A DNA stretch of 64,000 nt from Clostridia bacterium. GTDB lineage: Bacteria; Bacillota; Clostridia; Oscillospirales; RGIG577. The notes beneath the pieces were generated by a model. It was not told where the DNA came from, did not search any database, and saw only the letters and a program-made list of their open reading frames with translations. Where the stretch lies: positions 71,297 through 135,296 of the forward strand of contig JAFWDJ010000011.1 of the NCBI GenBank assembly GCA_017513095.1. The letters run 5' to 3'. The position numbers and the translations under genes were made by a program. Positions 1 through 64,000 of the stretch are shown here, piece after piece (the first letter of the stretch is position 1; every line of letters starts with the position of its first letter).

Positions 1-369
1 GGGCACGACGAGCACCACGGGCGTCCGCGTTCGCACCGATATATCGTGTGCCGAGGCCGCGTCGGTCATGCCTATGCCGTCGTAGCAGCCCATAACGCCC
101 TCAATTATGCTTATATCCTTCCCGCGGGCGTTCTTTTGAAAAAGAAAGGCAAGCGTATCGTCGTCGAAAAAATATCCGTCTAAGTTCGCGCCCTTTTCGC
201 CCGTTATCGCCGCGTGAAACATCGGGTCGATATAGTCGGGGCCGCACTTCTGCGCGCCGACACGAAGGCCGCGGTCGGCGAGCGCCTTCATAACGGCGCA
301 GCAGACGGTCGTCTTTCCGCAGCCGCTCGACGTGCCCGATATAAGTATTCGCGGTACAACGCTTTTCAT
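1..369 (-). CDS. cbiA: Cobyrinate a,c-diamide synthase, N-terminal part (runs off window start)
   Basis: Manual translation from ATG at 369: MKSVVPRILISGTSSGCGKTT...KCGPDYIDPMFH, with the P-loop and GPDYID motifs of CbiA/CobB. ATGA overlap with the upstream gene. Not in the ORF track. Confidence 0.9.
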   Translation of the reverse strand, partial: MKSVVPRILISGTSSGCGKTTVCCAVMKALADRGLRVGAQKCGPDYIDPMFHAAITGEKGANLDGYFFDDDTLAFLFQKNARGKDISIIEGVMGCYDGIGMTDAASAHDISVRTRTPVVLVVP

Positions 370-1496
370 ATAGTCACCTTTTCTCTTTTCTGCATCGCCT
401 CAAGGCTTTCGTATACGGGGATGTCGCGGCTTTTCGCAAAGGAAATAAGGCGCGCGTTCTGTGCGTTGAGCGTACCCATAGGCGCGCCCGCGTCGATTAC
501 TGCCCCGCACGACGAAAGAAGCCTTGACGCCGCGTTGAAATGCGCGTCTGTCATGGGCTCGAACGGCGGCGCCGATACAACGAAGTCGGAAAGCCGCTGT
601 GCCACGTGAAAATCAACGTCGTTTTCAAAGAGTATGCCCGCTGCGAACGGTACGTCCGTCTTCTGAAGCCCGCGAAATACAGGTACGCCGCTTCCCGCGC
701 CCGAAACGACGAAAACGCGCGGCAAGCCTTCCGGCTTTAAAAGCTCCACGCTTCCGAACGTAAGGTCGTAAGAGCCCGGCATTAAATCGTAGAGCCGTTC
801 TATCGTATCGTCCCCCAAAATCTCCTCCGGCGTGCCGAAGGCCGCGACAGTATCGCCCTTTAAACAGAGAAGAAGGTCCGATATCTTTACGGCAAGGTCT
901 ATCTCGTGAAGCGACATTATAACGGTCACGCCGCGCTTTGCCATGTCTCTTAATACGGCCAAAAGCTCGATTTTATGGCGAATGTCAAGATAAGCCGTGG
1001 GCTCATCTAAAACCATGACGCTTGGCTCCTGACATATGGCGCGCGCAAGCATTATGCGCTGGCGCTGGCCGTCGGAGAGCGTGGAAAAGTCGCGCTCGGA
1101 AAGCTCAAGCGCGCGAACGAGCGAGAGCGCGCCGCGAACGGCGTCGCGGTCCTCTTCTGTCAGGCGGCCGAACATATCGGTATAGGGGTATCTTCCCATC
1201 GCCACGACCTCGGCGCACGTCATAAGCTCGGGACGTATGCGGTCGGTGAGCACGACCGACATCTGTTTCGAGAGCTCCTTTTGCGTCATCCCCGAAAGCT
1301 TTCGCCCGTCTATGTATACGGCGCCGCCGATCGGCGCAAGCTGGCGCGCGACTGATTTTAAAACAGTAGATTTGCCTGCCCCGTTAGGGCCTATCAGCGT
1401 AAGAATCTGCCCGCGTTCGAGCTTTACGTTTATATCGTGTATAAGTATACTGCCGCCGTAACCGACAGCCAAATCTTTTGTTTCAAATCGGGACAT
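366..1496 (-). CDS. Iron-chelate/cobalamin ABC transporter ATP-binding protein with C-terminal extension
   Basis: Walker A GPNGAGKS, LSDGQRQR signature, LDEPT and H-loop; FecE/BtuD-like. Confidence 0.9.
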   Translation of the reverse strand: MSRFETKDLAVGYGGSILIHDINVKLERGQILTLIGPNGAGKSTVLKSVARQLAPIGGAVYIDGRKLSGMTQKELSKQMSVVLTDRIRPELMTCAEVVAMGRYPYTDMFGRLTEEDRDAVRGALSLVRALELSERDFSTLSDGQRQRIMLARAICQEPSVMVLDEPTAYLDIRHKIELLAVLRDMAKRGVTVIMSLHEIDLAVKISDLLLCLKGDTVAAFGTPEEILGDDTIERLYDLMPGSYDLTFGSVELLKPEGLPRVFVVSGAGSGVPVFRGLQKTDVPFAAGILFENDVDFHVAQRLSDFVVSAPPFEPMTDAHFNAASRLLSSCGAVIDAGAPMGTLNAQNARLISFAKSRDIPVYESLEAMQKREKVTI

Positions 1497-1497
1497 G

Positions 1498-2628
1498 TCA
1501 ATCCTCCCGCTTCCTTTTGCTCTTTATCATCATGTATATAACTATGGGCGCGCCGAAAACGGCCGTAACGGTGCTTATCATAAGCTCGGTCGGCGCAAAG
1601 AGAGTGCGCGCCAGAAGGTCGCACAGCACGCAGAAAACGGCGCCGCAGAGAAAGCTTGCGGGGATGACGAAGACGGGCTTTGACGATTTTAAAAGCGTGC
1701 GCGTTATGTGCGGCACGGCCACGCCTACGAAGGAAATCGGGCCCGCAAGCGCCGTAACGCACGCGGAAAGCAAACTTGAAAAGAGTATGAGCGTCACGCG
1801 CACCGCCTTTATCCTTACGCCCATGCTGAGCGCGTACCCCTCGCCCAGAGCGTACGCCGCTATCGGCTTCGAGATAAGAAGCGATGCTAAAACTCCCGCG
1901 ACACAGATTATCGCGGCAAGGCGCACTTCACCCCAGTCCGCGCCCGAAAAGCTGCCCATAGACCAGCTCGTAAGATTCACAACGTCGTGCTCACTTGCGA
2001 ACGTGATGCAAAAATCCGTCGCCGCGCTGCAAATGTAGCCTACCATTATGCCCACAACGAGAAGCATGGACATATTTTTTACCTTCCCCGAAAAAAGGAG
2101 CACCAAAAGCGTGACGAGAATAGAGCCTATAAACGCCGCGATGATGAGCGTACCCGAGCCGATATGTCCCATAAATCCGCTTAAAAATATGAGCGTAATG
2201 CCGACTACCATCTTCGCGCCCGACGATATGCCGAGAACGAACGGGCCCGCAATCGGGTTTCTGAAAAATACCTGAAGAAGATAGCCCGATACGGAAAGCG
2301 CGCCGCCCAAAACGGCCGCAAGCATCATGCGCGGAAGACGTATCGAAAATATGATGCGGCTCTCCGTAGAAGCGCCTGTGACGGCGCCGAGCTCGTCATC
2401 GAAGCCGCCGCCCGTAAAGAGATTTGCCAAAGAGAAGCGAAGCGCGTCCCAGAGCATTTTAAGTATCGCGTCCGCCTTAATCGAAACGGAGCCTATGTTT
2501 ACGTTTAATGCCGTGCCGAGCGCCAAAAGGCATAAAAGTATAATAACGACGGTGACAAAGCGCCCTGCGCCGCCCGTATTTTTTGCGCCTTGTACGGGCG
2601 AGGGCGTATTATTCTGTTTTTGTTTCAT
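1498..2628 (-). CDS. FecCD/BtuC-family ABC permease
   Basis: RLPR, FRNPIAGPFVLGISSGA and GPISFVG motifs; many TM helices. Confidence 0.9.
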   Translation of the reverse strand: MKQKQNNTPSPVQGAKNTGGAGRFVTVVIILLCLLALGTALNVNIGSVSIKADAILKMLWDALRFSLANLFTGGGFDDELGAVTGASTESRIIFSIRLPRMMLAAVLGGALSVSGYLLQVFFRNPIAGPFVLGISSGAKMVVGITLIFLSGFMGHIGSGTLIIAAFIGSILVTLLVLLFSGKVKNMSMLLVVGIMVGYICSAATDFCITFASEHDVVNLTSWSMGSFSGADWGEVRLAAIICVAGVLASLLISKPIAAYALGEGYALSMGVRIKAVRVTLILFSSLLSACVTALAGPISFVGVAVPHITRTLLKSSKPVFVIPASFLCGAVFCVLCDLLARTLFAPTELMISTVTAVFGAPIVIYMMIKSKRKRED

Positions 2629-2674
2629 TTTTGCTCCCCATCCCGCGACGCCGTGCGGCGTTAAAATCCGCCGC

Positions 2675-3811
2675 CTATTTCAGACGATATAGAAACGGTA
2701 CCCGGTCAAGGGAGTCCGCCTCGCCCGAAAAAATCATGCGAAAGCTCTCCGTCATCTCGCCGAGCCTCGTCGTCTCCTGATACATGTTTTTATTCGTGCA
2801 CCAGACGTTTCCGTCCTTTACGGCCTTAAATTCGCCCAAAAGCGCGCTCTTGTCGATAAGCTCGGCCATACTGCTCATTTCGCCGTCTATCGCGCTGTTG
2901 TAGATAATATAATCCGCGTCCTTCGCCGCGGCGAAGAAGGTCTCCATCTCGACGGTGAGCGTCGAGGTCTTCGTATCGGGGTCGCCCATATCGCGAAAAA
3001 CGTATTCCCCTCCGGCAAGCTCTATCATTTTGCTTATATAGTCGCCGCTTTTTCGCACTACGGCGCTGCCCGACGAGCTTATATAGAAGAACGCGACGGT
3101 CTCCCCCGTTTTTTCGCCGCTTTCGGCCTTTTTGAAGTACTCCTTCTGCGCGTCGAACACCTCGAAGGCGCGCTCCTCGCGGTCAAGCATCGCGGCGTAT
3201 ACCTTTATCCATTCGGTGCGCCCCAGCGGATGCTCCTCGAGGCTCGATTGGTCTGTAAACACGGTTATGCCAAGCTCCGAAAGCTTGTCCTTTACGTCCG
3301 CGGCGTGGTCTATCATAAGAGACTCCACGGCAAGCGGGCAGCCCTCGGACAAAAGAAGCTCGTAATCGGGCTCGCTGTATTTTCCCGCGTATATTATGCG
3401 CCCGTCAGCCATTGCCTCGCGCGCATTCTTTATATACCAGCCGTCCTCCTTCGTGCCCGAAAGACGTATTGCGTCGAGGCTGTCGAGCGCGTCGAAAAGA
3501 CACATCGCCGCCGTCGCCGCAAGGTATATCCTATTTATCGGCTGATAAAGCGGCGATATATCCTCAGGCAGGCCCGAGGGCAGTTCTCTGCCCTCGGGTA
3601 CGATTAGATAACGGCTGCCGTCGCCGAGCGTTATAAGCTTATAGCCGCCCTCGTAATAATCAATAGAGAACTGTCTCGCGTAGTCCGTCTCCATACTTCC
3701 CGTAAGCTTTAAGGAGTCGAACGCTTCCGTCTTTTCGCTCTCCGCGGCGCAGCCCGAAAGAAGGGCCGCGAACGCCGCGATTATAAGAATGACCGCCGTT
3801 ATGCGCTTCAT
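2675..3811 (-). CDS. ABC substrate-binding lipoprotein (BtuF/FecB-like)
   Basis: Lipobox LSGC, EEHPLGRTEWIK motif, AVKDGNVW C-terminus; operon context. Confidence 0.85.
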   Translation of the reverse strand: MKRITAVILIIAAFAALLSGCAAESEKTEAFDSLKLTGSMETDYARQFSIDYYEGGYKLITLGDGSRYLIVPEGRELPSGLPEDISPLYQPINRIYLAATAAMCLFDALDSLDAIRLSGTKEDGWYIKNAREAMADGRIIYAGKYSEPDYELLLSEGCPLAVESLMIDHAADVKDKLSELGITVFTDQSSLEEHPLGRTEWIKVYAAMLDREERAFEVFDAQKEYFKKAESGEKTGETVAFFYISSSGSAVVRKSGDYISKMIELAGGEYVFRDMGDPDTKTSTLTVEMETFFAAAKDADYIIYNSAIDGEMSSMAELIDKSALLGEFKAVKDGNVWCTNKNMYQETTRLGEMTESFRMIFSGEADSLDRVPFLYRLK

Positions 3812-4626
3812 GCTGCCTCTCCCTTTAAAGTGCTCATATCAAACCTCAGGGTATAATCTATAAGACGCGGCTCGCTCATTGCCGTCGTAAGCGCGCTTAC
3901 GGCCATATTGCCGTCCGCGTCGGGCTCAAACGGGATTGAAAACTCGGAATTGCCCTCGGTATTTACGCGGTCGTACTCCGTCTCTCCTACGAGCATATAC
4001 TCGTAATGCGTGCTGCTCCACACGAGATTTACGCTTGCCTTCCCGTCCGAAACGGTAACGCGCGCGGGCGACTCGACGCTTGCGCGTCCCGAGCCGCCGT
4101 CCAAAACGACCTCTATCGTATATGCGCCGTCGGACAGCGCTGCGCTTTTGGCCGCTTCGGGCAGGGCACAGGGGTTTGCGACCTTCACCTTATGGTCGTA
4201 CCATTTGCCGCTCTCGCCCAAAATGGCGCAGTCGAACTCCTCACCCAGCACCGGCACGGGCAGATCGAAGCCGAAAACCTCCTCCGTCATGCCGTCGGAG
4301 TATGTTATCTCGTCCGTCGTGGGGCTTATAATATTCGCCTCGTCGGCCTTTGCCTCCTCGGCGGTGCCGGCGTAAATGTTTATTATGCGCTTCGATACGA
4401 GCGAGATGTGTATCGTCATTTCGCCGCCGGAAACGGTCAGCGTACCTTTGCCGCCGCATGCTTCGTTTACATGGAACATGCCGCTGTCGGTCTCAAAATC
4501 GGCCGAATATACGCCGTCCGCAAGTGCCGCTTCATCTGTCTGCGCCGCATCCTTCGAGGCACAGCCCGCAAACAGTGCCGCAATGATAAGGATCGCGCAC
4601 AGTGCGGCCGCAATTTTACTTTTCAT
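3808..4626 (-). CDS. Lipoprotein with two related beta-rich (NEAT-like) domains, putative metal/corrinoid capture
   Basis: Lipobox FAGC; two domains beginning LADGVY and LSDGAY; ATGA overlap with the SBP gene. Confidence 0.6.
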   Translation of the reverse strand: MKSKIAAALCAILIIAALFAGCASKDAAQTDEAALADGVYSADFETDSGMFHVNEACGGKGTLTVSGGEMTIHISLVSKRIINIYAGTAEEAKADEANIISPTTDEITYSDGMTEEVFGFDLPVPVLGEEFDCAILGESGKWYDHKVKVANPCALPEAAKSAALSDGAYTIEVVLDGGSGRASVESPARVTVSDGKASVNLVWSSTHYEYMLVGETEYDRVNTEGNSEFSIPFEPDADGNMAVSALTTAMSEPRLIDYTLRFDMSTLKGEAA

Positions 4627-4644
4627 TGTAGGTCTCTCCCGAAC

Positions 4645-5850
4645 TTACTGTATCGCGTCCATTGCCGCCTTCGTGTGGTCGATATAGATGCTCTGGATAT
4701 CGGCTATGCGGCCGAGTCCCGATATCTGAACGCCGATGTTTTCAAAATATCCCGACGCCGTGAACATACTAAGCCACGAATCCTCGTCCTCGCCTGCCAT
4801 ATCGTTGTTCGCGTGGTCGCCCGCAACTACCATGAACGGACGAAGCACAACGGAGGAAAATCCTGCTTCCTTCACCTTCTCGATAACGGCTTCGCAGGCA
4901 GTATCCTCGGGCTCGCCCTCAACGGTGCCGATGAATACATTGACGTATCCGAGCTCGTCCATCTGCGTCTGCATCTGCGAATACGACACCTTCGCCGTAT
5001 GCGACGTGCCGTGTCCCATGAATACGAATGCCGTGCCGGACTCGGCTGCTGCGCCCGGGCTTTCAAAGCCGCCCTCGGAAACCGCAGCGGCGGTCACGGC
5101 AACGGCTACCGCTTCCTTGTCGGCGTTTATAACGGTCGCGTCACTGCCCACCTCGCCAAGAAGCGGCTCGGCAATGACGATATTCTTAAACTTGCCCTCA
5201 TATTCCTTCACAGCCTCCGCAAGCTCGTCGTATTCGGCGCCGTGCATAAGGTGCGTCGGCTGCAGAACGAGGTTTTCGACTCCGTTCGAAACGGCGCGTT
5301 CGAGCGCCTGAGGCACGTTGTCTATCTTTTCACCGTCGCGCGCGTAAATGTGGTTAATAATTATCTGCGACGTGAACGCGCGGCGTACCGACCAGTCGGG
5401 ATATGCTGCCGCAAGAGCGTCCTCGATGCCCTTTATGTCGGCGACACGGCTGTCGTTAAACGACGTGCCGAAGCTTACGACGAGAAGCTCGTTTGCGCCG
5501 ATGCCGTCATCGTTTCCCGGATCGTCAAGCGATGCGTCGCCCGTGTCGCGTCCGAAGTAATCGGGGTCCGCGTCCTCGCCCGAAACGAGGGCCTTTTCTT
5601 CGTCGGTGAGCGCGTCCCACGCGGCCTTTGCGGCCTCGCACTGCGCGTAGGTGTCCTCGCTGTACGTCTGAACGTAGATGGCGTCTATAAGCGCCGCAGC
5701 GTTCTCTACGGCCTCCATGTTGACGCCTGTCTCCTCGGACTGCGCGTCCGCGTCCGTGTTCTGTTCTGTCTTCTGTGACGAGCATCCCGCCGCCATTAAA
5801 ATAAGGCAGAACGCGAGAACGATTGGTATTATTCTCTTTGTCATCTTCAT
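4645..5850 (-). CDS. cbiK: Sirohydrochlorin cobaltochelatase CbiK, lipoprotein form
   Basis: SFGTS, RAFTS, MGHG and VAGDHANNDM motifs. Start at 5850 after GGAGG; signal peptide with lipobox AAGC. Confidence 0.88.
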   Translation of the reverse strand: MKMTKRIIPIVLAFCLILMAAGCSSQKTEQNTDADAQSEETGVNMEAVENAAALIDAIYVQTYSEDTYAQCEAAKAAWDALTDEEKALVSGEDADPDYFGRDTGDASLDDPGNDDGIGANELLVVSFGTSFNDSRVADIKGIEDALAAAYPDWSVRRAFTSQIIINHIYARDGEKIDNVPQALERAVSNGVENLVLQPTHLMHGAEYDELAEAVKEYEGKFKNIVIAEPLLGEVGSDATVINADKEAVAVAVTAAAVSEGGFESPGAAAESGTAFVFMGHGTSHTAKVSYSQMQTQMDELGYVNVFIGTVEGEPEDTACEAVIEKVKEAGFSSVVLRPFMVVAGDHANNDMAGEDEDSWLSMFTASGYFENIGVQISGLGRIADIQSIYIDHTKAAMDAIQ

Positions 5851-5899
5851 TTTTTCATTCCTCCATAGGTTTATTTTTGGGGCAAAACCCCTTTTAGAT

Positions 5900-5932
5900 A
5901 AAATAAAACGCGGCAGCGTATATGCTGCCGCA
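5900..5932 (-). terminator. Intrinsic terminator in the cbiK leader (riboswitch expression platform)
   Basis: Minus strand GCGGCAGC-atatac-GCTGCCGC followed by a T-rich tract, between the aptamer and the cbiK RBS. Confidence 0.7.
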
Positions 5933-5999
5933 GCCGTTTTTCTGCATGACAAACAAACCCACCCGCCCCAATATCGAGGGCATGCAGGCGAACACCGTT

Positions 6000-6195
6000 T
6001 AAGCAGGTCTCCTGACTTGCGCATCGTAAGCCTTTCGCACGGCCTTCTCGGGGAACGCTCCCCAATGACCGGCTTTCGCCGCGTGCGGGGCCTTCGCGCT
6101 TACAGTGGCGGTACCGTTTCGGATTCTGACCGAATTGTCTATTCTCCGCCGTCCCTGAGGGCGGGATGGGCGGCACTTAAACGAAGGTATTCATT
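6000..6195 (-). ncRNA. Cobalamin (B12) riboswitch
   Basis: Minus strand: ...GAATAG-ACAATTCGGTCAGAATCCGAAACGGTACCGCCACTGTAA...GTCATTGGG...GAGAAGGC...AAGTCAGGAGACCTGC (B12 box); upstream of cbiK-ABC-cbiA. Confidence 0.9.
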
Positions 6196-6227
6196 TAAGT
6201 CAATAATAAGCTATGGGCGCGGTTTTG

Positions 6228-6383
6228 TCAACCGCGCCCGTCCTTGTCTTTTTGGCATCTTTTCGCGCAGCACGCGCAGCCTCCCGTGCACGTGCCGCCC
6301 TTTTTTCGCAATATCGCGCGCACGGCGAAAAACAACGCTAAAGCGAGTGCCGCGATGATTATTATATCCCATACGTTAGGCAT
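6228..6383 (-). CDS. FeoB-associated Cys-rich small membrane protein (51 aa)
   Basis: Manual translation MPNVWDIIIIAALALALFFAVRAILRKKGGTCTGGCACCAKRCQKDKDGRG with a GGGGAG RBS, directly after feoB. A hairpin at 6215-6239 overlaps its stop codon. Confidence 0.85.
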   Translation of the reverse strand: MPNVWDIIIIAALALALFFAVRAILRKKGGTCTGGCACCAKRCQKDKDGRG

Positions 6384-6395
6384 ATTCTCTCCCCC

Positions 6396-8747
6396 TTACA
6401 TAAAGCCCATTGCAAGGCTAATAAGACGCACGACAAACGCCGCCGCCCACGCGATAAGGCACTGCATCACGACGACGAACAGCGACCATTTTCCGCCCAT
6501 TTCGCGCTTTACGGAGGCGATGGCCGCAACGCACGGCGTATACAAAAGGCAGAATACGAGCATACACATGGCCCCTACGGCGGTCATTGCGGCGCCGACG
6601 CCGCCGGCGCCGAACATTACCTCAAGCGACGATACGACACTTTCCTTTGCGATAAAGCCCGATATGAGCGCGGTGCATATGCGCCAGTCGCCGAGCCCCA
6701 GCGGAGCGAAAACGGGCACGAGCACGCTTGATATGACTGCGAGTATACTCTGTTGCGAATTGTCGGTAAGATGGAACTGCAGATTGAAGCTCTGAAGGAA
6801 CCATATCACTATCGTTGCGATAAGTATAACCGAAAAGGCGCGCTGAAGAAAATCCTTCGCCTTTTCCCATAAAAGCTGCACCACGTTCTTTGCGCCCGGC
6901 AGTCTGTAATTCGGCAGCTCCATTACGAACGGCACGGGCTCGCCCTTAAAGACGGTATTCTTTAAGGCGAACGCCATAATAACGCCTATCGCCATGCCGA
7001 TGACGTAAAGACCTATCATTACGAGCGCGGCCTTTTCGGGGAAGAACGCCGCCGAAAAGAAAGCGTATATCGGAAGCTTCGCAGAACAGCTCATAAACGG
7101 CGTGAGTAGCACTGTCATCTTTCTGTCGCGCTCGCTCGGAAGCGTGCGGCTCGACATTACGGCGGGCACTGTACAGCCGAAGCCTATAAGCATAGGCACT
7201 ATGCTGCGCCCCGAAAGTCCCATTTTACGGAAAATCTTATCCATAACGAACGCCACGCGCGCGATATATCCGCTGTCCTCGAGTATTGATAAGAAGAAGA
7301 ACAGCACAACGATTATCGGAAGGAAGGATAAAACGCTTCCGACGCCCGAGAAAATACCGTCAATTATAAGCCCGTGAAGTACGCGGCTCACGCCGCCCGC
7401 CGTGAGCGCCGCGTCCGCAGCCGCGGTAAGCGCGTCGATGCCTGCGGAAAGAAGGTCCTGAAGCACCTTTCCTATTACGTTGAACGTAAGGAAGAACACA
7501 ACGCCCATGATCGCGATAAAAAGCGGGATGGCCGAATATTTACCGGTAAGTATCCTGTCTATTTTCTGGCTTCTTAAATATTCGCGGCTCTTTTTCGGCT
7601 TTACGACAGCCGCCGCGCAGACGTTCTCTATGAACTGAAAGCGCATCTCGGCTATGGCCGCCTTTCTGTCGAGGCCGCGTTCGTGCTCCATCTGCACTAC
7701 GATATGCTCCAAAAGCTCCTTCTCGTTCGGGTCGAGTTTCAGCCGTTCGAGGATCATTTCGTCGCCCTCGATTATCTTTTCGGCGGCGAAGCGCACGGGC
7801 AGTCCCGAGGTATTCGCGTGATCCTCGATAAGATGGATGACCGCGTGAAGGCAGCGGTGCACCGCGCCTCCGTGCGCGTCTCTGTCGCAGAAATCCTGCC
7901 TTAAGGGCAGCTCCTCAAATCGCGCCACGTGAACGGCGTGACGCACAAGCTCCGACACACCCTGATTCTTCGCGGCCGAAATGGGCACGACGGGCACGCC
8001 CAGCATGGCCTCCATTGTGTTTATATCAACGCTTCCGCCGTTTCCGTATACCTCGTCCATCATATTGAGCGCAACGACGATAGGAGTGTCCATCTGAAGA
8101 AGCTGCATCGTAAGATAGAGGTTTCTTTCAATATTCGTCGCGTCAACTATGTTTATAATGGCCTTCGGCTTCTCATAAAGCACGAACTCGCGCGAGATTA
8201 TCTCCTCGCTGCTGTACGGCGACATGGAATATATGCCGGGAAGGTCGGTAATAAGCGTATCGGGGTATCCGCGGATGACGCCGTCCTTACGGTCGACGGT
8301 AACTCCGGGGAAGTTGCCCACGTGCTGGTTTGAGCCCGTAAGCTGATTGAAAAGCGTCGTTTTGCCGCTGTTCTGATTGCCCACGAGGGCATATGTAAGA
8401 AGCGTACCCGCGGGAAGCGGCGAACCGTGCTCCTTATAGTGCGTCTTGTTTATCTCACCGAAGCCGGGGTGGCTTGAGGTCCTTTGCTTTTCCTCTGAGC
8501 GCTCCTCCGACGCGTCCTCCCCGTCGACCGGCAGCACGCTTATCTTCTGCGCGTCGGCAAGCCTCAGCGTAAGCTGATATCCGTGAATTCTAATCTCCAT
8601 CGGGTCCTTCATCGGCGCAAAGCGCACGACGCTCACCCTGACGCCGGGGATAACTCCCATGTCAAGAAGGTGCTGCCTTAGCGACCCCTCGCCGCCCACC
8701 TCATCTATATATGCCGATTGTCCGGCCTTTAACTCATTTAACGTCAT
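6396..8747 (-). CDS. feoB: Fused FeoA-FeoB ferrous iron transporter
   Basis: N-terminal FeoA domain (RQHLLDMG...APMKDP); G-domain GNQNSGKT, GNFPGVTV, DLPG, NMMD; gate motifs GFGC and PFMSC. Confidence 0.95.
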   Translation of the reverse strand: MTLNELKAGQSAYIDEVGGEGSLRQHLLDMGVIPGVRVSVVRFAPMKDPMEIRIHGYQLTLRLADAQKISVLPVDGEDASEERSEEKQRTSSHPGFGEINKTHYKEHGSPLPAGTLLTYALVGNQNSGKTTLFNQLTGSNQHVGNFPGVTVDRKDGVIRGYPDTLITDLPGIYSMSPYSSEEIISREFVLYEKPKAIINIVDATNIERNLYLTMQLLQMDTPIVVALNMMDEVYGNGGSVDINTMEAMLGVPVVPISAAKNQGVSELVRHAVHVARFEELPLRQDFCDRDAHGGAVHRCLHAVIHLIEDHANTSGLPVRFAAEKIIEGDEMILERLKLDPNEKELLEHIVVQMEHERGLDRKAAIAEMRFQFIENVCAAAVVKPKKSREYLRSQKIDRILTGKYSAIPLFIAIMGVVFFLTFNVIGKVLQDLLSAGIDALTAAADAALTAGGVSRVLHGLIIDGIFSGVGSVLSFLPIIVVLFFFLSILEDSGYIARVAFVMDKIFRKMGLSGRSIVPMLIGFGCTVPAVMSSRTLPSERDRKMTVLLTPFMSCSAKLPIYAFFSAAFFPEKAALVMIGLYVIGMAIGVIMAFALKNTVFKGEPVPFVMELPNYRLPGAKNVVQLLWEKAKDFLQRAFSVILIATIVIWFLQSFNLQFHLTDNSQQSILAVISSVLVPVFAPLGLGDWRICTALISGFIAKESVVSSLEVMFGAGGVGAAMTAVGAMCMLVFCLLYTPCVAAIASVKREMGGKWSLFVVVMQCLIAWAAAFVVRLISLAMGFM

Positions 8748-8817
8748 TTCGCGATCCCTTTCGCCGCGCGTTTTGCTTTAATATAACGCGTCTGCGTATA
8801 AATTCCCATTATAATTG

Positions 8818-8847
8818 TTAGTATATGCTGCCCAAACGATTTGTCAA
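8818..8847 (-). promoter_or_regulatory. feoAB sigma-A promoter with an overlapping DtxR/MntR-like box
   Basis: Minus strand TTGACA-N16-TATACT; TTTGGGCAGCATATACTAA matches 13/19 of the DtxR consensus TTAGGTTAGCCTAACCTAA. Confidence 0.5.
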
Positions 8848-8919
8848 GTCCCATTTTTTCATATTTACGCTGGCTGTTTGACCCATATTCTGCCATTTGC
8901 GCTGTGGAAAATAATAGTA

Positions 8920-8948
8920 TTGACAGCATTTTGGTGCGATGATAAAAT
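8920..8948 (+). promoter_or_regulatory. Sigma-A promoter of the cysteine hydrolase gene
   Basis: TTGACA-N17-TAAAAT with extended TGn. Confidence 0.75.
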
Positions 8949-9010
8949 GTACTTAACTTTTTATTAGTACTTAAATTAAATATCAAATTTGATTTTCAGG
9001 AGGCTTAAAA

Positions 9011-9553
9011 ATGGCTAAATACGCAGTTATCCTCGTTGACATGTTAAATGATTTCATCACTGGCCCCATATCGACAGAGCGCGCTCCGGGCATCGTTGAG
9101 CCCAACGTCCGCCTCGCGGCAAAGGCGCGCGAAAAGGGCATCCCCGTAATCTACGCGAACGACTGCCACACTCCCGAAATTGACCACGAATTCAAGGTCT
9201 GGGGCCCGCATGCGGTAGAGGGCACGAAGGGCGCCGAGGTCGTACCGGAGCTTACGCCGCAGAAGGGTGACTTTATCGTTCCGAAGAAGCGTTACAGCGC
9301 GTTCTACGGCACAAATCTTGAGCTTCTGCTCAAAGAATTGGGCGTCGATACCCTTATAATCACGGGCTGGCAGGCCGACTGCTGCTGCAGACACACCTCA
9401 GCGGACGCCTTTTTCAGAGGCTACGATATCGTAGTGCCGAAGGAAACGACCGACACCACCACCTACGAGGCATACATCGCCGGTCTTGAGTATCTAAAGA
9501 CTATCTACGGCGCAGACGTATGCGATCTTGACGAGCTTATGGCAAAGCTTTAA
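9011..9553 (+). CDS. Isochorismatase/nicotinamidase-family cysteine hydrolase
   Basis: VDMLNDF, KKRYSAFYGT and catalytic DCC motifs; AGGAGG RBS. Confidence 0.9.
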   Translation: MAKYAVILVDMLNDFITGPISTERAPGIVEPNVRLAAKAREKGIPVIYANDCHTPEIDHEFKVWGPHAVEGTKGAEVVPELTPQKGDFIVPKKRYSAFYGTNLELLLKELGVDTLIITGWQADCCCRHTSADAFFRGYDIVVPKETTDTTTYEAYIAGLEYLKTIYGADVCDLDELMAKL

Positions 9554-9567
9554 TTGATTTGAAATAT

Positions 9568-9600
9568 AAAAAAAGCGTAAGAGTTTCTTACGCTTTTTTT
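9568..9600. terminator. Bidirectional terminator
   Basis: AAAAAAGCGTAAGA-gtt-TCTTACGCTTTTTT between convergent genes. Confidence 0.8.
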
Positions 9601-10744
9601 ATATAAGAGTCTTAATAAACGTCATAAACAACAGAAGCACTATGAGAAATCCGAAGTTGAGCGCCGAGAAAAGGCCTATGTACGCGGCCGTCTTTCCCCT
9701 GTTGCGGCTTACATATTCGCGAAACGTGATAAGGCTTGCAAGCGACGCGATGAGCGTTCCCGCGCCGCCGATGTTCACGCCCCACAAAAGCTCGGCGTAA
9801 TCATTCGTAAACTGCGAGAGCAGTATGGCCGTCGGAACGTTGCTGATCACCTGACAGGAGAGCGCGGAAAAAATCATGGCGTTCTTTTCGAGCATGAACG
9901 AGAAAAACTCCCTCACCGCGTCTATTCTCGCCATGTTTCCCGCGAAGATAAAGAAGAAAACGAACGTGAACAGCAGCCCGTAATCAACGTCCGAGAGCGC
10001 CTTTCTGTCAAGAAACATCAGCGCCGCAACGATGATTATAAGCCCCAAAAGATATGGTATGCCGCGAAATACGATGAGAATGGCAAGCGCGAACAGCGCA
10101 AGATACGCGGCCGCGCGGCGGCGGTCGAATTTCATGTCCCCGCTCTTTATCGTAAACTTCTCGGGCTTTATGAATATAACGCAGCAGAGCGTAATAAGTA
10201 TTATCGAGGCCAAAAACGGCGGCGCCATGATGCGCATGAATTCGAGGCTGTCTATATTATACTTTGTGTATATGTAGAGGTTCTGCGGATTGCCGAACGG
10301 CGTAAGCATTCCGCCCAAGTTGGCGGCAATGTTCTGCATGATGAACGTAAACGCCATATACTTATTCCCGCCCGTCGCCTCAAGCACGAAGTAGCCGAGC
10401 GGCAGAAACGTGATAAGCGCCATGTCGTTCGCGATGAGCATTGAGCCAATAAGTGTTATATATACGAGCGCAAGTATGCACAGGCGCGCGTTCTTGAAGC
10501 GGCGCACGAGTCTCAGCGCGAGTATATAAAAGAAGTTTATATTGCGAAGCGCGCAGACCACCGCAAGGACGCAGAAAAGGCACGTAAGCGTCTTATAATC
10601 GAAGTAGCCCGCGTAAGCCGCGTCGGGCGGCACGATAACGCTCGTTATAACAGCCGCCGCAAGCGCGATAAACATTACGGCGTTCTTTTTTATAAAGGCG
10701 AGGCCCCTGCCCCGGGTATGCGCTGCGATTATTTCACCGTACAT
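9599..10744 (-). CDS. SLC13/ArsB-NhaD (CitM-like) anion permease
   Basis: AANLGGMLTPFGNPQNL, SNVP and NIGGAGTLIASLA motifs; start codon uncertain. Confidence 0.8.
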   Translation of the reverse strand: MYGEIIAAHTRGRGLAFIKKNAVMFIALAAAVITSVIVPPDAAYAGYFDYKTLTCLFCVLAVVCALRNINFFYILALRLVRRFKNARLCILALVYITLIGSMLIANDMALITFLPLGYFVLEATGGNKYMAFTFIMQNIAANLGGMLTPFGNPQNLYIYTKYNIDSLEFMRIMAPPFLASIILITLCCVIFIKPEKFTIKSGDMKFDRRRAAAYLALFALAILIVFRGIPYLLGLIIIVAALMFLDRKALSDVDYGLLFTFVFFFIFAGNMARIDAVREFFSFMLEKNAMIFSALSCQVISNVPTAILLSQFTNDYAELLWGVNIGGAGTLIASLASLITFREYVSRNRGKTAAYIGLFSALNFGFLIVLLLFMTFIKTLI

Positions 10745-10863
10745 CAAAAAAGCTTCCCCTATGCGTTCTTTGAATATGACCTTTCGGCACAATTTTATAT
10801 TGTACTCCCGCAAATGACTCTTTGCAAGATTTTTTTCGTAAAAAGTCAGCCGCAAAAATCACA

Positions 10864-10900
10864 AAAAAGCCTCCGAAAACGTCGTTTCGGAGGCTTTTTT
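10864..10900. terminator. Terminator after the pur operon
   Basis: AAAAAAGCCTCCGAAA...TTTCGGAGGCTTTTTT. Confidence 0.8.
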
Positions 10901-10921
10901 ATAAAATCTTAGTAAAAATAT

Positions 10922-12181
10922 TTACTTAACGCCTATATCGTGTCTGAAATGCTTGTTTTTAAAGTCGATAAGCTTAACTCCGTCGTACGCGCGCTTTATC
11001 GCGTCGTCAAGGTCACTGCCCTTGGCTGTCACGCCCAGCACGCGGCCGCCCTTCGTATAGAATCTGCCGCCCTCGGCACGCGTTCCGGCGTGGTATACCA
11101 CGATGCCGCGGGACTCGGCGTCCTCTATGCCGCTTATCTCAAAGCCCGTCTCGTATTTTCCGGGGTATCCGCCCGACGCCATGACTATGCATACGCACGC
11201 GCCGTCGTCCCACTCGATTTTCTGCCGGTCGAGCGTGCCGTCGATGCAGGCGTTCATTATATCGAGAAGGTCGGTCTTAAGCCTCGGCAGCACCACCTGC
11301 GTTTCGGGGTCTCCGAAGCGCGCGTTGTACTCTACGACCTTCGGGCCGTCGGGCGTTATCATAAGCCCGAAGTAGAGCACGCCGCGAAATTCCCTGCCCT
11401 CACTCGCCATTGCCGCAACGGTGGGCTTAAAGATATGCTCCATGCAGTAATCGGCGATCTCGGGCGTATATATGCGGCTCGGCGAGAACGTGCCCATGCC
11501 GCCCGTATTGGGGCCCTCGTCGTGGTCGAAGGCGCGCTTGTGGTCCTGCGCCGATACCATCGGCACGACGGTCTTTCCGTCGCAGAACGAGAGCACCGAA
11601 ACCTCGGGGCCGGTCATGAACTCCTCTATAACGACTCTCGCGCCCGACTCGCCGAAAATCTTGTCCTCCATTATCGTATGAACGGCCGCCTCGGCCTCCT
11701 TTAAGTCCTTGGCGATAATTACGCCCTTGCCTAAAGCGAGGCCGTCCGCCTTTATGACGGCGGGGAATTTGTTCTGCGTCTTTATGTACGAAAGCGCACC
11801 CGCGGGGTCCGTAAATACTTCATATCCCGCCGTGGGGATACCATACTTCTTCATAAGCTCCTTTGAAAAGACCTTCGAGCCCTCTATTATCGCCGCGTTC
11901 GCGCGCGGGCCGAACGCCCTTATCCCCTCCTTTTCCATGGCGTCAACCATGCCCAAAACGAGCGGATCGTCGGGAGTTACAACGACCAGGTCAATATTCT
12001 TCTCCTTCGCGAAGGCGACTGCCGACTTTATGTCCGTGGCCTTAAAGTCCGCGCATTCGGCAAGCTTCGATATGCCGCCGTTTCCCGGCGCGCAGTATAT
12101 CTTTTCGGCCTTCGGCGACTGTGAAAGCTTCGCGATAACGGCGTGCTCTCTGCCGCCGCCGCCGATAACGAGTATCTTCAT
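10922..12181 (-). CDS. purD: Phosphoribosylamine-glycine ligase
   Basis: GGGGREHA, KADGLALGKGV and EYNARFGDPE motifs. Confidence 0.97.
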   Translation of the reverse strand: MKILVIGGGGREHAVIAKLSQSPKAEKIYCAPGNGGISKLAECADFKATDIKSAVAFAKEKNIDLVVVTPDDPLVLGMVDAMEKEGIRAFGPRANAAIIEGSKVFSKELMKKYGIPTAGYEVFTDPAGALSYIKTQNKFPAVIKADGLALGKGVIIAKDLKEAEAAVHTIMEDKIFGESGARVVIEEFMTGPEVSVLSFCDGKTVVPMVSAQDHKRAFDHDEGPNTGGMGTFSPSRIYTPEIADYCMEHIFKPTVAAMASEGREFRGVLYFGLMITPDGPKVVEYNARFGDPETQVVLPRLKTDLLDIMNACIDGTLDRQKIEWDDGACVCIVMASGGYPGKYETGFEISGIEDAESRGIVVYHAGTRAEGGRFYTKGGRVLGVTAKGSDLDDAIKRAYDGVKLIDFKNKHFRHDIGVK

Positions 12182-12197
12182 GTTCTTTCCTCCGCTT

Positions 12198-13742
12198 TTA
12201 ATGCTTGAAATGGCGCATTCCCGTGAATACCATCGGGATGCCGTATTCGTCGCACTTCTTTATCGAATCGTTGTCGCGTATCGAGCCGCCGGGCTGGATT
12301 ATCGCCGCAACGCCCGCCTTGTGAGCCGCTTCCACGCAGTCGTCGAACGGGAAGAAGGCGTCGGACGCCATAACGGAGCCCTTTGCGTTCTCGCCCGCGT
12401 AGTCGATGGCTATGCCCAAAGACGTTATGCGGTTCGTCTGACCCGGGCCCACGCCCGCGCTTCTTTTGCCCTTTACGAGCACAATGGCGTTCGACTTCGT
12501 GTGCTTTACTATCTTCATTGCGAACTTCATCTGCGAAAGCTGCTCCGCCGTGGGCTGCGCCTTAGTTACGACTTTAAGGTCATCGTCGTTGTAGATTTCG
12601 GTGTCGGCGCTCTGAATGAGTAAGCCGCCGCTTACCTTCTTCGTTTCAAGCGTGCCGGGAGCCGTCTTATCAGTAATAGCGGGAAGCGACATAATGCGAA
12701 GGTTCTTCTTCGCAGTGAGTATGTCCATTGCCTCTTTCGTATACGACGGGGCTATGATTATTTCAAGGAATATCTTTGCCGCCTCGGCCGCCGTTTCGGC
12801 GTCCACCTCACGGTTTAGGGCAAGTATGCCGCCGAAAATCGAAACGGGGTCGGCCTCGTATGCGTTCTTATACGCCTCGGCTATGGTATCTCCGAGTCCC
12901 ACGCCGCAGGGATTTGCGTGCTTTACGGCAACGGCGCACGGCTCTGAAAATTCCTTCACGAGCTCGACCGCCGCGGAAGCGTCGCTTATGTTGTTGTACG
13001 AAAGCTCCTTGCCGTGATGCTGCACTGCCGCCGCGATGGAATTTTTCGGGAAGCCCACTTCCTTATAGAAGGCCGCCTTCTGATGCGGATTCTCGCCGTA
13101 GCGCATCTCTTGCGCCTTTTCGTAAGTAAGCGTCAGAAGCTCGGGGAAGCTTTCGTCGCCGAGCTGCTTCTTTAAGTAATTCGAAATAAGCGTGTCGTAA
13201 TGGCTCGTATGCTCGAACACCTTCGCCGCGAGATACCGCTTCGTTTCAAGCGAGACTTCACCGTTTTCGCGAAGCTGCGAAAGCACCGTATCATAGTCGC
13301 GCGCGTCTACCAGCACGGCAACGTCCTGCCAGTTCTTCGCGGCCGCTCTTATCATCGTGGGGCCGCCTATGTCGATATTCTCAATGGCCTCCTCAAATGT
13401 CGTGCCCTCCTTCAATATCGTGGCCTTGAACGGATAAAGATTTATAACGACTATATCTATCGTATTTATGCCGAGCTCTTCTATTTGACGCATATGCTCG
13501 GGATTCTTTCTCATTGCCAAAATGCCCGCGCTTATGTTGGGGTGCATCGTCTTTACGCGTCCGTCGAGGCATTCGGGGAAGCCCGTAACGTCGCTTATGC
13601 CCACAACGGGCACGCCCGCCGCTTCGATGACCTTATGGGTGCCGCCCGTGGAAACTATCTCATAGCCGAGCTCATAAAGCCCCTTCGCGAAGTCCGCCAC
13701 GCCTGTTTTGTCCGATACGCTGATTATCGCACGCTTTTTCAT
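12198..13742 (-). CDS. purH: Bifunctional AICAR transformylase/IMP cyclohydrolase
   Basis: [27 protein letters not shown] and MRHFKH motifs. Confidence 0.97.
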
Positions 13743-14384
13743 CTATCCTTCCTCCTCTGTTATCGTTATACGTCTGCCCTCTGTCTTGATCCTGCCGCTG
13801 CAAAAGAGATCCACGGCGCGGGGAAGCAGTATCCATTCGGCCTCTTCCATCACTCGCCGCTGGAGCGTTTCGGGCGTGTCGCCCTCCTTTACCTCGACGG
13901 CCTTCTGGAGTATCACGGCGCCGCCGTCGGTCACCTCGTTTACGAAATGCACCGTCGCGCCCGTCACCTTAACGCCGTACGCGAGCGCCGCCTCGTGGAC
14001 TTTAAGTCCGTAGAAGCCGTCGCCGCAGAACGAGGGTATGAGCGACGGATGGACGTTTATCATCCTGTTTTCGTAAAGCCCAATGACGCGCGGCGTGATT
14101 ATCCTAAGATACCCCGCGAGGACCACAAGGTCGATATTATGTTCTTTAAGTATCGAAAGCAGCCTTTCGTCACATTCCTCGTCCGTCTTATACTCCGAAC
14201 GCGCTATGACCTCGGCGGGAATGCCGTGTTTTTTCGCGCGCTCAAGCGCGTACGCCTTCTTCGACGTGGACACGACAACGGCTATCTCGCCGTTTTTTAT
14301 GGCGCCGCTCTCGGCGGCGTCTATTATCTTCTGAAGATTGGTGCCGCCGCCCGATACGAGCACGGCAATTTTCTTTTTTCTCAT
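13743..14384 (-). CDS. purN: Phosphoribosylglycinamide formyltransferase
   Basis: SGGGTNLQ, NVHPSL and GATVHFV motifs. Confidence 0.96.
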   Translation of the reverse strand: MRKKKIAVLVSGGGTNLQKIIDAAESGAIKNGEIAVVVSTSKKAYALERAKKHGIPAEVIARSEYKTDEECDERLLSILKEHNIDLVVLAGYLRIITPRVIGLYENRMINVHPSLIPSFCGDGFYGLKVHEAALAYGVKVTGATVHFVNEVTDGGAVILQKAVEVKEGDTPETLQRRVMEEAEWILLPRAVDLFCSGRIKTEGRRITITEEEG

Positions 14385-14395
14385 ACGTTCCTCTT

Positions 14396-15436
14396 TCAGA
14401 TGATCTCTATCTTATCCTCGCCCGATACGATACTGCCGATAATATAAGGCGTCTCGCCCGCCGCTTCAAGCGTTTTTACGGCCTTTTCGCATTCGTCCGC
14501 GGCAACGGCTGCCACCATGCCTATGCCCATGTTGAAGGTATTGAACATATCGCGCTCGGGGATGTTGCCCTCGCGCTTAATAATATCGAATATCGGAAGC
14601 ACGGGCACCTTCGCCTTTTCGATGCGCGCACAGAGGCCGTCCTTGATCATTCGCGGGATGTTCTCGTAAAAGCCGCCGCCCGTAACGTGGCATACGGATT
14701 TTACCTTTACCTCGTTCATAAGCGCGAGTATGGGCTTTACGTATATCCTTGTGGGAGCGAGAAGCACCTCGCCCAGGGTCTTTCCCTCATACTCGGGAAG
14801 GGGCCTCTTTAAGCCCGCCTCGGTCATGTCGAACACCTTTCTTACGAGCGAGTATCCGTTTGAGTGAACGCCCGACGACGCAAGGCCGATGAGCACGTCG
14901 CCCGCCTCCTGAGACGAGCTGTCGATAATGCGCTCCTTTTCTACCGCGCCCACGGAGAAGCCCGCGATATCGTATTCGTCCTCGCTGTAAAAGCCCGGCA
15001 TCTCGGCCGTTTCGCCGCCGATGAGCGCGCATCCTGCCATAACGCAGCCGTCGGCCACGCCGGAAACAATCTTTTCAATCTTTTCGGGCACGTTCTTGCC
15101 CACCGCTATGTAATCGAGGAATATAAGCGGCTTTGCGCCCGAGCAAACTATGTCGTTTACGCACATTGCCACGCAGTCTATGCCTATGGTGTCGTGCTTG
15201 TCCATTATAAAGGCAAGCTTTAACTTCGTGCCGACGCCGTCGGTGCCCGATACGAGCACGGGATGCTTAAATTCATTAGTGTCGATCTCAAAAAGGCCGC
15301 CGAATCCGCCTATCGCGGACAGTACGCCGTTTATATGCGTCTTTGCGACGTGCTTTTTTATAAGCTCGACGGATTTATATCCGGCTACGACGTCAACGCC
15401 CGCAGCCTTGTAGCTTTCGGAAAAACTTTTACTCAA
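14396..15436 (-). CDS. purM: Phosphoribosylformylglycinamidine cyclo-ligase (AIR synthetase)
   Basis: [22 protein letters not shown] and HSNGYSL motifs; probable TTG start at 15436 after GGAGG. Confidence 0.96.
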
Positions 15437-15525
15437 TAGAAGCGCCTCCCAACTTTTACGGTATTTTAAAATCAATTATAAAAGCAAACCAAGGGGCGGC
15501 GCGTGCCGTCCCTTAATCTCTTTCG

Positions 15526-16242
15526 TTATTTATCTCCCATAAGGCGCTTTAATATCTCCTGATATGCGCCCTCTACGTTGCCTAAGTCCTGTCTGAATCT
15601 GTCCTTGTCGAGCTTTTCGTGCGTTACGCTGTCCCAGAAGCGGCACGTGTCGGGCGATATCTCGTCCGCAAGCACTATTTTGCCGTCGGGCAGCTTTCCG
15701 AACTCGAGCTTGAAGTCGATAAGCTCGATATTTGACTTCTTTAAGTACGCGGAAAGTATGTCGTTTATGCGAAACGCGTAAACGGATATGCAGTGAAGCT
15801 CGTCCTTCGACGCCGCGTTTATCGCCGCGATGTGATACTCGTTTACCATGGGGTCTCCGAGCGCGTCGTCCTTATAGCAGTATTCCAAAACGGTGGAGGA
15901 AAGCTTCGTGCCCTCGGGAAGGCCGAGCCTCTTTGAAAGACTGCCCGAAGCTATATTTCTTACTATTACCTCAAGCGGCACTATCGACACCTTTTTTACC
16001 ACCGTCTCGCGGTCGTTTATTTCCTCAACGAAATGCGTCGGTATGCCGTTTTCCTCAAGCATCTTCATCAGATGATTTGTTACGCGGTTGTTTACGATGC
16101 CCTTGTCCTGGATCGTGCCCTTTTTAAGTCCGTTGAACGCGGTCGCGTCGTCCTTATAGGATACAATAGCGTAATCGGGATTTTCCGCGCAGTCGTAAAC
16201 GCACTTTGCCTTGCCTTCGTATAACATCTTGCCCTTTGTCAT
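15526..16242 (-). CDS. purC: SAICAR synthetase
   Basis: YEGKAK, DFKLEFG and [14 protein letters not shown] motifs. Confidence 0.97.
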
Positions 16243-16739
16243 AGCTCTTCAACCACCCTTTTCATAATTGTTTTATCTTTATTTATCACTTCTTGTTTCA
16301 TTTCCTCTTTGTACGCCTCAAGCTTTGCCATAAGCGCCTCGTCCGAAAGCGCAAGCATCTGCACCGCGAGAAGCGCCGCATTCTCCGCGCCGTCGATGGC
16401 AACGGTCGCGACAGGCACGCCCTTTGGCATCTGCACTATCGAAAGAAGCGAGTCGAGCCCGTCCAAAGTCGACGACTTTATCGGAAGCCCGATAACGGGA
16501 AGCGGCGTATACGCCGCAATAACGCCTCCGAGATGCGCCGCCTTGCCCGCCGCCGCGATTATTACGCCTACGCCGTCGTCCTTCGCGGAAACGGCAAGCT
16601 CCTTTGCCTCCTCGGGCGTTCTGTGCGCCGAGATTACGCGCACAACATAGGGCACTTCAAACCTTTTTAAGATATTTACCGACTTTTTTACAACGGGCAG
16701 GTCGCTGTCGCTGCCCATAACTATCGTCACGGTCTTCAT
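16239..16739 (-). CDS. purE: N5-CAIR mutase / AIR carboxylase
   Basis: MGSDSD, SAHRTP and [11 protein letters not shown] motifs. Confidence 0.97.
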
Positions 16740-16775
16740 TCATATCCCCCCAAAGCACAAAATCTTTCGTCTCTC

Positions 16776-18530
16776 CTACAATACGGTCGCAACGCCCTGA
16801 TAAACAAGGCCCTTGTCGCCGTCTATGGTCACGGTCATGCCGTCCTTTAATATATCGCAAGCGCCCTTTGCGCCCGTAACAACGGGAATGTCGAGCATAA
16901 GCCCCGCGATGGCCGCGTGGGACGACATGCCCTCCTCCTCGGTTATTATCGCGCGGGCGCGCTTAAACAGCTTCAAGTATTCGTTTGAGGTGGTGGATAC
17001 GACGAGTATCTCGCCGTCCCTGAAATTCTTTTCCGCGTCCTCAAAGCTCGTGCAGACGCGCACCTCGCCGCAGGCGTTGACGTTTGATATGCCCCTGCCC
17101 TGTATGAGCACGTCGCCCACTGTCTGAACCTTTAAAATATTCGTCGTGCCGGAAATATTAAGCGGCACGCCGGCAGTGATCACGACGATGTCGCCGTCGG
17201 AAATTATGCCCTCTTTTTTTACGCAGCGCACGGACTCGTCGAAAAGCTCGTCGGTCGTATGCTTTTCGGAGATCCTGACGGCGTAAACGCCCCACGCCAG
17301 CGCAAGCTGATTTTTCACCTTTTCCGACACGGTCGTGGCTATTATGGGGCACGTCGGGCGGTATTTCGAGATGGCCGTGGCCGTAAAGCCCGACTTCGTA
17401 TGCGTTATTATCGCCTTCGCGCCGACGTCGTAAGCCGTCTGGCACGTCGCGTGGCTTATGGCGTTCGTTATGCTCTTTATCATGTTGTTGTCCTGCGCGC
17501 GGAAGCGGTTCTGATAATTTATGTCGTTTTCCGTCGTCTCGGCAATTTTTACGAGCGTGCGCACCGATTCAACGGGGTACTTGCCCACGGCAGACTCGCC
17601 CGAAAGCATTACGGCGCTCGTGCCGTCGTATACGGCGTTCGCGACGTCCGTCGCTTCGGCGCGCGTCGGGCGCGGGTTTTTCGTCATCGACTCGAGCATC
17701 TGAGTCGCGGTTATCGCAAATTTGCCCTGCGAGAGGCACTTTTTTATTATCGCCTTCTGAAGCGGCGGTATCTTCTCGAACGAAAGCTCGACTCCGAGGT
17801 CGCCGCGAGCGACCATTATGCCGTCGGAGACCTTTAATATGGCGTCCGCGTTGTCAACGCCCTCGCTGCTTTCGATCTTAGAGATTATCTTTATCGCCTT
17901 GCCGCCGTTCGAGTCGAGTATGTTTCGCACCTCTAAAACGTCGAGCGCCGTGCGCACGAACGACGCGGCGATAAAGTCGACGTCCTCCTTTATCGCGAAA
18001 AGAATGTCGCTTCTGTCCTTTTCGCTTATATACGGCATATCGAGCTTTACGCCCGGCAGGTTTACGCTCTTTCTTCCCGAAAGCGCACCGCCGTTTAATA
18101 CCTCGCACTTAATGTCCTGTCCTTCGACCGCTCTTACCGAAAGCTCGATAAGTCCGTCGTCTATGAGTATCCTGCTGCCCGCCGACACCGCCGCGGGAAG
18201 TCCCGCAAACGATACCGAAACGCGCGAGGCGTCGCCCTCGCACTCCGCTGTCGTAAGCGTGAACATATCTCCGGCGGAAAGCTCGATGCGCCCGTCCCGA
18301 AACGTGCCTATGCGTATCTCGGGGCCCTTCGTGTCAAGAAGTATCGCAAGCGGCACGTCAAGCTCGCGCCTTAGGCTTTTCGCCATGTCTATGCGCCTTT
18401 TATGCTCCTCGTGCGAGCCGTGCGAGAAATTGAGGCGCACAACGTTGACCCCTGCGAGTATCATTTCGCGAAGGACGCCCTCGTTGTCGGTCGCGGGGCC
18501 TAAGGTCGCCACTATCTTTGTTTTTCTCAT
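16776..18530 (-). CDS. pyk: Pyruvate kinase with C-terminal PEP-utiliser mobile domain
   Basis: RKTKIVATLGP, LDTKGPEIR, MVARGDLG and TQMLESM motifs; C-terminal SSHAAI. Confidence 0.97.
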   Translation of the reverse strand: MRKTKIVATLGPATDNEGVLREMILAGVNVVRLNFSHGSHEEHKRRIDMAKSLRRELDVPLAILLDTKGPEIRIGTFRDGRIELSAGDMFTLTTAECEGDASRVSVSFAGLPAAVSAGSRILIDDGLIELSVRAVEGQDIKCEVLNGGALSGRKSVNLPGVKLDMPYISEKDRSDILFAIKEDVDFIAASFVRTALDVLEVRNILDSNGGKAIKIISKIESSEGVDNADAILKVSDGIMVARGDLGVELSFEKIPPLQKAIIKKCLSQGKFAITATQMLESMTKNPRPTRAEATDVANAVYDGTSAVMLSGESAVGKYPVESVRTLVKIAETTENDINYQNRFRAQDNNMIKSITNAISHATCQTAYDVGAKAIITHTKSGFTATAISKYRPTCPIIATTVSEKVKNQLALAWGVYAVRISEKHTTDELFDESVRCVKKEGIISDGDIVVITAGVPLNISGTTNILKVQTVGDVLIQGRGISNVNACGEVRVCTSFEDAEKNFRDGEILVVSTTSNEYLKLFKRARAIITEEEGMSSHAAIAGLMLDIPVVTGAKGACDILKDGMTVTIDGDKGLVYQGVATVL

Positions 18531-18735
18531 GTTATGACCTCCTTCTTCGAGTCATATCCTTTAAACTTTCCATACACTTTTATATTATACCATTGCGGCG
18601 ATATTTTCAAGCAAAACAGCGCACCTTATTATTTTTATCTGAAATATAAAAAATCGCGGCGTTTTGCGCGCGATTTGCAACGTAATGCAAAAGACAGGCG
18701 AAATGCCTGTCCTTTGCATTATTTTATGTTTTACT

Positions 18736-20007
18736 TTACTTTACGCTGATAAATACGGTGTCGTCGCCCGCGTGGCCCGTTTCGTCCTCCCACATTATCT
18801 CGTTTGCGCTGTTGAGAACGAATCTGCCCACGCCGTTTTCGTACTGAACGGCCTCGGTGAAGTCGCCGTCCTCGTTATACGTCCGAACGACGCATCTGCC
18901 GTTTTCGTAGGATAAAACGCCGCCGTCGCCGGCTTTTGCCTTCATATCCCAGACGTAGAGCACGGCCGCGCTGTCGCTCCATTCGATATGTACGTCGTAC
19001 ATACCTGCCTCGGCGCTCTTTTCAACGTTGATCATGCCGCGTCCCGCGATTTTCTCGGCCCACGTGCCTATAAGGCTGTCGGGCGTATAGCCGAGCGCCG
19101 ACATATCCGACGCGGCTTTAAGCTCGTCATACCATTCGTTCATTATCTCCCACGGCTTCGCGGTTTCGCCCTCGGCGAGCGTCACCTCGTAATACGCCTC
19201 GTATTCGCCGTCGCCATAGACCTCGCGCACGATATTGCCCTCGGTGTCATTATGGAAGAAATCAAAGCGGGTATTCATATCGGGAAAGTCAAGCACCGTG
19301 TATTCGCCGTCGGGCGCTTCGTCGCGGTCGATGTACTCATATACCGCGTTCTTCGTAAGACGCGAAACGTATGGCGCCGCGTCGATGCCGCCCGCGGGTA
19401 TCGGGCCGTATCCGGTCGTGCTTATCGTGTAGTTTACGCCGTCCATATATGCCGCGCGGTTAAGGCATACCTCAAGCTCGGTGCTGCCGTAGCTCTCCGC
19501 GGTAAAGCCCTCGTTCCTTTCAATGAAGGTCTTCGGTACCGTGTCCGCCCATTCGCAGAGGCTGCTCCAGTCGGCTAAAGTCTCCTCGTTATACTCCTCG
19601 CGCACAACGCGCACGTCCGAAGGAAGTGCGATAAGGTAATAATTGCCCTCAGAGTCCTTTGCAAAGAAATTGTCGTTGTTTAGATTGCCGCAGAGCATCT
19701 CGTGCATTTCGGCCTCGCTTACGCGGACAATCGTAAACAGCCAGCCCGCGCCCTCAGTCGGCTCGCCAAGCTTCTGTGCCGCCTCTTTTGAGGCGATCTC
19801 CGAAACGGAGAAGAGTCTGCCAGAGCCGTCGTCGGCGGGCGTATCGACAGTTACAAGCTTGTCATACTCCAGGGGCACGAAAAGCGTGACCCCGCCGTTT
19901 TCATAAGCCGCGTCCGACGGCTTTTTCGTATTTGTGCAGGCCGCAAGCGAAAAGACAAGCGCAAGCGCCAGCACGATGCATATAACCGAAGTAAGCTTTA
20001 TTTTCAT
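18736..20007 (-). CDS. Acidic lipoprotein of unknown function (paralog of 20132-21133 with an extra C-terminal domain)
   Basis: Lipobox SLAAC; shares motifs with the neighbour; terminator hairpin at 18684-18720. Confidence 0.8.
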   Translation of the reverse strand: MKIKLTSVICIVLALALVFSLAACTNTKKPSDAAYENGGVTLFVPLEYDKLVTVDTPADDGSGRLFSVSEIASKEAAQKLGEPTEGAGWLFTIVRVSEAEMHEMLCGNLNNDNFFAKDSEGNYYLIALPSDVRVVREEYNEETLADWSSLCEWADTVPKTFIERNEGFTAESYGSTELEVCLNRAAYMDGVNYTISTTGYGPIPAGGIDAAPYVSRLTKNAVYEYIDRDEAPDGEYTVLDFPDMNTRFDFFHNDTEGNIVREVYGDGEYEAYYEVTLAEGETAKPWEIMNEWYDELKAASDMSALGYTPDSLIGTWAEKIAGRGMINVEKSAEAGMYDVHIEWSDSAAVLYVWDMKAKAGDGGVLSYENGRCVVRTYNEDGDFTEAVQYENGVGRFVLNSANEIMWEDETGHAGDDTVFISVK

Positions 20008-20131
20008 GTTTATCAACCCCCCGTACGGTTTTTGATATGTTTTGCCCGTGCAAAATGAGCGCGGGCGCAGTTTTTAAGCTAAAAGGGCGGTGTATCCATC
20101 CGCCCTTTTTACCTTTTTGATTATTCGCGTA

Positions 20132-21133
20132 TTATTCAGCAGCTGCTTCAACAGCGTCCGATGCGGCGTCAACTGCGCCTGCCGCGCCGTCTGCCGCTTC
20201 GTCAGCGGGCACGTTCTCGGTGCCCTGTGCGCCTGCTTCGATGAGCGCGTGATACCACTCGTTCATAACCTCGGCAGCGTTAGTTTCGCCGTCCGCGAAG
20301 GCAGCCTTATAAAGCGCTTCGTTTCCGCTCCATATCTGGCGGATGTAATTTACCTTATCCTCGGCAAAGAAGAAGTCAAAGCGCATATCGTCTACCGGGA
20401 AGTAAAGCACTGCGTACTCGCCGTCGGGAGTCTCGGATATGTCGAGCATTTCAAGCGTCATGCCCTTCGTGAGGCGGTCAACGTAGGGCTGTGCTATGGC
20501 GCCGTCACCCGTCTTGGGACCGAATTCGGTGGTGCTTACGGTGTAGATCGTGCCGTCCATGTAAGCCGAGCGGTTTAAGTAGATATCAAGGTCGGTATTG
20601 CCGCGCTTCTCCTCGGTAAGGCCGATGTCCTCTTCCGTGGTGATAGATGCGGGAACGCCTGCAGCCCACTCGCACAGCGCGCTCCACTGAGCCATGTCTT
20701 CGTCAGTGATGTCGCCTTCGCGCATGATGCGCACGTCGGTGGGATGATAGTAGATGTAGCAGTTGCCCTCTGCGTCCTTTGCGAATACTTCCGCACCGGA
20801 CATATCGTAGCAGAGCATCTCGTGGAGCTTATCCTCGCTCACCGTGCCGATGGCGAAGAGCCAGCCCGCGCCTTCGGTGTCGTACTCGGAAGCTGCCGCA
20901 GCTTCAACGGAAGCGTTCTCGGATACACTAAAGAGTATGCCGTCCTCGCTTGCCTCGGGCATATCTACCGTCACAAGCTCGTCGTAATCGCCCGGCACGG
21001 TCAATATTATGCCGTTGTTCGTGTACGTTACGTCGGGCTTTTTCTGGTTGCTCTGGCAGGCAGCGAGCGAAAGTGCCATGACCGCCGCCAGCGCGATGCA
21101 GAGAAGCGATTTTTTCGTGATCTTCATTTTCAT
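20132..21133 (-). CDS. Acidic lipoprotein of unknown function
   Basis: Lipobox SLAAC, AGGAG RBS, upstream TTGCAT-N17-TATAAT promoter, Ala/Asp-rich tail. Confidence 0.8.
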   Translation of the reverse strand: MKMKITKKSLLCIALAAVMALSLAACQSNQKKPDVTYTNNGIILTVPGDYDELVTVDMPEASEDGILFSVSENASVEAAAASEYDTEGAGWLFAIGTVSEDKLHEMLCYDMSGAEVFAKDAEGNCYIYYHPTDVRIMREGDITDEDMAQWSALCEWAAGVPASITTEEDIGLTEEKRGNTDLDIYLNRSAYMDGTIYTVSTTEFGPKTGDGAIAQPYVDRLTKGMTLEMLDISETPDGEYAVLYFPVDDMRFDFFFAEDKVNYIRQIWSGNEALYKAAFADGETNAAEVMNEWYHALIEAGAQGTENVPADEAADGAAGAVDAASDAVEAAAE

Positions 21134-21267
21134 AACTCCTTTTTTATTTTTTTATTTTTCCCGGGGCTTTTTTCGTGCCCGGTTTGTTACATACACTATA
21201 TTATACTACAAAATCTTTCGCAATGCAAATTACCCGCCGCAAAATCTGCGGCGGGTAAAGGGGCCTC

Positions 21268-22185
21268 TTAATCTTCCTTTATAAGCTCTTTAAGCGACGC
21301 CGCAAGGCCGCCCAGAGCCTGTATCTCCGACGGGATGATTATCTTCGTCGCATTGCCCTCGCTTACGTGCTCGAGCGCCTCAAAGCTCTTTAACATAAGC
21401 ACTGCGCGGTCGGGCTCTGCAGCCTTTATCTTGCGAAGACCCTCGGCGGTAGCCTCCTGAACCTTCAGAATTGCCTCTGCCTCGCCCTCGGCCCTTCTTA
21501 TCTGCGACTCCTTCTGAGCCTCAGCCGCAAGGATTGCGGACTGCTTGTCGGCCTCCGCCTGAAGGATCACCGACTCCTTCTGGCCCTCGGCCACGAGTAT
21601 AGCCGCTCTCTTTTCGCCTTCCGCGCGAAGGATTGCCTCGCGGCGCTCGCGCTCCGCCTTCATCTGCTTTTCCATGGCAACCTGAATCTCACGCGGCGGG
21701 ATGATGTTCTTAAGCTCGACGCGGTTTATCTTTATGCCCCACGCGTCGGTCGCAACGTCGAGTATCTCGCGCATCTTCGAGTTTATCGTATCTCTCGAGG
21801 TAAGCGTCTGGTCAAGCTCCATGTCGCCTATGATGTTTCGAAGCGTCGTCGCGGTAAGATTCTCGATGGCGCGCATCGGGCTTTCAACGCCGTAAGCGTA
21901 GAGCTTGGGGTCGGTTATCTGGAAGAAAACGACCGTATCTATCTGTATCGTTACGTTATCCTTCGTGATAACGGGCTGGGGCTTAAAGTCGGCCACCTGC
22001 TCCTTAATGCTCACCTTTCTCGCTATTCTGTCAACAAAAGGAATAAGGAAGTGAAGTCCCACGCCCCACGTGTTTATATACGCGCCGAATCGTTCGATAA
22101 CGTAGGCCGAAGCCTGCGGCACGATCTTTATGCGGCTTATAAGGAAAATCACCACAAGAGCTAAAATAATAATAGGTACCAGCAT
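21268..22185 (-). CDS. SPFH/band 7 (QmcA/stomatin-like) protein
   Basis: VITKDNV, TTLRNIIG, WGIKINRVE and KQMKAERERR motifs. Confidence 0.93.
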   Translation of the reverse strand: MLVPIIILALVVIFLISRIKIVPQASAYVIERFGAYINTWGVGLHFLIPFVDRIARKVSIKEQVADFKPQPVITKDNVTIQIDTVVFFQITDPKLYAYGVESPMRAIENLTATTLRNIIGDMELDQTLTSRDTINSKMREILDVATDAWGIKINRVELKNIIPPREIQVAMEKQMKAERERREAILRAEGEKRAAILVAEGQKESVILQAEADKQSAILAAEAQKESQIRRAEGEAEAILKVQEATAEGLRKIKAAEPDRAVLMLKSFEALEHVSEGNATKIIIPSEIQALGGLAASLKELIKED

Positions 22186-22212
22186 TATAATTACCTCCTT
22201 TTCATACTTCTT

Positions 22213-22656
22213 TTATAAGGTTCCCGGCACGGGCTCCACTATGAGCTTGACGCCGGATATCTCGCGGATCACGGCCTTGTCGCCCGACGAAAGCCTTATT
22301 TCGTCCGACACGGCTCTGGCGGTCCAGTCCTGGCCCATCACCTTTGCCGCGCCCTTTCCGAGAACGTTGTCGATATCCTCAGTTATAACGCATTCCATGC
22401 CGATAAGGCGGTCTGCGTTTGTCCTTTTGAGCTTGGGCGTGAGTATCTTTTTCACCACGCGGCGCGTTGAAAGTATGAGCACGATGGACACCGCTAAAAA
22501 CAGCACTATCTGCCACACGGGCTCAAGCCCGAGATGGGCGGCTATCATGGATACTATCGCGCCGAGGCAGAACCATATCGCCACGAGCTGCACGGAAAAG
22601 ACCTCACAAAGCGCCGCGACAATTATAACCGCCAGCCAAATCCATATCCAGTTCAT
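22213..22656 (-). CDS. NfeD-family membrane protein
   Basis: Three TM helices plus an OB-fold C-terminus (GQDWTAR); canonical partner of SPFH. Confidence 0.9.
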   Translation of the reverse strand: MNWIWIWLAVIIVAALCEVFSVQLVAIWFCLGAIVSMIAAHLGLEPVWQIVLFLAVSIVLILSTRRVVKKILTPKLKRTNADRLIGMECVITEDIDNVLGKGAAKVMGQDWTARAVSDEIRLSSGDKAVIREISGVKLIVEPVPGTL

Positions 22657-22798
22657 CGAAACAGCCCCCTTTCTTTTCATAAAGACGCATCATGCGACGC
22701 AAATGTTCCGCATTCGTCTAAGGTAGCTTACGATAAAATAATACAATATATTTATGTATAATTTGTAAAAAATAAATCAATAGGCCGTAAATTCGGTC

Positions 22799-24631
22799 TT
22801 ACTTCTTCGCGTCGGCCTTAAGGCGCGCCTCCTGCTTCATGCGCTCCTCCTTCGAAAGATACTTCTTTCTTAAACGAAGGAAGTTGGGCGTTACCTCCAA
22901 AAGCTCGTCCTCGGCGATAAATTCAAGGCACTGTTCGAGGCTCAGTACCTTGTGGGGCGTGAGCCTTAACGCCTCGTCGGAGCCGGAGGCGCGCATATTC
23001 GTAACGTGCTTCTTTTTGCAGACGTTCACGGCCATGTCGCCGTCGCGGCTGTTCTCGCCCACTATCATGCCCTCGTACACATTAGTGTTGGGGCCGATAA
23101 AGAGCGTGCCGCGGTCCTGCGCGTTGTAAAGGCCGTACGTTACGGACTTGCCCGTTTCAAACGCCACGAGAGAGCCGCGCGTGCGCTCCTGAATTTCGCC
23201 GCGCATGGGCTCGTAGCCCTCGAATATCGAGTTTATAACGGCCGTGCCCTTCGTTTTCGTCATCATTTCGCTTCTGTAGCCGATAAGGCCGCGCGAGGGC
23301 ACTAAAAATTCAACGCGCGAGTAGCTCTGAGTGGGCGTGATCGAAAGAAGCTCGCCCTTGCGGAGGTTCGTGCTCTCGATAACGGTGCCGACGTATTCCT
23401 CGGGCGCGTCGACTACGAGACGCTCCATAGGCTCGCAGAGCTGTCCGTCGACCGTCTTTGTTATTATCTTCGGCTTCGATACGAGAAATTCATACCCCTG
23501 ACGGCGCATATTCTCGATGAGCACCGCGATGTGAAGCTCGCCGCGTCCCGAAATCTTGAACGTGTCGGCGGAGTCGGTATCCTCGACCTTTAGACTTATA
23601 TTCGATTCAAGCTCCTTATAGAGCCTGTCGCGCAGATGGCGCGAGGTGACGTATGAGCCGTCCTGACCTGCGAACGGGCCGTCGTTTACGGAGAAGTTCA
23701 TCGTAAGGACGGGCTGGTCTACCTTTATCGCGGGCAGCGGCTCCGGCGCGTCGGGCGAACAGATGGAGTCGCCTATATTTATATCGGAAAGCGCCGATAC
23801 GGCGACGATCTCGCCCGTAGACGCCTCTGAGACGGCTTCGCGCTTTAAGCTCTCGAACGTATAAAGGCCCGAGACCTTGGCCTTTACCACTTCGCCGTTC
23901 TGGCGGCAGACCGCTACCTGATCGTTTAACGCCACGCGGCCGCGGTTAATTTTGCCCACGGCAATGCGTCCCGTATAATTGTCGTAGTCAATATTCGACA
24001 CGAGCATCTGAAACGGGCCGTCCTCGACGCCGCACGGCGGGTCTATTTTATCCTTTATTATATCGAAAAGCGGCTTTAACGTACCGTCGTGGCGGTCGGG
24101 GCTCAGCGAAGCCCAGCCGTCGCGGCCGGAGGCGAACACGACGGGCGAATCGAGATACGACTCGTCGGCCTCAAGGTCCAAAAGAAGCTCAAGCACCTCG
24201 TCTACCACCTCGTGCGGGCGCGCGTTCGGTCTGTCGGCCTTGTTTATTACGATTATCACCTTGAGCCCGAGCGCGAGCGCCTTTTTAAGTACGAAGCGCG
24301 TCTGCGGCATACAGCCCTCGAAGGCGTCCACGAGAAGGAGAACGCCGTCTACGAGCCCGAGGCTTCTTTCCACCTCGCCGCCGAAATCGGCGTGTCCGGG
24401 GGTGTCAACTATGTTTATTTTTATATCCTGATAATATATTGCCGTATTTTTTGCAAGTATCGTTATGCCGCGCTCGCGTTCGAGGTCGTTAGAGTCCATG
24501 ACGCGCTCGACCACCTGCTGATTTTCGCGGAATATGCCGCTCTGGCGGAGCATCGCGTCGACGAGCGTCGTCTTGCCGTGATCGACGTGGGCAATTATAG
24601 CGATATTGCGGATGTTTTCCTGTTTAACCAT
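22799..24631 (-). CDS. typA: Translational GTPase TypA/BipA
   Basis: IAHVDHGKTTLVD, ERERGITILAK, GRGELH and TNMRASG motifs. Confidence 0.97.
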   Translation of the reverse strand: MVKQENIRNIAIIAHVDHGKTTLVDAMLRQSGIFRENQQVVERVMDSNDLERERGITILAKNTAIYYQDIKINIVDTPGHADFGGEVERSLGLVDGVLLLVDAFEGCMPQTRFVLKKALALGLKVIIVINKADRPNARPHEVVDEVLELLLDLEADESYLDSPVVFASGRDGWASLSPDRHDGTLKPLFDIIKDKIDPPCGVEDGPFQMLVSNIDYDNYTGRIAVGKINRGRVALNDQVAVCRQNGEVVKAKVSGLYTFESLKREAVSEASTGEIVAVSALSDINIGDSICSPDAPEPLPAIKVDQPVLTMNFSVNDGPFAGQDGSYVTSRHLRDRLYKELESNISLKVEDTDSADTFKISGRGELHIAVLIENMRRQGYEFLVSKPKIITKTVDGQLCEPMERLVVDAPEEYVGTVIESTNLRKGELLSITPTQSYSRVEFLVPSRGLIGYRSEMMTKTKGTAVINSIFEGYEPMRGEIQERTRGSLVAFETGKSVTYGLYNAQDRGTLFIGPNTNVYEGMIVGENSRDGDMAVNVCKKKHVTNMRASGSDEALRLTPHKVLSLEQCLEFIAEDELLEVTPNFLRLRKKYLSKEERMKQEARLKADAKK

Positions 24632-24840
24632 AAATCTCACCTTCAATTAAAATTGCTTCAAAACAAAACACTCTATATGTTACCACACAAATCGGCGCAA
24701 TACAATAAAAGTATTGACCACATTTTTATATTTTGCCAAAAAAATTACCGTTTAAAATTGCCAAACGCGAAATTATGAGTTATAATAAAGTCATATAACA
24801 GAAAATAACATCGGATTTTCAAAAAAGGAGTTGTATTTAT

Positions 24841-25236
24841 ATGCCTCAGGTTGTTACGGCACTCGTGGAAGACGGCGACAAGATCTTTATCGCACAGCGC
24901 AGCAAGGATGACGAGCTTCCGCTCATGTGGGAGTTCCCCGGCGGAAAGGTGCGCCCCGGCGAGCCCAGCGACGAAGCGATACAGCGCGAATACAAGGAGG
25001 AGCTGAACCTCGATATCGAGGTGACGGAGCTTTACTCCAAGGGCGTTTACGCTTTCATGAAGTGGGAGGTTGAGGTCATGATGTACCGCGCGAAGATAGT
25101 CGGCGGCGAGCTTAAGCTAAACGAGCACAACGACTATGCGTGGGTGACGCGAAAGGAGCTTAAGGATTACGAGATAATCCCGCCCTACAAGCATTTTTAC
25201 GACCAGCTCGTAGCGGAAGGCGAAAAGGAAGCATAA
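24841..25236 (+). CDS. NUDIX hydrolase (MutT/NudG-like)
   Basis: WEFPGGKV...AIQREYKEEL Nudix box; AGGAG RBS; terminator at 25243-25281. Confidence 0.9.
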   Translation: MPQVVTALVEDGDKIFIAQRSKDDELPLMWEFPGGKVRPGEPSDEAIQREYKEELNLDIEVTELYSKGVYAFMKWEVEVMMYRAKIVGGELKLNEHNDYAWVTRKELKDYEIIPPYKHFYDQLVAEGEKEA

Positions 25237-25336
25237 AGCCTGAAAAAAGCAAACGGAAGCAAGCCTTCCGTTTGTTTTTTTGCGAAAATATACGTATTTT
25301 CGGGATATGAGGAGGGGTTATTTTCCTCCGTCCAAA

Positions 25337-25466
25337 GCCTTCCCCTCCGAGGGGAAGGTGGCGGCGGGCCGTGACGGATGAGGTGCAGCGCCGCCACGGC
25401 GCGTTCGTCCCCAAAGGCTCCCTCCCCGAGGGAGCTGTCGGCGCCATCGGCGCTGACTGAGGGAGT
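25337..25466. repeat. REP-like palindromic repeat cluster
   Basis: CCTTCCCCT-ccg-AGGGGAAGG+TGGCGGCG...CGGATGAGGTG and GGCTCCCTC-ccc-GAGGGAGC...GACTGAGGG; the first unit partly recurs at 25913-25950. Confidence 0.65.
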
Positions 25467-25912
25467 TGATGCACAATTGCCCAATTATTTGCTTGAAATA
25501 TTTTAAGAAGCTTTTTTCTAAGTTTTTAACCAATCTTCCATATAGTAATGGTGCTTACACGCCAAATGAAGGAAGGTGATCGCCAGCCTAAAGCGGCCAA
25601 CGAGCACCTTCCATAATAGGATTAAATCCTATATTTATTAAAAGCAAAGCATAGTAAAAAGTCAAGTAAAAAAACACTGCATGTATACTAAATGTGTATT
25701 CTGCCCGAAAAGCGGCTTAGATATAACGAAGGATGATTATTTCGTTATCATGTGCTGCCTTATTTATGCCCCTGCTTCCTGCTTATACATCTTTCTTTTT
25801 CAGAACTTCGTTCTAAAGAATTTTGTCGCCTCCCGCGGGGGTTCTTTTGGAAACAAAAGAACCAAAATCCGGGTCCCCGAAAAATACGTCCTGCGGATTT
25901 TTTGAGGTGGTT

Positions 25913-25950
25913 CAAGGGAAGGTGGCGGCGAAGCCGTCGGATGAGGTGTC
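25913..25950. repeat. Partial copy of the REP-like unit
   Basis: GGGAAGGTGGCGGCGaagccgtCGGATGAGGTG versus GGGAAGGTGGCGGCGggccgtgaCGGATGAGGTG at 25352-25385. Confidence 0.65.
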
Positions 25951-25964
25951 TCAATTCTTTCCCC

Positions 25965-26150
25965 CTACAGCATTCCCTTTATTTCCTCGCCGCCTATGGC
26001 AATAACGCTGCCCCAGTTTAAGAGTATGTCGGGGCCCTCGTCAAATTTTATCGCAACGCAGTCCTCTTCCCTCACTACATCGCGCACGCCTCCGAAAACA
26101 AGCGTCCTCGCCTCGTTGTCTATGTACATGATGACGTATATTTCGTCCAT
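25965..26150 (-). CDS. Small hypothetical protein (61 aa), third gene of cassette B
   Basis: MDEIYVIMYIDNEARTLVFGGVRDVVREED... with a GAAGGA RBS; truncated paralog at 27162-27234. Confidence 0.65.
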   Translation of the reverse strand: MDEIYVIMYIDNEARTLVFGGVRDVVREEDCVAIKFDEGPDILLNWGSVIAIGGEEIKGML

Positions 26151-26173
26151 GTTTGTTCCTTCCTTCGGGCATG

Positions 26174-26197
26174 AAAAAACCGCCTTATCGGCGGTTT
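26174..26197 (-). terminator. Terminator after immunity B
   Basis: AACCGCC-gataa-GGCGGTTTTTT on the minus strand; same element at 27258-27281. Confidence 0.75.
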
Positions 26198-26211
26198 GCA
26201 GGCACATCATA

Positions 26212-26577
26212 TCAGTCATCATCGGGGTACTTATCAAATACGCGGAAGTAGCACTTTGTGAGGACGTCGATTACCACATCCGCTTCGTCTTCCCCGAGTA
26301 TTCCGTCGAGCCTTCCCTCCATCAGGTCTTCATAGTAGAGGTACAACTCATCCGTAAGCTCTGGCGTCAGTGTGTTGTTGTCGATTTCCCACTCAATCAT
26401 CGGGAGCAGTACGTTTAACCGCTCGGCTTCTGCGAGTTTGTTCTCGTTAAATTCGTAAAGCCAAAAATTTTGAACGTCTTTACCGGTAAAAGGTTTGCCG
26501 GGTCTATCGCTCTGATTAGAGCGAATGCGCTCAAGCAACAAATCCTTACACTCTTCGTAAGTAATGTCGTACTTCAT
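26212..26577 (-). CDS. Putative immunity protein B (acidic, helical)
   Basis: ATGA overlap with the toxin B stop codon; paralog of 27296-27649. Confidence 0.7.
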   Translation of the reverse strand: MKYDITYEECKDLLLERIRSNQSDRPGKPFTGKDVQNFWLYEFNENKLAEAERLNVLLPMIEWEIDNNTLTPELTDELYLYYEDLMEGRLDGILGEDEADVVIDVLTKCYFRVFDKYPDDD

Positions 26578-27164
26578 TTCTTTTTCCTCCATCTGTGCTT
26601 CCAAACGTCGCCTTCGGCGGCTTTGTTTGAAACAACGTTAATCTCTACCTCAGGAAAAGCCTTTTTGAACTGCTCCATAACTCCTTGACAGCTTTCACAC
26701 ATTCCGCGTTCGGAAAGCATCGTTATTGATTTGAAAGGTGCCTTTTCATATAGGTCGGCGAAATATTCAAACAATTTTGCCTCTGTATCATGCTCTGTTT
26801 CTGTTCTTGGTTTTCTGCTTTTTAGCAACACATCTTTACAAGAAAAGCGTCGCTTGTCTCTCAATAATACTAATTCCGAAGATCCTCTGTACTTTCTCGC
26901 TTTAGCGGAATCTGAAATCTTACTGTTTAATTTATACGCCTTTTTCCTTTCCCTGTCAATAAAGCTCTCTCCGTATTTTTCGTCCTGTTTCTTCTTCCAC
27001 TGCTCATACGTCATATCGGCGGGCACGTAGTACGTCCCGCCTTCCGCATCTCTCGCCGCACGTTCGCCCGGGACGTCAAAATCGTCCTCAAAATACGGCG
27101 CCGTCGTCGTCCTGCACCATGGATGGAACGGCGGCGCCGTAACGCCCACCTCGCGTTCGCTCAT
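26574..27164 (-). CDS. Truncated MuF (phage minor head protein) stub fused to a deaminase toxin domain, copy B
   Basis: GVTAPPFHPWCR (MuF/SPP1 gp7 C-terminal motif); HDTEAKL...SERGMCESC Zn-deaminase motifs; GGAGG 8 nt upstream of ATG 27164. Confidence 0.75.
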   Translation of the reverse strand: MSEREVGVTAPPFHPWCRTTTAPYFEDDFDVPGERAARDAEGGTYYVPADMTYEQWKKKQDEKYGESFIDRERKKAYKLNSKISDSAKARKYRGSSELVLLRDKRRFSCKDVLLKSRKPRTETEHDTEAKLFEYFADLYEKAPFKSITMLSERGMCESCQGVMEQFKKAFPEVEINVVSNKAAEGDVWKHRWRKKK

Positions 27165-27234
27165 CGCGCACGCCTCCGAAAACAAGCAGCCTCGCCTCGT
27201 TGTCTATATACATGATGACGTATACATCGTCCAT
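27162..27234 (-). pseudogene. Truncated copy of the 61-aa small gene (cassette A), interrupted by cassette B
   Basis: MDDVYVIMYIDNEARLLVFGGVRD matches 25965-26150, then switches abruptly to MuF DNA. Confidence 0.7.
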
Positions 27235-27257
27235 GTTTATTCCTCCCTTCGGGCATG

Positions 27258-27281
27258 AAAAAACCGCCTTTTCGGCGGTTC
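27258..27281 (-). terminator. Terminator after immunity A
   Basis: AACCGCC-gaaaa-GGCGGTTTTTT on the minus strand. Confidence 0.75.
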
Positions 27282-27295
27282 GCAGATATATCATA

Positions 27296-27649
27296 TCAGT
27301 CTTCGTCCGGGTACTTGTCGAATACGCGGAAGTAACACTTGGTGAGAACATCTATAACAACGTCCTCTTCGTCCTCCCCCAGTATTCCGTCAAGCCGTCC
27401 CTCCATCAGATCCTCATAATAGAGGTACAGCTCATCTTTCATCTCGGGCGTCAGTGTGTTGTTGTCAATTTCCCATTCGAACATTGGGAGCAGCACGTTA
27501 AGTCTTTCCGCTTCCGCAATTTTGTTTTCGTTAAACTCATAAAGCCAAGAACTTTCAAGATACGCTCCTGTAATAGGGCGCCTCTTTATGGCTTGAATAC
27601 GTCCAAGCATCATATCTTTACTACATTCATAAGTAATGTCATACTTCAT
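27296..27649 (-). CDS. Putative immunity protein A
   Basis: ATGA overlap with the toxin A stop codon; MKYDITYE...FDKYPDED. Confidence 0.7.
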   Translation of the reverse strand: MKYDITYECSKDMMLGRIQAIKRRPITGAYLESSWLYEFNENKIAEAERLNVLLPMFEWEIDNNTLTPEMKDELYLYYEDLMEGRLDGILGEDEEDVVIDVLTKCYFRVFDKYPDED

Positions 27650-28218
27650 TTCTTTTTCCTCCTGTGCTTCCAAACATCGCCTTCAATTATTTTATTTGAA
27701 ACAACGTTAATCTCCACCTCTGGAAAAGCTTTTTTGAACTGCTCCATAACACCCTGGCAGCTCTCACACATTCCACGTTCGGAAAGCATTGTTATGGATT
27801 TAAATGGTTTTCTTTCGTATAAATCTGCAAAAAATTCAAACAACTTTGCCTCTGTGTCTTGATCTGTGTTGGTCCGCACCCCACCGTCTTTACATGGCAC
27901 GTCTTTATAAATAAACCTTGGGGCTTCTTTCAACAATACTAATTCCGAAGATCCTCTGTACTTAGTAGCTTTAGAGATATCTGAAATCTTACTGTTTAAA
28001 TAATACGCCTTTTTCCTTTCCCTGTCAATAAAGCTCTCTCCGTATTTTTCGTCCTGTTTCTTCTTCCACTCCGGATATTTCATATCGTCCGGCACATAAT
28101 ACGTCTTTCCGTCCGCGTCCCTTGCGGCGCGTTCGCCCGGATCGTCAAAGTCGTCGTCAAATGCCGGCACCGTCGTTGTCCGGCACCACGGATGAAAGGG
28201 CGGCCTTCCTCTACCCAA
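27646..28218 (-). CDS. Truncated MuF stub fused to a deaminase toxin domain, copy A (start doubtful, may be a silent cassette)
   Basis: PPFHPWCRTTT...ERAARD...TYYVPDDMKYPEW, then DTEAKL...SERGMCESC; only a TTG start with no obvious RBS. Confidence 0.7.
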   Translation of the reverse strand: MGRGRPPFHPWCRTTTVPAFDDDFDDPGERAARDADGKTYYVPDDMKYPEWKKKQDEKYGESFIDRERKKAYYLNSKISDISKATKYRGSSELVLLKEAPRFIYKDVPCKDGGVRTNTDQDTEAKLFEFFADLYERKPFKSITMLSERGMCESCQGVMEQFKKAFPEVEINVVSNKIIEGDVWKHRRKKK

Positions 28219-28245
28219 AAATCGAACTTTTTACATAAAACCGTA

Positions 28246-28400
28246 TTGATTTATTTATAACGGCGTGTTATCCTTATATTTGCTGAGGCGGAGGGGGTCC
28301 GACGCCGAAGCGACGTATATACCGACTGCCGCCGAAGCTTTTTCTGAGGCGAAAGGCGTGATTTAAGCATACTTAAAAAGCGCCCCGGGCGCTTTTTTGA
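28246..28400 (+). promoter_or_regulatory. Promoter, structured leader and terminator upstream of the GNAT gene (candidate attenuator or sRNA)
   Basis: TTGATT-N17-TATCCT (TG-extended), GC-rich ~100-nt leader, then AAAAAGCGCCC-c-GGGCGCTTTTTT before the GNAT RBS. Confidence 0.5.
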
Positions 28401-28454
28401 TTTTGCGCCCCCCATAAAACGCGCCAAACTCATGTATAAAGGTGAACGAGTACT

Positions 28455-28943
28455 ATGGAAAAAACATTCGTGCCGATAGAGTATCGGGAAAGCTTCAAGC
28501 CGCTTCTTATGTCATTTCTTATAAAATGCCTGCCCGAATCCGGCAGGACCCTCGATCTTGCGGGAAGGCATAAGTATTACTCGGATATCGAAAAGAACTT
28601 CAAAGGCTTTTGGTGCATGTTCGACGACGAAGGCGTCATCGGCACTTCCGCGGTGTCGGAGCTTGACGAAAAAAGCTGCGAGCTAAAATCGCTTTTTCTC
28701 TTAGAGCGGTATCACGGCCTCGGATACGGAAGGCTCCTTCTTTGGCAGGCGATCGCCTTCGCCGCAGAGAGCGGATACGAGCGGATGTATCTTGAGTCCC
28801 TCTCCTCAAGCACGCGCGCGCTGAACCTTTACAAAAAGGCCGGTTTTACCGATACCCAAAAATACAACACGAACGAATACACGGACGTTTTCATGGTTCT
28901 GGACTTAAAAAGCCTTCCGTCTGAGGACGCCGCTTCGAGATAA
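28455..28943 (+). CDS. GNAT-family N-acetyltransferase
   Basis: CELKSLFL...YHGLGYGRLLL acetyl-CoA motif and ALNLYKKAGF. Confidence 0.9.
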   Translation: MEKTFVPIEYRESFKPLLMSFLIKCLPESGRTLDLAGRHKYYSDIEKNFKGFWCMFDDEGVIGTSAVSELDEKSCELKSLFLLERYHGLGYGRLLLWQAIAFAAESGYERMYLESLSSSTRALNLYKKAGFTDTQKYNTNEYTDVFMVLDLKSLPSEDAASR

Positions 28944-28988
28944 TTCTAAACAGAATTTCACATACTTACCGTAAAGGGGCTGATTTTT

Positions 28989-30404
28989 GTGTACGATCCC
29001 AAATCGAAAAAGGCCGAGGAGTTCATCGACCACGATGAGGTCATGGCAAGCCTTAAATTTGCCGAGGAAAACAAGCATAACGAAAAGCTGCTTCGGGAGA
29101 TCCTCGAACGCGCAAAGCTTCGCAAGGGTCTTCCCCACCGCGAGGCCACGGCCCTTTTGGAGTGCGAGATCGACGAGATAAACGAAGAGATATTAAAGCT
29201 TGCCGGTCAGATAAAGCGCGACTTTTACGGCAACCGCATCGTAATGTTCGCGCCTCTGTATCTTTCAAACTACTGCGTGAACGGCTGCCTTTACTGCCCG
29301 TATCATCTGAAGAACAAGCACATAAAGCGAAAGAAGCTTAGCCAGGAGGAAATAAAAAACGAGGTCATCGCCCTTATGGACATGGGCCACAAGCGCCTTG
29401 CGATAGAGGCCGGAGAGGACCCCGTAAACAATCCCATCGAATATATCCTCGAGAGCATAAAGACGATATACAGCGTTAAGCATAAAAACGGCGAGATACG
29501 CCGCGTCAACGTGAACATTGCCGCCACGACCGTGGAGAATTACAAAAAGCTCAAAGAAGCGGGCATCGGCACGTATATCCTCTTTCAGGAGACGTATCAC
29601 AAGGAGAGCTACGAGCGCCTTCATCCCACCGGCCCCAAGCACAACTACGCCTACCACACCGAGGCGATGGACAGAGCCATGGAGGGCGGCATAGACGACG
29701 TGGGACTCGGTGTGCTCTTCGGGCTCGAGCTTTACCGCTACGAGTTCGCGGCGCTTTTAATGCACGCGGAGCATCTTGAGGCCGCCTTCGGCGTGGGGCC
29801 GCATACGATAAGCATGCCCAGAGTAAAGCGCGCCGACGATATCGACCCCGACGTCTTCGACAACGGCATAAGCGACGAGCTTTTCGCAAAGATCTGCGCG
29901 CTCATACGCATAAGCGTGCCCTACACCGGCATGATAATCTCGACGCGCGAAAGTCAGGCCGTGCGCGAACGGCTGCTCGCGCTCGGCGTATCGCAGATAA
30001 GCGGCGCGTCGCGCACATCCGTGGGCGGCTACTCCGAAGAGGAGCGCCCGCACGATACGGAGCAGTTCGACGTGTCCGACACGCGCACGCTCGACGAGGT
30101 CGTGGGCTGGCTCGTAAAGCTGGGCTATATTCCCTCGTTCTGCACCGCCTGCTACCGCGAAGGGCGCACGGGCGACAGATTCATGAAGCTTTTAAAGAGC
30201 AATCAGATACAGAACTGCTGCCATCCGAACGCGCTCATGACCTTAAAGGAATATACCGAGGATTACGCCTCGCCCGAAACGAAGGCGATTGCCGACAAGC
30301 TCATCCTCGACGAAACGAAGAACGTACCGAACGAGAACGTGCGCCGCATAGTTTTAGATAATCTTAAAAAAATTGAATCGGGCGCGCGCGATTTCAGATT
30401 TTAG
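28989..30404 (+). CDS. hydG: [FeFe]-hydrogenase maturase HydG
   Basis: FAPLYLSNYCVNGCLYC radical SAM motif and C-terminal PSFCTACYR...CCHPN. Confidence 0.95.
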   Translation: MYDPKSKKAEEFIDHDEVMASLKFAEENKHNEKLLREILERAKLRKGLPHREATALLECEIDEINEEILKLAGQIKRDFYGNRIVMFAPLYLSNYCVNGCLYCPYHLKNKHIKRKKLSQEEIKNEVIALMDMGHKRLAIEAGEDPVNNPIEYILESIKTIYSVKHKNGEIRRVNVNIAATTVENYKKLKEAGIGTYILFQETYHKESYERLHPTGPKHNYAYHTEAMDRAMEGGIDDVGLGVLFGLELYRYEFAALLMHAEHLEAAFGVGPHTISMPRVKRADDIDPDVFDNGISDELFAKICALIRISVPYTGMIISTRESQAVRERLLALGVSQISGASRTSVGGYSEEERPHDTEQFDVSDTRTLDEVVGWLVKLGYIPSFCTACYREGRTGDRFMKLLKSNQIQNCCHPNALMTLKEYTEDYASPETKAIADKLILDETKNVPNENVRRIVLDNLKKIESGARDFRF

Positions 30405-30416
30405 GAGGTGCCTTAA

Positions 30417-31616
30417 GTGGGACTTAACGATACCCCCGCCTCGGAGCGCGTCCATATAGGCTTTTTCGGCTGCACGAACGCGGGCAAATCGAGCGTCGTA
30501 AACGCCGTGACGGGGCAGAATCTCGCCATCGTCTCCGACGTTTCGGGCACGACGACCGACCCTGTGTTAAAGACTATGGAGCTTTTGCCCCTGGGCCCCG
30601 TCGTGATAATCGATACGGCGGGCATCGACGACACGGGCGAGCTTGGGCAGCTTCGCATGAAGAAAAGCCGCGATATTTTAAGAAAGACCGACATCGCCGT
30701 ATTAGTGGTCGACGCTGCGGCGGGCCTTTCCCCCGCCGATGTTTCGCTCATCGGGGATTTCGGGCGGCTCGGCGTGCCGTATATCATCGCCTACAACAAG
30801 TGCGATCTTCTTAAAAGCATTCCCGCGCCCGCAAAGCGCGAAATATACGTAAGCGCGAAAAGCGGCGAAAACATAAGCGAGTTAAAGGAGCGCATTGCCG
30901 CGTTAAAGCCCGAGGGCCGCGAAAAGCCGCTTATCTCCGATAAGCTCTCGCGCGGCGATATCGTGATACTCGTCGTGCCTATCGACAAATCAGCGCCCAA
31001 GGGAAGACTCATACTGCCCCAGCAGCAGACGATACGCGACGTTCTCAGCGTCGGCGCGCTCTCGCTCGTAACGGGTGTCGGTGAGCTTTCCGACGCGCTC
31101 GCGCGTCTTCGCGGCGGCGTGCGCATGGTGATAACCGACAGCCAGGTCTTCTCCGAGGTCTCGCGCATAGTGCCGCCCGACGTGCCGCTTTGCTCGTTTT
31201 CGATACTTTTCGCGCGGCTGAAGGGCGACCTTAAAACACTGACGGACGGCGCGCGCACACTCAAAGACCTCCCCGACGGCGCGCGCGTTCTCATAAGCGA
31301 GGGCTGCACCCATCACCGCCAGTGCGAGGACATCGGCACGGTAAAGCTGCCGAAATGGATACGCGAATACACGGGGCGCGATATCGGGTTCGAGTTTACC
31401 TCGGGCGGCGAGTTCCCCGACGACCTGTCGCGCTTCTCGCTCGTCGTTCACTGCGGCGGATGTATGCTCAATGAACGTGAAATGAAGCACCGCATAGCAA
31501 AGGCGAAGCTTGACGGCGTGCCGATAACGAATTACGGCACCGCGATAGCCGAAATGAAGGGCATTTTAAAACGAAGCCTTGAGATTTTTGAAGGAACGGA
31601 CGAAAATGGGTATTAA
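30417..31616 (+). CDS. hydF: [FeFe]-hydrogenase maturase GTPase HydF
   Basis: NAGKSS, GTTTDPV, GRLILPQQQ, CTHH and HCGGC motifs. Confidence 0.96.
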   Translation: MGLNDTPASERVHIGFFGCTNAGKSSVVNAVTGQNLAIVSDVSGTTTDPVLKTMELLPLGPVVIIDTAGIDDTGELGQLRMKKSRDILRKTDIAVLVVDAAAGLSPADVSLIGDFGRLGVPYIIAYNKCDLLKSIPAPAKREIYVSAKSGENISELKERIAALKPEGREKPLISDKLSRGDIVILVVPIDKSAPKGRLILPQQQTIRDVLSVGALSLVTGVGELSDALARLRGGVRMVITDSQVFSEVSRIVPPDVPLCSFSILFARLKGDLKTLTDGARTLKDLPDGARVLISEGCTHHRQCEDIGTVKLPKWIREYTGRDIGFEFTSGGEFPDDLSRFSLVVHCGGCMLNEREMKHRIAKAKLDGVPITNYGTAIAEMKGILKRSLEIFEGTDENGY

Positions 31617-32319
31617 GACGATACGCACGGTCTCATTCGGCGGTATTCCCATAGAATATACACTCGAACGGAAGCCCGTAAAGAACATAAATCTGCGCGT
31701 GAGGTCCGATAAAAGCGTATACGTCTCCGCGAACGCGCGTGTTCCCGTGCGATATATTGACGATTTCGTCCGCTCGAAGGGCGCGTTCATAATAAACGCG
31801 CAAAAGAAGACGGCGGCAGCGCCGAAAAGCGCCGCCGCACCAAAAAAATATGAGAACGGCGAGGCCTTTCGCCTTCTGGGACGGACGTTTTATCTAAAAA
31901 TAACCGAGGGCGCGAAGGAAGGCGTTTACGCCGAGGATGACCGCCTTGTTGTCATTCAGAAAAACGTGTCTGACAAAAAGCGCACCGAACGGCTCGTAAA
32001 AAGCTTTAAGCTCGAGCTTTGCAAAAGCGTGTTTACGAAGCTTCATAAGGCACGCTATCCCGATTTTCAGGCGTACACGCGCGGCCTGCCCGCGCTTCGC
32101 ATACGCGATATGAAGTCACGCTGGGGCTCGTGCATCCCCGCGAAGAACGTGATAACGCTCAATTCGCGCCTCATCGAAAAATCGCCCGAGCTTATAGATT
32201 ACGTCGTGCTTCACGAATACTGCCACTTCGTTCACCCGAACCATTCGGCGGCGTTTCACGCGCTCGTGGCGCGTTATATGCCCGACTGGAAGAAAAGAAG
32301 AACGCTTCTTAACGCGTAA
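31606..32319 (+). CDS. YgjP/DUF45-like zinc metallopeptidase-family protein
   Basis: MKSRWGSC and YVVLHEYCHFVHPNHS motifs. Confidence 0.88.
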   Translation: MGIKTIRTVSFGGIPIEYTLERKPVKNINLRVRSDKSVYVSANARVPVRYIDDFVRSKGAFIINAQKKTAAAPKSAAAPKKYENGEAFRLLGRTFYLKITEGAKEGVYAEDDRLVVIQKNVSDKKRTERLVKSFKLELCKSVFTKLHKARYPDFQAYTRGLPALRIRDMKSRWGSCIPAKNVITLNSRLIEKSPELIDYVVLHEYCHFVHPNHSAAFHALVARYMPDWKKRRTLLNA

Positions 32320-32344
32320 GCGCAAGGAAGCGTTTATTTTTTCG

Positions 32345-32456
32345 CCGCCTCCCAACCCGAGGGGAAGGCAATACGGGCGCACGATGCGCCCGACACGGCT
32401 TGACCGATGGGGATGCTTTGGCTCACGTAAAGCGTTCCACCCCGCGGGGGAAGGCT
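32345..32456. repeat. Degenerate REP-like palindromes
   Basis: GCCTCCC...GAGGGGAAGGC, GGGCGCA-cga-TGCGCCC and TTCCACC...GGGGGAAGGC; related to the 25337 cluster. Confidence 0.5.
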
Positions 32457-32639
32457 AAAACCGCGGCCGTGTGGATGCGCAAATCCATACACACAAACTT
32501 TTTTCTGCGTTTCTAAAAAAACGCCGCCAAAAAGCCATATTTATTTCCATAAATGTTTTTTATTATATTTGCTTTTTTCGTTTGAATTACTTATTATAAT
32601 ATAGTCAATTTATATTTACTTAATTGAAAGGATCCCCGC

Positions 32640-34064
32640 ATGAATACAAAAGTCAACTCAAAGGGCGTTTTCGTCGTGCTTGTGCTGGGCGCGATAATAA
32701 CCGCTCTCGTATCTACGGTGATGAGCACCGCGCTGCCCGCAATCATGGCGGAATTCGTCATCCCCGCTTCGCAGGCACAGCTCGTCACGAGCATATATTC
32801 GCTAGTAAGCGGCGTTATGATACTCGCGACCGCCGTTATAATCAAAAAGTTCAAGACAAGACGCCTCTTTCTTACGGGAATGTTCCTTTTCTCAATAGGC
32901 GTGCTCCTGTGCGCGATATGCCCCACCTACGGCGTAATGCTCGCGGGGCGCGTCGTTCAGGGCGTGGGCTACGGCATAATTATCTCGCTTACACAGGTTG
33001 TTATACTTACGATAGTGCCCGAGGGACGGCGGGGATTTGCAATGGGCATATACGGCTTCGCCGTAGTGCTTGCGCCAATCCTGGGCCCCATTTTAGGCGG
33101 CCTCGTCATCGACCATTATTCGTGGCGGCTCATATTCTGGATAATACTGCTCATCTGCGCGGTCGATATCATCCTGGGTCTCATATTCATGCGCAACGTG
33201 CTTGAGAACACGCCTCAGCGCTTCGACGTGCCCTCCATGATACTTGCGGCAGTGGGCTTTACGGGCGTAGTGCTCGGCACGGGCAATATCGGCACTTATC
33301 CGTTCTTAAGCGTTCAGACGGGACTTCTTCTCTTAGTCGGCGTCGCGGCCCTCGTCGTATTCGCGCTTCGTCAGATGAAGCTTGAAAACCCGCTTCTTAA
33401 TCTTCGCGTCTTTACGGAGCGCGACTTCACCGTGGCCGTCATAATGAGCGTCATCCTCTACGGCACGATGAACGCCATGCCCACGATTATGCCCATACTC
33501 GTTCAGACGATAATGGGACACAGCGCGACGATGTTCGGCATAATAATCGCACCCTGCTCCGTGCTCATGGCAGTCTTAAGCCCCTTTACGGGCAAGCTCT
33601 TCGATAAGATTGGCATGCGTCCGCTCGCGCTCATCGGCTGCGTGCTTGCGACGATAAGCAATGCGTGCATACTGTTTGTGCGCCGGGACAGCCCCGTTAT
33701 ACTTCTCATCGCGATACTTATCGTATTCGGCATCGGCATGGCCTTCGTCGTTATGAATCTCGTCACCTTCGGCATGGAAAAGCTTGAGGGCGCAAAGAAA
33801 ACGGACGGCACCGCGCTCATCACCTGCCTTCGCACAATGGGCAGCGCGCTCGGGACGGCAGGCTTCGTGGCGCTCATGTCCGTCGGCACGACCGCAGGAC
33901 AGTATACTGTTGAGAACGTGCACCACAGCTATATAGGCATGACCGTTTGCACCGCGATTACGGTGATTATCGTAATTGTCTTCATTCGGGGAAAGAAAAA
34001 GGACGAAAAGAATAAGCTTCCGGCGCCCGAGACGCCGATCGAAAGCGAAGGCGAAAACGAATAA
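32640..34064 (+). CDS. DHA2 (EmrB/QacA, LmrB-like) MFS efflux transporter
   Basis: ~14 TM helices; GRVVQGVG, LAPILGPILGG, SWRLIF and PLLNLRVF motifs. Confidence 0.92.
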   Translation: MNTKVNSKGVFVVLVLGAIITALVSTVMSTALPAIMAEFVIPASQAQLVTSIYSLVSGVMILATAVIIKKFKTRRLFLTGMFLFSIGVLLCAICPTYGVMLAGRVVQGVGYGIIISLTQVVILTIVPEGRRGFAMGIYGFAVVLAPILGPILGGLVIDHYSWRLIFWIILLICAVDIILGLIFMRNVLENTPQRFDVPSMILAAVGFTGVVLGTGNIGTYPFLSVQTGLLLLVGVAALVVFALRQMKLENPLLNLRVFTERDFTVAVIMSVILYGTMNAMPTIMPILVQTIMGHSATMFGIIIAPCSVLMAVLSPFTGKLFDKIGMRPLALIGCVLATISNACILFVRRDSPVILLIAILIVFGIGMAFVVMNLVTFGMEKLEGAKKTDGTALITCLRTMGSALGTAGFVALMSVGTTAGQYTVENVHHSYIGMTVCTAITVIIVIVFIRGKKKDEKNKLPAPETPIESEGENE

Positions 34065-34068
34065 AGCG

Positions 34069-34104
34069 CAAACGGGCGGAGCCAAAAGGCTCCGCCCGTT
34101 TTTT
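34069..34104. terminator. Bidirectional terminator
   Basis: AAACGGGCGGAGCC-aaaa-GGCTCCGCCCGTTTTTT. Confidence 0.85.
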
Positions 34105-36848
34105 TATACCGTCGGATAAAACCTGTAATGTCCGCGCCAGGCGTACCATTCGCCCGCGCTCATGGCCGCGGGCTGACTGCCCCGGCTGAACAGAATAAAA
34201 TATCCCTTGCTGCCCGCGCCGTCGTAATAATAATCGACGGCGTTTTTGCCGCAGCCGAAGCCTCTGTCGAGATACATCTCAAGGCTTACCGTGCCGCCCT
34301 TCGCCGTGACGCACTCCACCTCGGATGCGTTCTTGTAGTCGTCGACCGTCGCCGCCGTAATAAGCGAGCTTGTGTACTCCGGAATATGAAGGTTCGGCGC
34401 GAACGCGCTGCCCGCGAACTGAAGCCCCGAATACCATCTCATGAGTATATCCTCAAGCGGCGTGAAATCGACGCCCACCTCTATCAGGCCGCCGCCCAGA
34501 AATCTTGCGAAGCCGTGCTCCTCGAGGCATTCGCGGCCCGTGCCGTATCCGTTTGCGTCGCGCTCAAGCTTTGCCGTATTGCCCGCCTGAACGCGGTTGA
34601 CCCAGCGTATTTCGACATTCTTTCCCGCGATATTCGGCGCGTCGGTCTCTTTTCCGTCCGCATAGACCTTCCACGTGACGGTACGCGCCGTAGGCGTGCC
34701 GTTTGCGGCGCTGTCCGTGTATATGTTATGGTTGCCGCCCGTCGTGTTCGACGAAATAATGCCCTTTGAGGGGTCGAGCCTGTCGCCGTCGGCGTCGTCC
34801 GCGGCGGCGAAATCATACGGGCCTATCCAGTCCGTAGAGGTTGAAAAGAGCGGAGTTCCCTTATAAGACGCGCCGGCCAGATTCATAAGCCTGTTGTTTC
34901 CCCACTTGCGCCATGAGAACGTAAAATCTCCGTCGTGCACGATTATGCCGTCGTCAGTCCTTCTTGCGTTCAGCGCCGAGCCGGGTATAATATCGCGCAC
35001 GTCGCTTACCTGCGTGAGCACGGTAACGCCCGCCGGATTTGCGTCGTTCCCGTTTACGTACATGACGGCCGCGCCTTCCGGCGCCGTAATGAGCGTCTCC
35101 ATTCCGCCGCTGTCGGGATAAAAGCTTTCGCTTGCGACAATGTTTCCGTCGCCGTCGAGCATCGTACAAAGTGCGTAGCTTACTGACGCCGCCTGATAGC
35201 CCGCGACGCGGTAACGGCCGCCCGGACGCACTTCGTATTCGAGACAATGATGCGACCCCGCAAGCGCCGACGTATCAATAAGACTTGTGTGGAGCGCACT
35301 GTAAAGCCTGTTCGTATACGTCTGCGACGGCGCCGCAGTATCGCCGTCGATGTACGGCCTGTCAAGCTTTGCGCTCTCAAGCGCGGCGATATCGCGCGTG
35401 TTTTCTTCTATAATTTCATGCCAGCCCGATATATCGTCGAAAAAATCGTAGATGATCATGCGCGCGGGACGGCCGGTGTATCCGAGCACGTAAATATACT
35501 CCGCGCCCGCGGGCGCGTAAACGTCCGCCGTAACGCTGCCGGCCGCCGAAAGGCCCGGCGGCGCGTATTCGATGCAGTCGTCGTTCCCGTCGAAGAACGC
35601 GTAGAGCACGTTGCTCTGCGACGGCATAACGCCCCAAAGACTCAGCTTCTGCCCCGGCTCTACCTCGAATTTGTTCACGTAATATCCGGAGTATTCCACA
35701 AACCCGCCTGAGGGACGGAATATGCGGTTTTCATACGTCGCGGTCGGCGTCTGCTCGAAAAGCTCGTACGGCTTGTCAAGCTTGCCGCGTATTTCGTCGT
35801 ACCACGGCGCAATGTCGCGTATGAGCGTAACTTCATATACGTCCGGCTCAAACGTGGCTGTTCCGTTTACGTGAATATAGCTTGCGCCCTCGGGCATATC
35901 GGCATATAGCGTCTTTTCTCCGTTTCCCGTGAGACTTGCGGGAGACGACGCTATCATCTCGTCGTTTTCGTTGAAAACGCTGTAAAGCGGATATGAGTAG
36001 TTTGGCTGCGCGCCGATGATACGCAGCTTTTCCCCCGCCGCCGCTTCAAACGTGTAGCAGCGGTTCTGCGCCGAAATCCCCTCGCTAACGAACTCGGCGC
36101 GGCTTACGCTGTACAGCGTACCGCTGCGGCGTTCCTCGGGCAAACGGCGCAAAAGCGTTTCGGGTACATCAAGCTTTCGCTCCGAAAGAGCCGCAATCGC
36201 GCCGCCCACGGCCGCCGCGTCCGCCGCATGACCCGCAAGGGACAGTTCCGCGTCGATGTTCAGTATCTCGCCGTTGTCGCCCTTATCACCCTTGTCGCCC
36301 TTGTCGCCTTTATCGCCCTTCGGTATCGTGAAGCTTAAAACGGCGTCGTTTGCGGTGCCGGCGTTTACGACGGACGCCTCGCTTCCGGCCTCGCCCGTCG
36401 TCACCATGCCTACTTCAACGGTGGCGGCGTCGCCCTTGTCGCCCTTGTCGCCCTTAACCCTGCCCGCGCCGATAAGCGAAAGCATCTCTTCCCACATCGT
36501 GGGTGAGGGCTCGCGTCCCTCGGGCGCGCCTTTCGCGCCCGCCTCAACAGGCAGCGGCGGCGTATACACCGTAGGCATTCTTACGCCCTCGCGCACGCCG
36601 TACACGCCTATTTTAAGCTGCGCCTTGCCCATCGGGCTCCTTTCAAGCGTCTCCCACGGGATAATGCACTCGCCGTCTACGACGGGCGCCTCGCGTTCAT
36701 CGCTCTGCGATGAAAAAACGGCCGTTTTCTCAAATCCGTCCCATTCTGGCGAGAACTCAAAAAGACAGCGGTAAAGATTTTCGCTGCCGCTCACAAGCCT
36801 GTCCGCCTGTAAGACCGTTATCTCCTGTCCCCTTACTTTTAATACCAT
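34104..36848 (-). CDS. Orphan phage tail-fibre/baseplate (BppU-like) protein with collagen repeats and three tandem beta-sandwich repeats
   Basis: N-terminus FEFSPEWDGFEKTAVF...CIIPWE...IGVYG typical of siphophage upper-baseplate/fibre proteins; (GDK)n tracts; VTTGEAGSEASVVNAGT spacer; GGGGA RBS. Confidence 0.7.
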   Translation of the reverse strand: MVLKVRGQEITVLQADRLVSGSENLYRCLFEFSPEWDGFEKTAVFSSQSDEREAPVVDGECIIPWETLERSPMGKAQLKIGVYGVREGVRMPTVYTPPLPVEAGAKGAPEGREPSPTMWEEMLSLIGAGRVKGDKGDKGDAATVEVGMVTTGEAGSEASVVNAGTANDAVLSFTIPKGDKGDKGDKGDKGDNGEILNIDAELSLAGHAADAAAVGGAIAALSERKLDVPETLLRRLPEERRSGTLYSVSRAEFVSEGISAQNRCYTFEAAAGEKLRIIGAQPNYSYPLYSVFNENDEMIASSPASLTGNGEKTLYADMPEGASYIHVNGTATFEPDVYEVTLIRDIAPWYDEIRGKLDKPYELFEQTPTATYENRIFRPSGGFVEYSGYYVNKFEVEPGQKLSLWGVMPSQSNVLYAFFDGNDDCIEYAPPGLSAAGSVTADVYAPAGAEYIYVLGYTGRPARMIIYDFFDDISGWHEIIEENTRDIAALESAKLDRPYIDGDTAAPSQTYTNRLYSALHTSLIDTSALAGSHHCLEYEVRPGGRYRVAGYQAASVSYALCTMLDGDGNIVASESFYPDSGGMETLITAPEGAAVMYVNGNDANPAGVTVLTQVSDVRDIIPGSALNARRTDDGIIVHDGDFTFSWRKWGNNRLMNLAGASYKGTPLFSTSTDWIGPYDFAAADDADGDRLDPSKGIISSNTTGGNHNIYTDSAANGTPTARTVTWKVYADGKETDAPNIAGKNVEIRWVNRVQAGNTAKLERDANGYGTGRECLEEHGFARFLGGGLIEVGVDFTPLEDILMRWYSGLQFAGSAFAPNLHIPEYTSSLITAATVDDYKNASEVECVTAKGGTVSLEMYLDRGFGCGKNAVDYYYDGAGSKGYFILFSRGSQPAAMSAGEWYAWRGHYRFYPTV
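36274..36455 (-). repeat. 9-bp tandem repeats encoding (Gly-Asp-Lys)n collagen-like tracts
   Basis: Repeated cccttgtcg-like units at 36274-36320 and 36428-36455. Confidence 0.85.
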
Positions 36849-37061
36849 ACAATTCCCCCTGTCGCAAATTTTGCTCCTCTTTTATAAGCGGCTGTTCGCG
36901 GCGCGTTTTGCACGCGCCGCCCCTTCGCTTTACTTTGATTATGTCCGCAGCCGCAGCGCAAGTCCATGACATAAGCGCGTTGGACGCATTTTCGGCACTT
37001 TCCGTTAAAAAACGCGGATAAACCGCGCCGAAAGCGCGAAATTTGCGCATTTCGCGCTATA

Positions 37062-37093
37062 AACGAAAAGCGGGCTTTTGCCCGCTTTTTCGT
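37062..37093. terminator. Terminator after cotJC
   Basis: GAAAAGCGGGC-tttt-GCCCGCTTTT. Confidence 0.75.
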
Positions 37094-37689
37094 CACTTAT
37101 CATACGAGGGGTTGTATGCGTAGTAGTTTTTGCAGTCGAGCTTCGATTTCGCGATCTCAAGCGCCTCGCCGAAGCGCTGGAAGTGCACGATCTCGCGCTC
37201 TCTAAGAAACTTTATCGGGTCGCGCACGTCGGGATCGTCTATAAGGCGCAGGATGTTGTCGTAGCTTATGCGCGCCTTCTGCTCCGCCGCAAGGTCCTCG
37301 AAAAGGTCGGCGAGCACGTCGCCCGTTGAGGCTATCGTCTTCGCCGAGAACGGCGTGCCGTTCGCGTCCGCGGGATATATGCCCGCCGTGTGATTTACGA
37401 AATACGCGTCGAGTCCGCTTGCCTTAATCTCTTCCGGCGTCATTTTCCGCGTAAGCTGATGGATTATCGCACTCACCATCTCAAGATGCGCAAGCTCCTC
37501 CGTGCCCACGTCGTTCAAAGTCGCCTTTATGCGGCTGTCGGGCGCGCTTATTCGCTGCGAAAGATATCGCGTTGCCGCGCCCAGCTCCCCGTGCGGCCCG
37601 CCGAGCTGCGCCATAATGACCTTTGCCGCCGTCGGATTCGGGGTCTTTATTTTCACGGGGTATTGAAGCTTCTTTTCATATATCCACAT
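37093..37689 (-). CDS. cotJC: Spore coat manganese-catalase-family protein CotJC
   Basis: MWIYEKKLQYPV, GGPHGE, GTEELAHLE and REREIVHFQRFGE motifs. Confidence 0.95.
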   Translation of the reverse strand: MWIYEKKLQYPVKIKTPNPTAAKVIMAQLGGPHGELGAATRYLSQRISAPDSRIKATLNDVGTEELAHLEMVSAIIHQLTRKMTPEEIKASGLDAYFVNHTAGIYPADANGTPFSAKTIASTGDVLADLFEDLAAEQKARISYDNILRLIDDPDVRDPIKFLREREIVHFQRFGEALEIAKSKLDCKNYYAYNPSYDK

Positions 37690-37970
37690 CAGGCGTTCAC
37701 CCCCGTTTCCCCGGATTCAAAGCCGTATTCCCACGGCCACGGCGCCTCGGCCCACGTAAATGCGCCGCCGTACGCGCTCCCCGCCGCCGTGACGGGGCCG
37801 TATTTCGCCGCGTATTCGGCCGTCGCTTCGTCCCGCTTTTTTATGAGCTCGTTTAAGAAGGCCAGAGCCTTTTTGCAGTCGGGGTGCGTGTCGAGAAAGA
37901 GATTCGTTTCGACTATGGCGAAGCCCAGGATCTGAAGCGTTCGCATAAGCTTATCTTTTTCGCCGTTCAC
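37689..37970 (-). CDS. cotJB: Spore coat protein CotJB
   Basis: FAIVETNLFLDTHP...YGP...W..APWPWE; GTG start overlaps the cotJA stop codon. Confidence 0.92.
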   Translation of the reverse strand: MNGEKDKLMRTLQILGFAIVETNLFLDTHPDCKKALAFLNELIKKRDEATAEYAAKYGPVTAAGSAYGGAFTWAEAPWPWEYGFESGETGVNA

Positions 37971-38191
37971 CGGGGCACCGCCTCCTCTCCTATGAAGGGC
38001 TTGTCGAGCGCCGTAAAAAGCGTGCCGCGCATGAGCGCAGCTTCCGCGTCGTAAAGCCCCTCCCATTCCTGCATGGGCGCGTATGCCATTGCAAGCGGCA
38101 GCGGCGAGCACGACGTATAGGGAAATACCGCCGTATCCGCCGAGCCGCCGCCCGGGCAGCAGTCTGTCCGGTTCACATTAGTCTTCTGCAT
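37967..38191 (-). CDS. cotJA: Spore coat protein CotJA
   Basis: PLAMAYAPMQEW...AL.RGTLF..LDKPF motif. Confidence 0.92.
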   Translation of the reverse strand: MQKTNVNRTDCCPGGGSADTAVFPYTSCSPLPLAMAYAPMQEWEGLYDAEAALMRGTLFTALDKPFIGEEAVPR

Positions 38192-38355
38192 CGTTTTGCT
38201 CCCTTTTAAATCTATATAAAGGGCAAAACGGAGGCGTGTGCCTCCGCCGCCCGTGGTATATATTACTCCGTCGGGCCGCGGTATGTGAATCGCGGGGATT
38301 TATTTGGGCTTTATGCGGCTTTATGCGAAGTTTTGCGCGACGGGGGCGTATTAAA

Positions 38356-38394
38356 ATTATACGTATTGACTTAATACGTATAATATGGTAGTAT
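38356..38394 (+). promoter_or_regulatory. hicAB promoter with a palindromic operator
   Basis: TTGACT-N17-TAGTAT (TG-extended), overlapped by the perfect 12-bp inverted repeat ATTATACGTATT-N5-AATACGTATAAT. Confidence 0.8.
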
Positions 38395-38438
38395 ATTAAC
38401 TGCAAGGAGCCCTTATAATAACGAAGGGAGGCATAAGA

Positions 38439-38627
38439 ATGCCGAAAACTCCCAAGGCTATGGAAAAGATAATACTTGCCGACGGCTGGGTCTTCAAATC
38501 CCAGGAGGGGTCTCATAGGCATTACGTGCATCCCACAAAGAAGGGCAAGGTAACTATCCCGTTCCACAAGAAGGAATTAGGTATCTTCGTTGAAAAGTCC
38601 ATAATGAAGCAGGCCGGGCTTTTATAG
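38439..38627 (+). CDS. hicA: Type II TA toxin HicA
   Basis: DGW...GSHRHYVHPTKKGKVTIPFH...SIMKQAGL motif. Confidence 0.95.
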   Translation: MPKTPKAMEKIILADGWVFKSQEGSHRHYVHPTKKGKVTIPFHKKELGIFVEKSIMKQAGLL

Positions 38628-38664
38628 CCCCCCGACGCTTTACAATCTATTGGAGTGTGATTAT

Positions 38665-39090
38665 ATGTTATCCGCATACCCTGCGTGCTTCTTTAAAGAG
38701 GAGTCGGGTTACAGCGTGGTCTTTCCCGACCTTAATTATCTTTCCACCTGCGGCGATTCTCTCGACGAAGCGCTGTCCGCCGCCATCGACTGTCTGGCCG
38801 GGTATCTATACGTTTCAGAAAAAGACGGAGAAGTCATTTTACCGCCCTCCGATCCGTCGGCGGTCGATCTTAAAGCGGTCGCGTCCGAGCTCGGCGTTCC
38901 GGCTCCGCCTTCGTCCTTCGTGAACGTGGTCACGGTAGACGTAAAAGAGTACGCAAAAAAGCATTTTGAACGATCGGTCAAAAAAACGCTTACGATTCCC
39001 GTGTGGCTCAACGAAGCCGCGCAGCGGGAGGGTCTGAACTTCTCTCAGGTCCTGCAGGAGGCCTTAAAAGAGCGCCTGAGCATAAATTAG
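38665..39090 (+). CDS. hicB: Type II TA antitoxin HicB
   Basis: YPACF...YSVVFPDL...TCGDSLDEA, plus C-terminal RHH VKKTLTIP.WLN...LNFSQVLQEAL. Confidence 0.95.
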   Translation: MLSAYPACFFKEESGYSVVFPDLNYLSTCGDSLDEALSAAIDCLAGYLYVSEKDGEVILPPSDPSAVDLKAVASELGVPAPPSSFVNVVTVDVKEYAKKHFERSVKKTLTIPVWLNEAAQREGLNFSQVLQEALKERLSIN

Positions 39091-39132
39091 GCAAAAAGGA
39101 AGCCCGTAGAAAAAGGACGGGCTTCTTTTGCC
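39090..39132. terminator. Terminator after hicB
   Basis: GGCAAAAAGGAAGCCCGT...ACGGGCTTCTTTTGCC. Confidence 0.75.
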
Positions 39133-39236
39133 TCATTCGCGCGGCGGGGCGTATTAAAGTTACTTTTCAGATAAAATCAAACGAAAGAGCGCCCTGACGG
39201 GAGGCAGCGCTAAAGCGCGTGAATTGCAAGAATTTA

Positions 39237-39265
39237 TTGACACTTCAAGCGGCTTATTGTAAAAT
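39237..39265 (+). promoter_or_regulatory. Sigma-A promoter
   Basis: TTGACA-N17-TAAAAT. Confidence 0.75.
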
Positions 39266-39305
39266 TACAGTCAGAACAAAACCACAATCAGGGAGGGGAA
39301 CAAAT

Positions 39306-39830
39306 ATGAACAGCGAAAGATACGAAATATTAGGTCAGATCGTGGAGGCGGCAAAGATGGTCTGCGCGTCCGAAAAGGTGACGCCGCTCATTCCCGAGGT
39401 AAGAAGCAACATCACGATGTGCACGAGCGACCCGAAGACGCCGCAGGACGTTGCGGGCATTCCCGGAAGGATCACCGTTATAAACGGCCGTCCCGCCGTA
39501 TACGCGTATCCCGACTGGGCCGCGTCCGTAAATACGGCCTACGTGCTCATAATGATGCACTCGTTCGACAGTAACGTGCGCGCCGTTATGGAGATAAGAT
39601 ATTCGCCGAAGCTTATCGAGGCTCTCTCAAAGAACGGCTATACGCTCTATGAGATACCCGACTCAAATTCGTGGGAGAGCACGATGAAGAAGGGCCTTAC
39701 GGCGGGCCATGCCGACCTTCCGATATTCCACTCGAAGGGCGACTGGGCAAGAGAGGGCGCCGTTATCGTTTCCGGCCCCGACGCCGTTACCGTTGCAAAA
39801 AAGGTGCTCGCGATAGCCGAGCTTCTGTAA
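39306..39830 (+). CDS. Stand-alone ThiN (archaeal-type thiamine-phosphate synthase) domain protein
   Basis: LIPEVRSNI...DVAGIPGRI...RAVMEIRY...GDWAREG motifs of the ThiN/ThiP_synth family; GGGAGG RBS; terminator at 39853-39890. Confidence 0.7.
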   Translation: MNSERYEILGQIVEAAKMVCASEKVTPLIPEVRSNITMCTSDPKTPQDVAGIPGRITVINGRPAVYAYPDWAASVNTAYVLIMMHSFDSNVRAVMEIRYSPKLIEALSKNGYTLYEIPDSNSWESTMKKGLTAGHADLPIFHSKGDWAREGAVIVSGPDAVTVAKKVLAIAELL

Positions 39831-39915
39831 AAAGCATCGAAGAATAAAAGTATGGCGCTGTCTCGTTTTTAGATGAGACAGCGCCTTTTTCGTTTGTTTT
39901 TTTCTCCGCGTACAC

Positions 39916-41361
39916 CTACGCGCGCTTTCGCCACGTTGCGGGTGCGAGCGTTAAGAGCACGGGGAATATCTCAAGTCGGCCGAAGAGCATGTCTATCATG
40001 AGGACCGCCTTGGAAAAGCCCGAAAGCAGCGCGTAATTGCCCGACGGTCCCACCTTGCCGAAGCCGGGGCCGATGTTATTTAAGCACGCGACGACGGCCG
40101 TCATGCGCGTTTCGAAATCGAAGCTCTCGACGGACAGAAGAAGCAGCGAGGCAAGCGCGATAACGATATATACCGCAAGGAACGCGCACGTGCCGATGAT
40201 TACGTTGTCCTCTATCACCTTTCCGCCGAGCTTTACAGTGCTTACTGCGCGCGGATGGACGAGGCGGCGTATCTCGCGCTTTAAAATCCTGAAAAGCAGT
40301 ATCACGCGCGCTATCTTAAAGCTGCACGTCGTGGAGCCCGCGCACGCGCCGCAGAACATGAGTATAAGAAGTATCACCTTTGAAAACTCGGGCCACGTCG
40401 TATAATCCGCCGTGGCAAAGCCCGTCGTCGTGAGTATCGCCGCCACCTGAAACGACGCGTACCTTAGCGCCTCGCCCGCGCTTTCGTATACGGACATGAG
40501 GTTTATCGCAACAACGGCTATCGCCGCGATTATTATGCCGACATAGGCGCGAAGCTCCTCGTTTTTGAAAACCGAGCGAACATTGCCGATAAGCAGGAAA
40601 TAAAAGAGATTTAAGTTTATGCCGAAAAGTATCATGAATACGGTTATCACCGTTTCAAAATACGGATTGCCGTACGCGGCAATGCTTGCGTTCTTTACGG
40701 AAAAGCCGCCGGTGCCCGCCGTTGAAAAGGCGTGCGTCACGCTGTCGAAAAGCGGCATTCCGCCGATTAAGAGAAGTACGATCTCGATTACCGTCAGCGC
40801 GATGTATATGGCGTAGATTATCTTCGCCGCGTCCCTCATTTTTGGCACTATCTTATCGACTACGGGGCCCGTAAGCTCCGCGCGCATAAGGTATATCGAG
40901 CGGTTGCCCGCGAGCGGTATTACGGCCATGACGAAGAAGAGCACACCTATGCCGCCTATCCAGTGCGTAAAGCTGCGCCACAGAAGCATGCAGCGCGACA
41001 GTCCCTCGATGTTTTCAAGGATGCTTGCGCCCGTCGTGGTAAAGCCGCTGACCGTCTCGAAAAGTGCATTCTCAAAGCGCGGTATCTCTCCGCTTATATA
41101 AAACGGCAGGCAGCCGATAACGGAGAGCACCACCCACGCGAGCGCGACGATGGCAAAGCCCTCGCGCGCGTATATCACGCGGTTCTCGGGCTTCGTAAAG
41201 GTCAGAACGAAGCCGATGCCCGCCGCTACCGCCGCGGTGATGAAGAACTCGCGCCAGCCGCTCTCGCCGAAATACAGGGCGGAAAGCGCCGGAATTATGA
41301 GCATCGCGGCCTCGGCCAGCAGTATTTGTCCTATTGTGTAAAAAACCATGCGTCGGTTCAT
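39916..41361 (-). CDS. trkH: Trk potassium uptake membrane protein
   Basis: FETVSGFTTTGAS, TGGFS, TTTGF, NNIGPG and GRLE motifs. Confidence 0.95.
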   Translation of the reverse strand: MNRRMVFYTIGQILLAEAAMLIIPALSALYFGESGWREFFITAAVAAGIGFVLTFTKPENRVIYAREGFAIVALAWVVLSVIGCLPFYISGEIPRFENALFETVSGFTTTGASILENIEGLSRCMLLWRSFTHWIGGIGVLFFVMAVIPLAGNRSIYLMRAELTGPVVDKIVPKMRDAAKIIYAIYIALTVIEIVLLLIGGMPLFDSVTHAFSTAGTGGFSVKNASIAAYGNPYFETVITVFMILFGINLNLFYFLLIGNVRSVFKNEELRAYVGIIIAAIAVVAINLMSVYESAGEALRYASFQVAAILTTTGFATADYTTWPEFSKVILLILMFCGACAGSTTCSFKIARVILLFRILKREIRRLVHPRAVSTVKLGGKVIEDNVIIGTCAFLAVYIVIALASLLLLSVESFDFETRMTAVVACLNNIGPGFGKVGPSGNYALLSGFSKAVLMIDMLFGRLEIFPVLLTLAPATWRKRA

Positions 41362-41382
41362 TTCACGTTACCTCAAACGCTT

Positions 41383-42741
41383 TTACTTCAAAATGTCAAG
41401 AAGGTCGTTAAGTCCCGGATTCGTCGTTACCACGACGACGTTGTCGCCCTTCATTATGACGGTGTCGCCGCCGGGTATTATTATCTCGCTGCCGCGCGTT
41501 ATGCACGCTATGAGTATGTTCTCTTTAAGCGAAAGCTTTGAAAGCGGCACGCCCACGATGTCGGGCGACTGAGAGCGCACGGCAAATTCAAGCGCCTCTA
41601 CCCTGCCGCCCGCAATGGAGTAGAGCGTTTCTACGTTCGAGCCTATCGAATTTTGCACCGCGCGCACGTACTGCGCCATCTGATTTGCCGTGATGTCGCG
41701 CGGGGACACGGCGCTTTCAAGCCCCGCCGCCGCAACGAGCCCCGAAAGAGAGGGGCGCGACACCTTCGCTATTACCTTGGGCACGTTTCGGCCCGTCGCG
41801 TACATCGCAATTATTATGTTCTCCTCGTCGGAGCCCGTGAGCGTCACAACGGCGTCGGTGTTGTCAATGCCCTCCTCGAGAAGCACCGACTGGTCCGTCG
41901 CGTCGCCGTTTATTATCATCGCCTTCGGCAGAAGCTCACAAAGCTCCACCGCGCGCGCCTCATTCTGCTCGATTATCTTTACGTCGACGCCGATGGCAAG
42001 AAGCATCTGAGAAAGGTAGAACGATATGCGGCTGCCGCCGATCATCATAACGCTGCCCACCTCGCGCTTGAGCGCGCCGAGCACGCCGAAGAACGCCTCG
42101 AGATTCTTTCTCGACGCCGCGATGCGTATTATATCGCCGCTTCGCAGTATAAAGTCGCCCGAGGGGATGAATACGTCCTCGCCGCGCTGCACTATGCATA
42201 TGAGCACCCTTGCGCCGACTTTTTTCGGAAGATCGCGAAGCTGCAGGCCGCTCAGTACCGAGTTTTCGCGCACCCGAAGTCCCACAAGCTCCGCGCGTCC
42301 GCCCGAGAACGTGTCAATGTCTATCGCCGAGGGAAAGCGAAGCATGCGAAAGAGCTCCCGCGCGGTAACGAGGTCGGGGTTTATGACCATGGAAAGGCCC
42401 AGCTCCTCGCGAATGAGCTGCACCTGGGAGTTGTACTCGGGATTTCTCACGCGCGCTATCGTATACTTCGCGCCGAGCTTCTTTGCGACGAGGCAGCACA
42501 AGAGATTCATCTCGTCGGAATTGGTGCAGGCTATGAGAAGATCGGCCGAGGGCACGCCGGCTTCGTTCTGCGTCGCAACGGTCGCGCCGTTGCCGCATAC
42601 GCCCAATACGTCGAAGCTGTTCGTAATGTCCGTTACGACGCGCCGCGACTTATCGACGAGGGTGACCCTATGATTTTCCTTTGCAAGCTGTTCCAAAAGC
42701 GCGGAGCCTATTTTCCCGCCGCCGACAACTACTATCTTCAC
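41383..42741 (-). CDS. trkA: Trk potassium uptake NAD-binding subunit
   Basis: Two RCK modules (GGGKIG, GGSRI); start at GTG 42741 or ATG 42753. Confidence 0.95.
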   Translation of the reverse strand: MKIVVVGGGKIGSALLEQLAKENHRVTLVDKSRRVVTDITNSFDVLGVCGNGATVATQNEAGVPSADLLIACTNSDEMNLLCCLVAKKLGAKYTIARVRNPEYNSQVQLIREELGLSMVINPDLVTARELFRMLRFPSAIDIDTFSGGRAELVGLRVRENSVLSGLQLRDLPKKVGARVLICIVQRGEDVFIPSGDFILRSGDIIRIAASRKNLEAFFGVLGALKREVGSVMMIGGSRISFYLSQMLLAIGVDVKIIEQNEARAVELCELLPKAMIINGDATDQSVLLEEGIDNTDAVVTLTGSDEENIIIAMYATGRNVPKVIAKVSRPSLSGLVAAAGLESAVSPRDITANQMAQYVRAVQNSIGSNVETLYSIAGGRVEALEFAVRSQSPDIVGVPLSKLSLKENILIACITRGSEIIIPGGDTVIMKGDNVVVVTTNPGLNDLLDILK

Positions 42742-42974
42742 AAGCAACCACATCCCACTAAATTACTATCATAATATTTTACCATTTAATCGCGGCCGTG
42801 ACAAGACGGGCGGAAAAAATTCGCGGATGAGCTGTGCGCTTAACTGAAATAACGGTTGATATGCCTTACACGCGGTATCGTGCGCTTTCTCTCATATATT
42901 GACATTTGTTTGACAATGCTGTATCAAAATAAAAGACGATAAACCGTTTCACTTTTCTGAAAGGAGGGCTTGCA

Positions 42975-43187
42975 ATGTCGATACTTCTCTATTTGCTGAC
43001 GGTAGAGTACGAAGAAGAGCCGGAAAGAGACTGCGAAGAGAAGAAGGCGCTTCTCGAAGCTGAGGAGCGTGCGCGTGACCCTTGGCTGTTCTGCGACGAA
43101 ATCTGTTGCGAATGCGAAAAAGAGACATTCGATTCCTGCGAATATGCCCTCAAAATGACGTACAACCGTTATTCCAACCCGATTTGA
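42975..43187 (+). CDS. Small acidic Cys-rich hypothetical protein (70 aa)
   Basis: AAGGAGG RBS; bidirectional hairpin at 43197-43225. Confidence 0.6.
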   Translation: MSILLYLLTVEYEEEPERDCEEKKALLEAEERARDPWLFCDEICCECEKETFDSCEYALKMTYNRYSNPI

Positions 43188-43238
43188 CGCGCAAAAAACG
43201 GCGGGGGATTTTTCCCTCGCCGTCTTACGGTTATATTA

Positions 43239-43445
43239 TTATTTGCCTGCAAGATTAAATCTCTTATTGAACCTGTCTACGCGGCCGCCGCTGTCAACAA
43301 GCTTCTGCTTACCTGTATAGTAAGGATGGCACTTTGAACATACTTCCACTTTTATCTCGGGCTTAGTGGACATAGTCTCAATAACTTCACCGCATGCGCA
43401 TTTGATAACTGCCTTCCCGTATTTCGGATGGATATCTGCTTTCAT
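43239..43445 (-). CDS. rpmE: 50S ribosomal protein L31 (zinc-binding type)
   Basis: [23 protein letters not shown] and GRVDRF motifs. Confidence 0.97.
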
Positions 43446-43580
43446 TTTCAGTTCACCCCATTTCGAATATTAAATCGCTGTCTGATATAATACCACAACA
43501 TTTTGCGAATTGCAATACCAAAACCTACATTTTTTAAAATAAATGCGGCTTTGTATTATACTTTTTTCATAAAAGCCGCC

Positions 43581-43829
43581 TCAGCCGGTGTCTTTAAGCT
43601 CGCCGTACTTGTTTACGTATCTGTCAAGCTCGTCCTCAAGCTCGGCTATCCTCTGCTCGTCCTCTTTGATTTGGTCCTCGAGCTTCTCTATCTGTCTGTC
43701 GATGCTGTTTCGCGATATATACGTATACGACGGCTCAATGTAGAGCTTCACCGACAGAAAGAACGCCGCGAAAAATACCGCAACTACTATTATGACCCAC
43801 ATGATGAAGCGGGCCACGCCCTTTTTCAT
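43581..43829 (-). CDS. Small membrane-anchored coiled-coil protein
   Basis: AGGAGG RBS, one TM helix and heptad-rich C-terminus. Confidence 0.7.
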   Translation of the reverse strand: MKKGVARFIMWVIIVVAVFFAAFFLSVKLYIEPSYTYISRNSIDRQIEKLEDQIKEDEQRIAELEDELDRYVNKYGELKDTG

Positions 43830-43854
43830 TTTGATTTCTCCTCCTTTTTTGCCC

Positions 43855-46800
43855 TTACGCGCCGAAGCTTACAAGCCTGCCCGCGTAAAATCCGTAAACG
43901 TATACCTCGGCGCATTCAAGGCCGAACACCTCGGATACGGCTCTCTTGTATACGTCAAGCTGTCCCTTGTAGCGGCGCCGCAGAACGTCCTCGTCGCTCG
44001 TTTTGTCCGTTTTGAAGTCTATAAGCACCGCCGCGCCGTTTTCATCCTCGAAAAAGCAGTCGATAACGCCCTGCACCATTATATCGGCGCCGCCGGGCTC
44101 CACATCGTAAAAAAGGCTTGCGTCCGACGCCATGAAAAACCGCTTCTCCCGATAGAGGGCGCGCGCGCGTTTCATGCGGGCGAAAATCTCCGTGCCGAAA
44201 AAGCGCATGAGCGCGCCGTAGTCGAGCATTTCTGCCTGACGCGGCGTCATCCTGCCCGCCGCGGCAAAGGCTTCAGCCTGGGCTTTAAGCTCTTTTTCGC
44301 AATTCGTCTTTGAAAAATCGACAAGCTCCATGAAAAGATGCATGGCCGTGCCGCGTTCGGCGGAGCCGTCCGCCTCGCCGTGCTTCCTTTTATAGAATTC
44401 CGGCGTTTTAAGCTCGCCCGCGTGCTTTATGTACATGGGCTGCTCGTACGGCTTTTCGACCTCCATAAGGCGTCCCTTTATCTCCGTCGCGGACAGCTTC
44501 TGGGGCACCGCGGCGTACTGCGCGAAGGGATACTCAAAACAGAGCCTTTCGCGTATGAACGACGTATCGGGGACTTCGCCGTCCGCCGCCTCCTCGCCCG
44601 ACGATGCGAAGGCAGGGCTTACCTCGCCCGCGTCCGACAGAAGCACAAACGAAAGCTCCCCGCCGCACGAGAGCGGCAAAGCTACACGGCTGCCCTCTGT
44701 GATCTCGCCCGCCTCGTATACTTTAAAGCCGCGCAAAAGAAGGTCGAGAAAGCTTTTCGCCTTCGTCGTAAAGTATCCGTTGTCCGCGGCCGAAAGCGTC
44801 CCCAAAAGTCCGGCGCTTTTCGCCGTATATTTGCCCGTGCCGATAAGGATGAGCTTTTCCATAGCCCGCGTCATGGCGACGTAGAGCGTTCGCATTTCCT
44901 CCGAAAAGGCGCGCCGTTCAAGCCGCTCCTTAAGCGCAAGCTTCGCCGCCGTGGGGTAGTAAATAAGCCTTTGGGCATCGAAAAAGTCGCAGCCGAGGCC
45001 GAGCTTTTCTTCAAACAGAACGGGCTCCGACAGATCCGTTGTATTGAACTTTTTGCCGAGACCCGCGACGATGCATACGGGAAATTCAAGGCCCTTCGAC
45101 TTATGTATGCTCATTATCTTTACGGCGTCGGCGCCCTCGTCGACGCTCCCGGACGACTCTATTTCAATATTGTTCTCGATGAGATAATCAATATACAGAA
45201 TAAATCCGAAAAGGCCGCTGTAATGCGACTGCTCGTAGTCGCAGGCTATCTTAAAAAGCGTCTGAAGCTTTTTTACCCTCGACGCGCCGCCGCGAAGACC
45301 CAAAAGCAGCGCCTTTACGGACGTGCTTTCGTAAATATGGTCAAGAAGCTCGGGCGCGGTCATGTCCTTCGACAAAAGCCTTGCTTTTTCGATATATCTT
45401 AACATATGCGCGCACTTTTTGCAACCCGCCCGCGCGTTTGCCCCGACGGCGTCATAAAGCGACATATCCGCGCCGCCGAGACGTATCGTCATTATCTCGT
45501 CGTCCGAGAAGTTGAATATAGGCGAACGCATTACCGCCGCGAGCGGTATGTCGAGCATCGGATTGTCTATTACCCGAAGGATCGACAGTATGAGAAGCAC
45601 ATCGGGGTCCGTAAAGAAGTCGTCCTTGCTTTGTGAGCTTACGGGGATTTGAAGCTCGGCAAACGTTTTCTCGTAGACCGCCGCGTACGGATTTACGGAG
45701 CGAAGCAGCACGGCGAAATCGCCGAAGGATGCCGGACGCGAGGTCTTTGATTTCGTGTCGAATACGGGAAATCCCTCATTGATTTTGGAAAGTATGAGCT
45801 TCGCCGCGAGTCTCGCCTCGCGTTCGGTCGAGCTTAACTCCTCCTCGTCGGCCCCGTCGCCGTCGCCGCCGTCTTTTCCCCCGTCCGCGTCCTTTTTTTC
45901 GGGCTGTATCAGGTAAAATTCCGTCGTATTGTCGGCCTCGGGCGCGTTATAGAGGTCGTTGTGGTATAGAAACTCGGCGCGCGTATATGAAAGCTCGCCC
46001 GCGTAAACGGACATTATCTCTGAGAATACGGCGTTTACGGCGTCTATGACCTGTGCGCGGCTTCTGAAGTTCGTCGAAAGCAGTATGAGCGCGTTTTCCT
46101 TTGCGTCCTGCTCCTTTGAAAATTTGGCGTACTTTTCAAGGAAAATCCTCGGATTTGCCTGCCTGAAGCCGTAAATGCTCTGCTTTACGTCGCCCACCAT
46201 GAAGAGGTTTTTGCCCTCATCGCGCGAAAGCGCCTGAAAAATCAGCTCCTGTATGGTGTTTAAGTCCTGATATTCGTCTATGAATATCTGGCGGTAGCGT
46301 TTTGAGAGCGTTTTTGAAAGCTCCGTCTTTTTTATGGCTCCGTCTTCGTCGCGCTTGCAGAGAAGCGCCACGGCCGTATGCTCGAGATCGTTGAAATCGA
46401 GTATGCCCGCCGCCGTTTTCTCCTCGCCGTAATTCTTCGCAAACGCAAGGATGGCAAGCCTAAGGCCCCTTACCGCGGGCAGCATTCCTCTTATGTCCTC
46501 CGCAAGCGAAGCGCTCCTGTCCGTGAATATCTTATCGCAAAACGGCTTTAAGTCATCTTTCAGCACGTCGCGCACGTCTTTATACCTGTAATGCTTTGCC
46601 TCGTCGTCTTTTTTTCTGTCGATAGCAGGGAACTTCGGGAACTCGGCGCCGCAAAGCAGCTCATACGCCTCGTCCCAGGTAAGACAGCTTTTCGCAAGAG
46701 AACGAAGAAGACCTATCTCCCGCCCGAACGTCTGCGCGTATTTTTCGTCGGCCGAATAGTCGGGCTCAAGATTTTCGTAAACAGAGAGATACGCCTCCGC

Positions 46801-47454
46801 CATAACGCGAAGCTTTATAAGAAGCTCCCGCCCGAAAACACTGTCCGAAAGGTCCGCGTCTTCGCCTATGTCGCAGGCATCCACGGCTCTGTCGAGCGCG
46901 TCTTCATAAAACGGCAGCGCGACGAGCTTTTCGTAAAGCGATAAAAGAAGCCGAGAAAAACGCTTGTCGCTGCTTTTTCTTACGAACATCTCACCCGCGC
47001 AAAGAAAATCCGCGTCGCCCTGTTCAAACAGCTCGTCGAGGGTGCGTGACATTACGCGCGCCTTCATTATGCGCGCCTCGTCGTCGGACGCTATTCTGAA
47101 ATCGGGCGATACGCCCGCTTCGAAGAAGCACGAGCGGATAAGGCGCTTGCAGAAGCTGTGTATCGTGCCTATGTCGGCCGAGTACACCATCGTGAGCTGA
47201 CGGCGGATGTGGCTGTCTTCGGGGCGATTTAAATGCTCATCATAGAGCGCCCTGTATATTTTGTCGCGCATACTTGCCGCCGCCGCGTTAGTGAACGTCG
47301 AGACGAGTATTTCGCTTACGTCGGCGCCGCCCTTTATCATGCTAATGATGCGCTCGACGAGTACGGCAGTCTTGCCGCTGCCCGCCGCCGCCGATACGAG
47401 TATGCCTTCCGCGCGGGCGGTTATCGCGCGCCGTTGTTCTTTAGTCCACTCCAT
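43855..47454 (-). CDS. addA: ATP-dependent helicase/nuclease subunit A
   Basis: AAAGSGKT, DEYQD, VGDVKQSIY and SIHKSKGLEF motifs; C-terminal GVID...DFKT nuclease. Confidence 0.96.
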   Translation of the reverse strand: MEWTKEQRRAITARAEGILVSAAAGSGKTAVLVERIISMIKGGADVSEILVSTFTNAAAASMRDKIYRALYDEHLNRPEDSHIRRQLTMVYSADIGTIHSFCKRLIRSCFFEAGVSPDFRIASDDEARIMKARVMSRTLDELFEQGDADFLCAGEMFVRKSSDKRFSRLLLSLYEKLVALPFYEDALDRAVDACDIGEDADLSDSVFGRELLIKLRVMAEAYLSVYENLEPDYSADEKYAQTFGREIGLLRSLAKSCLTWDEAYELLCGAEFPKFPAIDRKKDDEAKHYRYKDVRDVLKDDLKPFCDKIFTDRSASLAEDIRGMLPAVRGLRLAILAFAKNYGEEKTAAGILDFNDLEHTAVALLCKRDEDGAIKKTELSKTLSKRYRQIFIDEYQDLNTIQELIFQALSRDEGKNLFMVGDVKQSIYGFRQANPRIFLEKYAKFSKEQDAKENALILLSTNFRSRAQVIDAVNAVFSEIMSVYAGELSYTRAEFLYHNDLYNAPEADNTTEFYLIQPEKKDADGGKDGGDGDGADEEELSSTEREARLAAKLILSKINEGFPVFDTKSKTSRPASFGDFAVLLRSVNPYAAVYEKTFAELQIPVSSQSKDDFFTDPDVLLILSILRVIDNPMLDIPLAAVMRSPIFNFSDDEIMTIRLGGADMSLYDAVGANARAGCKKCAHMLRYIEKARLLSKDMTAPELLDHIYESTSVKALLLGLRGGASRVKKLQTLFKIACDYEQSHYSGLFGFILYIDYLIENNIEIESSGSVDEGADAVKIMSIHKSKGLEFPVCIVAGLGKKFNTTDLSEPVLFEEKLGLGCDFFDAQRLIYYPTAAKLALKERLERRAFSEEMRTLYVAMTRAMEKLILIGTGKYTAKSAGLLGTLSAADNGYFTTKAKSFLDLLLRGFKVYEAGEITEGSRVALPLSCGGELSFVLLSDAGEVSPAFASSGEEAADGEVPDTSFIRERLCFEYPFAQYAAVPQKLSATEIKGRLMEVEKPYEQPMYIKHAGELKTPEFYKRKHGEADGSAERGTAMHLFMELVDFSKTNCEKELKAQAEAFAAAGRMTPRQAEMLDYGALMRFFGTEIFARMKRARALYREKRFFMASDASLFYDVEPGGADIMVQGVIDCFFEDENGAAVLIDFKTDKTSDEDVLRRRYKGQLDVYKRAVSEVFGLECAEVYVYGFYAGRLVSFGA

Positions 47455-50400
47455 TTTGAAACTCGTCACCTCCGAACATTTCGAAAATCTCTTCCTTCCT
47501 TCGTTTGCGCAGCTTTCTCGTTTTGTTCCCCCTGTTCTTATCGAAGCGGCAGACGCTTCTGTATTCGCAGTATTTGCAGTATACGAAGCCGCTCGCGTTC
47601 TCGTAGGGGTATATCTCTATGCTGCCCTCTTTTAGCGCGCCCGCCATCTCCGACACGATTTTTTTCACGCCCTTTTCTATCAGGGCGAACTGCTCACGCG
47701 TCGCCGTTGACGAACCATACTTAAAGCCGCCGCCTTTTTTGTACGCCACGGGTATATATTTCGAGGCGGAGCCCTTCTGCGGGTCGAGCGTGCTGTCCAT
47801 CGCCGCTATAAGGCCGTATTCGCTTCGCACGAGGCCGTTTCGTCTGAACGCGTCGTCGCGCTTGGCTTTTACGGCCTCGTCGGAATCATTTTTCGAGGCC
47901 GGCACAATGGGCTCGAAGGCGTGAAAATAGAGCACACCCGCGGCCTGCGCGCCGCCCGTCTGCTTTTTATAATATTCAGTCACGGCGAAAAGATACAGAA
48001 GCATCTGAAGATTTAAGCCGTAGGCCACGTCGTTTAAGTCGAACTTCTTATTGCCCGTCTTATAGTCGATGACGCGAAGATACGTCACGCCGTTCTCCCT
48101 GAATATGTCTATCCTGTCCACGACGCCGAAAAGGCGCACGCTTCGTGTTTCGCCGTCCGCAGCATACGCGGCGAGCGAGTCGTCCGTCACCTTGAATTCG
48201 AATTTTTCGGGCACGAAGCTCGACACACGAAGCTCTTCAAGAAGGTTTGCGATGATCGGGCGAAGGCTTCGCGTGAGGCGCGAGAAGAGATATTCAAAGC
48301 GGGCGGAGCGCTCGTCTATATAATATATCTCGGAGTTTATATACTCCTTTACGCATTCGCCGATGAGCGCCTCCGTCTCCTCGTGCGTAAACTCGCCGAG
48401 GCTTCTTTTGCTCCTCATGATTTTATAGAAAAAGGCTTCCAATATATAATGGATGAACGTGCCCGTATCGGCGGGCGTAAAGTCCGAGCGTTCGGGCTTT
48501 TTTATGTTCAGGACGTAGTTCATAAAATACGAAAAACGGCATGAGGAGAATTTTTCAATGCGGCTGGCCGTAAGATATTCGTCCTTCTTTATCATCCTTT
48601 CGCGGTTCTCGCCGCGCCGTATCCGCGCCTCATTTGTCCCGGAGGCAAATTTAAGCGCGCCCGCCTCCCATTCGCGGTAACGCTCGTCCTTTGAAAGCAC
48701 CCGTGACGCCTCCGAAAGCAGCGCACGGTCGTAAGCGCCGAGGCTTGAATTATCGGATATGCCGCCTATGATGAGCTCCTTCGCCCGCTCGGGCGAATAA
48801 AGCCTGTCCTTTATCGGGACGTTTCTTATTTTTACTGTCTTAAGCTGCGATATGCGCTCATACGCCCCCGAAAGCACGCGCGAGGGCGCGTTCTCATTGC
48901 CCGACGTCGGATACGTTATAAGCAGGGCGCGCGTAGGCGCGCAAAGCGCGCAGTAGACCAAAAACAGCTCGTAATTCGCGTTTTCGTACGCGCTTTTCGA
49001 TATCTCCATGCCGAGACTTTTAAGCTCCTCGCGCTCGGCCTCGTCGAAAAGGCCTCCGCCGCTCTGTCCGGATCTCGGTATCTTCCCGTCGGACGCGCCG
49101 ATTATCGCAACGTAGGGCGCGGACGGCGAGATAATGCGCTCGAACGACGAGAACGTCACGCAGTCGGCCGTCGGCGGCAGGGAGCCTAACTTATGCTCGG
49201 AGAGCGCGGCTTTGAATAGCTTCGCGAACTCTCCCGCCGTGCACGGCGCGTCCGAAAGCAGCGCCGCCATTTCGTCGAGCGTATCTATAATCGTGTTGTA
49301 TATCCTCATGTATTCGTCGGAGCGCCGTAAGTCCCCCGCGTCGGCATAGGCGCGCGCCGTATTCTCAATCGCGCCCGAAAAGCCCGACTCCGTCATGAAC
49401 TCAAATACGGCCTCCGCGGTCTTTTCATACGTTACGCTGCCCGACACTGCCTTTTGAAGCTTTGAAAAGGGCTCCATAACACGGCGTCTTATCTCCTCCA
49501 GGCGCGCAGTCTCGGCCTTTCCGCGTTCGGCCTCCCCGTCGTTTTTATATCCGCGCCTTGAGAGCGGATTTTTCGTAAACGGCTTTAAAAGATTCTGCCC
49601 CGAGACGCCCCACATGAGGACGTAATTTTCAAGGCAGCATATCTCCTCGTGAGTATAGTCGCCCATGCCGAGCTTTAAGCACGAGAAAAGCTCGCCGTAT
49701 GAAAGCTTATGCGACGCCGCCGAAAGCGCCGAAAGAAGCGCGCGCGCCGGAGCCATTTCGGCAACACTCTCTTTTTTGTCGGCGTAAAGCGGTATCGAAT
49801 GCTTTAAGAACGCCGAGCTTACCGCAAGCTCGTAATCGCTTATATCGGCGGCAAGTATAAGAAAGTCGGAATACCGCGCGCCGCTCTGCACGAGCGCCGA
49901 TATCCTGTCGCAGACGTACTCGGCCTCGCTTTGTACGTCGTCGGCCGCGGCGACGAAAATTTCGCCTGCGTCGCCCTCGTATGCGCTCTTTTGGCCCGTA
50001 AGAAAGGCATCCGACAAAAATTCAAGCGAAGGCGCCCTGTTTTTCACCTTCGCGACAGAAACGATCCCGGGCGTCCTGTCGTATCGCTCGAAAAGAGCGC
50101 AGAGCTTTTCCTTAGTATGGCGCGTCATTGATAAAAGCTCGTTATTTTTATGCCTTTCGTCGTATGAAAGGGCTACGCTCACGTCTTCGCAAAGGCGGAA
50201 TATCTCCTCCAAAACGAGATACTCCTGCGGAGTGAAGCCGAAGAAGGCATCTATATAGAACACCTCGTCAAGCGTTTCGAGCGATGACAAAAGGCGCGCA
50301 AGGCGCGTAAGGTCGTCCGCCGGATCGGCGTATGCCCTGCCCAGGATGGCATCGTAGGCGGAGTAAATGAGCGCCGTGTCTGAAAGCTTTTCCCTTATGC

Positions 50401-50851
50401 GCTCGTTTTCACATATTTCCCTTGTGTGAAGGAGTCTTTCGGGCGTAATGTTGTACGTCTTTAAATCGTTTACCGCCGATATCATGGCGGCGGCGAACTC
50501 GCTCTTATGCGCGGCGGGACGAAATACCGTGAGATTTTCGGCGGTCGCCGAGATCGCCAGGCTCATAACGAGCTGTTTTGCGGAGCCGCTTGCATAAACT
50601 CCGCCCGACGCCGCATATTTTGAGAACATGAGGCGCGCAAAGCGAAGAAAGCTTAAGACCTCGACGTGCGCCCCCGCCCGGTTTCCGAGCGCGCGAAGCA
50701 CCGTCCGCTCATACATCATCGTGGACTGCTCGGGCACAATGATTATGATATCCTTCTGCCCGCGCCGTATGCGCTGTCTTATTTCGTTGAGTATATATAC
50801 GGTCTTCCCGCTGCCGAGCGGGCCTAAAATAAGCTTTGCCAATACAATCAC
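47441..50851 (-). CDS. addB: ATP-dependent helicase/nuclease subunit B
   Basis: GPLGSGKT, IVPEQ, GVVDRID...IDYKTG motifs and Fe-S cysteines CKYCEYRSVC. Confidence 0.95.
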   Translation of the reverse strand: MIVLAKLILGPLGSGKTVYILNEIRQRIRRGQKDIIIIVPEQSTMMYERTVLRALGNRAGAHVEVLSFLRFARLMFSKYAASGGVYASGSAKQLVMSLAISATAENLTVFRPAAHKSEFAAAMISAVNDLKTYNITPERLLHTREICENERIREKLSDTALIYSAYDAILGRAYADPADDLTRLARLLSSLETLDEVFYIDAFFGFTPQEYLVLEEIFRLCEDVSVALSYDERHKNNELLSMTRHTKEKLCALFERYDRTPGIVSVAKVKNRAPSLEFLSDAFLTGQKSAYEGDAGEIFVAAADDVQSEAEYVCDRISALVQSGARYSDFLILAADISDYELAVSSAFLKHSIPLYADKKESVAEMAPARALLSALSAASHKLSYGELFSCLKLGMGDYTHEEICCLENYVLMWGVSGQNLLKPFTKNPLSRRGYKNDGEAERGKAETARLEEIRRRVMEPFSKLQKAVSGSVTYEKTAEAVFEFMTESGFSGAIENTARAYADAGDLRRSDEYMRIYNTIIDTLDEMAALLSDAPCTAGEFAKLFKAALSEHKLGSLPPTADCVTFSSFERIISPSAPYVAIIGASDGKIPRSGQSGGGLFDEAEREELKSLGMEISKSAYENANYELFLVYCALCAPTRALLITYPTSGNENAPSRVLSGAYERISQLKTVKIRNVPIKDRLYSPERAKELIIGGISDNSSLGAYDRALLSEASRVLSKDERYREWEAGALKFASGTNEARIRRGENRERMIKKDEYLTASRIEKFSSCRFSYFMNYVLNIKKPERSDFTPADTGTFIHYILEAFFYKIMRSKRSLGEFTHEETEALIGECVKEYINSEIYYIDERSARFEYLFSRLTRSLRPIIANLLEELRVSSFVPEKFEFKVTDDSLAAYAADGETRSVRLFGVVDRIDIFRENGVTYLRVIDYKTGNKKFDLNDVAYGLNLQMLLYLFAVTEYYKKQTGGAQAAGVLYFHAFEPIVPASKNDSDEAVKAKRDDAFRRNGLVRSEYGLIAAMDSTLDPQKGSASKYIPVAYKKGGGFKYGSSTATREQFALIEKGVKKIVSEMAGALKEGSIEIYPYENASGFVYCKYCEYRSVCRFDKNRGNKTRKLRKRRKEEIFEMFGGDEFQNGVD

Positions 50852-50933
50852 CTCGCTATGATTTTATCATAAAAAGCTATGTTTTTATCATAATCCCCGA
50901 AAATTTCAAATCTGTATCAAAATATATTAAATT

Positions 50934-50977
50934 TTCGTTAAATCTGACTTGATTTTAACGAAGTTTTATTATATAGT
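50934..50977 (+). promoter_or_regulatory. V-ATPase operon promoter with an overlapping inverted repeat
   Basis: TTGATT-N17-TATAGT; TTCGTTAAA-N11-TTTAACGAA brackets the -35 box. Confidence 0.55.
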
Positions 50978-51051
50978 GGTAGTGTATATTATTTATATAT
51001 AACGATTCCGGTTCGTTCATTTTTATGCAAAATGCGAAAGGAGGACGAATA

Positions 51052-51363
51052 ATGCAGAACATCATAGGCGAAATCATCGGAGCCGAAGCCGAAGCCCGCA
51101 AAATTACGGGCGACGCCGTAAAAAAGCGCGAAAGCATAAACGAAGACGTTAAGGCTCAGGTCACCGTCCTGCGCGAGCAGCGCATGGCCGAGGCCAGGCG
51201 TCAGATAGAAGAAAAGCTTTCCGCGCAGACCGCCGAGCTTAACGAAAAAGTTAAAGCGGCGGAAAGCGAATACGAGAAAAAAGCTTCCGAGATAGACGCC
51301 GCGTACAACAAGAACAAAGACTCTTGGATAGACCTTGCATTTAAAAAAGTGATCGGCAAGTAA
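51052..51363 (+). CDS. V/A-type ATPase peripheral stalk subunit G/H
   Basis: Charged coiled coil (I..AEAEA); first gene of the operon; GAGG RBS. Confidence 0.8.
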   Translation: MQNIIGEIIGAEAEARKITGDAVKKRESINEDVKAQVTVLREQRMAEARRQIEEKLSAQTAELNEKVKAAESEYEKKASEIDAAYNKNKDSWIDLAFKKVIGK

Positions 51364-51388
51364 AATTTATGGCAGGTGACAAAAATCA

Positions 51389-52447
51389 ATGTTTGAAATT
51401 GTAAAGTACGGCGGACTCTTGGGCAAAGCTGCCGGAGTTTATGCAAAGCGCATAACTGCGGAGCAGTTTGCCGAGATGAAGCAGAAGACCACAGCCGAAG
51501 AAATTGTCGCGATGCTCAAGGCCCACAAGGGGTACAGCGACGTGCTGGCCGAATTTTCCGAGCGCGACTTCGACCGCGAGGCGCTTGAACGCAAGCTTTC
51601 CATGACGATCGAACAGGACTTCGGTATGCTGTACCGCTATACCACGCAAAGCGACGCTGACCTTCTCAAATACTTCGTTATACAGAACGACGTTGAGCAG
51701 ATTTTGAAATACGTGCGTCTCATTCAGGCGAAAAAGACGGACACGTATTCATACGAGCCGACGACCTTTATAACCCATTTATCGCGTCTCGAGTTTTCCA
51801 AGTTCAAAACATGCCAGACGCTCGATGAGTTCATAGAGTCGCTGTCGCGCTCTCCCTACTATAATATAATGCTCCCGTACAAGGCAAAGGAGGCCTTCGA
51901 CTATACGCATCTCGAAGGCGCGCTTATGACCTATTTGTATAAGAAGTTTTTAAAGCTTATTGAGGACCATAAGGACAGCGGCGTGAGAAAAGAGCTTTCA
52001 AAATTCGTAAAGACTCTTCTCGACATGAAAAACTTCACAAACGTGCTTCGCTGTTTGTACGTCGGTCAGGACAGGCAGTCCATATACGGATACCTTCTGC
52101 CGTTCTCATCCGACGCCTCGGCAAAGCAGCTCGTCAATTCCATGATAAACGCGCATTCCTACGAAGAGGGCCTTGCGATGCTCATGGACTCGCGCTATAA
52201 GAAGTATTTCGATACGGGCGCGGACGAGGGCGACAAATTCATCGAAAGCTATTACCTTGAATATGAGTACAAATTCGCCAAAAAGACCATTGCGGGCCTT
52301 GCGCCCAACGTGTCTTTGGTAGTTGCGTACCTCGTATACAAGGACCTTGAGGTAAAGAATATAATCCACCTCATCGAGGCTAAGAGCTATGATCTGACGA
52401 ATGAAGAAACGGAGCGTTTCTTCATCGGCGGCAGGAAAGCGGGGTGA
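51389..52447 (+). CDS. V/A-type ATPase subunit C (d/AC39)
   Basis: Size and position; C-terminal AYL..K..EVKNI..LIE..Y motif. Confidence 0.85.
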   Translation: MFEIVKYGGLLGKAAGVYAKRITAEQFAEMKQKTTAEEIVAMLKAHKGYSDVLAEFSERDFDREALERKLSMTIEQDFGMLYRYTTQSDADLLKYFVIQNDVEQILKYVRLIQAKKTDTYSYEPTTFITHLSRLEFSKFKTCQTLDEFIESLSRSPYYNIMLPYKAKEAFDYTHLEGALMTYLYKKFLKLIEDHKDSGVRKELSKFVKTLLDMKNFTNVLRCLYVGQDRQSIYGYLLPFSSDASAKQLVNSMINAHSYEEGLAMLMDSRYKKYFDTGADEGDKFIESYYLEYEYKFAKKTIAGLAPNVSLVVAYLVYKDLEVKNIIHLIEAKSYDLTNEETERFFIGGRKAG

Positions 52448-52453
52448 TTATTT

Positions 52454-54376
52454 ATGTCTGTTGAAAAAATGCAGCTTGTACACGTTCTGGGAAGCATGGA
52501 CAGGTTTTCGCGGGCGGCCGACATTTTATGCGACACGCGAGTCTTTCATCCCGAAAACACGAAGGAGTTTTTGGGCAAGTTTGAAAACATAGTCCCGTTC
52601 GAGTCGAGAAACCCGTACGACCATACGCTTTCGCTTTCGCTTGAAACGCTCTCTCTTGCGGGCCTTAAAGCCCAGAAGCGCGATTTCTCCGAAGTTACCC
52701 TTTCGGATAAGGATATCGAGCTTTACTTTGAGGACGCGCGCGACTATTTCCTCGGCCTTCAGAAGAAAAAGGACGAATACGCCTCGGGAATATCAAAAAG
52801 CGAATACGCGATAAGCTTTTTAGAGCCGTTAGGCTCGCTCGACGTGCCCGTTTCAAAGCTCATAAGCTTTGAATTCATCGCCGTAAGGTTCGGAAAGATG
52901 CCCGTGACGAGCAGTGAAAAATACAAGCTGTTCATCCTTGAAAACGAAGACGTTTTCTTCTTCCCCTTCAGGGAGGACAAGGAAAACGTGTACGGCATGT
53001 ACATAGCGCCCACGGCCTCAATCGAGAAGGCCGACGCCGTATTCGATTCGCTCGCGTTCGAGCGTCTGCCCTCGGGAGAGGAGTACACGGATACGCCGAA
53101 GGCCACGATAGAGATGTTAAACCGCGACATTGAAAAGATGCGCGGCGAAATCGAGGCGCTTGATGCCGAGGCCCGGGAATACTCCGAAAAGAACGGCGAA
53201 ACGATGCTTACGCTCTACGCGAAGACGCGCCACGATTTCGAGGTATACAAGCTCATGTGCCACGCGGCGCATTCCGAAAGCACGTTCTACCTCGTGGGCT
53301 GGGTGCCCAAGAGAAACGCCGACGCTTTAAAGTCGTCGTTCGACAGCGAGGAAGCGCTTCTTTGCAGCTTCGTAAGTGACAAGGACGAGGAGATCGAGTG
53401 TCCCGACGTTCCGCCTCCGACGAAGCTTCGCAACTTCGCGCTTTTCAGACCGTTCGAGGCGTTCCTTAAGATGTACGCTCTGCCTTCCTACAACGAGATG
53501 GACCCCACTCCCCTTTTGGCGATAGCGTACTCCGTACTCTTCGGAGTCATGTTCGGAGACGTGGGACAGGGCGCGGTGCTCTTTATAGCCGGTCTTTTCT
53601 TCGGCTTCGTAAAGAAGCGCACGCTCGGCAAGATAATTGCCTGCGTAGGCGTCTTCTCGATAATATTCGGATTCGTCTACGGCAGCTTCTTCGGATACGA
53701 GGATATAATACACGGCCCGTTCCACGCAATGGAGCATATAAGCTTCACGCTTACGGGCTCGGTAATACTCGGTATGGTCATGGTAGTGTTTATGATAATC
53801 TTAAATATCATAAACGGCTTCCGTCAGAAGAACTTTGAAAAAGTAGTGTTCTCATCGAACGGCTTTGCGGGGCTTGTGCTCTACGTCGGAATAATAGCGG
53901 TCATACTGCTTCTGTTCAACCTGGGCGCAAATCTCCTCTCGCCGTGGTTCATCGTGGTATTCATCGTTATACCGCTCATCCTCATATGGTTCAGAGAGCC
54001 CCTCTCGCACTTATGTCTCAGACGGAAGTGGAAGCCCGAGGATAAGGCGATGTATTTCGTTGAAAACTTCTTTGAGCTCATAGACGTGCTCCTTTCGGCA
54101 CTTACGAATACGCTGTCATTCATAAGAGTCGGGGCGTTCGCCTTGAACCACGTCGGTATGATGATGGTTGTCTTCATACTGGCGCAGCAGGCCAACGGCG
54201 GTCAGAACATGGTCGTTGTCGTAATCGGCAACATCTTCGTAATGGCGCTGGAAGGTCTCTTAGTAGGAATACAGGTACTGAGGCTCAATTATTATGAGTT
54301 CTTCTCACGTTTCTATGAAGGAAACGGCCGAGCGTTCGAACCTGTTAGTATAAAGTATAATAAAAACAATATTTAG
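52454..54376 (+). CDS. V/A-type ATPase subunit I (a)
   Basis: PPTKLRN, Y.EMDPT, MFGDVGQG, SFIRVGAF and LRLNYYEFFSRFY motifs. Confidence 0.95.
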   Translation: MSVEKMQLVHVLGSMDRFSRAADILCDTRVFHPENTKEFLGKFENIVPFESRNPYDHTLSLSLETLSLAGLKAQKRDFSEVTLSDKDIELYFEDARDYFLGLQKKKDEYASGISKSEYAISFLEPLGSLDVPVSKLISFEFIAVRFGKMPVTSSEKYKLFILENEDVFFFPFREDKENVYGMYIAPTASIEKADAVFDSLAFERLPSGEEYTDTPKATIEMLNRDIEKMRGEIEALDAEAREYSEKNGETMLTLYAKTRHDFEVYKLMCHAAHSESTFYLVGWVPKRNADALKSSFDSEEALLCSFVSDKDEEIECPDVPPPTKLRNFALFRPFEAFLKMYALPSYNEMDPTPLLAIAYSVLFGVMFGDVGQGAVLFIAGLFFGFVKKRTLGKIIACVGVFSIIFGFVYGSFFGYEDIIHGPFHAMEHISFTLTGSVILGMVMVVFMIILNIINGFRQKNFEKVVFSSNGFAGLVLYVGIIAVILLLFNLGANLLSPWFIVVFIVIPLILIWFREPLSHLCLRRKWKPEDKAMYFVENFFELIDVLLSALTNTLSFIRVGAFALNHVGMMMVVFILAQQANGGQNMVVVVIGNIFVMALEGLLVGIQVLRLNYYEFFSRFYEGNGRAFEPVSIKYNKNNI

Positions 54377-54389
54377 GAGGAATTTTATC

Positions 54390-54830
54390 ATGGAGTACAT
54401 TCTTTTATTAGTAGTAGCGGCAATAATCGTTCTGCCCGCCGTACTCATCGGCAAGCGCATCTTAACCGGCAAAAAAGCTAAATACGCAATGATATTCAAC
54501 GTGGCTGCAATACTTGCGATTTGCGGCCTTACGATCGCAGGCCCGCTTGGCGGCATCGTTTTAGCAGCGGGCGGCGCAGCAGGCACCGCTGAAATAGCGG
54601 CTCTCCTCGCAGCATCCGGCAACGCATTCATCGGCGCAGGCCTCGCAGTTGGTCTTGCCTGCGTGGGCGCAGGTATCGCAGTTGCAAGCTCCGCTTCCAC
54701 CGCGATCAGCGCAATGACCGAAAACTCCAGCATCATGGGCCGCGCGCTTATATTCGTTGCTCTTGGCGAAGGTATTGCAATCTACGGTCTTCTTATCGCA
54801 ATCCAGATAATCAACAAGATTCCGCTTTGA
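54390..54830 (+). CDS. V/A-type ATPase proteolipid subunit K (c)
   Basis: GAGIAV...FVALGEGIAIYG with the ion-binding Glu. Confidence 0.92.
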   Translation: MEYILLLVVAAIIVLPAVLIGKRILTGKKAKYAMIFNVAAILAICGLTIAGPLGGIVLAAGGAAGTAEIAALLAASGNAFIGAGLAVGLACVGAGIAVASSASTAISAMTENSSIMGRALIFVALGEGIAIYGLLIAIQIINKIPL

Positions 54831-54852
54831 TTTTACCCCCAAGGAGGCTGTT

Positions 54853-55161
54853 ATGCGTTATTATCTTCTAAGCGATAATATCGATACCCTTACGGGTATG
54901 CGTCTCGTCGGCATAGAGGGCGAAATAATAAACGACGCCGCGACGCTGTCGAAGCGGCTCGACGCACTCACGCGCGATCCCGACATCGCCGTGATACTTC
55001 TTACCGACACCGTAAACAATATGTGCAAGGAAAAGCTTATCAATATAAAGCTAAATTACAAACAGCCTTTGATTGTTGTTATACCCGACAGACACGGTCA
55101 CGGAAGCTTAAGCGATTCCATAACATCTTACGTTAAAGATGCGGTCGGATTAAAGATTTGA
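54853..55161 (+). CDS. V/A-type ATPase subunit F
   Basis: DTLTGMRLVGI...PLIVVIP...AVG motif. Confidence 0.92.
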   Translation: MRYYLLSDNIDTLTGMRLVGIEGEIINDAATLSKRLDALTRDPDIAVILLTDTVNNMCKEKLINIKLNYKQPLIVVIPDRHGHGSLSDSITSYVKDAVGLKI

Positions 55162-55172
55162 GGTGAAGATAA

Positions 55173-55793
55173 ATGAGCGAAGAAAACATTGCCCGCACCG
55201 GCAGCGCCGATGCAAAGCTTGAGCGTTTTATCGAAACCGTACGCGCCGAGGCCGAAAAGCGCCGCGACGAGATTTTAGCACAAACAAAGGCTCTCACGGA
55301 TGAAAAGATAGCTGTTGAGCGTGATAAAATAGAACGCGAAATTTCCAATTACCTTTTTGAAGAACAGGAAAAACTCGACGCAAAATATAAGCAAACGCTC
55401 TCGAAAGTCAATTTCGACGGCAGACGTATGCTCCTTACGAAGCGCGAAAACGTCATAAACTCAGTTTTCGACGAGGTAAAAGCAAAGCTTCGGGAATATA
55501 CGAAGACCGACGAGTATAAAGCCTATATCATTGAGCGCGTTCGTGCGGCGAAGGACGGCATGGGCGGCGGAAACGTAGTGATAACCCTGCGTCCCGACGA
55601 TAAAGCTCTGGCGGACGACGTAAAGGCCGCGTGGGGCGGCGGCGCAGAGGTAGTATTCTCCGGCGCCGTTGAAAACGGAGGCGCGATGATCGCCTCCCAC
55701 GAAAAGCAGATAGTCGTTGACGAGACCTTTGACAAAAAGCTCCTCGAAGCTCAAAGCGATTTCGTTAAGACGAGCGGCTTGTATTTCGGCTGA
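55173..55793 (+). CDS. V/A-type ATPase subunit E
   Basis: N-terminal coiled coil; C-terminal GG.......VDETFD..L. Confidence 0.88.
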   Translation: MSEENIARTGSADAKLERFIETVRAEAEKRRDEILAQTKALTDEKIAVERDKIEREISNYLFEEQEKLDAKYKQTLSKVNFDGRRMLLTKRENVINSVFDEVKAKLREYTKTDEYKAYIIERVRAAKDGMGGGNVVITLRPDDKALADDVKAAWGGGAEVVFSGAVENGGAMIASHEKQIVVDETFDKKLLEAQSDFVKTSGLYFG

Positions 55794-55827
55794 TATAAGG
55801 CCAATAAGATAAAGCAGGTGTAAAATT

Positions 55828-57606
55828 ATGTCTAATGAAACATCAGTAAAGATATACGGTATAAACGGCCCTGTCGTTACCGTTGAAAGCAACGATGTCC
55901 TTAAAATGTCCGAAATGGTCTATGTCGGAAACGAAAATCTCATCGGCGAGGTTATCGGTATCGGCGACGATTACTCGATAATCCAGGTATACGAGTCTAC
56001 GACCGGAATACGCCCCGGCGAGCCAGTTACCACCACGGGCCGCTCGATGTCATTAAAGCTCGGCCCCGGCATAGTATCAAACATTTTTGACGGCATCCTT
56101 CGTCCCCTCCTTCGTATCAAGGAGGAGTCGGGCGCTTTCATTGACCGCGGTATCAACATCGACGCGCTTGACCACGAACGTCTCTTCGACGTTACCGTCA
56201 AGGTCGAAAAGGGCCAGGTATTAAAAAGCGGCGACATATTCTGCTCTTGCCCCGAGACCCCGCTTATCGAGCACCGCTGCATGGTGCCGAACGGTATCGA
56301 GGGCGAAGTTGTGGAGGTCGTCCCCAACGGTCAGTACAACGTTGATACGGAAATAATCAAATTAAAGACTCCCTCGGGAGAAGTAGTGGGCATTCCCATG
56401 TGGCAGGAGTGGCCGATAAGAATCCCGCGTCCGTTTGAAAAGCGCATACCGATAGATACGCCGCTTATCACGGGCCAGCGAGTTATCGATACCCTCTTCC
56501 CCATCGCCAAGGGCGGCTGCGCCGCAATCCCCGGCGGCTTCGGTACGGGCAAAACGATGACCCAGCACCAGCTCGCGAAGTGGTGCGACGCAGACATCAT
56601 AGTATACGTAGGCTGCGGCGAGCGCGGAAACGAGATGACGCAGGTTCTCGACGAGTTCGCAGAGCTCATCGACCCGAAGTCAAACGAAAAGCTCACCAAC
56701 CGTACCGTGCTCATAGCCAACACGTCGAACATGCCTGTTGCGGCGCGTGAGGCTTCGATATACACGGGCATAACGCTGGGCGAGTTCTACCGCGACATGG
56801 GCTACCACGTAGCAATCATGGCCGACTCCACCTCCCGCTGGGCCGAGGCCCTTCGTGAGATATCCGGACGACTCGAGGAAATGCCCGCCGAGGAAGGCTA
56901 CCCCGCATACCTCCCGTCGCGTCTGGCGGCCTTCTACGAGCGTGCGGGCTTCGTTCACGCGCTTTCGGGAAAGGACGGCTCGGTATCCATTATCGGCGCC
57001 GTATCCCCGCAGGGCGGCGACTTCTCGGAGCCTGTAACCCAGAACACGCAGAGATTTACCCGCTGCTTCTGGGCGCTTGACAAGCAGCTTGCATATGCGC
57101 GTCACTATCCGTCCATAAACTGGCTGCAAAGCTACAGCGAATACTTCACGGACCTCGCTCCGTGGTTCTCCGAGCGCGTTGACCCGAAGTTCCAGCCTTA
57201 CCGCACGAGGCTCATGGCGCTGCTTCAGGAAGAGAGCAGACTTATGGAGATAGTTAAGCTCATCGGCGGCGACTTCTTGCCTGACGATCAGAAGCTTATC
57301 ATCGAGATCGCCAGAGTCATAAGAGTCGGATTCCTTCAGCAGAACGCGTTCCACGCAAGCGACACCTACGTTCCGCTTGAAAAGCAGTTTAAGATGATGG
57401 AGGTAATCGTTTACCTTTACAACGCGGCGCTCGAGCTCGTAGGCATGAGCGTTCCGATGTCCGTCATCCTCGGTTCAGGACTCTTTGAAAGTCTTATTAA
57501 AATCAAATACGATGTACCGAACGACCAGATCGAGCTTATCGACGGATATAAGACTCAGATCGACGAGTTCGTGGACAAGACGAAAAAGGAGTATGCGAAC
57601 ATATGA
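55828..57606 (+). CDS. V/A-type ATPase catalytic subunit A
   Basis: [29 protein letters not shown] and YERAG motifs. Confidence 0.97.
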
Positions 57607-59015
57607 ACATAGAATATTTAGGACTCAGTGAGATAAACGGCCCGCTTATCGCCATTGACAACGTAAAGGGCGCATCCTTCGAGGAAATGGTCGAAATTGC
57701 CGTTGAGGGCAGCGAGAACCGCATGGGACGTATCGTTCAGATGTACGGCGACAAGGCTATCGTTCAGGTCTTCGAGGGCACGAGCGGCCTTTCGAGAAAG
57801 AACACGCGCGCAAGATTTACGGGAAAGCCTATGGAAATGCCCGTATCGCGTGAGCTTCTCGGCCGCGTATTCGACGGCGCGGGACGCCCGATAGACGGCT
57901 TGGGCGAGATTTTCGCAGAAAAGCGCGTCGACGTAAACGGCAAGCCGATAAACCCGGCTGCCCGCACGTATCCCCGTAACTATATAAGAAGCGGCATATC
58001 GACGATTGACGCGCTGTCCACGATCATTCGCGGACAGAAGCTGCCGATATTCTCCGGCGCAGGTATGCCCCACGACCAGCTGGCCGTTCAGATAGTTAAG
58101 CAGGCTCAGATCATGGGCACGGGCGAGGAATCGAGCGAAGACTTCGCAATAGTGTTCGCCGCGATGGGCGTTAAGAACGACGTTGCCGACTACTTCAGGA
58201 GAAGCTTTGAGGAAAGCGGCGTTTTGGAGCGCGTTTCCATGTTCTTAAACCTCTCGAACGACCCCATAGTCGAGCGTATACTTACTCCGCTCTGCGCGCT
58301 TACCGCAGCCGAGTACCTCGCGTTCGACCTCGGTATGCAGATACTCGTTATCATGACCGACATGACCTCCTACGCCGAGGCTCTTCGTGAGTTCTCCTCG
58401 TCAAAGGGCGAGATCCCCGGCCGTAAGGGTTATCCCGGCTACCTTTACTCGAACCTTGCAACGCTCTATGAGAGAGCCGGCATAATCCAGGGCTCGAAGG
58501 GCTCGATCACGCAGATACCGATACTTACGATGCCCAACGACGATATAACGCACCCCGTTCCCGACCTTACGGGATACATCACCGAGGGTCAGATAGTTCT
58601 TGACAGAACGCTCGACCAGTCGGGCATATATCCGCCGATCTCCGTGCTCCCGTCGCTTTCGCGACTGATGAAGGACGGTATCGGTAAGGGCTATACGCGC
58701 GAGGACCATCCTCCCCTCTCGAACCAGCTCTTCTCGGCATACGCAAAGGTTATGGATGCGCGTTCGCTCGCGTCGGTTATCGGCGCCGACGAGCTTTCCG
58801 AGAACGATAAGAAGTATCTCGAATTCGGCCGTCAGTTTGAGGAGCGCTTCGTAACGCAGGGCATAAACGAGAACCGCACTACGGAATACTCGCTCGATTT
58901 GGGCTGGGAGCTTCTTACCCTGCTTCCGGAGAGCGAGCTTGACCGTATCGACAAGGAGCTGCTTGCAAAGTACTACAAGAAGCAAAACACCACACAGCCC
59001 AGGAGTGATGCGTAA
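57603..59015 (+). CDS. V/A-type ATPase subunit B
   Basis: [20 protein letters not shown] and [11 protein letters not shown] motifs. Confidence 0.97.
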
Positions 59016-59626
59016 TGGATATGTCCCTGTTCCCAACGAAAAGCAATCTCATGAAGGCAAAGCACTCGCTCGAGCTTGCCCAGTTAGGCTACGAGCTTAT
59101 GGACAAGAAGCGCGTCGTGCTCGTCAAGGAAATGATGTCGCTTTTCGATGACGCAAAGGCCATACAGTCCGAGATCGACGACACCTTTGCCGAGGCGTAC
59201 CGCGCGCTTCAGATAGCGTTCATATCGCTCGGCGTGTCGCACGAGATAGCGCTTTCCGTTCCGGTGGATGATTCGCTGGAGCTCAAATACAGAAGCGTTA
59301 TGGGCATAGAGATACCCACGCTTCGCAGTACCGAGCCCGCGCCCGCGATCTACTACGGCCTTTCGTCGAGCAACTCGCTTCTCGACGAGGCGTATATGAA
59401 GTTCCGAAAGGTCAAGGAGCTTACGCTCAAGCTTGCCGAGATAGAAAACAGCATATACCGCCTTGCGACCAACGTAAAGAAGGTCCAGAAGCGCACGAAC
59501 GCGCTCTCGAATATCATCATCCCCCGCTATACGCAGGTGATATACGATATCTCGAACGCGCTCGAGGAAAAGGAACGCGAAGAATTTTCCAGACTGAAAG
59601 TTATAAAGAATACGAAGCAGAAATAA
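59015..59626 (+). CDS. V/A-type ATPase subunit D
   Basis: PTKSNL, KRTNAL..IIIP and LEEKEREEFSRLK motifs. Confidence 0.95.
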   Translation: MDMSLFPTKSNLMKAKHSLELAQLGYELMDKKRVVLVKEMMSLFDDAKAIQSEIDDTFAEAYRALQIAFISLGVSHEIALSVPVDDSLELKYRSVMGIEIPTLRSTEPAPAIYYGLSSSNSLLDEAYMKFRKVKELTLKLAEIENSIYRLATNVKKVQKRTNALSNIIIPRYTQVIYDISNALEEKEREEFSRLKVIKNTKQK

Positions 59627-59630
59627 ACCT

Positions 59631-59702
59631 GCGGCGCGCCCCGTTCTGGGGCGCGCCGGTTTGTTGTATAAGAAAAGAGAGCCTTACGGCTCTCTTTTCT
59701 TA
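59631..59702. terminator. Pair of terminator hairpins between the V-ATPase operon and ackA
   Basis: CGGCGCGCCCC...GGGGCGCGCCG and AAGAAAAGAGAGCC-ttac-GGCTCTCTTTTCTT. Confidence 0.8.
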
Positions 59703-59714
59703 TGCCCTATATTC

Positions 59715-60914
59715 TTACTTTAACTTCTCAACGATAGCCTTGGTGTCGAGGGCTATCATGAGCTCCTCGTTGGTGGGGATTACAAGCGTCTTAACGGTAG
59801 CGTCAGCGGCGCTTATGTCTATCTCCTTGCCGCGGATCTTGTTCTTCTCGGCGTCGATCTTGATGCCTAAGAAGTCAAGGCCGGAAACGATCTGCTCTCT
59901 GAAGCCTGCGGAGTTCTCGCCTATGCCAGCGGTGAATACAACGGCGTCAACGCCGCCCATAGCAGCCGCGAACGAACCGATGTACTTCTTTACCTGATAG
60001 CAGAACTGGTCTATCGTTACCTGTGCACGCTCGTTGCCGTCGTTTGCGGCAGCCTCAACGTCTCTGAAGTCGGCGCTTACGCCGGAGAGACCCAAAACGC
60101 CCGACTTCTTATTGAGGATATTGCTAATCTCCTTCGTGTCGAGGTTTTCCTTCTCCATGAGGTACGGCAGAATTGCCGGATCGAGCGAGCCGCTTCTCGT
60201 GCCCATGATAAGGCCCTCGAGCGGAGTGAAGCCCATCGTCGTGTCAACGGACTTGCCGCCGTTTACGGCCGTGATGGAGGAGCCGTTGCCGAGGTGGCAG
60301 GTGATTATCTTAAGCTCCGACAGGGGCTTACCGAGCATAGCGCCCGCGCGCTGCGTTACGTACTTGTGGGACGTGCCGTGGAAGCCGTACTTTCTTATCT
60401 TGTACTTCTCAAAGTACTCATAGGGCAGCGCATAGAGATATGCGTATGCCGGAAGCGTCGAATGGAACGCAGTGTCGAATACCGCTACCTGCGGGATGGA
60501 GCCTAAAACCTCCTTGCAGGCGTTGATGCCGATGATGTTCGGCGGGTTGTGAAGCGGCGCGATCTCGCAGCAAGCTTCGCCGACCTTCATCATTTCGTCG
60601 TCGATAAGGCAGGAATCCTTGAAGAACTCCGCGCCGTGAACGAAGCGGTGACCTACCGCGTCGATATCGCTCATGCTGGAGATAACTGCGTATCCCTCGT
60701 GAGTGAGCGAGTCAAGAACAACGTTTATAGCGTCCTTATGGTCCTTCATCGGCACGTCCTTCTTCATCTTCTCCATGCCGATGACCTCGTGAGTGAGCTT
60801 GCCGTCGATGCCTATTCTCTCGCAAAGGCCCTTGGCCATGAGCTTCTCGGTATCCATATCGATAAGCTGATACTTGAGCGAGGAGCTGCCGGCGTTGATA
60901 ACTAATACTTTCAC
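59715..60914 (-). CDS. ackA: Acetate kinase
   Basis: [28 protein letters not shown] and IPTNEE motifs. Confidence 0.97.
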
Positions 60915-60950
60915 TTACATTTCTCCTTTTATATTATTTACAAAAATGCT

Positions 60951-61949
60951 TTACATCATCTGAGCCTGTACGCTGGTGATAGCGACAACGCCTACGATAT
61001 CCTCGGCGCTGCAGCCTCTCGACAGGTCGTTTACGGGCTTCTTTATGCCCTGGAGTATCGGGCCGTACGCCTCGGCCTTTGCAAGACGCTGAACGAGCTT
61101 ATAACCGATATTCGCGGACTGAAGGTCCGGGAAGATGAGGCAGTTAGCATAGCCTGCTACCTTGCTGCCGGGAGCCTTTAACTGGCCTACCGACTCGATA
61201 AGGGAAGCGTCAGCCTGAAGCTCGCCGTCGAGCATGAGCTCGGGAGCGCGCTCCTTTGCAAGCTTAACGGCCTCGCGCACCTTATCTGCGGAGTCGCCCT
61301 TGCCGGAGCCGTAGGTCGAGTACGACATCATGGCAACTCTCGGCTCGCTCTTTAAAACGGCCTTATAAGACTTTGCGGAAGCGATGGCGATCTCGGCCAG
61401 ATTGTCGGCGTCGGGGTCTATCGTGAGTCCGCAGTCGGAGAATACGAACGTGCCGTTGTCGCCCAGCGTGCAGTTGGGAACTACGACCACCATGAACGAG
61501 GATACGTACTTAACGCCGGGCGCCGTCTTAAGTATCTGAAGAGCCGGTCTGAGCGTGTTGCCGGTGGAGTTGATGGAGCCTGCAACCATGCCGTCAGCGT
61601 CGCCCTTTTCAACCATCATAACGCCGTAGTAAAGAACGTCCTTCATTAAGCCTGCGGCTTCCTCACGGGTAAGGCCCTTCTTCTTTCTCATCTCATAGAA
61701 GGTGTCAACGTAATCGTTAAACTTGGGGCTCTTTTCGGGGTCGATAACCGGAATGCCCGTGATATCGGCGCCTATCTCTTTTGCCTTGTCTGCTATCTCT
61801 TTTTCGTTGCCGAGGAGCACTACCTTTGAGAAGCCCTCTTTTGCAACCTGTGCAGCCGCGTTTATTACTCTGGGCTCAACGCCCTCGGGCAGTACGATGG
61901 TCTTAACATCGCTTGCGGCAAGCTTTTTCATGTTACCTAAAAAATCCAT
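60951..61949 (-). CDS. pta: Phosphate acetyltransferase
   Basis: IVLPEG, DGELQAD and GPILQG.KKPVNDLSRG motifs; start 61949; upstream TTGAAT-N17-TATAAT near 62043-62071. Confidence 0.96.
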   Translation of the reverse strand: MDFLGNMKKLAASDVKTIVLPEGVEPRVINAAAQVAKEGFSKVVLLGNEKEIADKAKEIGADITGIPVIDPEKSPKFNDYVDTFYEMRKKKGLTREEAAGLMKDVLYYGVMMVEKGDADGMVAGSINSTGNTLRPALQILKTAPGVKYVSSFMVVVVPNCTLGDNGTFVFSDCGLTIDPDADNLAEIAIASAKSYKAVLKSEPRVAMMSYSTYGSGKGDSADKVREAVKLAKERAPELMLDGELQADASLIESVGQLKAPGSKVAGYANCLIFPDLQSANIGYKLVQRLAKAEAYGPILQGIKKPVNDLSRGCSAEDIVGVVAITSVQAQMM

Positions 61950-62163
61950 ATGAGTTCCACCTTTCGATTTATCATAAAAAATATTACCTGTGCGTAATCC
62001 TGCATTCCGGCCCGAAAAAAGCCATAATGCAATCAAAGATTATTATAGTACAAAATCTTTAAAAATTCAACGGCTTTTACGCTAAAAAATTATTTGCGTG
62101 AAGTTTTAATTTGACAGCTCAATTCTACCGTCTCTGTTCGTATAGCTGCGTAAGTCCGCCCGC

Positions 62164-63324
62164 TCAATCATGCGCGCTGAAAAAAGCGTCCATGATCCGC
62201 TGCGTTTTCAGGGAGTCTTCTTTTAACAGGATTTCCAGGTCATCGAGGTAAGAAATAAGCTCCTCACGGATGGCTGCCGCCTCCTCATAGTCGTCCGCCT
62301 TGACCGATAGCTCCGTAATATACTTATCTTTAATCTCCCAGACCTCAATACGGACTTCCGTCCCCTTGTATTCTCCCGTGTAGCGCTTGAACGAGACAGG
62401 CCCCGCCATCTGAGCCGCTTCAATCGCATCGGTTCCCCAGCCTTCGGATTTCCAGTCCCTTTCCTCGGGCGGCATGTTTTTCTTAATCATTGAAACGGCC
62501 TCGGCAATGGGCAGCTCTGCTATACCCGTATACGCGCCCGCGTCTTCTGTGATTTCTGCCGAAAGACTCAGCGTCATGCTTGAATATCCCCACTCAACCT
62601 CCGGGGACCACACATCATCGGACAGGATAAATCCCCCCGTTTCAGCCCTGCGCAATTCGGCGGCAACGTCGCCGTCCGCTATGGGACAGCGTTTCTTATA
62701 CGTCAGCCTGAAGCCGTTTTCCGGCTTGTCCTCCCTGATTCTTATGCGGTTAATCCAGCGCTCCCGTCCAAATTGCTCGTCGGCCGTGTCGAGATATGCT
62801 ATGCCGTATAATTTATACTTTTTCCCCGTGTCGAACTCATCGCGCACTTCCTTCTTCAAAAAGTGATTTTCGTCAAGAACCCTATCGGAATCCAGCATTA
62901 AATGAATCTCATATGAAATCGGAAACGCTTCGCCTATGTACCCCAGCCGTTTCGCGCCGCATAAAGGTATCATCGAATCATCGAGCACCATAAGCAGGGT
63001 CGACGCATTTGACACATCAAAACGCAGGGTCTGCGTGCCCGGCGAAAGGTGTTTTTTCTCCGCCCCGAGAAAGCGTCCGTCGCCATCGAAACGAACGCAC
63101 CATGCATCTGCGCTCTTTTCGGTATCGGAGAGATAAAACGAGGCAGACCATCCGTGTTCTTCTCTGTGAATGGAGTCAATATATGCCTTTTTTGTTCCTT
63201 CACCGGCGCTCCCCGCTGCGGCAAAGCCCGATGTATGATAAGCGCACGCAAATATGGATATTACAAAACAGCTCAATAATAAACTACCGGTCAAAAGGCG
63301 CCTATGCCATTTACGGTTACTCAT
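62164..63324 (-). CDS. Secreted protein with C-terminal CYTH-like (triphosphate tunnel) domain
   Basis: Signal peptide; YEIHL, YLDT, RIR, LTYKKR, EVEWG, EVW and TELSVK pattern of CYTH-like proteins. Confidence 0.6.
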   Translation of the reverse strand: MSNRKWHRRLLTGSLLLSCFVISIFACAYHTSGFAAAGSAGEGTKKAYIDSIHREEHGWSASFYLSDTEKSADAWCVRFDGDGRFLGAEKKHLSPGTQTLRFDVSNASTLLMVLDDSMIPLCGAKRLGYIGEAFPISYEIHLMLDSDRVLDENHFLKKEVRDEFDTGKKYKLYGIAYLDTADEQFGRERWINRIRIREDKPENGFRLTYKKRCPIADGDVAAELRRAETGGFILSDDVWSPEVEWGYSSMTLSLSAEITEDAGAYTGIAELPIAEAVSMIKKNMPPEERDWKSEGWGTDAIEAAQMAGPVSFKRYTGEYKGTEVRIEVWEIKDKYITELSVKADDYEEAAAIREELISYLDDLEILLKEDSLKTQRIMDAFFSAHD

Positions 63325-63659
63325 AATTTTTCCTTCTTTGTACAGTCTGATTTTTCTGTTATCTTCACTATTATTTGATACTTTGAGCATATATGATTAT
63401 CGGTGAGCGGTCAAGCCCTTATAAACTATGATTGAAATAGTTTTGTATTTACCGATAAGCCTTTCGGTTACATCGCAGCACGGCAAACGCTTGACATAGT
63501 TCGATTTCTTTTATAGAATTTGTTTGAAATATTGCTGTATTGCAAATTTGTTGTAAATGCGTTTTACACAGAAATGAAGCCCCAAAAAGCCTTGTATTTA
63601 CCGAAAGAATCATATACGAAAGAATATTTGCCGTTTCAACGCAAAAAAGGTGAGTTTTT

Positions 63660-64000
63660 ATGAAAATTGCCGCAATCATTGCCGAATACAACCCCTTTCA
63701 TAACGGTCATGCCTATCATATTGAGAAAACAAAGGCGCAAACGGGCGCCGACGCCGTCGTCGCGGTGATGAGCGGCAGCTTCGTTCAGCGCGGCGAGCCC
63801 GCCGCGGCGGACAAGTTCCTACGCGCCCGTGCAGCCGTTTTGGGCGGCTGTGACCTTGTAATAGAGCTTCCTGCCGCCTTCTCGCTTGGCAGCGCGCAGC
63901 GCTTCGCGTTCGGCGCGGTAAGCCTTGTGCGCGATATGGGCTGCGTTTCGGCGCTGAGCTTCGGAAGCGAATGCGGCGATTTAGGTAAACTTAACGAGCT
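63660..64000 (+). CDS. tmcAL: tRNA(Met) cytidine acetate ligase (YlbM), N-terminal part (runs off window end)
   Basis: Manual translation MKIAAIIAEYNPFHNGHAYH...VMSGSFVQRGEPA...DLVIELP; conserved neighbour of pta-ackA. Confidence 0.9.
   Translation, partial: MKIAAIIAEYNPFHNGHAYHIEKTKAQTGADAVVAVMSGSFVQRGEPAAADKFLRARAAVLGGCDLVIELPAAFSLGSAQRFAFGAVSLVRDMGCVSALSFGSECGDLGKLNE

Follow-up and report, generated by a model that had tools for sequence, protein, structure and literature searches.

Tandem MuF-deaminase toxin stumps beside whole immunity genes in a Clostridia genome: a candidate orphan immunity array

Temperate phages carry the closest described systems, the MuF polymorphic toxins (Jamet et al. 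2017, PMC5576092), which also appear as "MuF phage-capsid-like systems" in Zhang et al. 2012 (PMC3482391). Jamet et al. placed 96% of muf genes in prophages or prophage remnants, and neither "orphan" nor "deaminase" occurs in the main text of that paper. Standalone cassettes and polyimmunity loci of polymorphic toxins are covered by a general statement in PMC3482391, and PMC10083569 presents as open questions the use of MuF-fused toxins to their phages and whether, and by which route, they enter other cells. According to Iyer et al. 2011 (PMC3239186), the toxin family concerned here, the BURPS668_1122 deaminase clade (PF14424), has helix 2 marked by DxE(x)K and helix 3 by CxxC.

We analysed a window of 64,000 nucleotides from a Clostridia bacterium (contig JAFWDJ010000011.1 of a 45-contig draft, 97.7% complete), in which two direct-repeat units stand in tandem at positions 25965..28218, with all parts on the minus strand. 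Read in the direction of transcription, the array contains the following features.

27646..28218, minus strand: toxin remnant 2, consisting of MuF stub, linker and truncated PF14424 deaminase; 190 aa from TTG, the gene-caller start being GTG at codon 17
28180..28203, minus strand: PPFHPWCR codons of unit 2, the last MuF-domain motif, as read in the sequence
27296..27649, minus strand: immunity gene 2, for an acidic protein of 117 aa; start codon ATG overlapping the toxin 2 TGA
27255..27280, minus strand: hairpin and T-run, intrinsic terminator 3' of immunity gene 2; fold -14.7 kcal/mol
27162..27234, minus strand: small ORF copy 2, a 5' fragment of 24 codons; the frame runs out of register through the toxin 1 start to a stop at 27088
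26574..27164, minus strand: toxin remnant 1, consisting of MuF stub, linker and truncated PF14424 deaminase; 196 aa from ATG, 203 aa from an upstream TTG
26212..26577, minus strand: immunity gene 1, for a protein of 121 aa; start codon ATG overlapping the toxin 1 TGA
26171..26196, minus strand: hairpin and T-run, intrinsic terminator 3' of immunity gene 1; fold -15.2 kcal/mol
25965..26150, minus strand: whole copy of the small ORF (61 aa), without a Pfam or PHROG family

The sequence-only reading of this DNA had described direct repeats of ~1.1-1.2 kb, each with an ATGA-coupled acidic gene, a terminator and a small gene at its end. Both units are real and the coupled gene and folding hairpin are present in each, but gapped alignment gave homologous units of 1.04-1.05 kb (28200..27162 and 27131..26078), and only unit 1 ends in a whole small ORF, the copy in unit 2 being a truncated 5' piece. 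The repeat search itself returned four repeat families of 68-300 nt with 82-87% identity and a spacing of 1069-1084 nt. Among 1.84 billion representative proteins, the small ORF had one real homolog (54% identity). We rejected the idea that it begins the next phage head gene, since it is unlike the scaffold gene that comes after the immunity gene in a phage contig (L036) and has no PHROG match. The unit junction falls inside this unrelated small ORF, and an illegitimate tandem duplication therefore fits better than serial displacement.

The surroundings of the array were as follows.

24841-25236: NUDIX gene, flank of the array
25300..25955, no strand: dispersed short repeats, two blocks (~25300-25480 and ~25740-25955) adjoining the left end of the array, with up to 109 and up to 85 other genome copies
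28225..32338, plus strand: GNAT-HydG-HydF-YgjP block, here joined to the array
28455-28943: GNAT gene, flank of the array
28989-30404: radical-SAM/BATS HydG-like gene, flank of the array
30417-31616: HydF gene, flank of the array
34104-36848, minus strand: tail-fibre-like gene, 914 aa, 5.9 kb from the array, with a homolog in the syntenic contig L087

Domain matches bore out the NUDIX and GNAT-hydG flanks named earlier, and the two dispersed-repeat blocks have a common word of only 15 nt. Homology on the GNAT side with two genomes of the same genus, G001 and G002, stops at 28225; the GNAT-HydG-HydF-YgjP block lies at another locus in G001, adjoining BioY, and its HydG-BioY part lies on a short contig in G002. 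Portal, terminase, capsid and integrase families were absent from the scanned window ORFs (at least 110 aa, minus frames overlapping other genes), and no Rfam family was found in 20000-40000. The label "prophage-free" holds for the window in the sense that no phage head family occurs among the scanned ORFs, but not for the relatives, whose immunity gene lies in a prophage remnant. That the array is an assembly artefact, whether a chimera of strains or a repeat collapsed or expanded in assembly, is highly improbable. The source is a 45-contig draft, and independent contigs break at a 68-nt tract common to both units, where the depth (74.7) is about twice that of the neighbours. However, contigs made independently from public runs (all four runs considered are of one study) bridge the unit junction and the right and left boundaries. 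Run X1, which may be the genome's own source sample, yielded contigs 25921-26963, 26972-28032 and 28041-28700 with 0 differences and even depths of 49.6, 42.9 and 42.8, and pieces from runs X4 (27023-27205) and X3 (28041-28386) likewise bridge the unit junction and the right boundary, which speaks against the misassembly that had been considered for this stretch.

Profile comparison revealed that both toxins belong to PF14424, Toxin-deaminase (E 1.7e-25 for toxin 2 and 1.6e-24 for toxin 1; 90.3 and 87.2 bits where the cut-off is 29.6), and DTEAK and CESC in both correspond to DxE(x)K of helix 2 and CxxC of helix 3, as the Zn-deaminase signature had been read from the letters. In an alignment of 74 sequences, these columns hold D in 73, and E and both Cys in all 74. 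The companion comparison with the MuF domain, PF04233, gave no match to either toxin at E up to 1: what remains of MuF is its last 8-18 residues, the N-terminus of toxin 1 (MSEREVGVTAPPFHPWCR) being the last 18. The proposed MuF/SPP1 gp7 origin of the stub was nevertheless upheld by the match of toxin 1 residues 1-121 to phrog_115 "minor head protein" (E 1.2e-24, positions 294-407 of 665), together with a weak C-terminal match to TIGR01641 (positions 87-108 of 109, E 0.0023, below the cut-off). Toxin relatives longer than the window toxins number 4403, and the best 120 are mostly ~580 aa long with PF04233 or PF06152 plus PF14424; one full-length relative (P0042) is 92% identical across stub and linker. 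At 97.7% completeness, the genome itself lacks any match to PF04233 or PF06152, and its PF14424 matches are these two alone, in agreement with the view that the host kept toxin-tip/immunity pairs and no MuF gene.

In both toxins the PF14424 match is limited to profile positions 27-146 of 146. The 74-sequence alignment places an internal gap in both where the other 72 sequences hold a median of 101 residues (at least 80 in 61 of the 72), and PPFHPWCR stands 186 aa from the C-terminus, the median in relatives being 286. In an AlphaFold complete-domain model (pLDDT 88.8), the missing segment comprises a helix (3-14) and a strand (25-30). That model aligned with residues 267-410 of the P. syringae T6S cytidine deaminase toxin chain (Z 7.6, 117 aligned), whereas the window toxin aligned with residues 295-392 only (Z 5.1, 86 aligned). 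Foldseek of either model against the PDB returned no match at E <= 0.001, and searching PDB chains by sequence yielded no meaningful match (best E 1.5). Judged from model and alignment, the deaminase fold is incomplete in both toxins, which lack helix 1 and strand 1; because ~100 internal residues including these elements are lost, both are most likely enzymatically dead. The "compact deaminases" of the sequence-only reading are thus domains with a ~100-aa gap, and the base-editor, mutator, toxin-antitoxin and swappable-tip roles it proposed are unlikely, since helix 1 and strand 1 are gone from both toxins. Damaged as they are, the two toxin ORFs are poor base-editor candidates in comparison with the thousands of full-length family members.

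Some observations run counter to the reading of the locus that we favour below. Both toxin ORFs are still open, and in the segment that is left they keep 34 of the 35 family-conserved positions, among them D and E of DxE and the two Cys, with a dN/dS of 0.05 in the deaminase core between units at near-saturated synonymous sites (pS 0.73). If the shared deletion is older than the divergence of the units, the truncated protein has been under selection and would have some function. Toxin 1 also has a good start, with GGAGG 8 nt 5' of its ATG. On the side of toxin loss, the "AHS" strand His, present in 70 of the 74 sequences, is Asn in both window toxins. Toxin 2 has a terminator-like hairpin upstream of its ORF (28375-28397), and we saw neither a Shine-Dalgarno sequence at either of its starts (TTG, GTG) nor, in the minus-strand scan, a promoter-like site upstream; from these signals, it is probably not even translated.

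Live toxin-immunity pairs, in which the truncated deaminases would fold and act as addiction, toxin-antitoxin, abortive-infection or mutator modules, are quite unlikely. The open frames with catalytic D, E, C and C, the constrained core, the ATGA overlap of toxin and immunity genes, the ribosome-binding site at toxin 1 and an AlphaFold pLDDT of 85-97 over toxin residues 80-180 would all fit such pairs, and other genomes contain MuF-less ORFs with a complete deaminase domain and an immunity gene amid ordinary genes, for which an addiction role is plausible. However, helix 1 and strand 1 are absent, strand 1 lies at the centre of the deaminase sheet, and neither half of the deaminase toxin DddA is known to be active by itself. 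The conserved His is replaced, the high pLDDT mirrors the alignment rather than stability, toxin 2 lacks a visible ribosome-binding site and promoter, and PADLOC defence models match none of the five proteins.

The immunity ORFs, in contrast to the crippled toxins, are whole in both units, and each has AGGAGG 9 nt 5' of its ATG and its own terminator, signals from which both genes may be expressed. Intact phages show the gene order terminase, portal, MuF-deaminase (~580 aa), immunity, scaffold and capsid. An immunity relative begins at the stop of the deaminase ORF in all 51 viral contigs, with the stop one base past the ATG (as ATGA) in 47 and a toxin of at least 500 aa in 45; this conserved position identifies the acidic gene as the cognate immunity gene, as the sequence-only reading had supposed. 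Neither the immunity protein nor the small protein matched any of 50,697 phage records by tblastn, and the ESM Atlas held no usable match to the immunity protein. Between the two copies, dN/dS is 0.05 overall and 0.015 across the last 70 codons. All four immunity genes compared are intact (two here, one in L087 and copy A of G002), and across their last 70 codons nonsynonymous divergence is 0.024-0.039 against a synonymous divergence of 0.47-0.73. Purifying selection on the immunity genes has thus been strong, and they fall into two allelic types, with most differences in the N-terminal ~45 residues. Between the toxins, 14 of 23 residues differ in the insert before helix 2 and 7 of 70 in the core; by these residue differences, the two specificities suggested earlier are plausible. 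The low dN/dS may largely predate toxin loss and so does not prove present-day use.

Because the toxins are crippled while the immunity genes are whole, equipped for expression and under purifying selection, an orphan-immunity function is most likely. In the reading that we favour, with somewhat more confidence than doubt, these are orphan immunity genes of two allelic types, left with dead toxin stumps by prophage decay, which would neutralise incoming MuF-deaminase toxins. The array represents two tandem 3' ends of a MuF-deaminase phage gene, each followed by its immunity gene; the immunity genes would be the part that selection kept during prophage decay and regional rearrangement, and the pair would act against incoming toxins of two related specificities.

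Comparison with relatives (G001, G002 and L087) revealed that both the number and the allele type of immunity genes vary, from none to one to at least two, which is what a chromosomal immunity library, raised as one explanation at the outset, would show. Toxin and immunity gene are both absent from G001. The single immunity gene of L087 is accompanied by just ~40-50 nt of the toxin 3' end and has a tail-fibre-like gene directly downstream. G002 carries a whole immunity gene and, after it, the first part of another, hence at least two orphan immunity genes. The prophage remnant that holds the relatives' immunity gene comprises the tail-fibre-like gene, an S24/HTH repressor and Phd/Doc; for this reason, selective survival in a decaying prophage is the best description of the locus. 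The immunity alleles of L087 and G002 are different within flanks that are 96% identical, which looks like allele turnover and not decay. Immunity relatives occur in 3 of 401 genomes of the order, the present one included. A census of species-representative genomes returned 19 loci, nine with a full-length toxin, seven with an ORF of 262-438 aa, of which one is at a contig edge, and three with a relic of 55-96 aa; there was an immunity relative downstream in 13 of the 19 and ordinary chromosomal genes as flanks in 6 of the 8 loci scanned. Truncated cassettes amid ordinary genes thus recur in other Clostridia genomes, and the census suggests that the same pattern exists there.

These data also bear on the idea that the whole array, immunity genes included, is a non-functional leftover of a decayed prophage, was duplicated and moved by dispersed-repeat recombination and awaits erasure, which we regard as unlikely. 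The array sits at a junction of a genome-specific 7.2-kb rearranged block, itself flanked by short repeats in 70-109 copies; relatives display every stage down to full absence; the order yields just the three genomes with an immunity relative; the small ORF is nearly an orphan; and the low dN/dS could date from the residence of the genes in a phage. Neutral erosion is, however, hard to square with four intact immunity genes out of four, with the gap between nonsynonymous and synonymous divergence in their last 70 codons, with the allele difference inside near-identical flanks, or with the retention of immunity genes beside decaying toxins in several unrelated genomes. In addition, the immunity C-terminal part shows a nonsynonymous divergence of 0.04, lower than that of the joint tract, the stretch around the internal deletion, where pS = pN = 0.125.

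Divergence between the units is a mosaic, with tracts of 92-95% identity, others of 40-80% and one apparently identical for 68 nt, a pattern suggestive of recombination or gene conversion. We rejected simple in-place divergence after duplication as the whole story, since pS is 0.125 at the joint and 0.54-0.73 elsewhere; the likeness of the joint tract may reflect gene conversion of the tract, or replacement of its flanks by diverged alleles. The mosaic, with its 68-nt tract, would also suit a recombination reservoir, in which stub and linker are kept as homology arms for swapping toxin tip and immunity gene with an incoming phage MuF gene. Conservation with phage genes is strongest in stub and linker, as in the 92%-identical relative, and PMC3482391 describes polymorphic toxins as diversifying by recombination with standalone cassettes. 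Yet such a reservoir is very unlikely here: the genome has no full-length MuF gene as a partner, a phage would receive a toxin missing part of its fold, and the phage rather than the host would benefit. Two promoter-like sites bear on the joint itself.

28000..28028, minus strand: promoter-like TTGACA-17 nt-TATTAT in unit 2, 11/12 matches; a consensus match only, equally strong matches occurring at 0.11 per kb genome-wide
26931..26959, minus strand: promoter-like counterpart in unit 1, TTGACA-17 nt-TATAAA, at the deletion joint; fails the scan rule (-10 last base = T)

The unit 2 site has its -10 box on the internal-deletion joint and lies inside the 68-nt tract (28003-28070) common to unit 1, as judged from the double-depth contig and alignment. 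One doubtful scenario is that the internal deletion both killed the toxin and made a promoter at its own joint, the dead toxin becoming the promoter and leader of an immunity-only cassette. TTGACA would then come from the pre-toxin segment, followed by 17 nt and a -10 box spanning the joint, and the tract would stay alike in both units because it serves as promoter and leader.

If immunity genes prove to be kept repeatedly in Clostridia free of MuF phages, as the orphan-immunity reading would have it, they would constitute genomic evidence that capsid-borne toxins reach and harm other cells; constrained immunity genes in genomes without toxin or phage are the footprint expected if the toxins are met from outside. 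The genus series, from no copy through one copy and at least two copies to two copies with dead toxins, makes allele-specific neutralisation testable.

The array belongs to a known class, the orphan polymorphic-toxin cassettes. It resembles the MuF polymorphic toxins in its MuF/SPP1 gp7 C-terminal stub, linker, C-terminal toxin and small immunity ORF, and its phage relatives show the order portal, MuF, toxin, immunity; unlike those systems, the window units have neither a MuF domain nor a surrounding prophage or head module, and the toxin is internally deleted and the unit duplicated. With respect to the BURPS668_1122 clade, the window proteins are without helix 1 and strand 1, and a sequence-only comparison of the 32 members of the immunity alignment with the Pfam models of Imm2 and Imm3, the immunity families known from it, gave no match at E up to 5. 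The complete domain of a relative aligned with the toxin deaminases 9c63 (P. syringae T6S), 6u08/8e5d (DddA) and 9k3e (DddB) at Z 5.4-7.6. As in orphan Rhs/CdiA cassettes, for which a recombination reservoir is the proposed role, a 5'-truncated toxin keeps a short pre-tip piece and is followed by an immunity gene, in tandem. To our knowledge, known Rhs/CdiA orphans sit downstream of a full-length toxin gene at the same locus; here, in contrast, the genome is without a full-length toxin gene and the tip itself is damaged. Orphan immunity arrays against T6SS effectors, found in Vibrio cholerae and gut Bacteroidales, keep immunity genes without a working cognate toxin, sometimes with displaced effector 3' stumps, and their number and type vary between close relatives. 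The present array likewise keeps immunity genes of variable number and type without a working toxin, whereas the toxins guarded against would here be phage-borne MuF toxins of Gram-positive Clostridia.

The array occupied 25965–28218 on the minus strand and comprised two direct-repeat units, confirming the two repeat cassettes described in the sequence-only reading. Its G+C content was 0.38–0.49, against 0.50–0.60 in the surroundings.

Features of the array
28218..27646, minus strand: unit 2 toxin ORF, 190 aa, TTG start
28028..28000, minus strand: promoter-like TTGACA-17 nt-TATTAT, 11/12 consensus matches, the array's only strong site
27649..27296, minus strand: unit 2 immunity ORF, 117 aa; AGGAGG 9 nt 5' of the ATG
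~27280..27255, minus strand: unit 2 hairpin and T-run, fold -14.7 kcal/mol
27234..27162, minus strand: unit 2 small ORF, first 24 codons only
27164..26574, minus strand: unit 1 toxin ORF, 196 aa, ATG start; GGAGG 8 nt 5' of the ATG
26577..26212, minus strand: unit 1 immunity ORF, 121 aa; AGGAGG 9 nt 5' of the ATG
~26196..26171, minus strand: unit 1 hairpin, fold -15.2 kcal/mol
26150..25965, minus strand: unit 1 small ORF, whole, 61 aa

The homologous stretches of the units, 28200..27162 and 27131..26078, were separated by 30 nt (27161..27132) encoding SEREVGVTA, a MuF sequence whose counterpart in P0042, a full-length MuF-deaminase relative, reads MSEREAGVTAPPFHPWCRTTTAPYFEDDFDVPGERAARD. Toxins 1 and 2 were 79% identical (150/190) and the two immunity proteins 78%, and the immunity ATG overlapped the toxin TGA in both units. 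We compared 25200–28700 with contigs independently assembled from four public sequencing runs, all of one study. Run X1, possibly the source sample of the genome, yielded pieces 25921–26963, 26972–28032 and 28041–28700 (depths 49.6, 42.9 and 42.8), which span the junction of the units and both outer boundaries, and a 68-nt piece common to both units (28003–28070) had a depth of 74.7. These depth and bridging figures fit a tandem array present in one copy per genome. That the repeats are an assembly artefact is scarcely credible, since the X1 contigs bridge every junction with 0 differences and two junctions are bridged again by an X4 piece (27023–27205, unit junction) and an X3 piece (28041–28386, right boundary).

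Both toxins matched PF14424 (BURPS668_1122 deaminases; E 1.7e-25 for toxin 2 and 1.6e-24 for toxin 1). A search for longer proteins returned 4403 longer relatives; the best 120 were mostly ~580 aa and combined PF04233 (MuF) or PF06152 with PF14424, and where these 120 carried a source name, it was mostly that of a minor capsid or an SPP1 gp7-family head morphogenesis protein. Residues 1–121 of toxin 1 matched positions 294–407 of 665 of phrog_115 'minor head protein' (E 1.2e-24), and residues 3–24 weakly matched the last 22 positions of TIGR01641. The phage contig L036 shows the order terminase, portal, 579-aa MuF-deaminase, immunity, scaffold-like gene and major capsid gene. Among viral contigs found via the immunity alignment, an immunity relative started at the stop of the deaminase ORF in 51 of 51, with the stop one base past the immunity ATG (ATGA style) in 47; the paired toxins were at least 500 aa in 45 contigs and truncated by the contig end in 5. 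The assignment to the deaminase family and the pairing of toxin with immunity therefore hold, given the PF14424 and phrog_115 matches, the MuF-deaminase relatives and this constant adjacency.

The toxins are not, however, the intact enzymes for which they had been taken. The PF14424 match was limited to profile positions 27–146 of 146, and an alignment of 74 sequences revealed a single gap after 'DEKYGE' in both toxins, where the other 72 have a median of 101 residues; this region was at least 80 residues long in 61 of the 72 relatives and empty in 5, all of them short fragments. Toxin 1 spans 186 residues between PPFHPWCR and its C-terminus; for 23 relatives the median is 286. The deletion joint, read from the alignment at '...RKKAY | (K/Y)LNSKISD', resembles on its left side the start of the relatives' pre-toxin region (e.g. 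'DRTRKKAYNES') and on its right side their 'YYAHSKIS' strand. The AlphaFold model of P0164, a relative with a complete stand-alone deaminase domain (pLDDT 88.8), consisted of a helix (3–14), a strand (25–30, 'GNIAGAYI'), a second strand (37–41, 'FIAHS'), the DTE helix, a strand, the CxxC helix and a last strand. Against 48,161 PDB representatives, at least 22 of its first 25 matches were deaminases by title; the top one was the P. syringae T6S cytidine deaminase toxin 9c63_A (Z 7.6, 117 aligned, chain residues 267–410), and DddB reached Z 6.5 and DddA Z 5.4–5.6, all middling values below 8. Taken together, the Z values and the Pfam score put the deaminase fold assignment beyond doubt. The model of the window toxin (pLDDT 74 overall, 85–97 over residues 80–180) aligned to deaminase structures only from residue 75 onward (9c63_A: Z 5.1, 86 aligned, chain residues 295–392), and both toxins therefore lack helix 1 and strand 1. 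The His of AHS, conserved in 70 of 74 sequences, is replaced by Asn in both toxins and in one full-length relative; elsewhere in the retained part every conserved position is kept, D, E, C and C among them. No second case of the internal deletion was found among the loci examined, and a search for proteins of near length returned only the window's own two toxins above 70% query coverage.

Divergence between the units was uneven along their length, which makes them a mosaic.

Divergence between units 1 and 2
Toxin overall: pS 0.54, pN 0.135, dN/dS 0.155
Toxin 2 residues 101–190: pS 0.73, pN 0.133, dN/dS 0.05
Toxin 2 residues 61–100 (joint region): pS 0.125, pN 0.125, dN/dS 1.0
Immunity overall: pS 0.71, pN 0.11, dN/dS 0.05
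Immunity, last 70 codons: dN/dS 0.015
Immunity, first 47 codons: dN/dS 0.13

Amino-acid differences between the toxins clustered in the insert before the DTE helix (14/23, vs 7/70 in the core). Either gene conversion homogenised the joint tract, or diverged alleles replaced its flanks. A role as a recombination reservoir of swappable toxin tips is very improbable in our judgement. The low dN/dS of the toxin core remains the chief argument against a dead toxin; the units being a mosaic, this value does not demonstrate selection on the truncated protein, and with helix 1 and strand 1 missing we regard a toxin-immunity module that is still active as quite improbable.

Signals for expression were distributed unequally. 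Each immunity gene has its own terminator on the 3' side. The GGAGG of toxin 1 sits within the small-ORF remnant; reading of the sequence found no Shine-Dalgarno for either toxin 2 start, the TTG or the codon-17 GTG, a promoter scan found no minus-strand promoter-like site upstream of this ORF, and a terminator-like hairpin (28375–28397) lies there. The -10 box of the strong promoter-like site falls on the deletion joint, and the corresponding position of unit 1 reads TTGACA-17 nt-TATAAA. One such match in 2.25 kb would be no rarity by chance, because matches of at least 11/12 number 221 in the 2-Mb genome (0.11 per kb). The toxin frame 3' of the site has no in-frame ATG until 'ITMLSERGM', and the immunity gene would be the first well-equipped ORF on a transcript from this putative promoter.

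A large protein search put the immunity family at 75 members, none of which carried a Pfam domain, and a sequence-only comparison of 32 aligned members gave no match to Imm2 or Imm3. The motifs EAERLN..LP..W and DELYLYYE are conserved in the family, and several allelic types can be told apart by the first ~45 residues. The small ORF matched no Pfam or PHROG family and had one real homolog (54% identity) among 1.84 billion representatives.

Counting the source genome (G000), toxin matches occurred in 3 of 61 related genomes, the other two being distant (33–37% identity, E 4e-13 and 7e-4) and the same-genus genomes G001 and G002 having none; the immunity protein occurred in 3 of 401 genomes of the order, G000 again counted. 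Because the counterpart of the MFS gene at 32640 lies ~100 nt or less past NUDIX in G001 and G002, and GNAT-HydG-HydF-YgjP (28225–32338 in the window) adjoins BioY in G001, 25289–32499 is a block peculiar to G000 at the NUDIX-MFS site. The HydG-BioY part lies on a short contig in G002. The array sits at the inner junction of the block, with homology to relatives stopping 7 nt short of the toxin 2 ORF, at 28225. Dispersed short repeats border the rearranged 7.2-kb block (25300–25480, 25740–25955 and 32340–32455), with up to 109, 85 and ~70 other genome copies; they matched no Rfam family. These repeats have a 15-nt word in common, GGGAAGGTGGCGGCG, and are also common in G001 and G002, often at contig ends.

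GNAT-HydG-HydF-YgjP is found between NUDIX and MFS in G000 and between BioY and a PFL-like gene in G001 (C35); on a separate contig, G000:C20, only 22 nt separate BioY from the PFL-like gene. The move is a clean translocation of hydrogenase-maturation genes. The hairpin at 28375–28397, between the array and GNAT, has a 10-bp GC-rich stem flanked by A- and T-runs on both strands. G001 and G002 have it too, and it probably descends from the spacer between BioY and GNAT and acts as a two-way terminator.

Past the MFS gene, the relatives differ in gene content. In G001 cotJ lies 107 nt from MFS, and the syntenic metagenome contig L087 has the order typA, NUDIX, MFS, remnant, cotJ. Within the remnant are a tail-fibre-like gene (799 aa), a single immunity gene that retains only ~40–50 nt of the 3' end of the toxin, and genes for an S24/HTH repressor and Phd/Doc. 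G002 C293 (L015) is 96% identical to L087 across 4 kb and carries a different immunity allele, with the start of a second immunity gene 17 nt on, at the contig end. G000 retains the tail-fibre-like gene (34104–36848, minus strand) beside cotJ, with no immunity gene, repressor or Phd/Doc there. An intact prophage here in relatives, decaying neutrally into the array, would have refuted the sequence-only reading, and this was half borne out, a prophage remnant being present and an intact prophage absent from the site. Immunity copy number and allele type vary among relatives as the proposed immunity library would predict. Neutral wreckage of such a prophage is an unlikely account of the array.

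The L015 and L087 immunity genes differ with a pS of 0.61, the N-terminal 47 codons being saturated, which indicates that an allele was replaced within a near-identical background. The 34104–36848 product (914 aa) matched no Pfam family, and its matches to tail-fibre PHROGs were confined to a short collagen-like stretch. The homolog of 799 aa (L087:4669–7068) ends in a GDSL/SGNH hydrolase domain. The gene resembles a phage tail-fibre gene left behind between MFS and cotJ. The segment 38304–39219 is absent from G001, G002 and L087; a HicB-like antitoxin ORF (38650–39090, E 2.2e-6) and an adjoining 129-aa ORF matching no family (38178–38567) may form a small inserted toxin-antitoxin pair. Elsewhere in the genome, a portal-like ORF (G000:C5:28964–30214; 27% identical to a phage portal, one internal TAA) and, 3 kb away, an S24/HTH repressor relative (G000:C5:33495–33740) are probably a second decayed prophage.

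A deaminase-alignment scan of species-representative genomes detected 19 loci, 9 with ORFs of at least 538 aa, 7 with ORFs of 262–438 aa (one at a contig edge) and 3 with relics of 55–96 aa; an immunity relative lay downstream in 13. Strand 1 is still present in several mid-length ORFs. None of the 21 flanking ORFs scanned (of 57 listed) at eight short-ORF loci matched a phage structural family, and six of these loci have ordinary flanks (ABC transporter, MetH, CysS, CNNM transporter, glutamate dehydrogenase and ValRS). Prophage-free, MuF-less cassettes thus recur, and the window pair ranks among their more decayed stages.

Overall, the sequence-only interpretation stands for family, phage origin and pairing and fails for toxins as intact enzymes. 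We favour, at somewhat better than even confidence, a function as orphan immunity of two allelic types accompanied by dead toxin stumps. According to Jamet et al. 2017 (PMC5576092), 96% of muf genes lie in prophages or their remnants; neither 'orphan' nor 'deaminase' appears in the main text of that paper. Ahmad et al. 2023 (PMC10083569), in the sections consulted, state the role and delivery of MuF toxins as unknown. No report of orphan MuF-derived cassettes was found in the parts of the full-text literature searched, and one may still exist. Zhang et al. 2012 (PMC3482391) count MuF among the delivery classes, give Imm2 and Imm3 for the BURPS668_1122 deaminase clade, describe Imm3 as 'found in heterogeneous polyimmunity loci' and report recombination with standalone cassettes. 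The array is of the same kind as the known orphan polymorphic-toxin and immunity cassettes and belongs with them, the class here being MuF.
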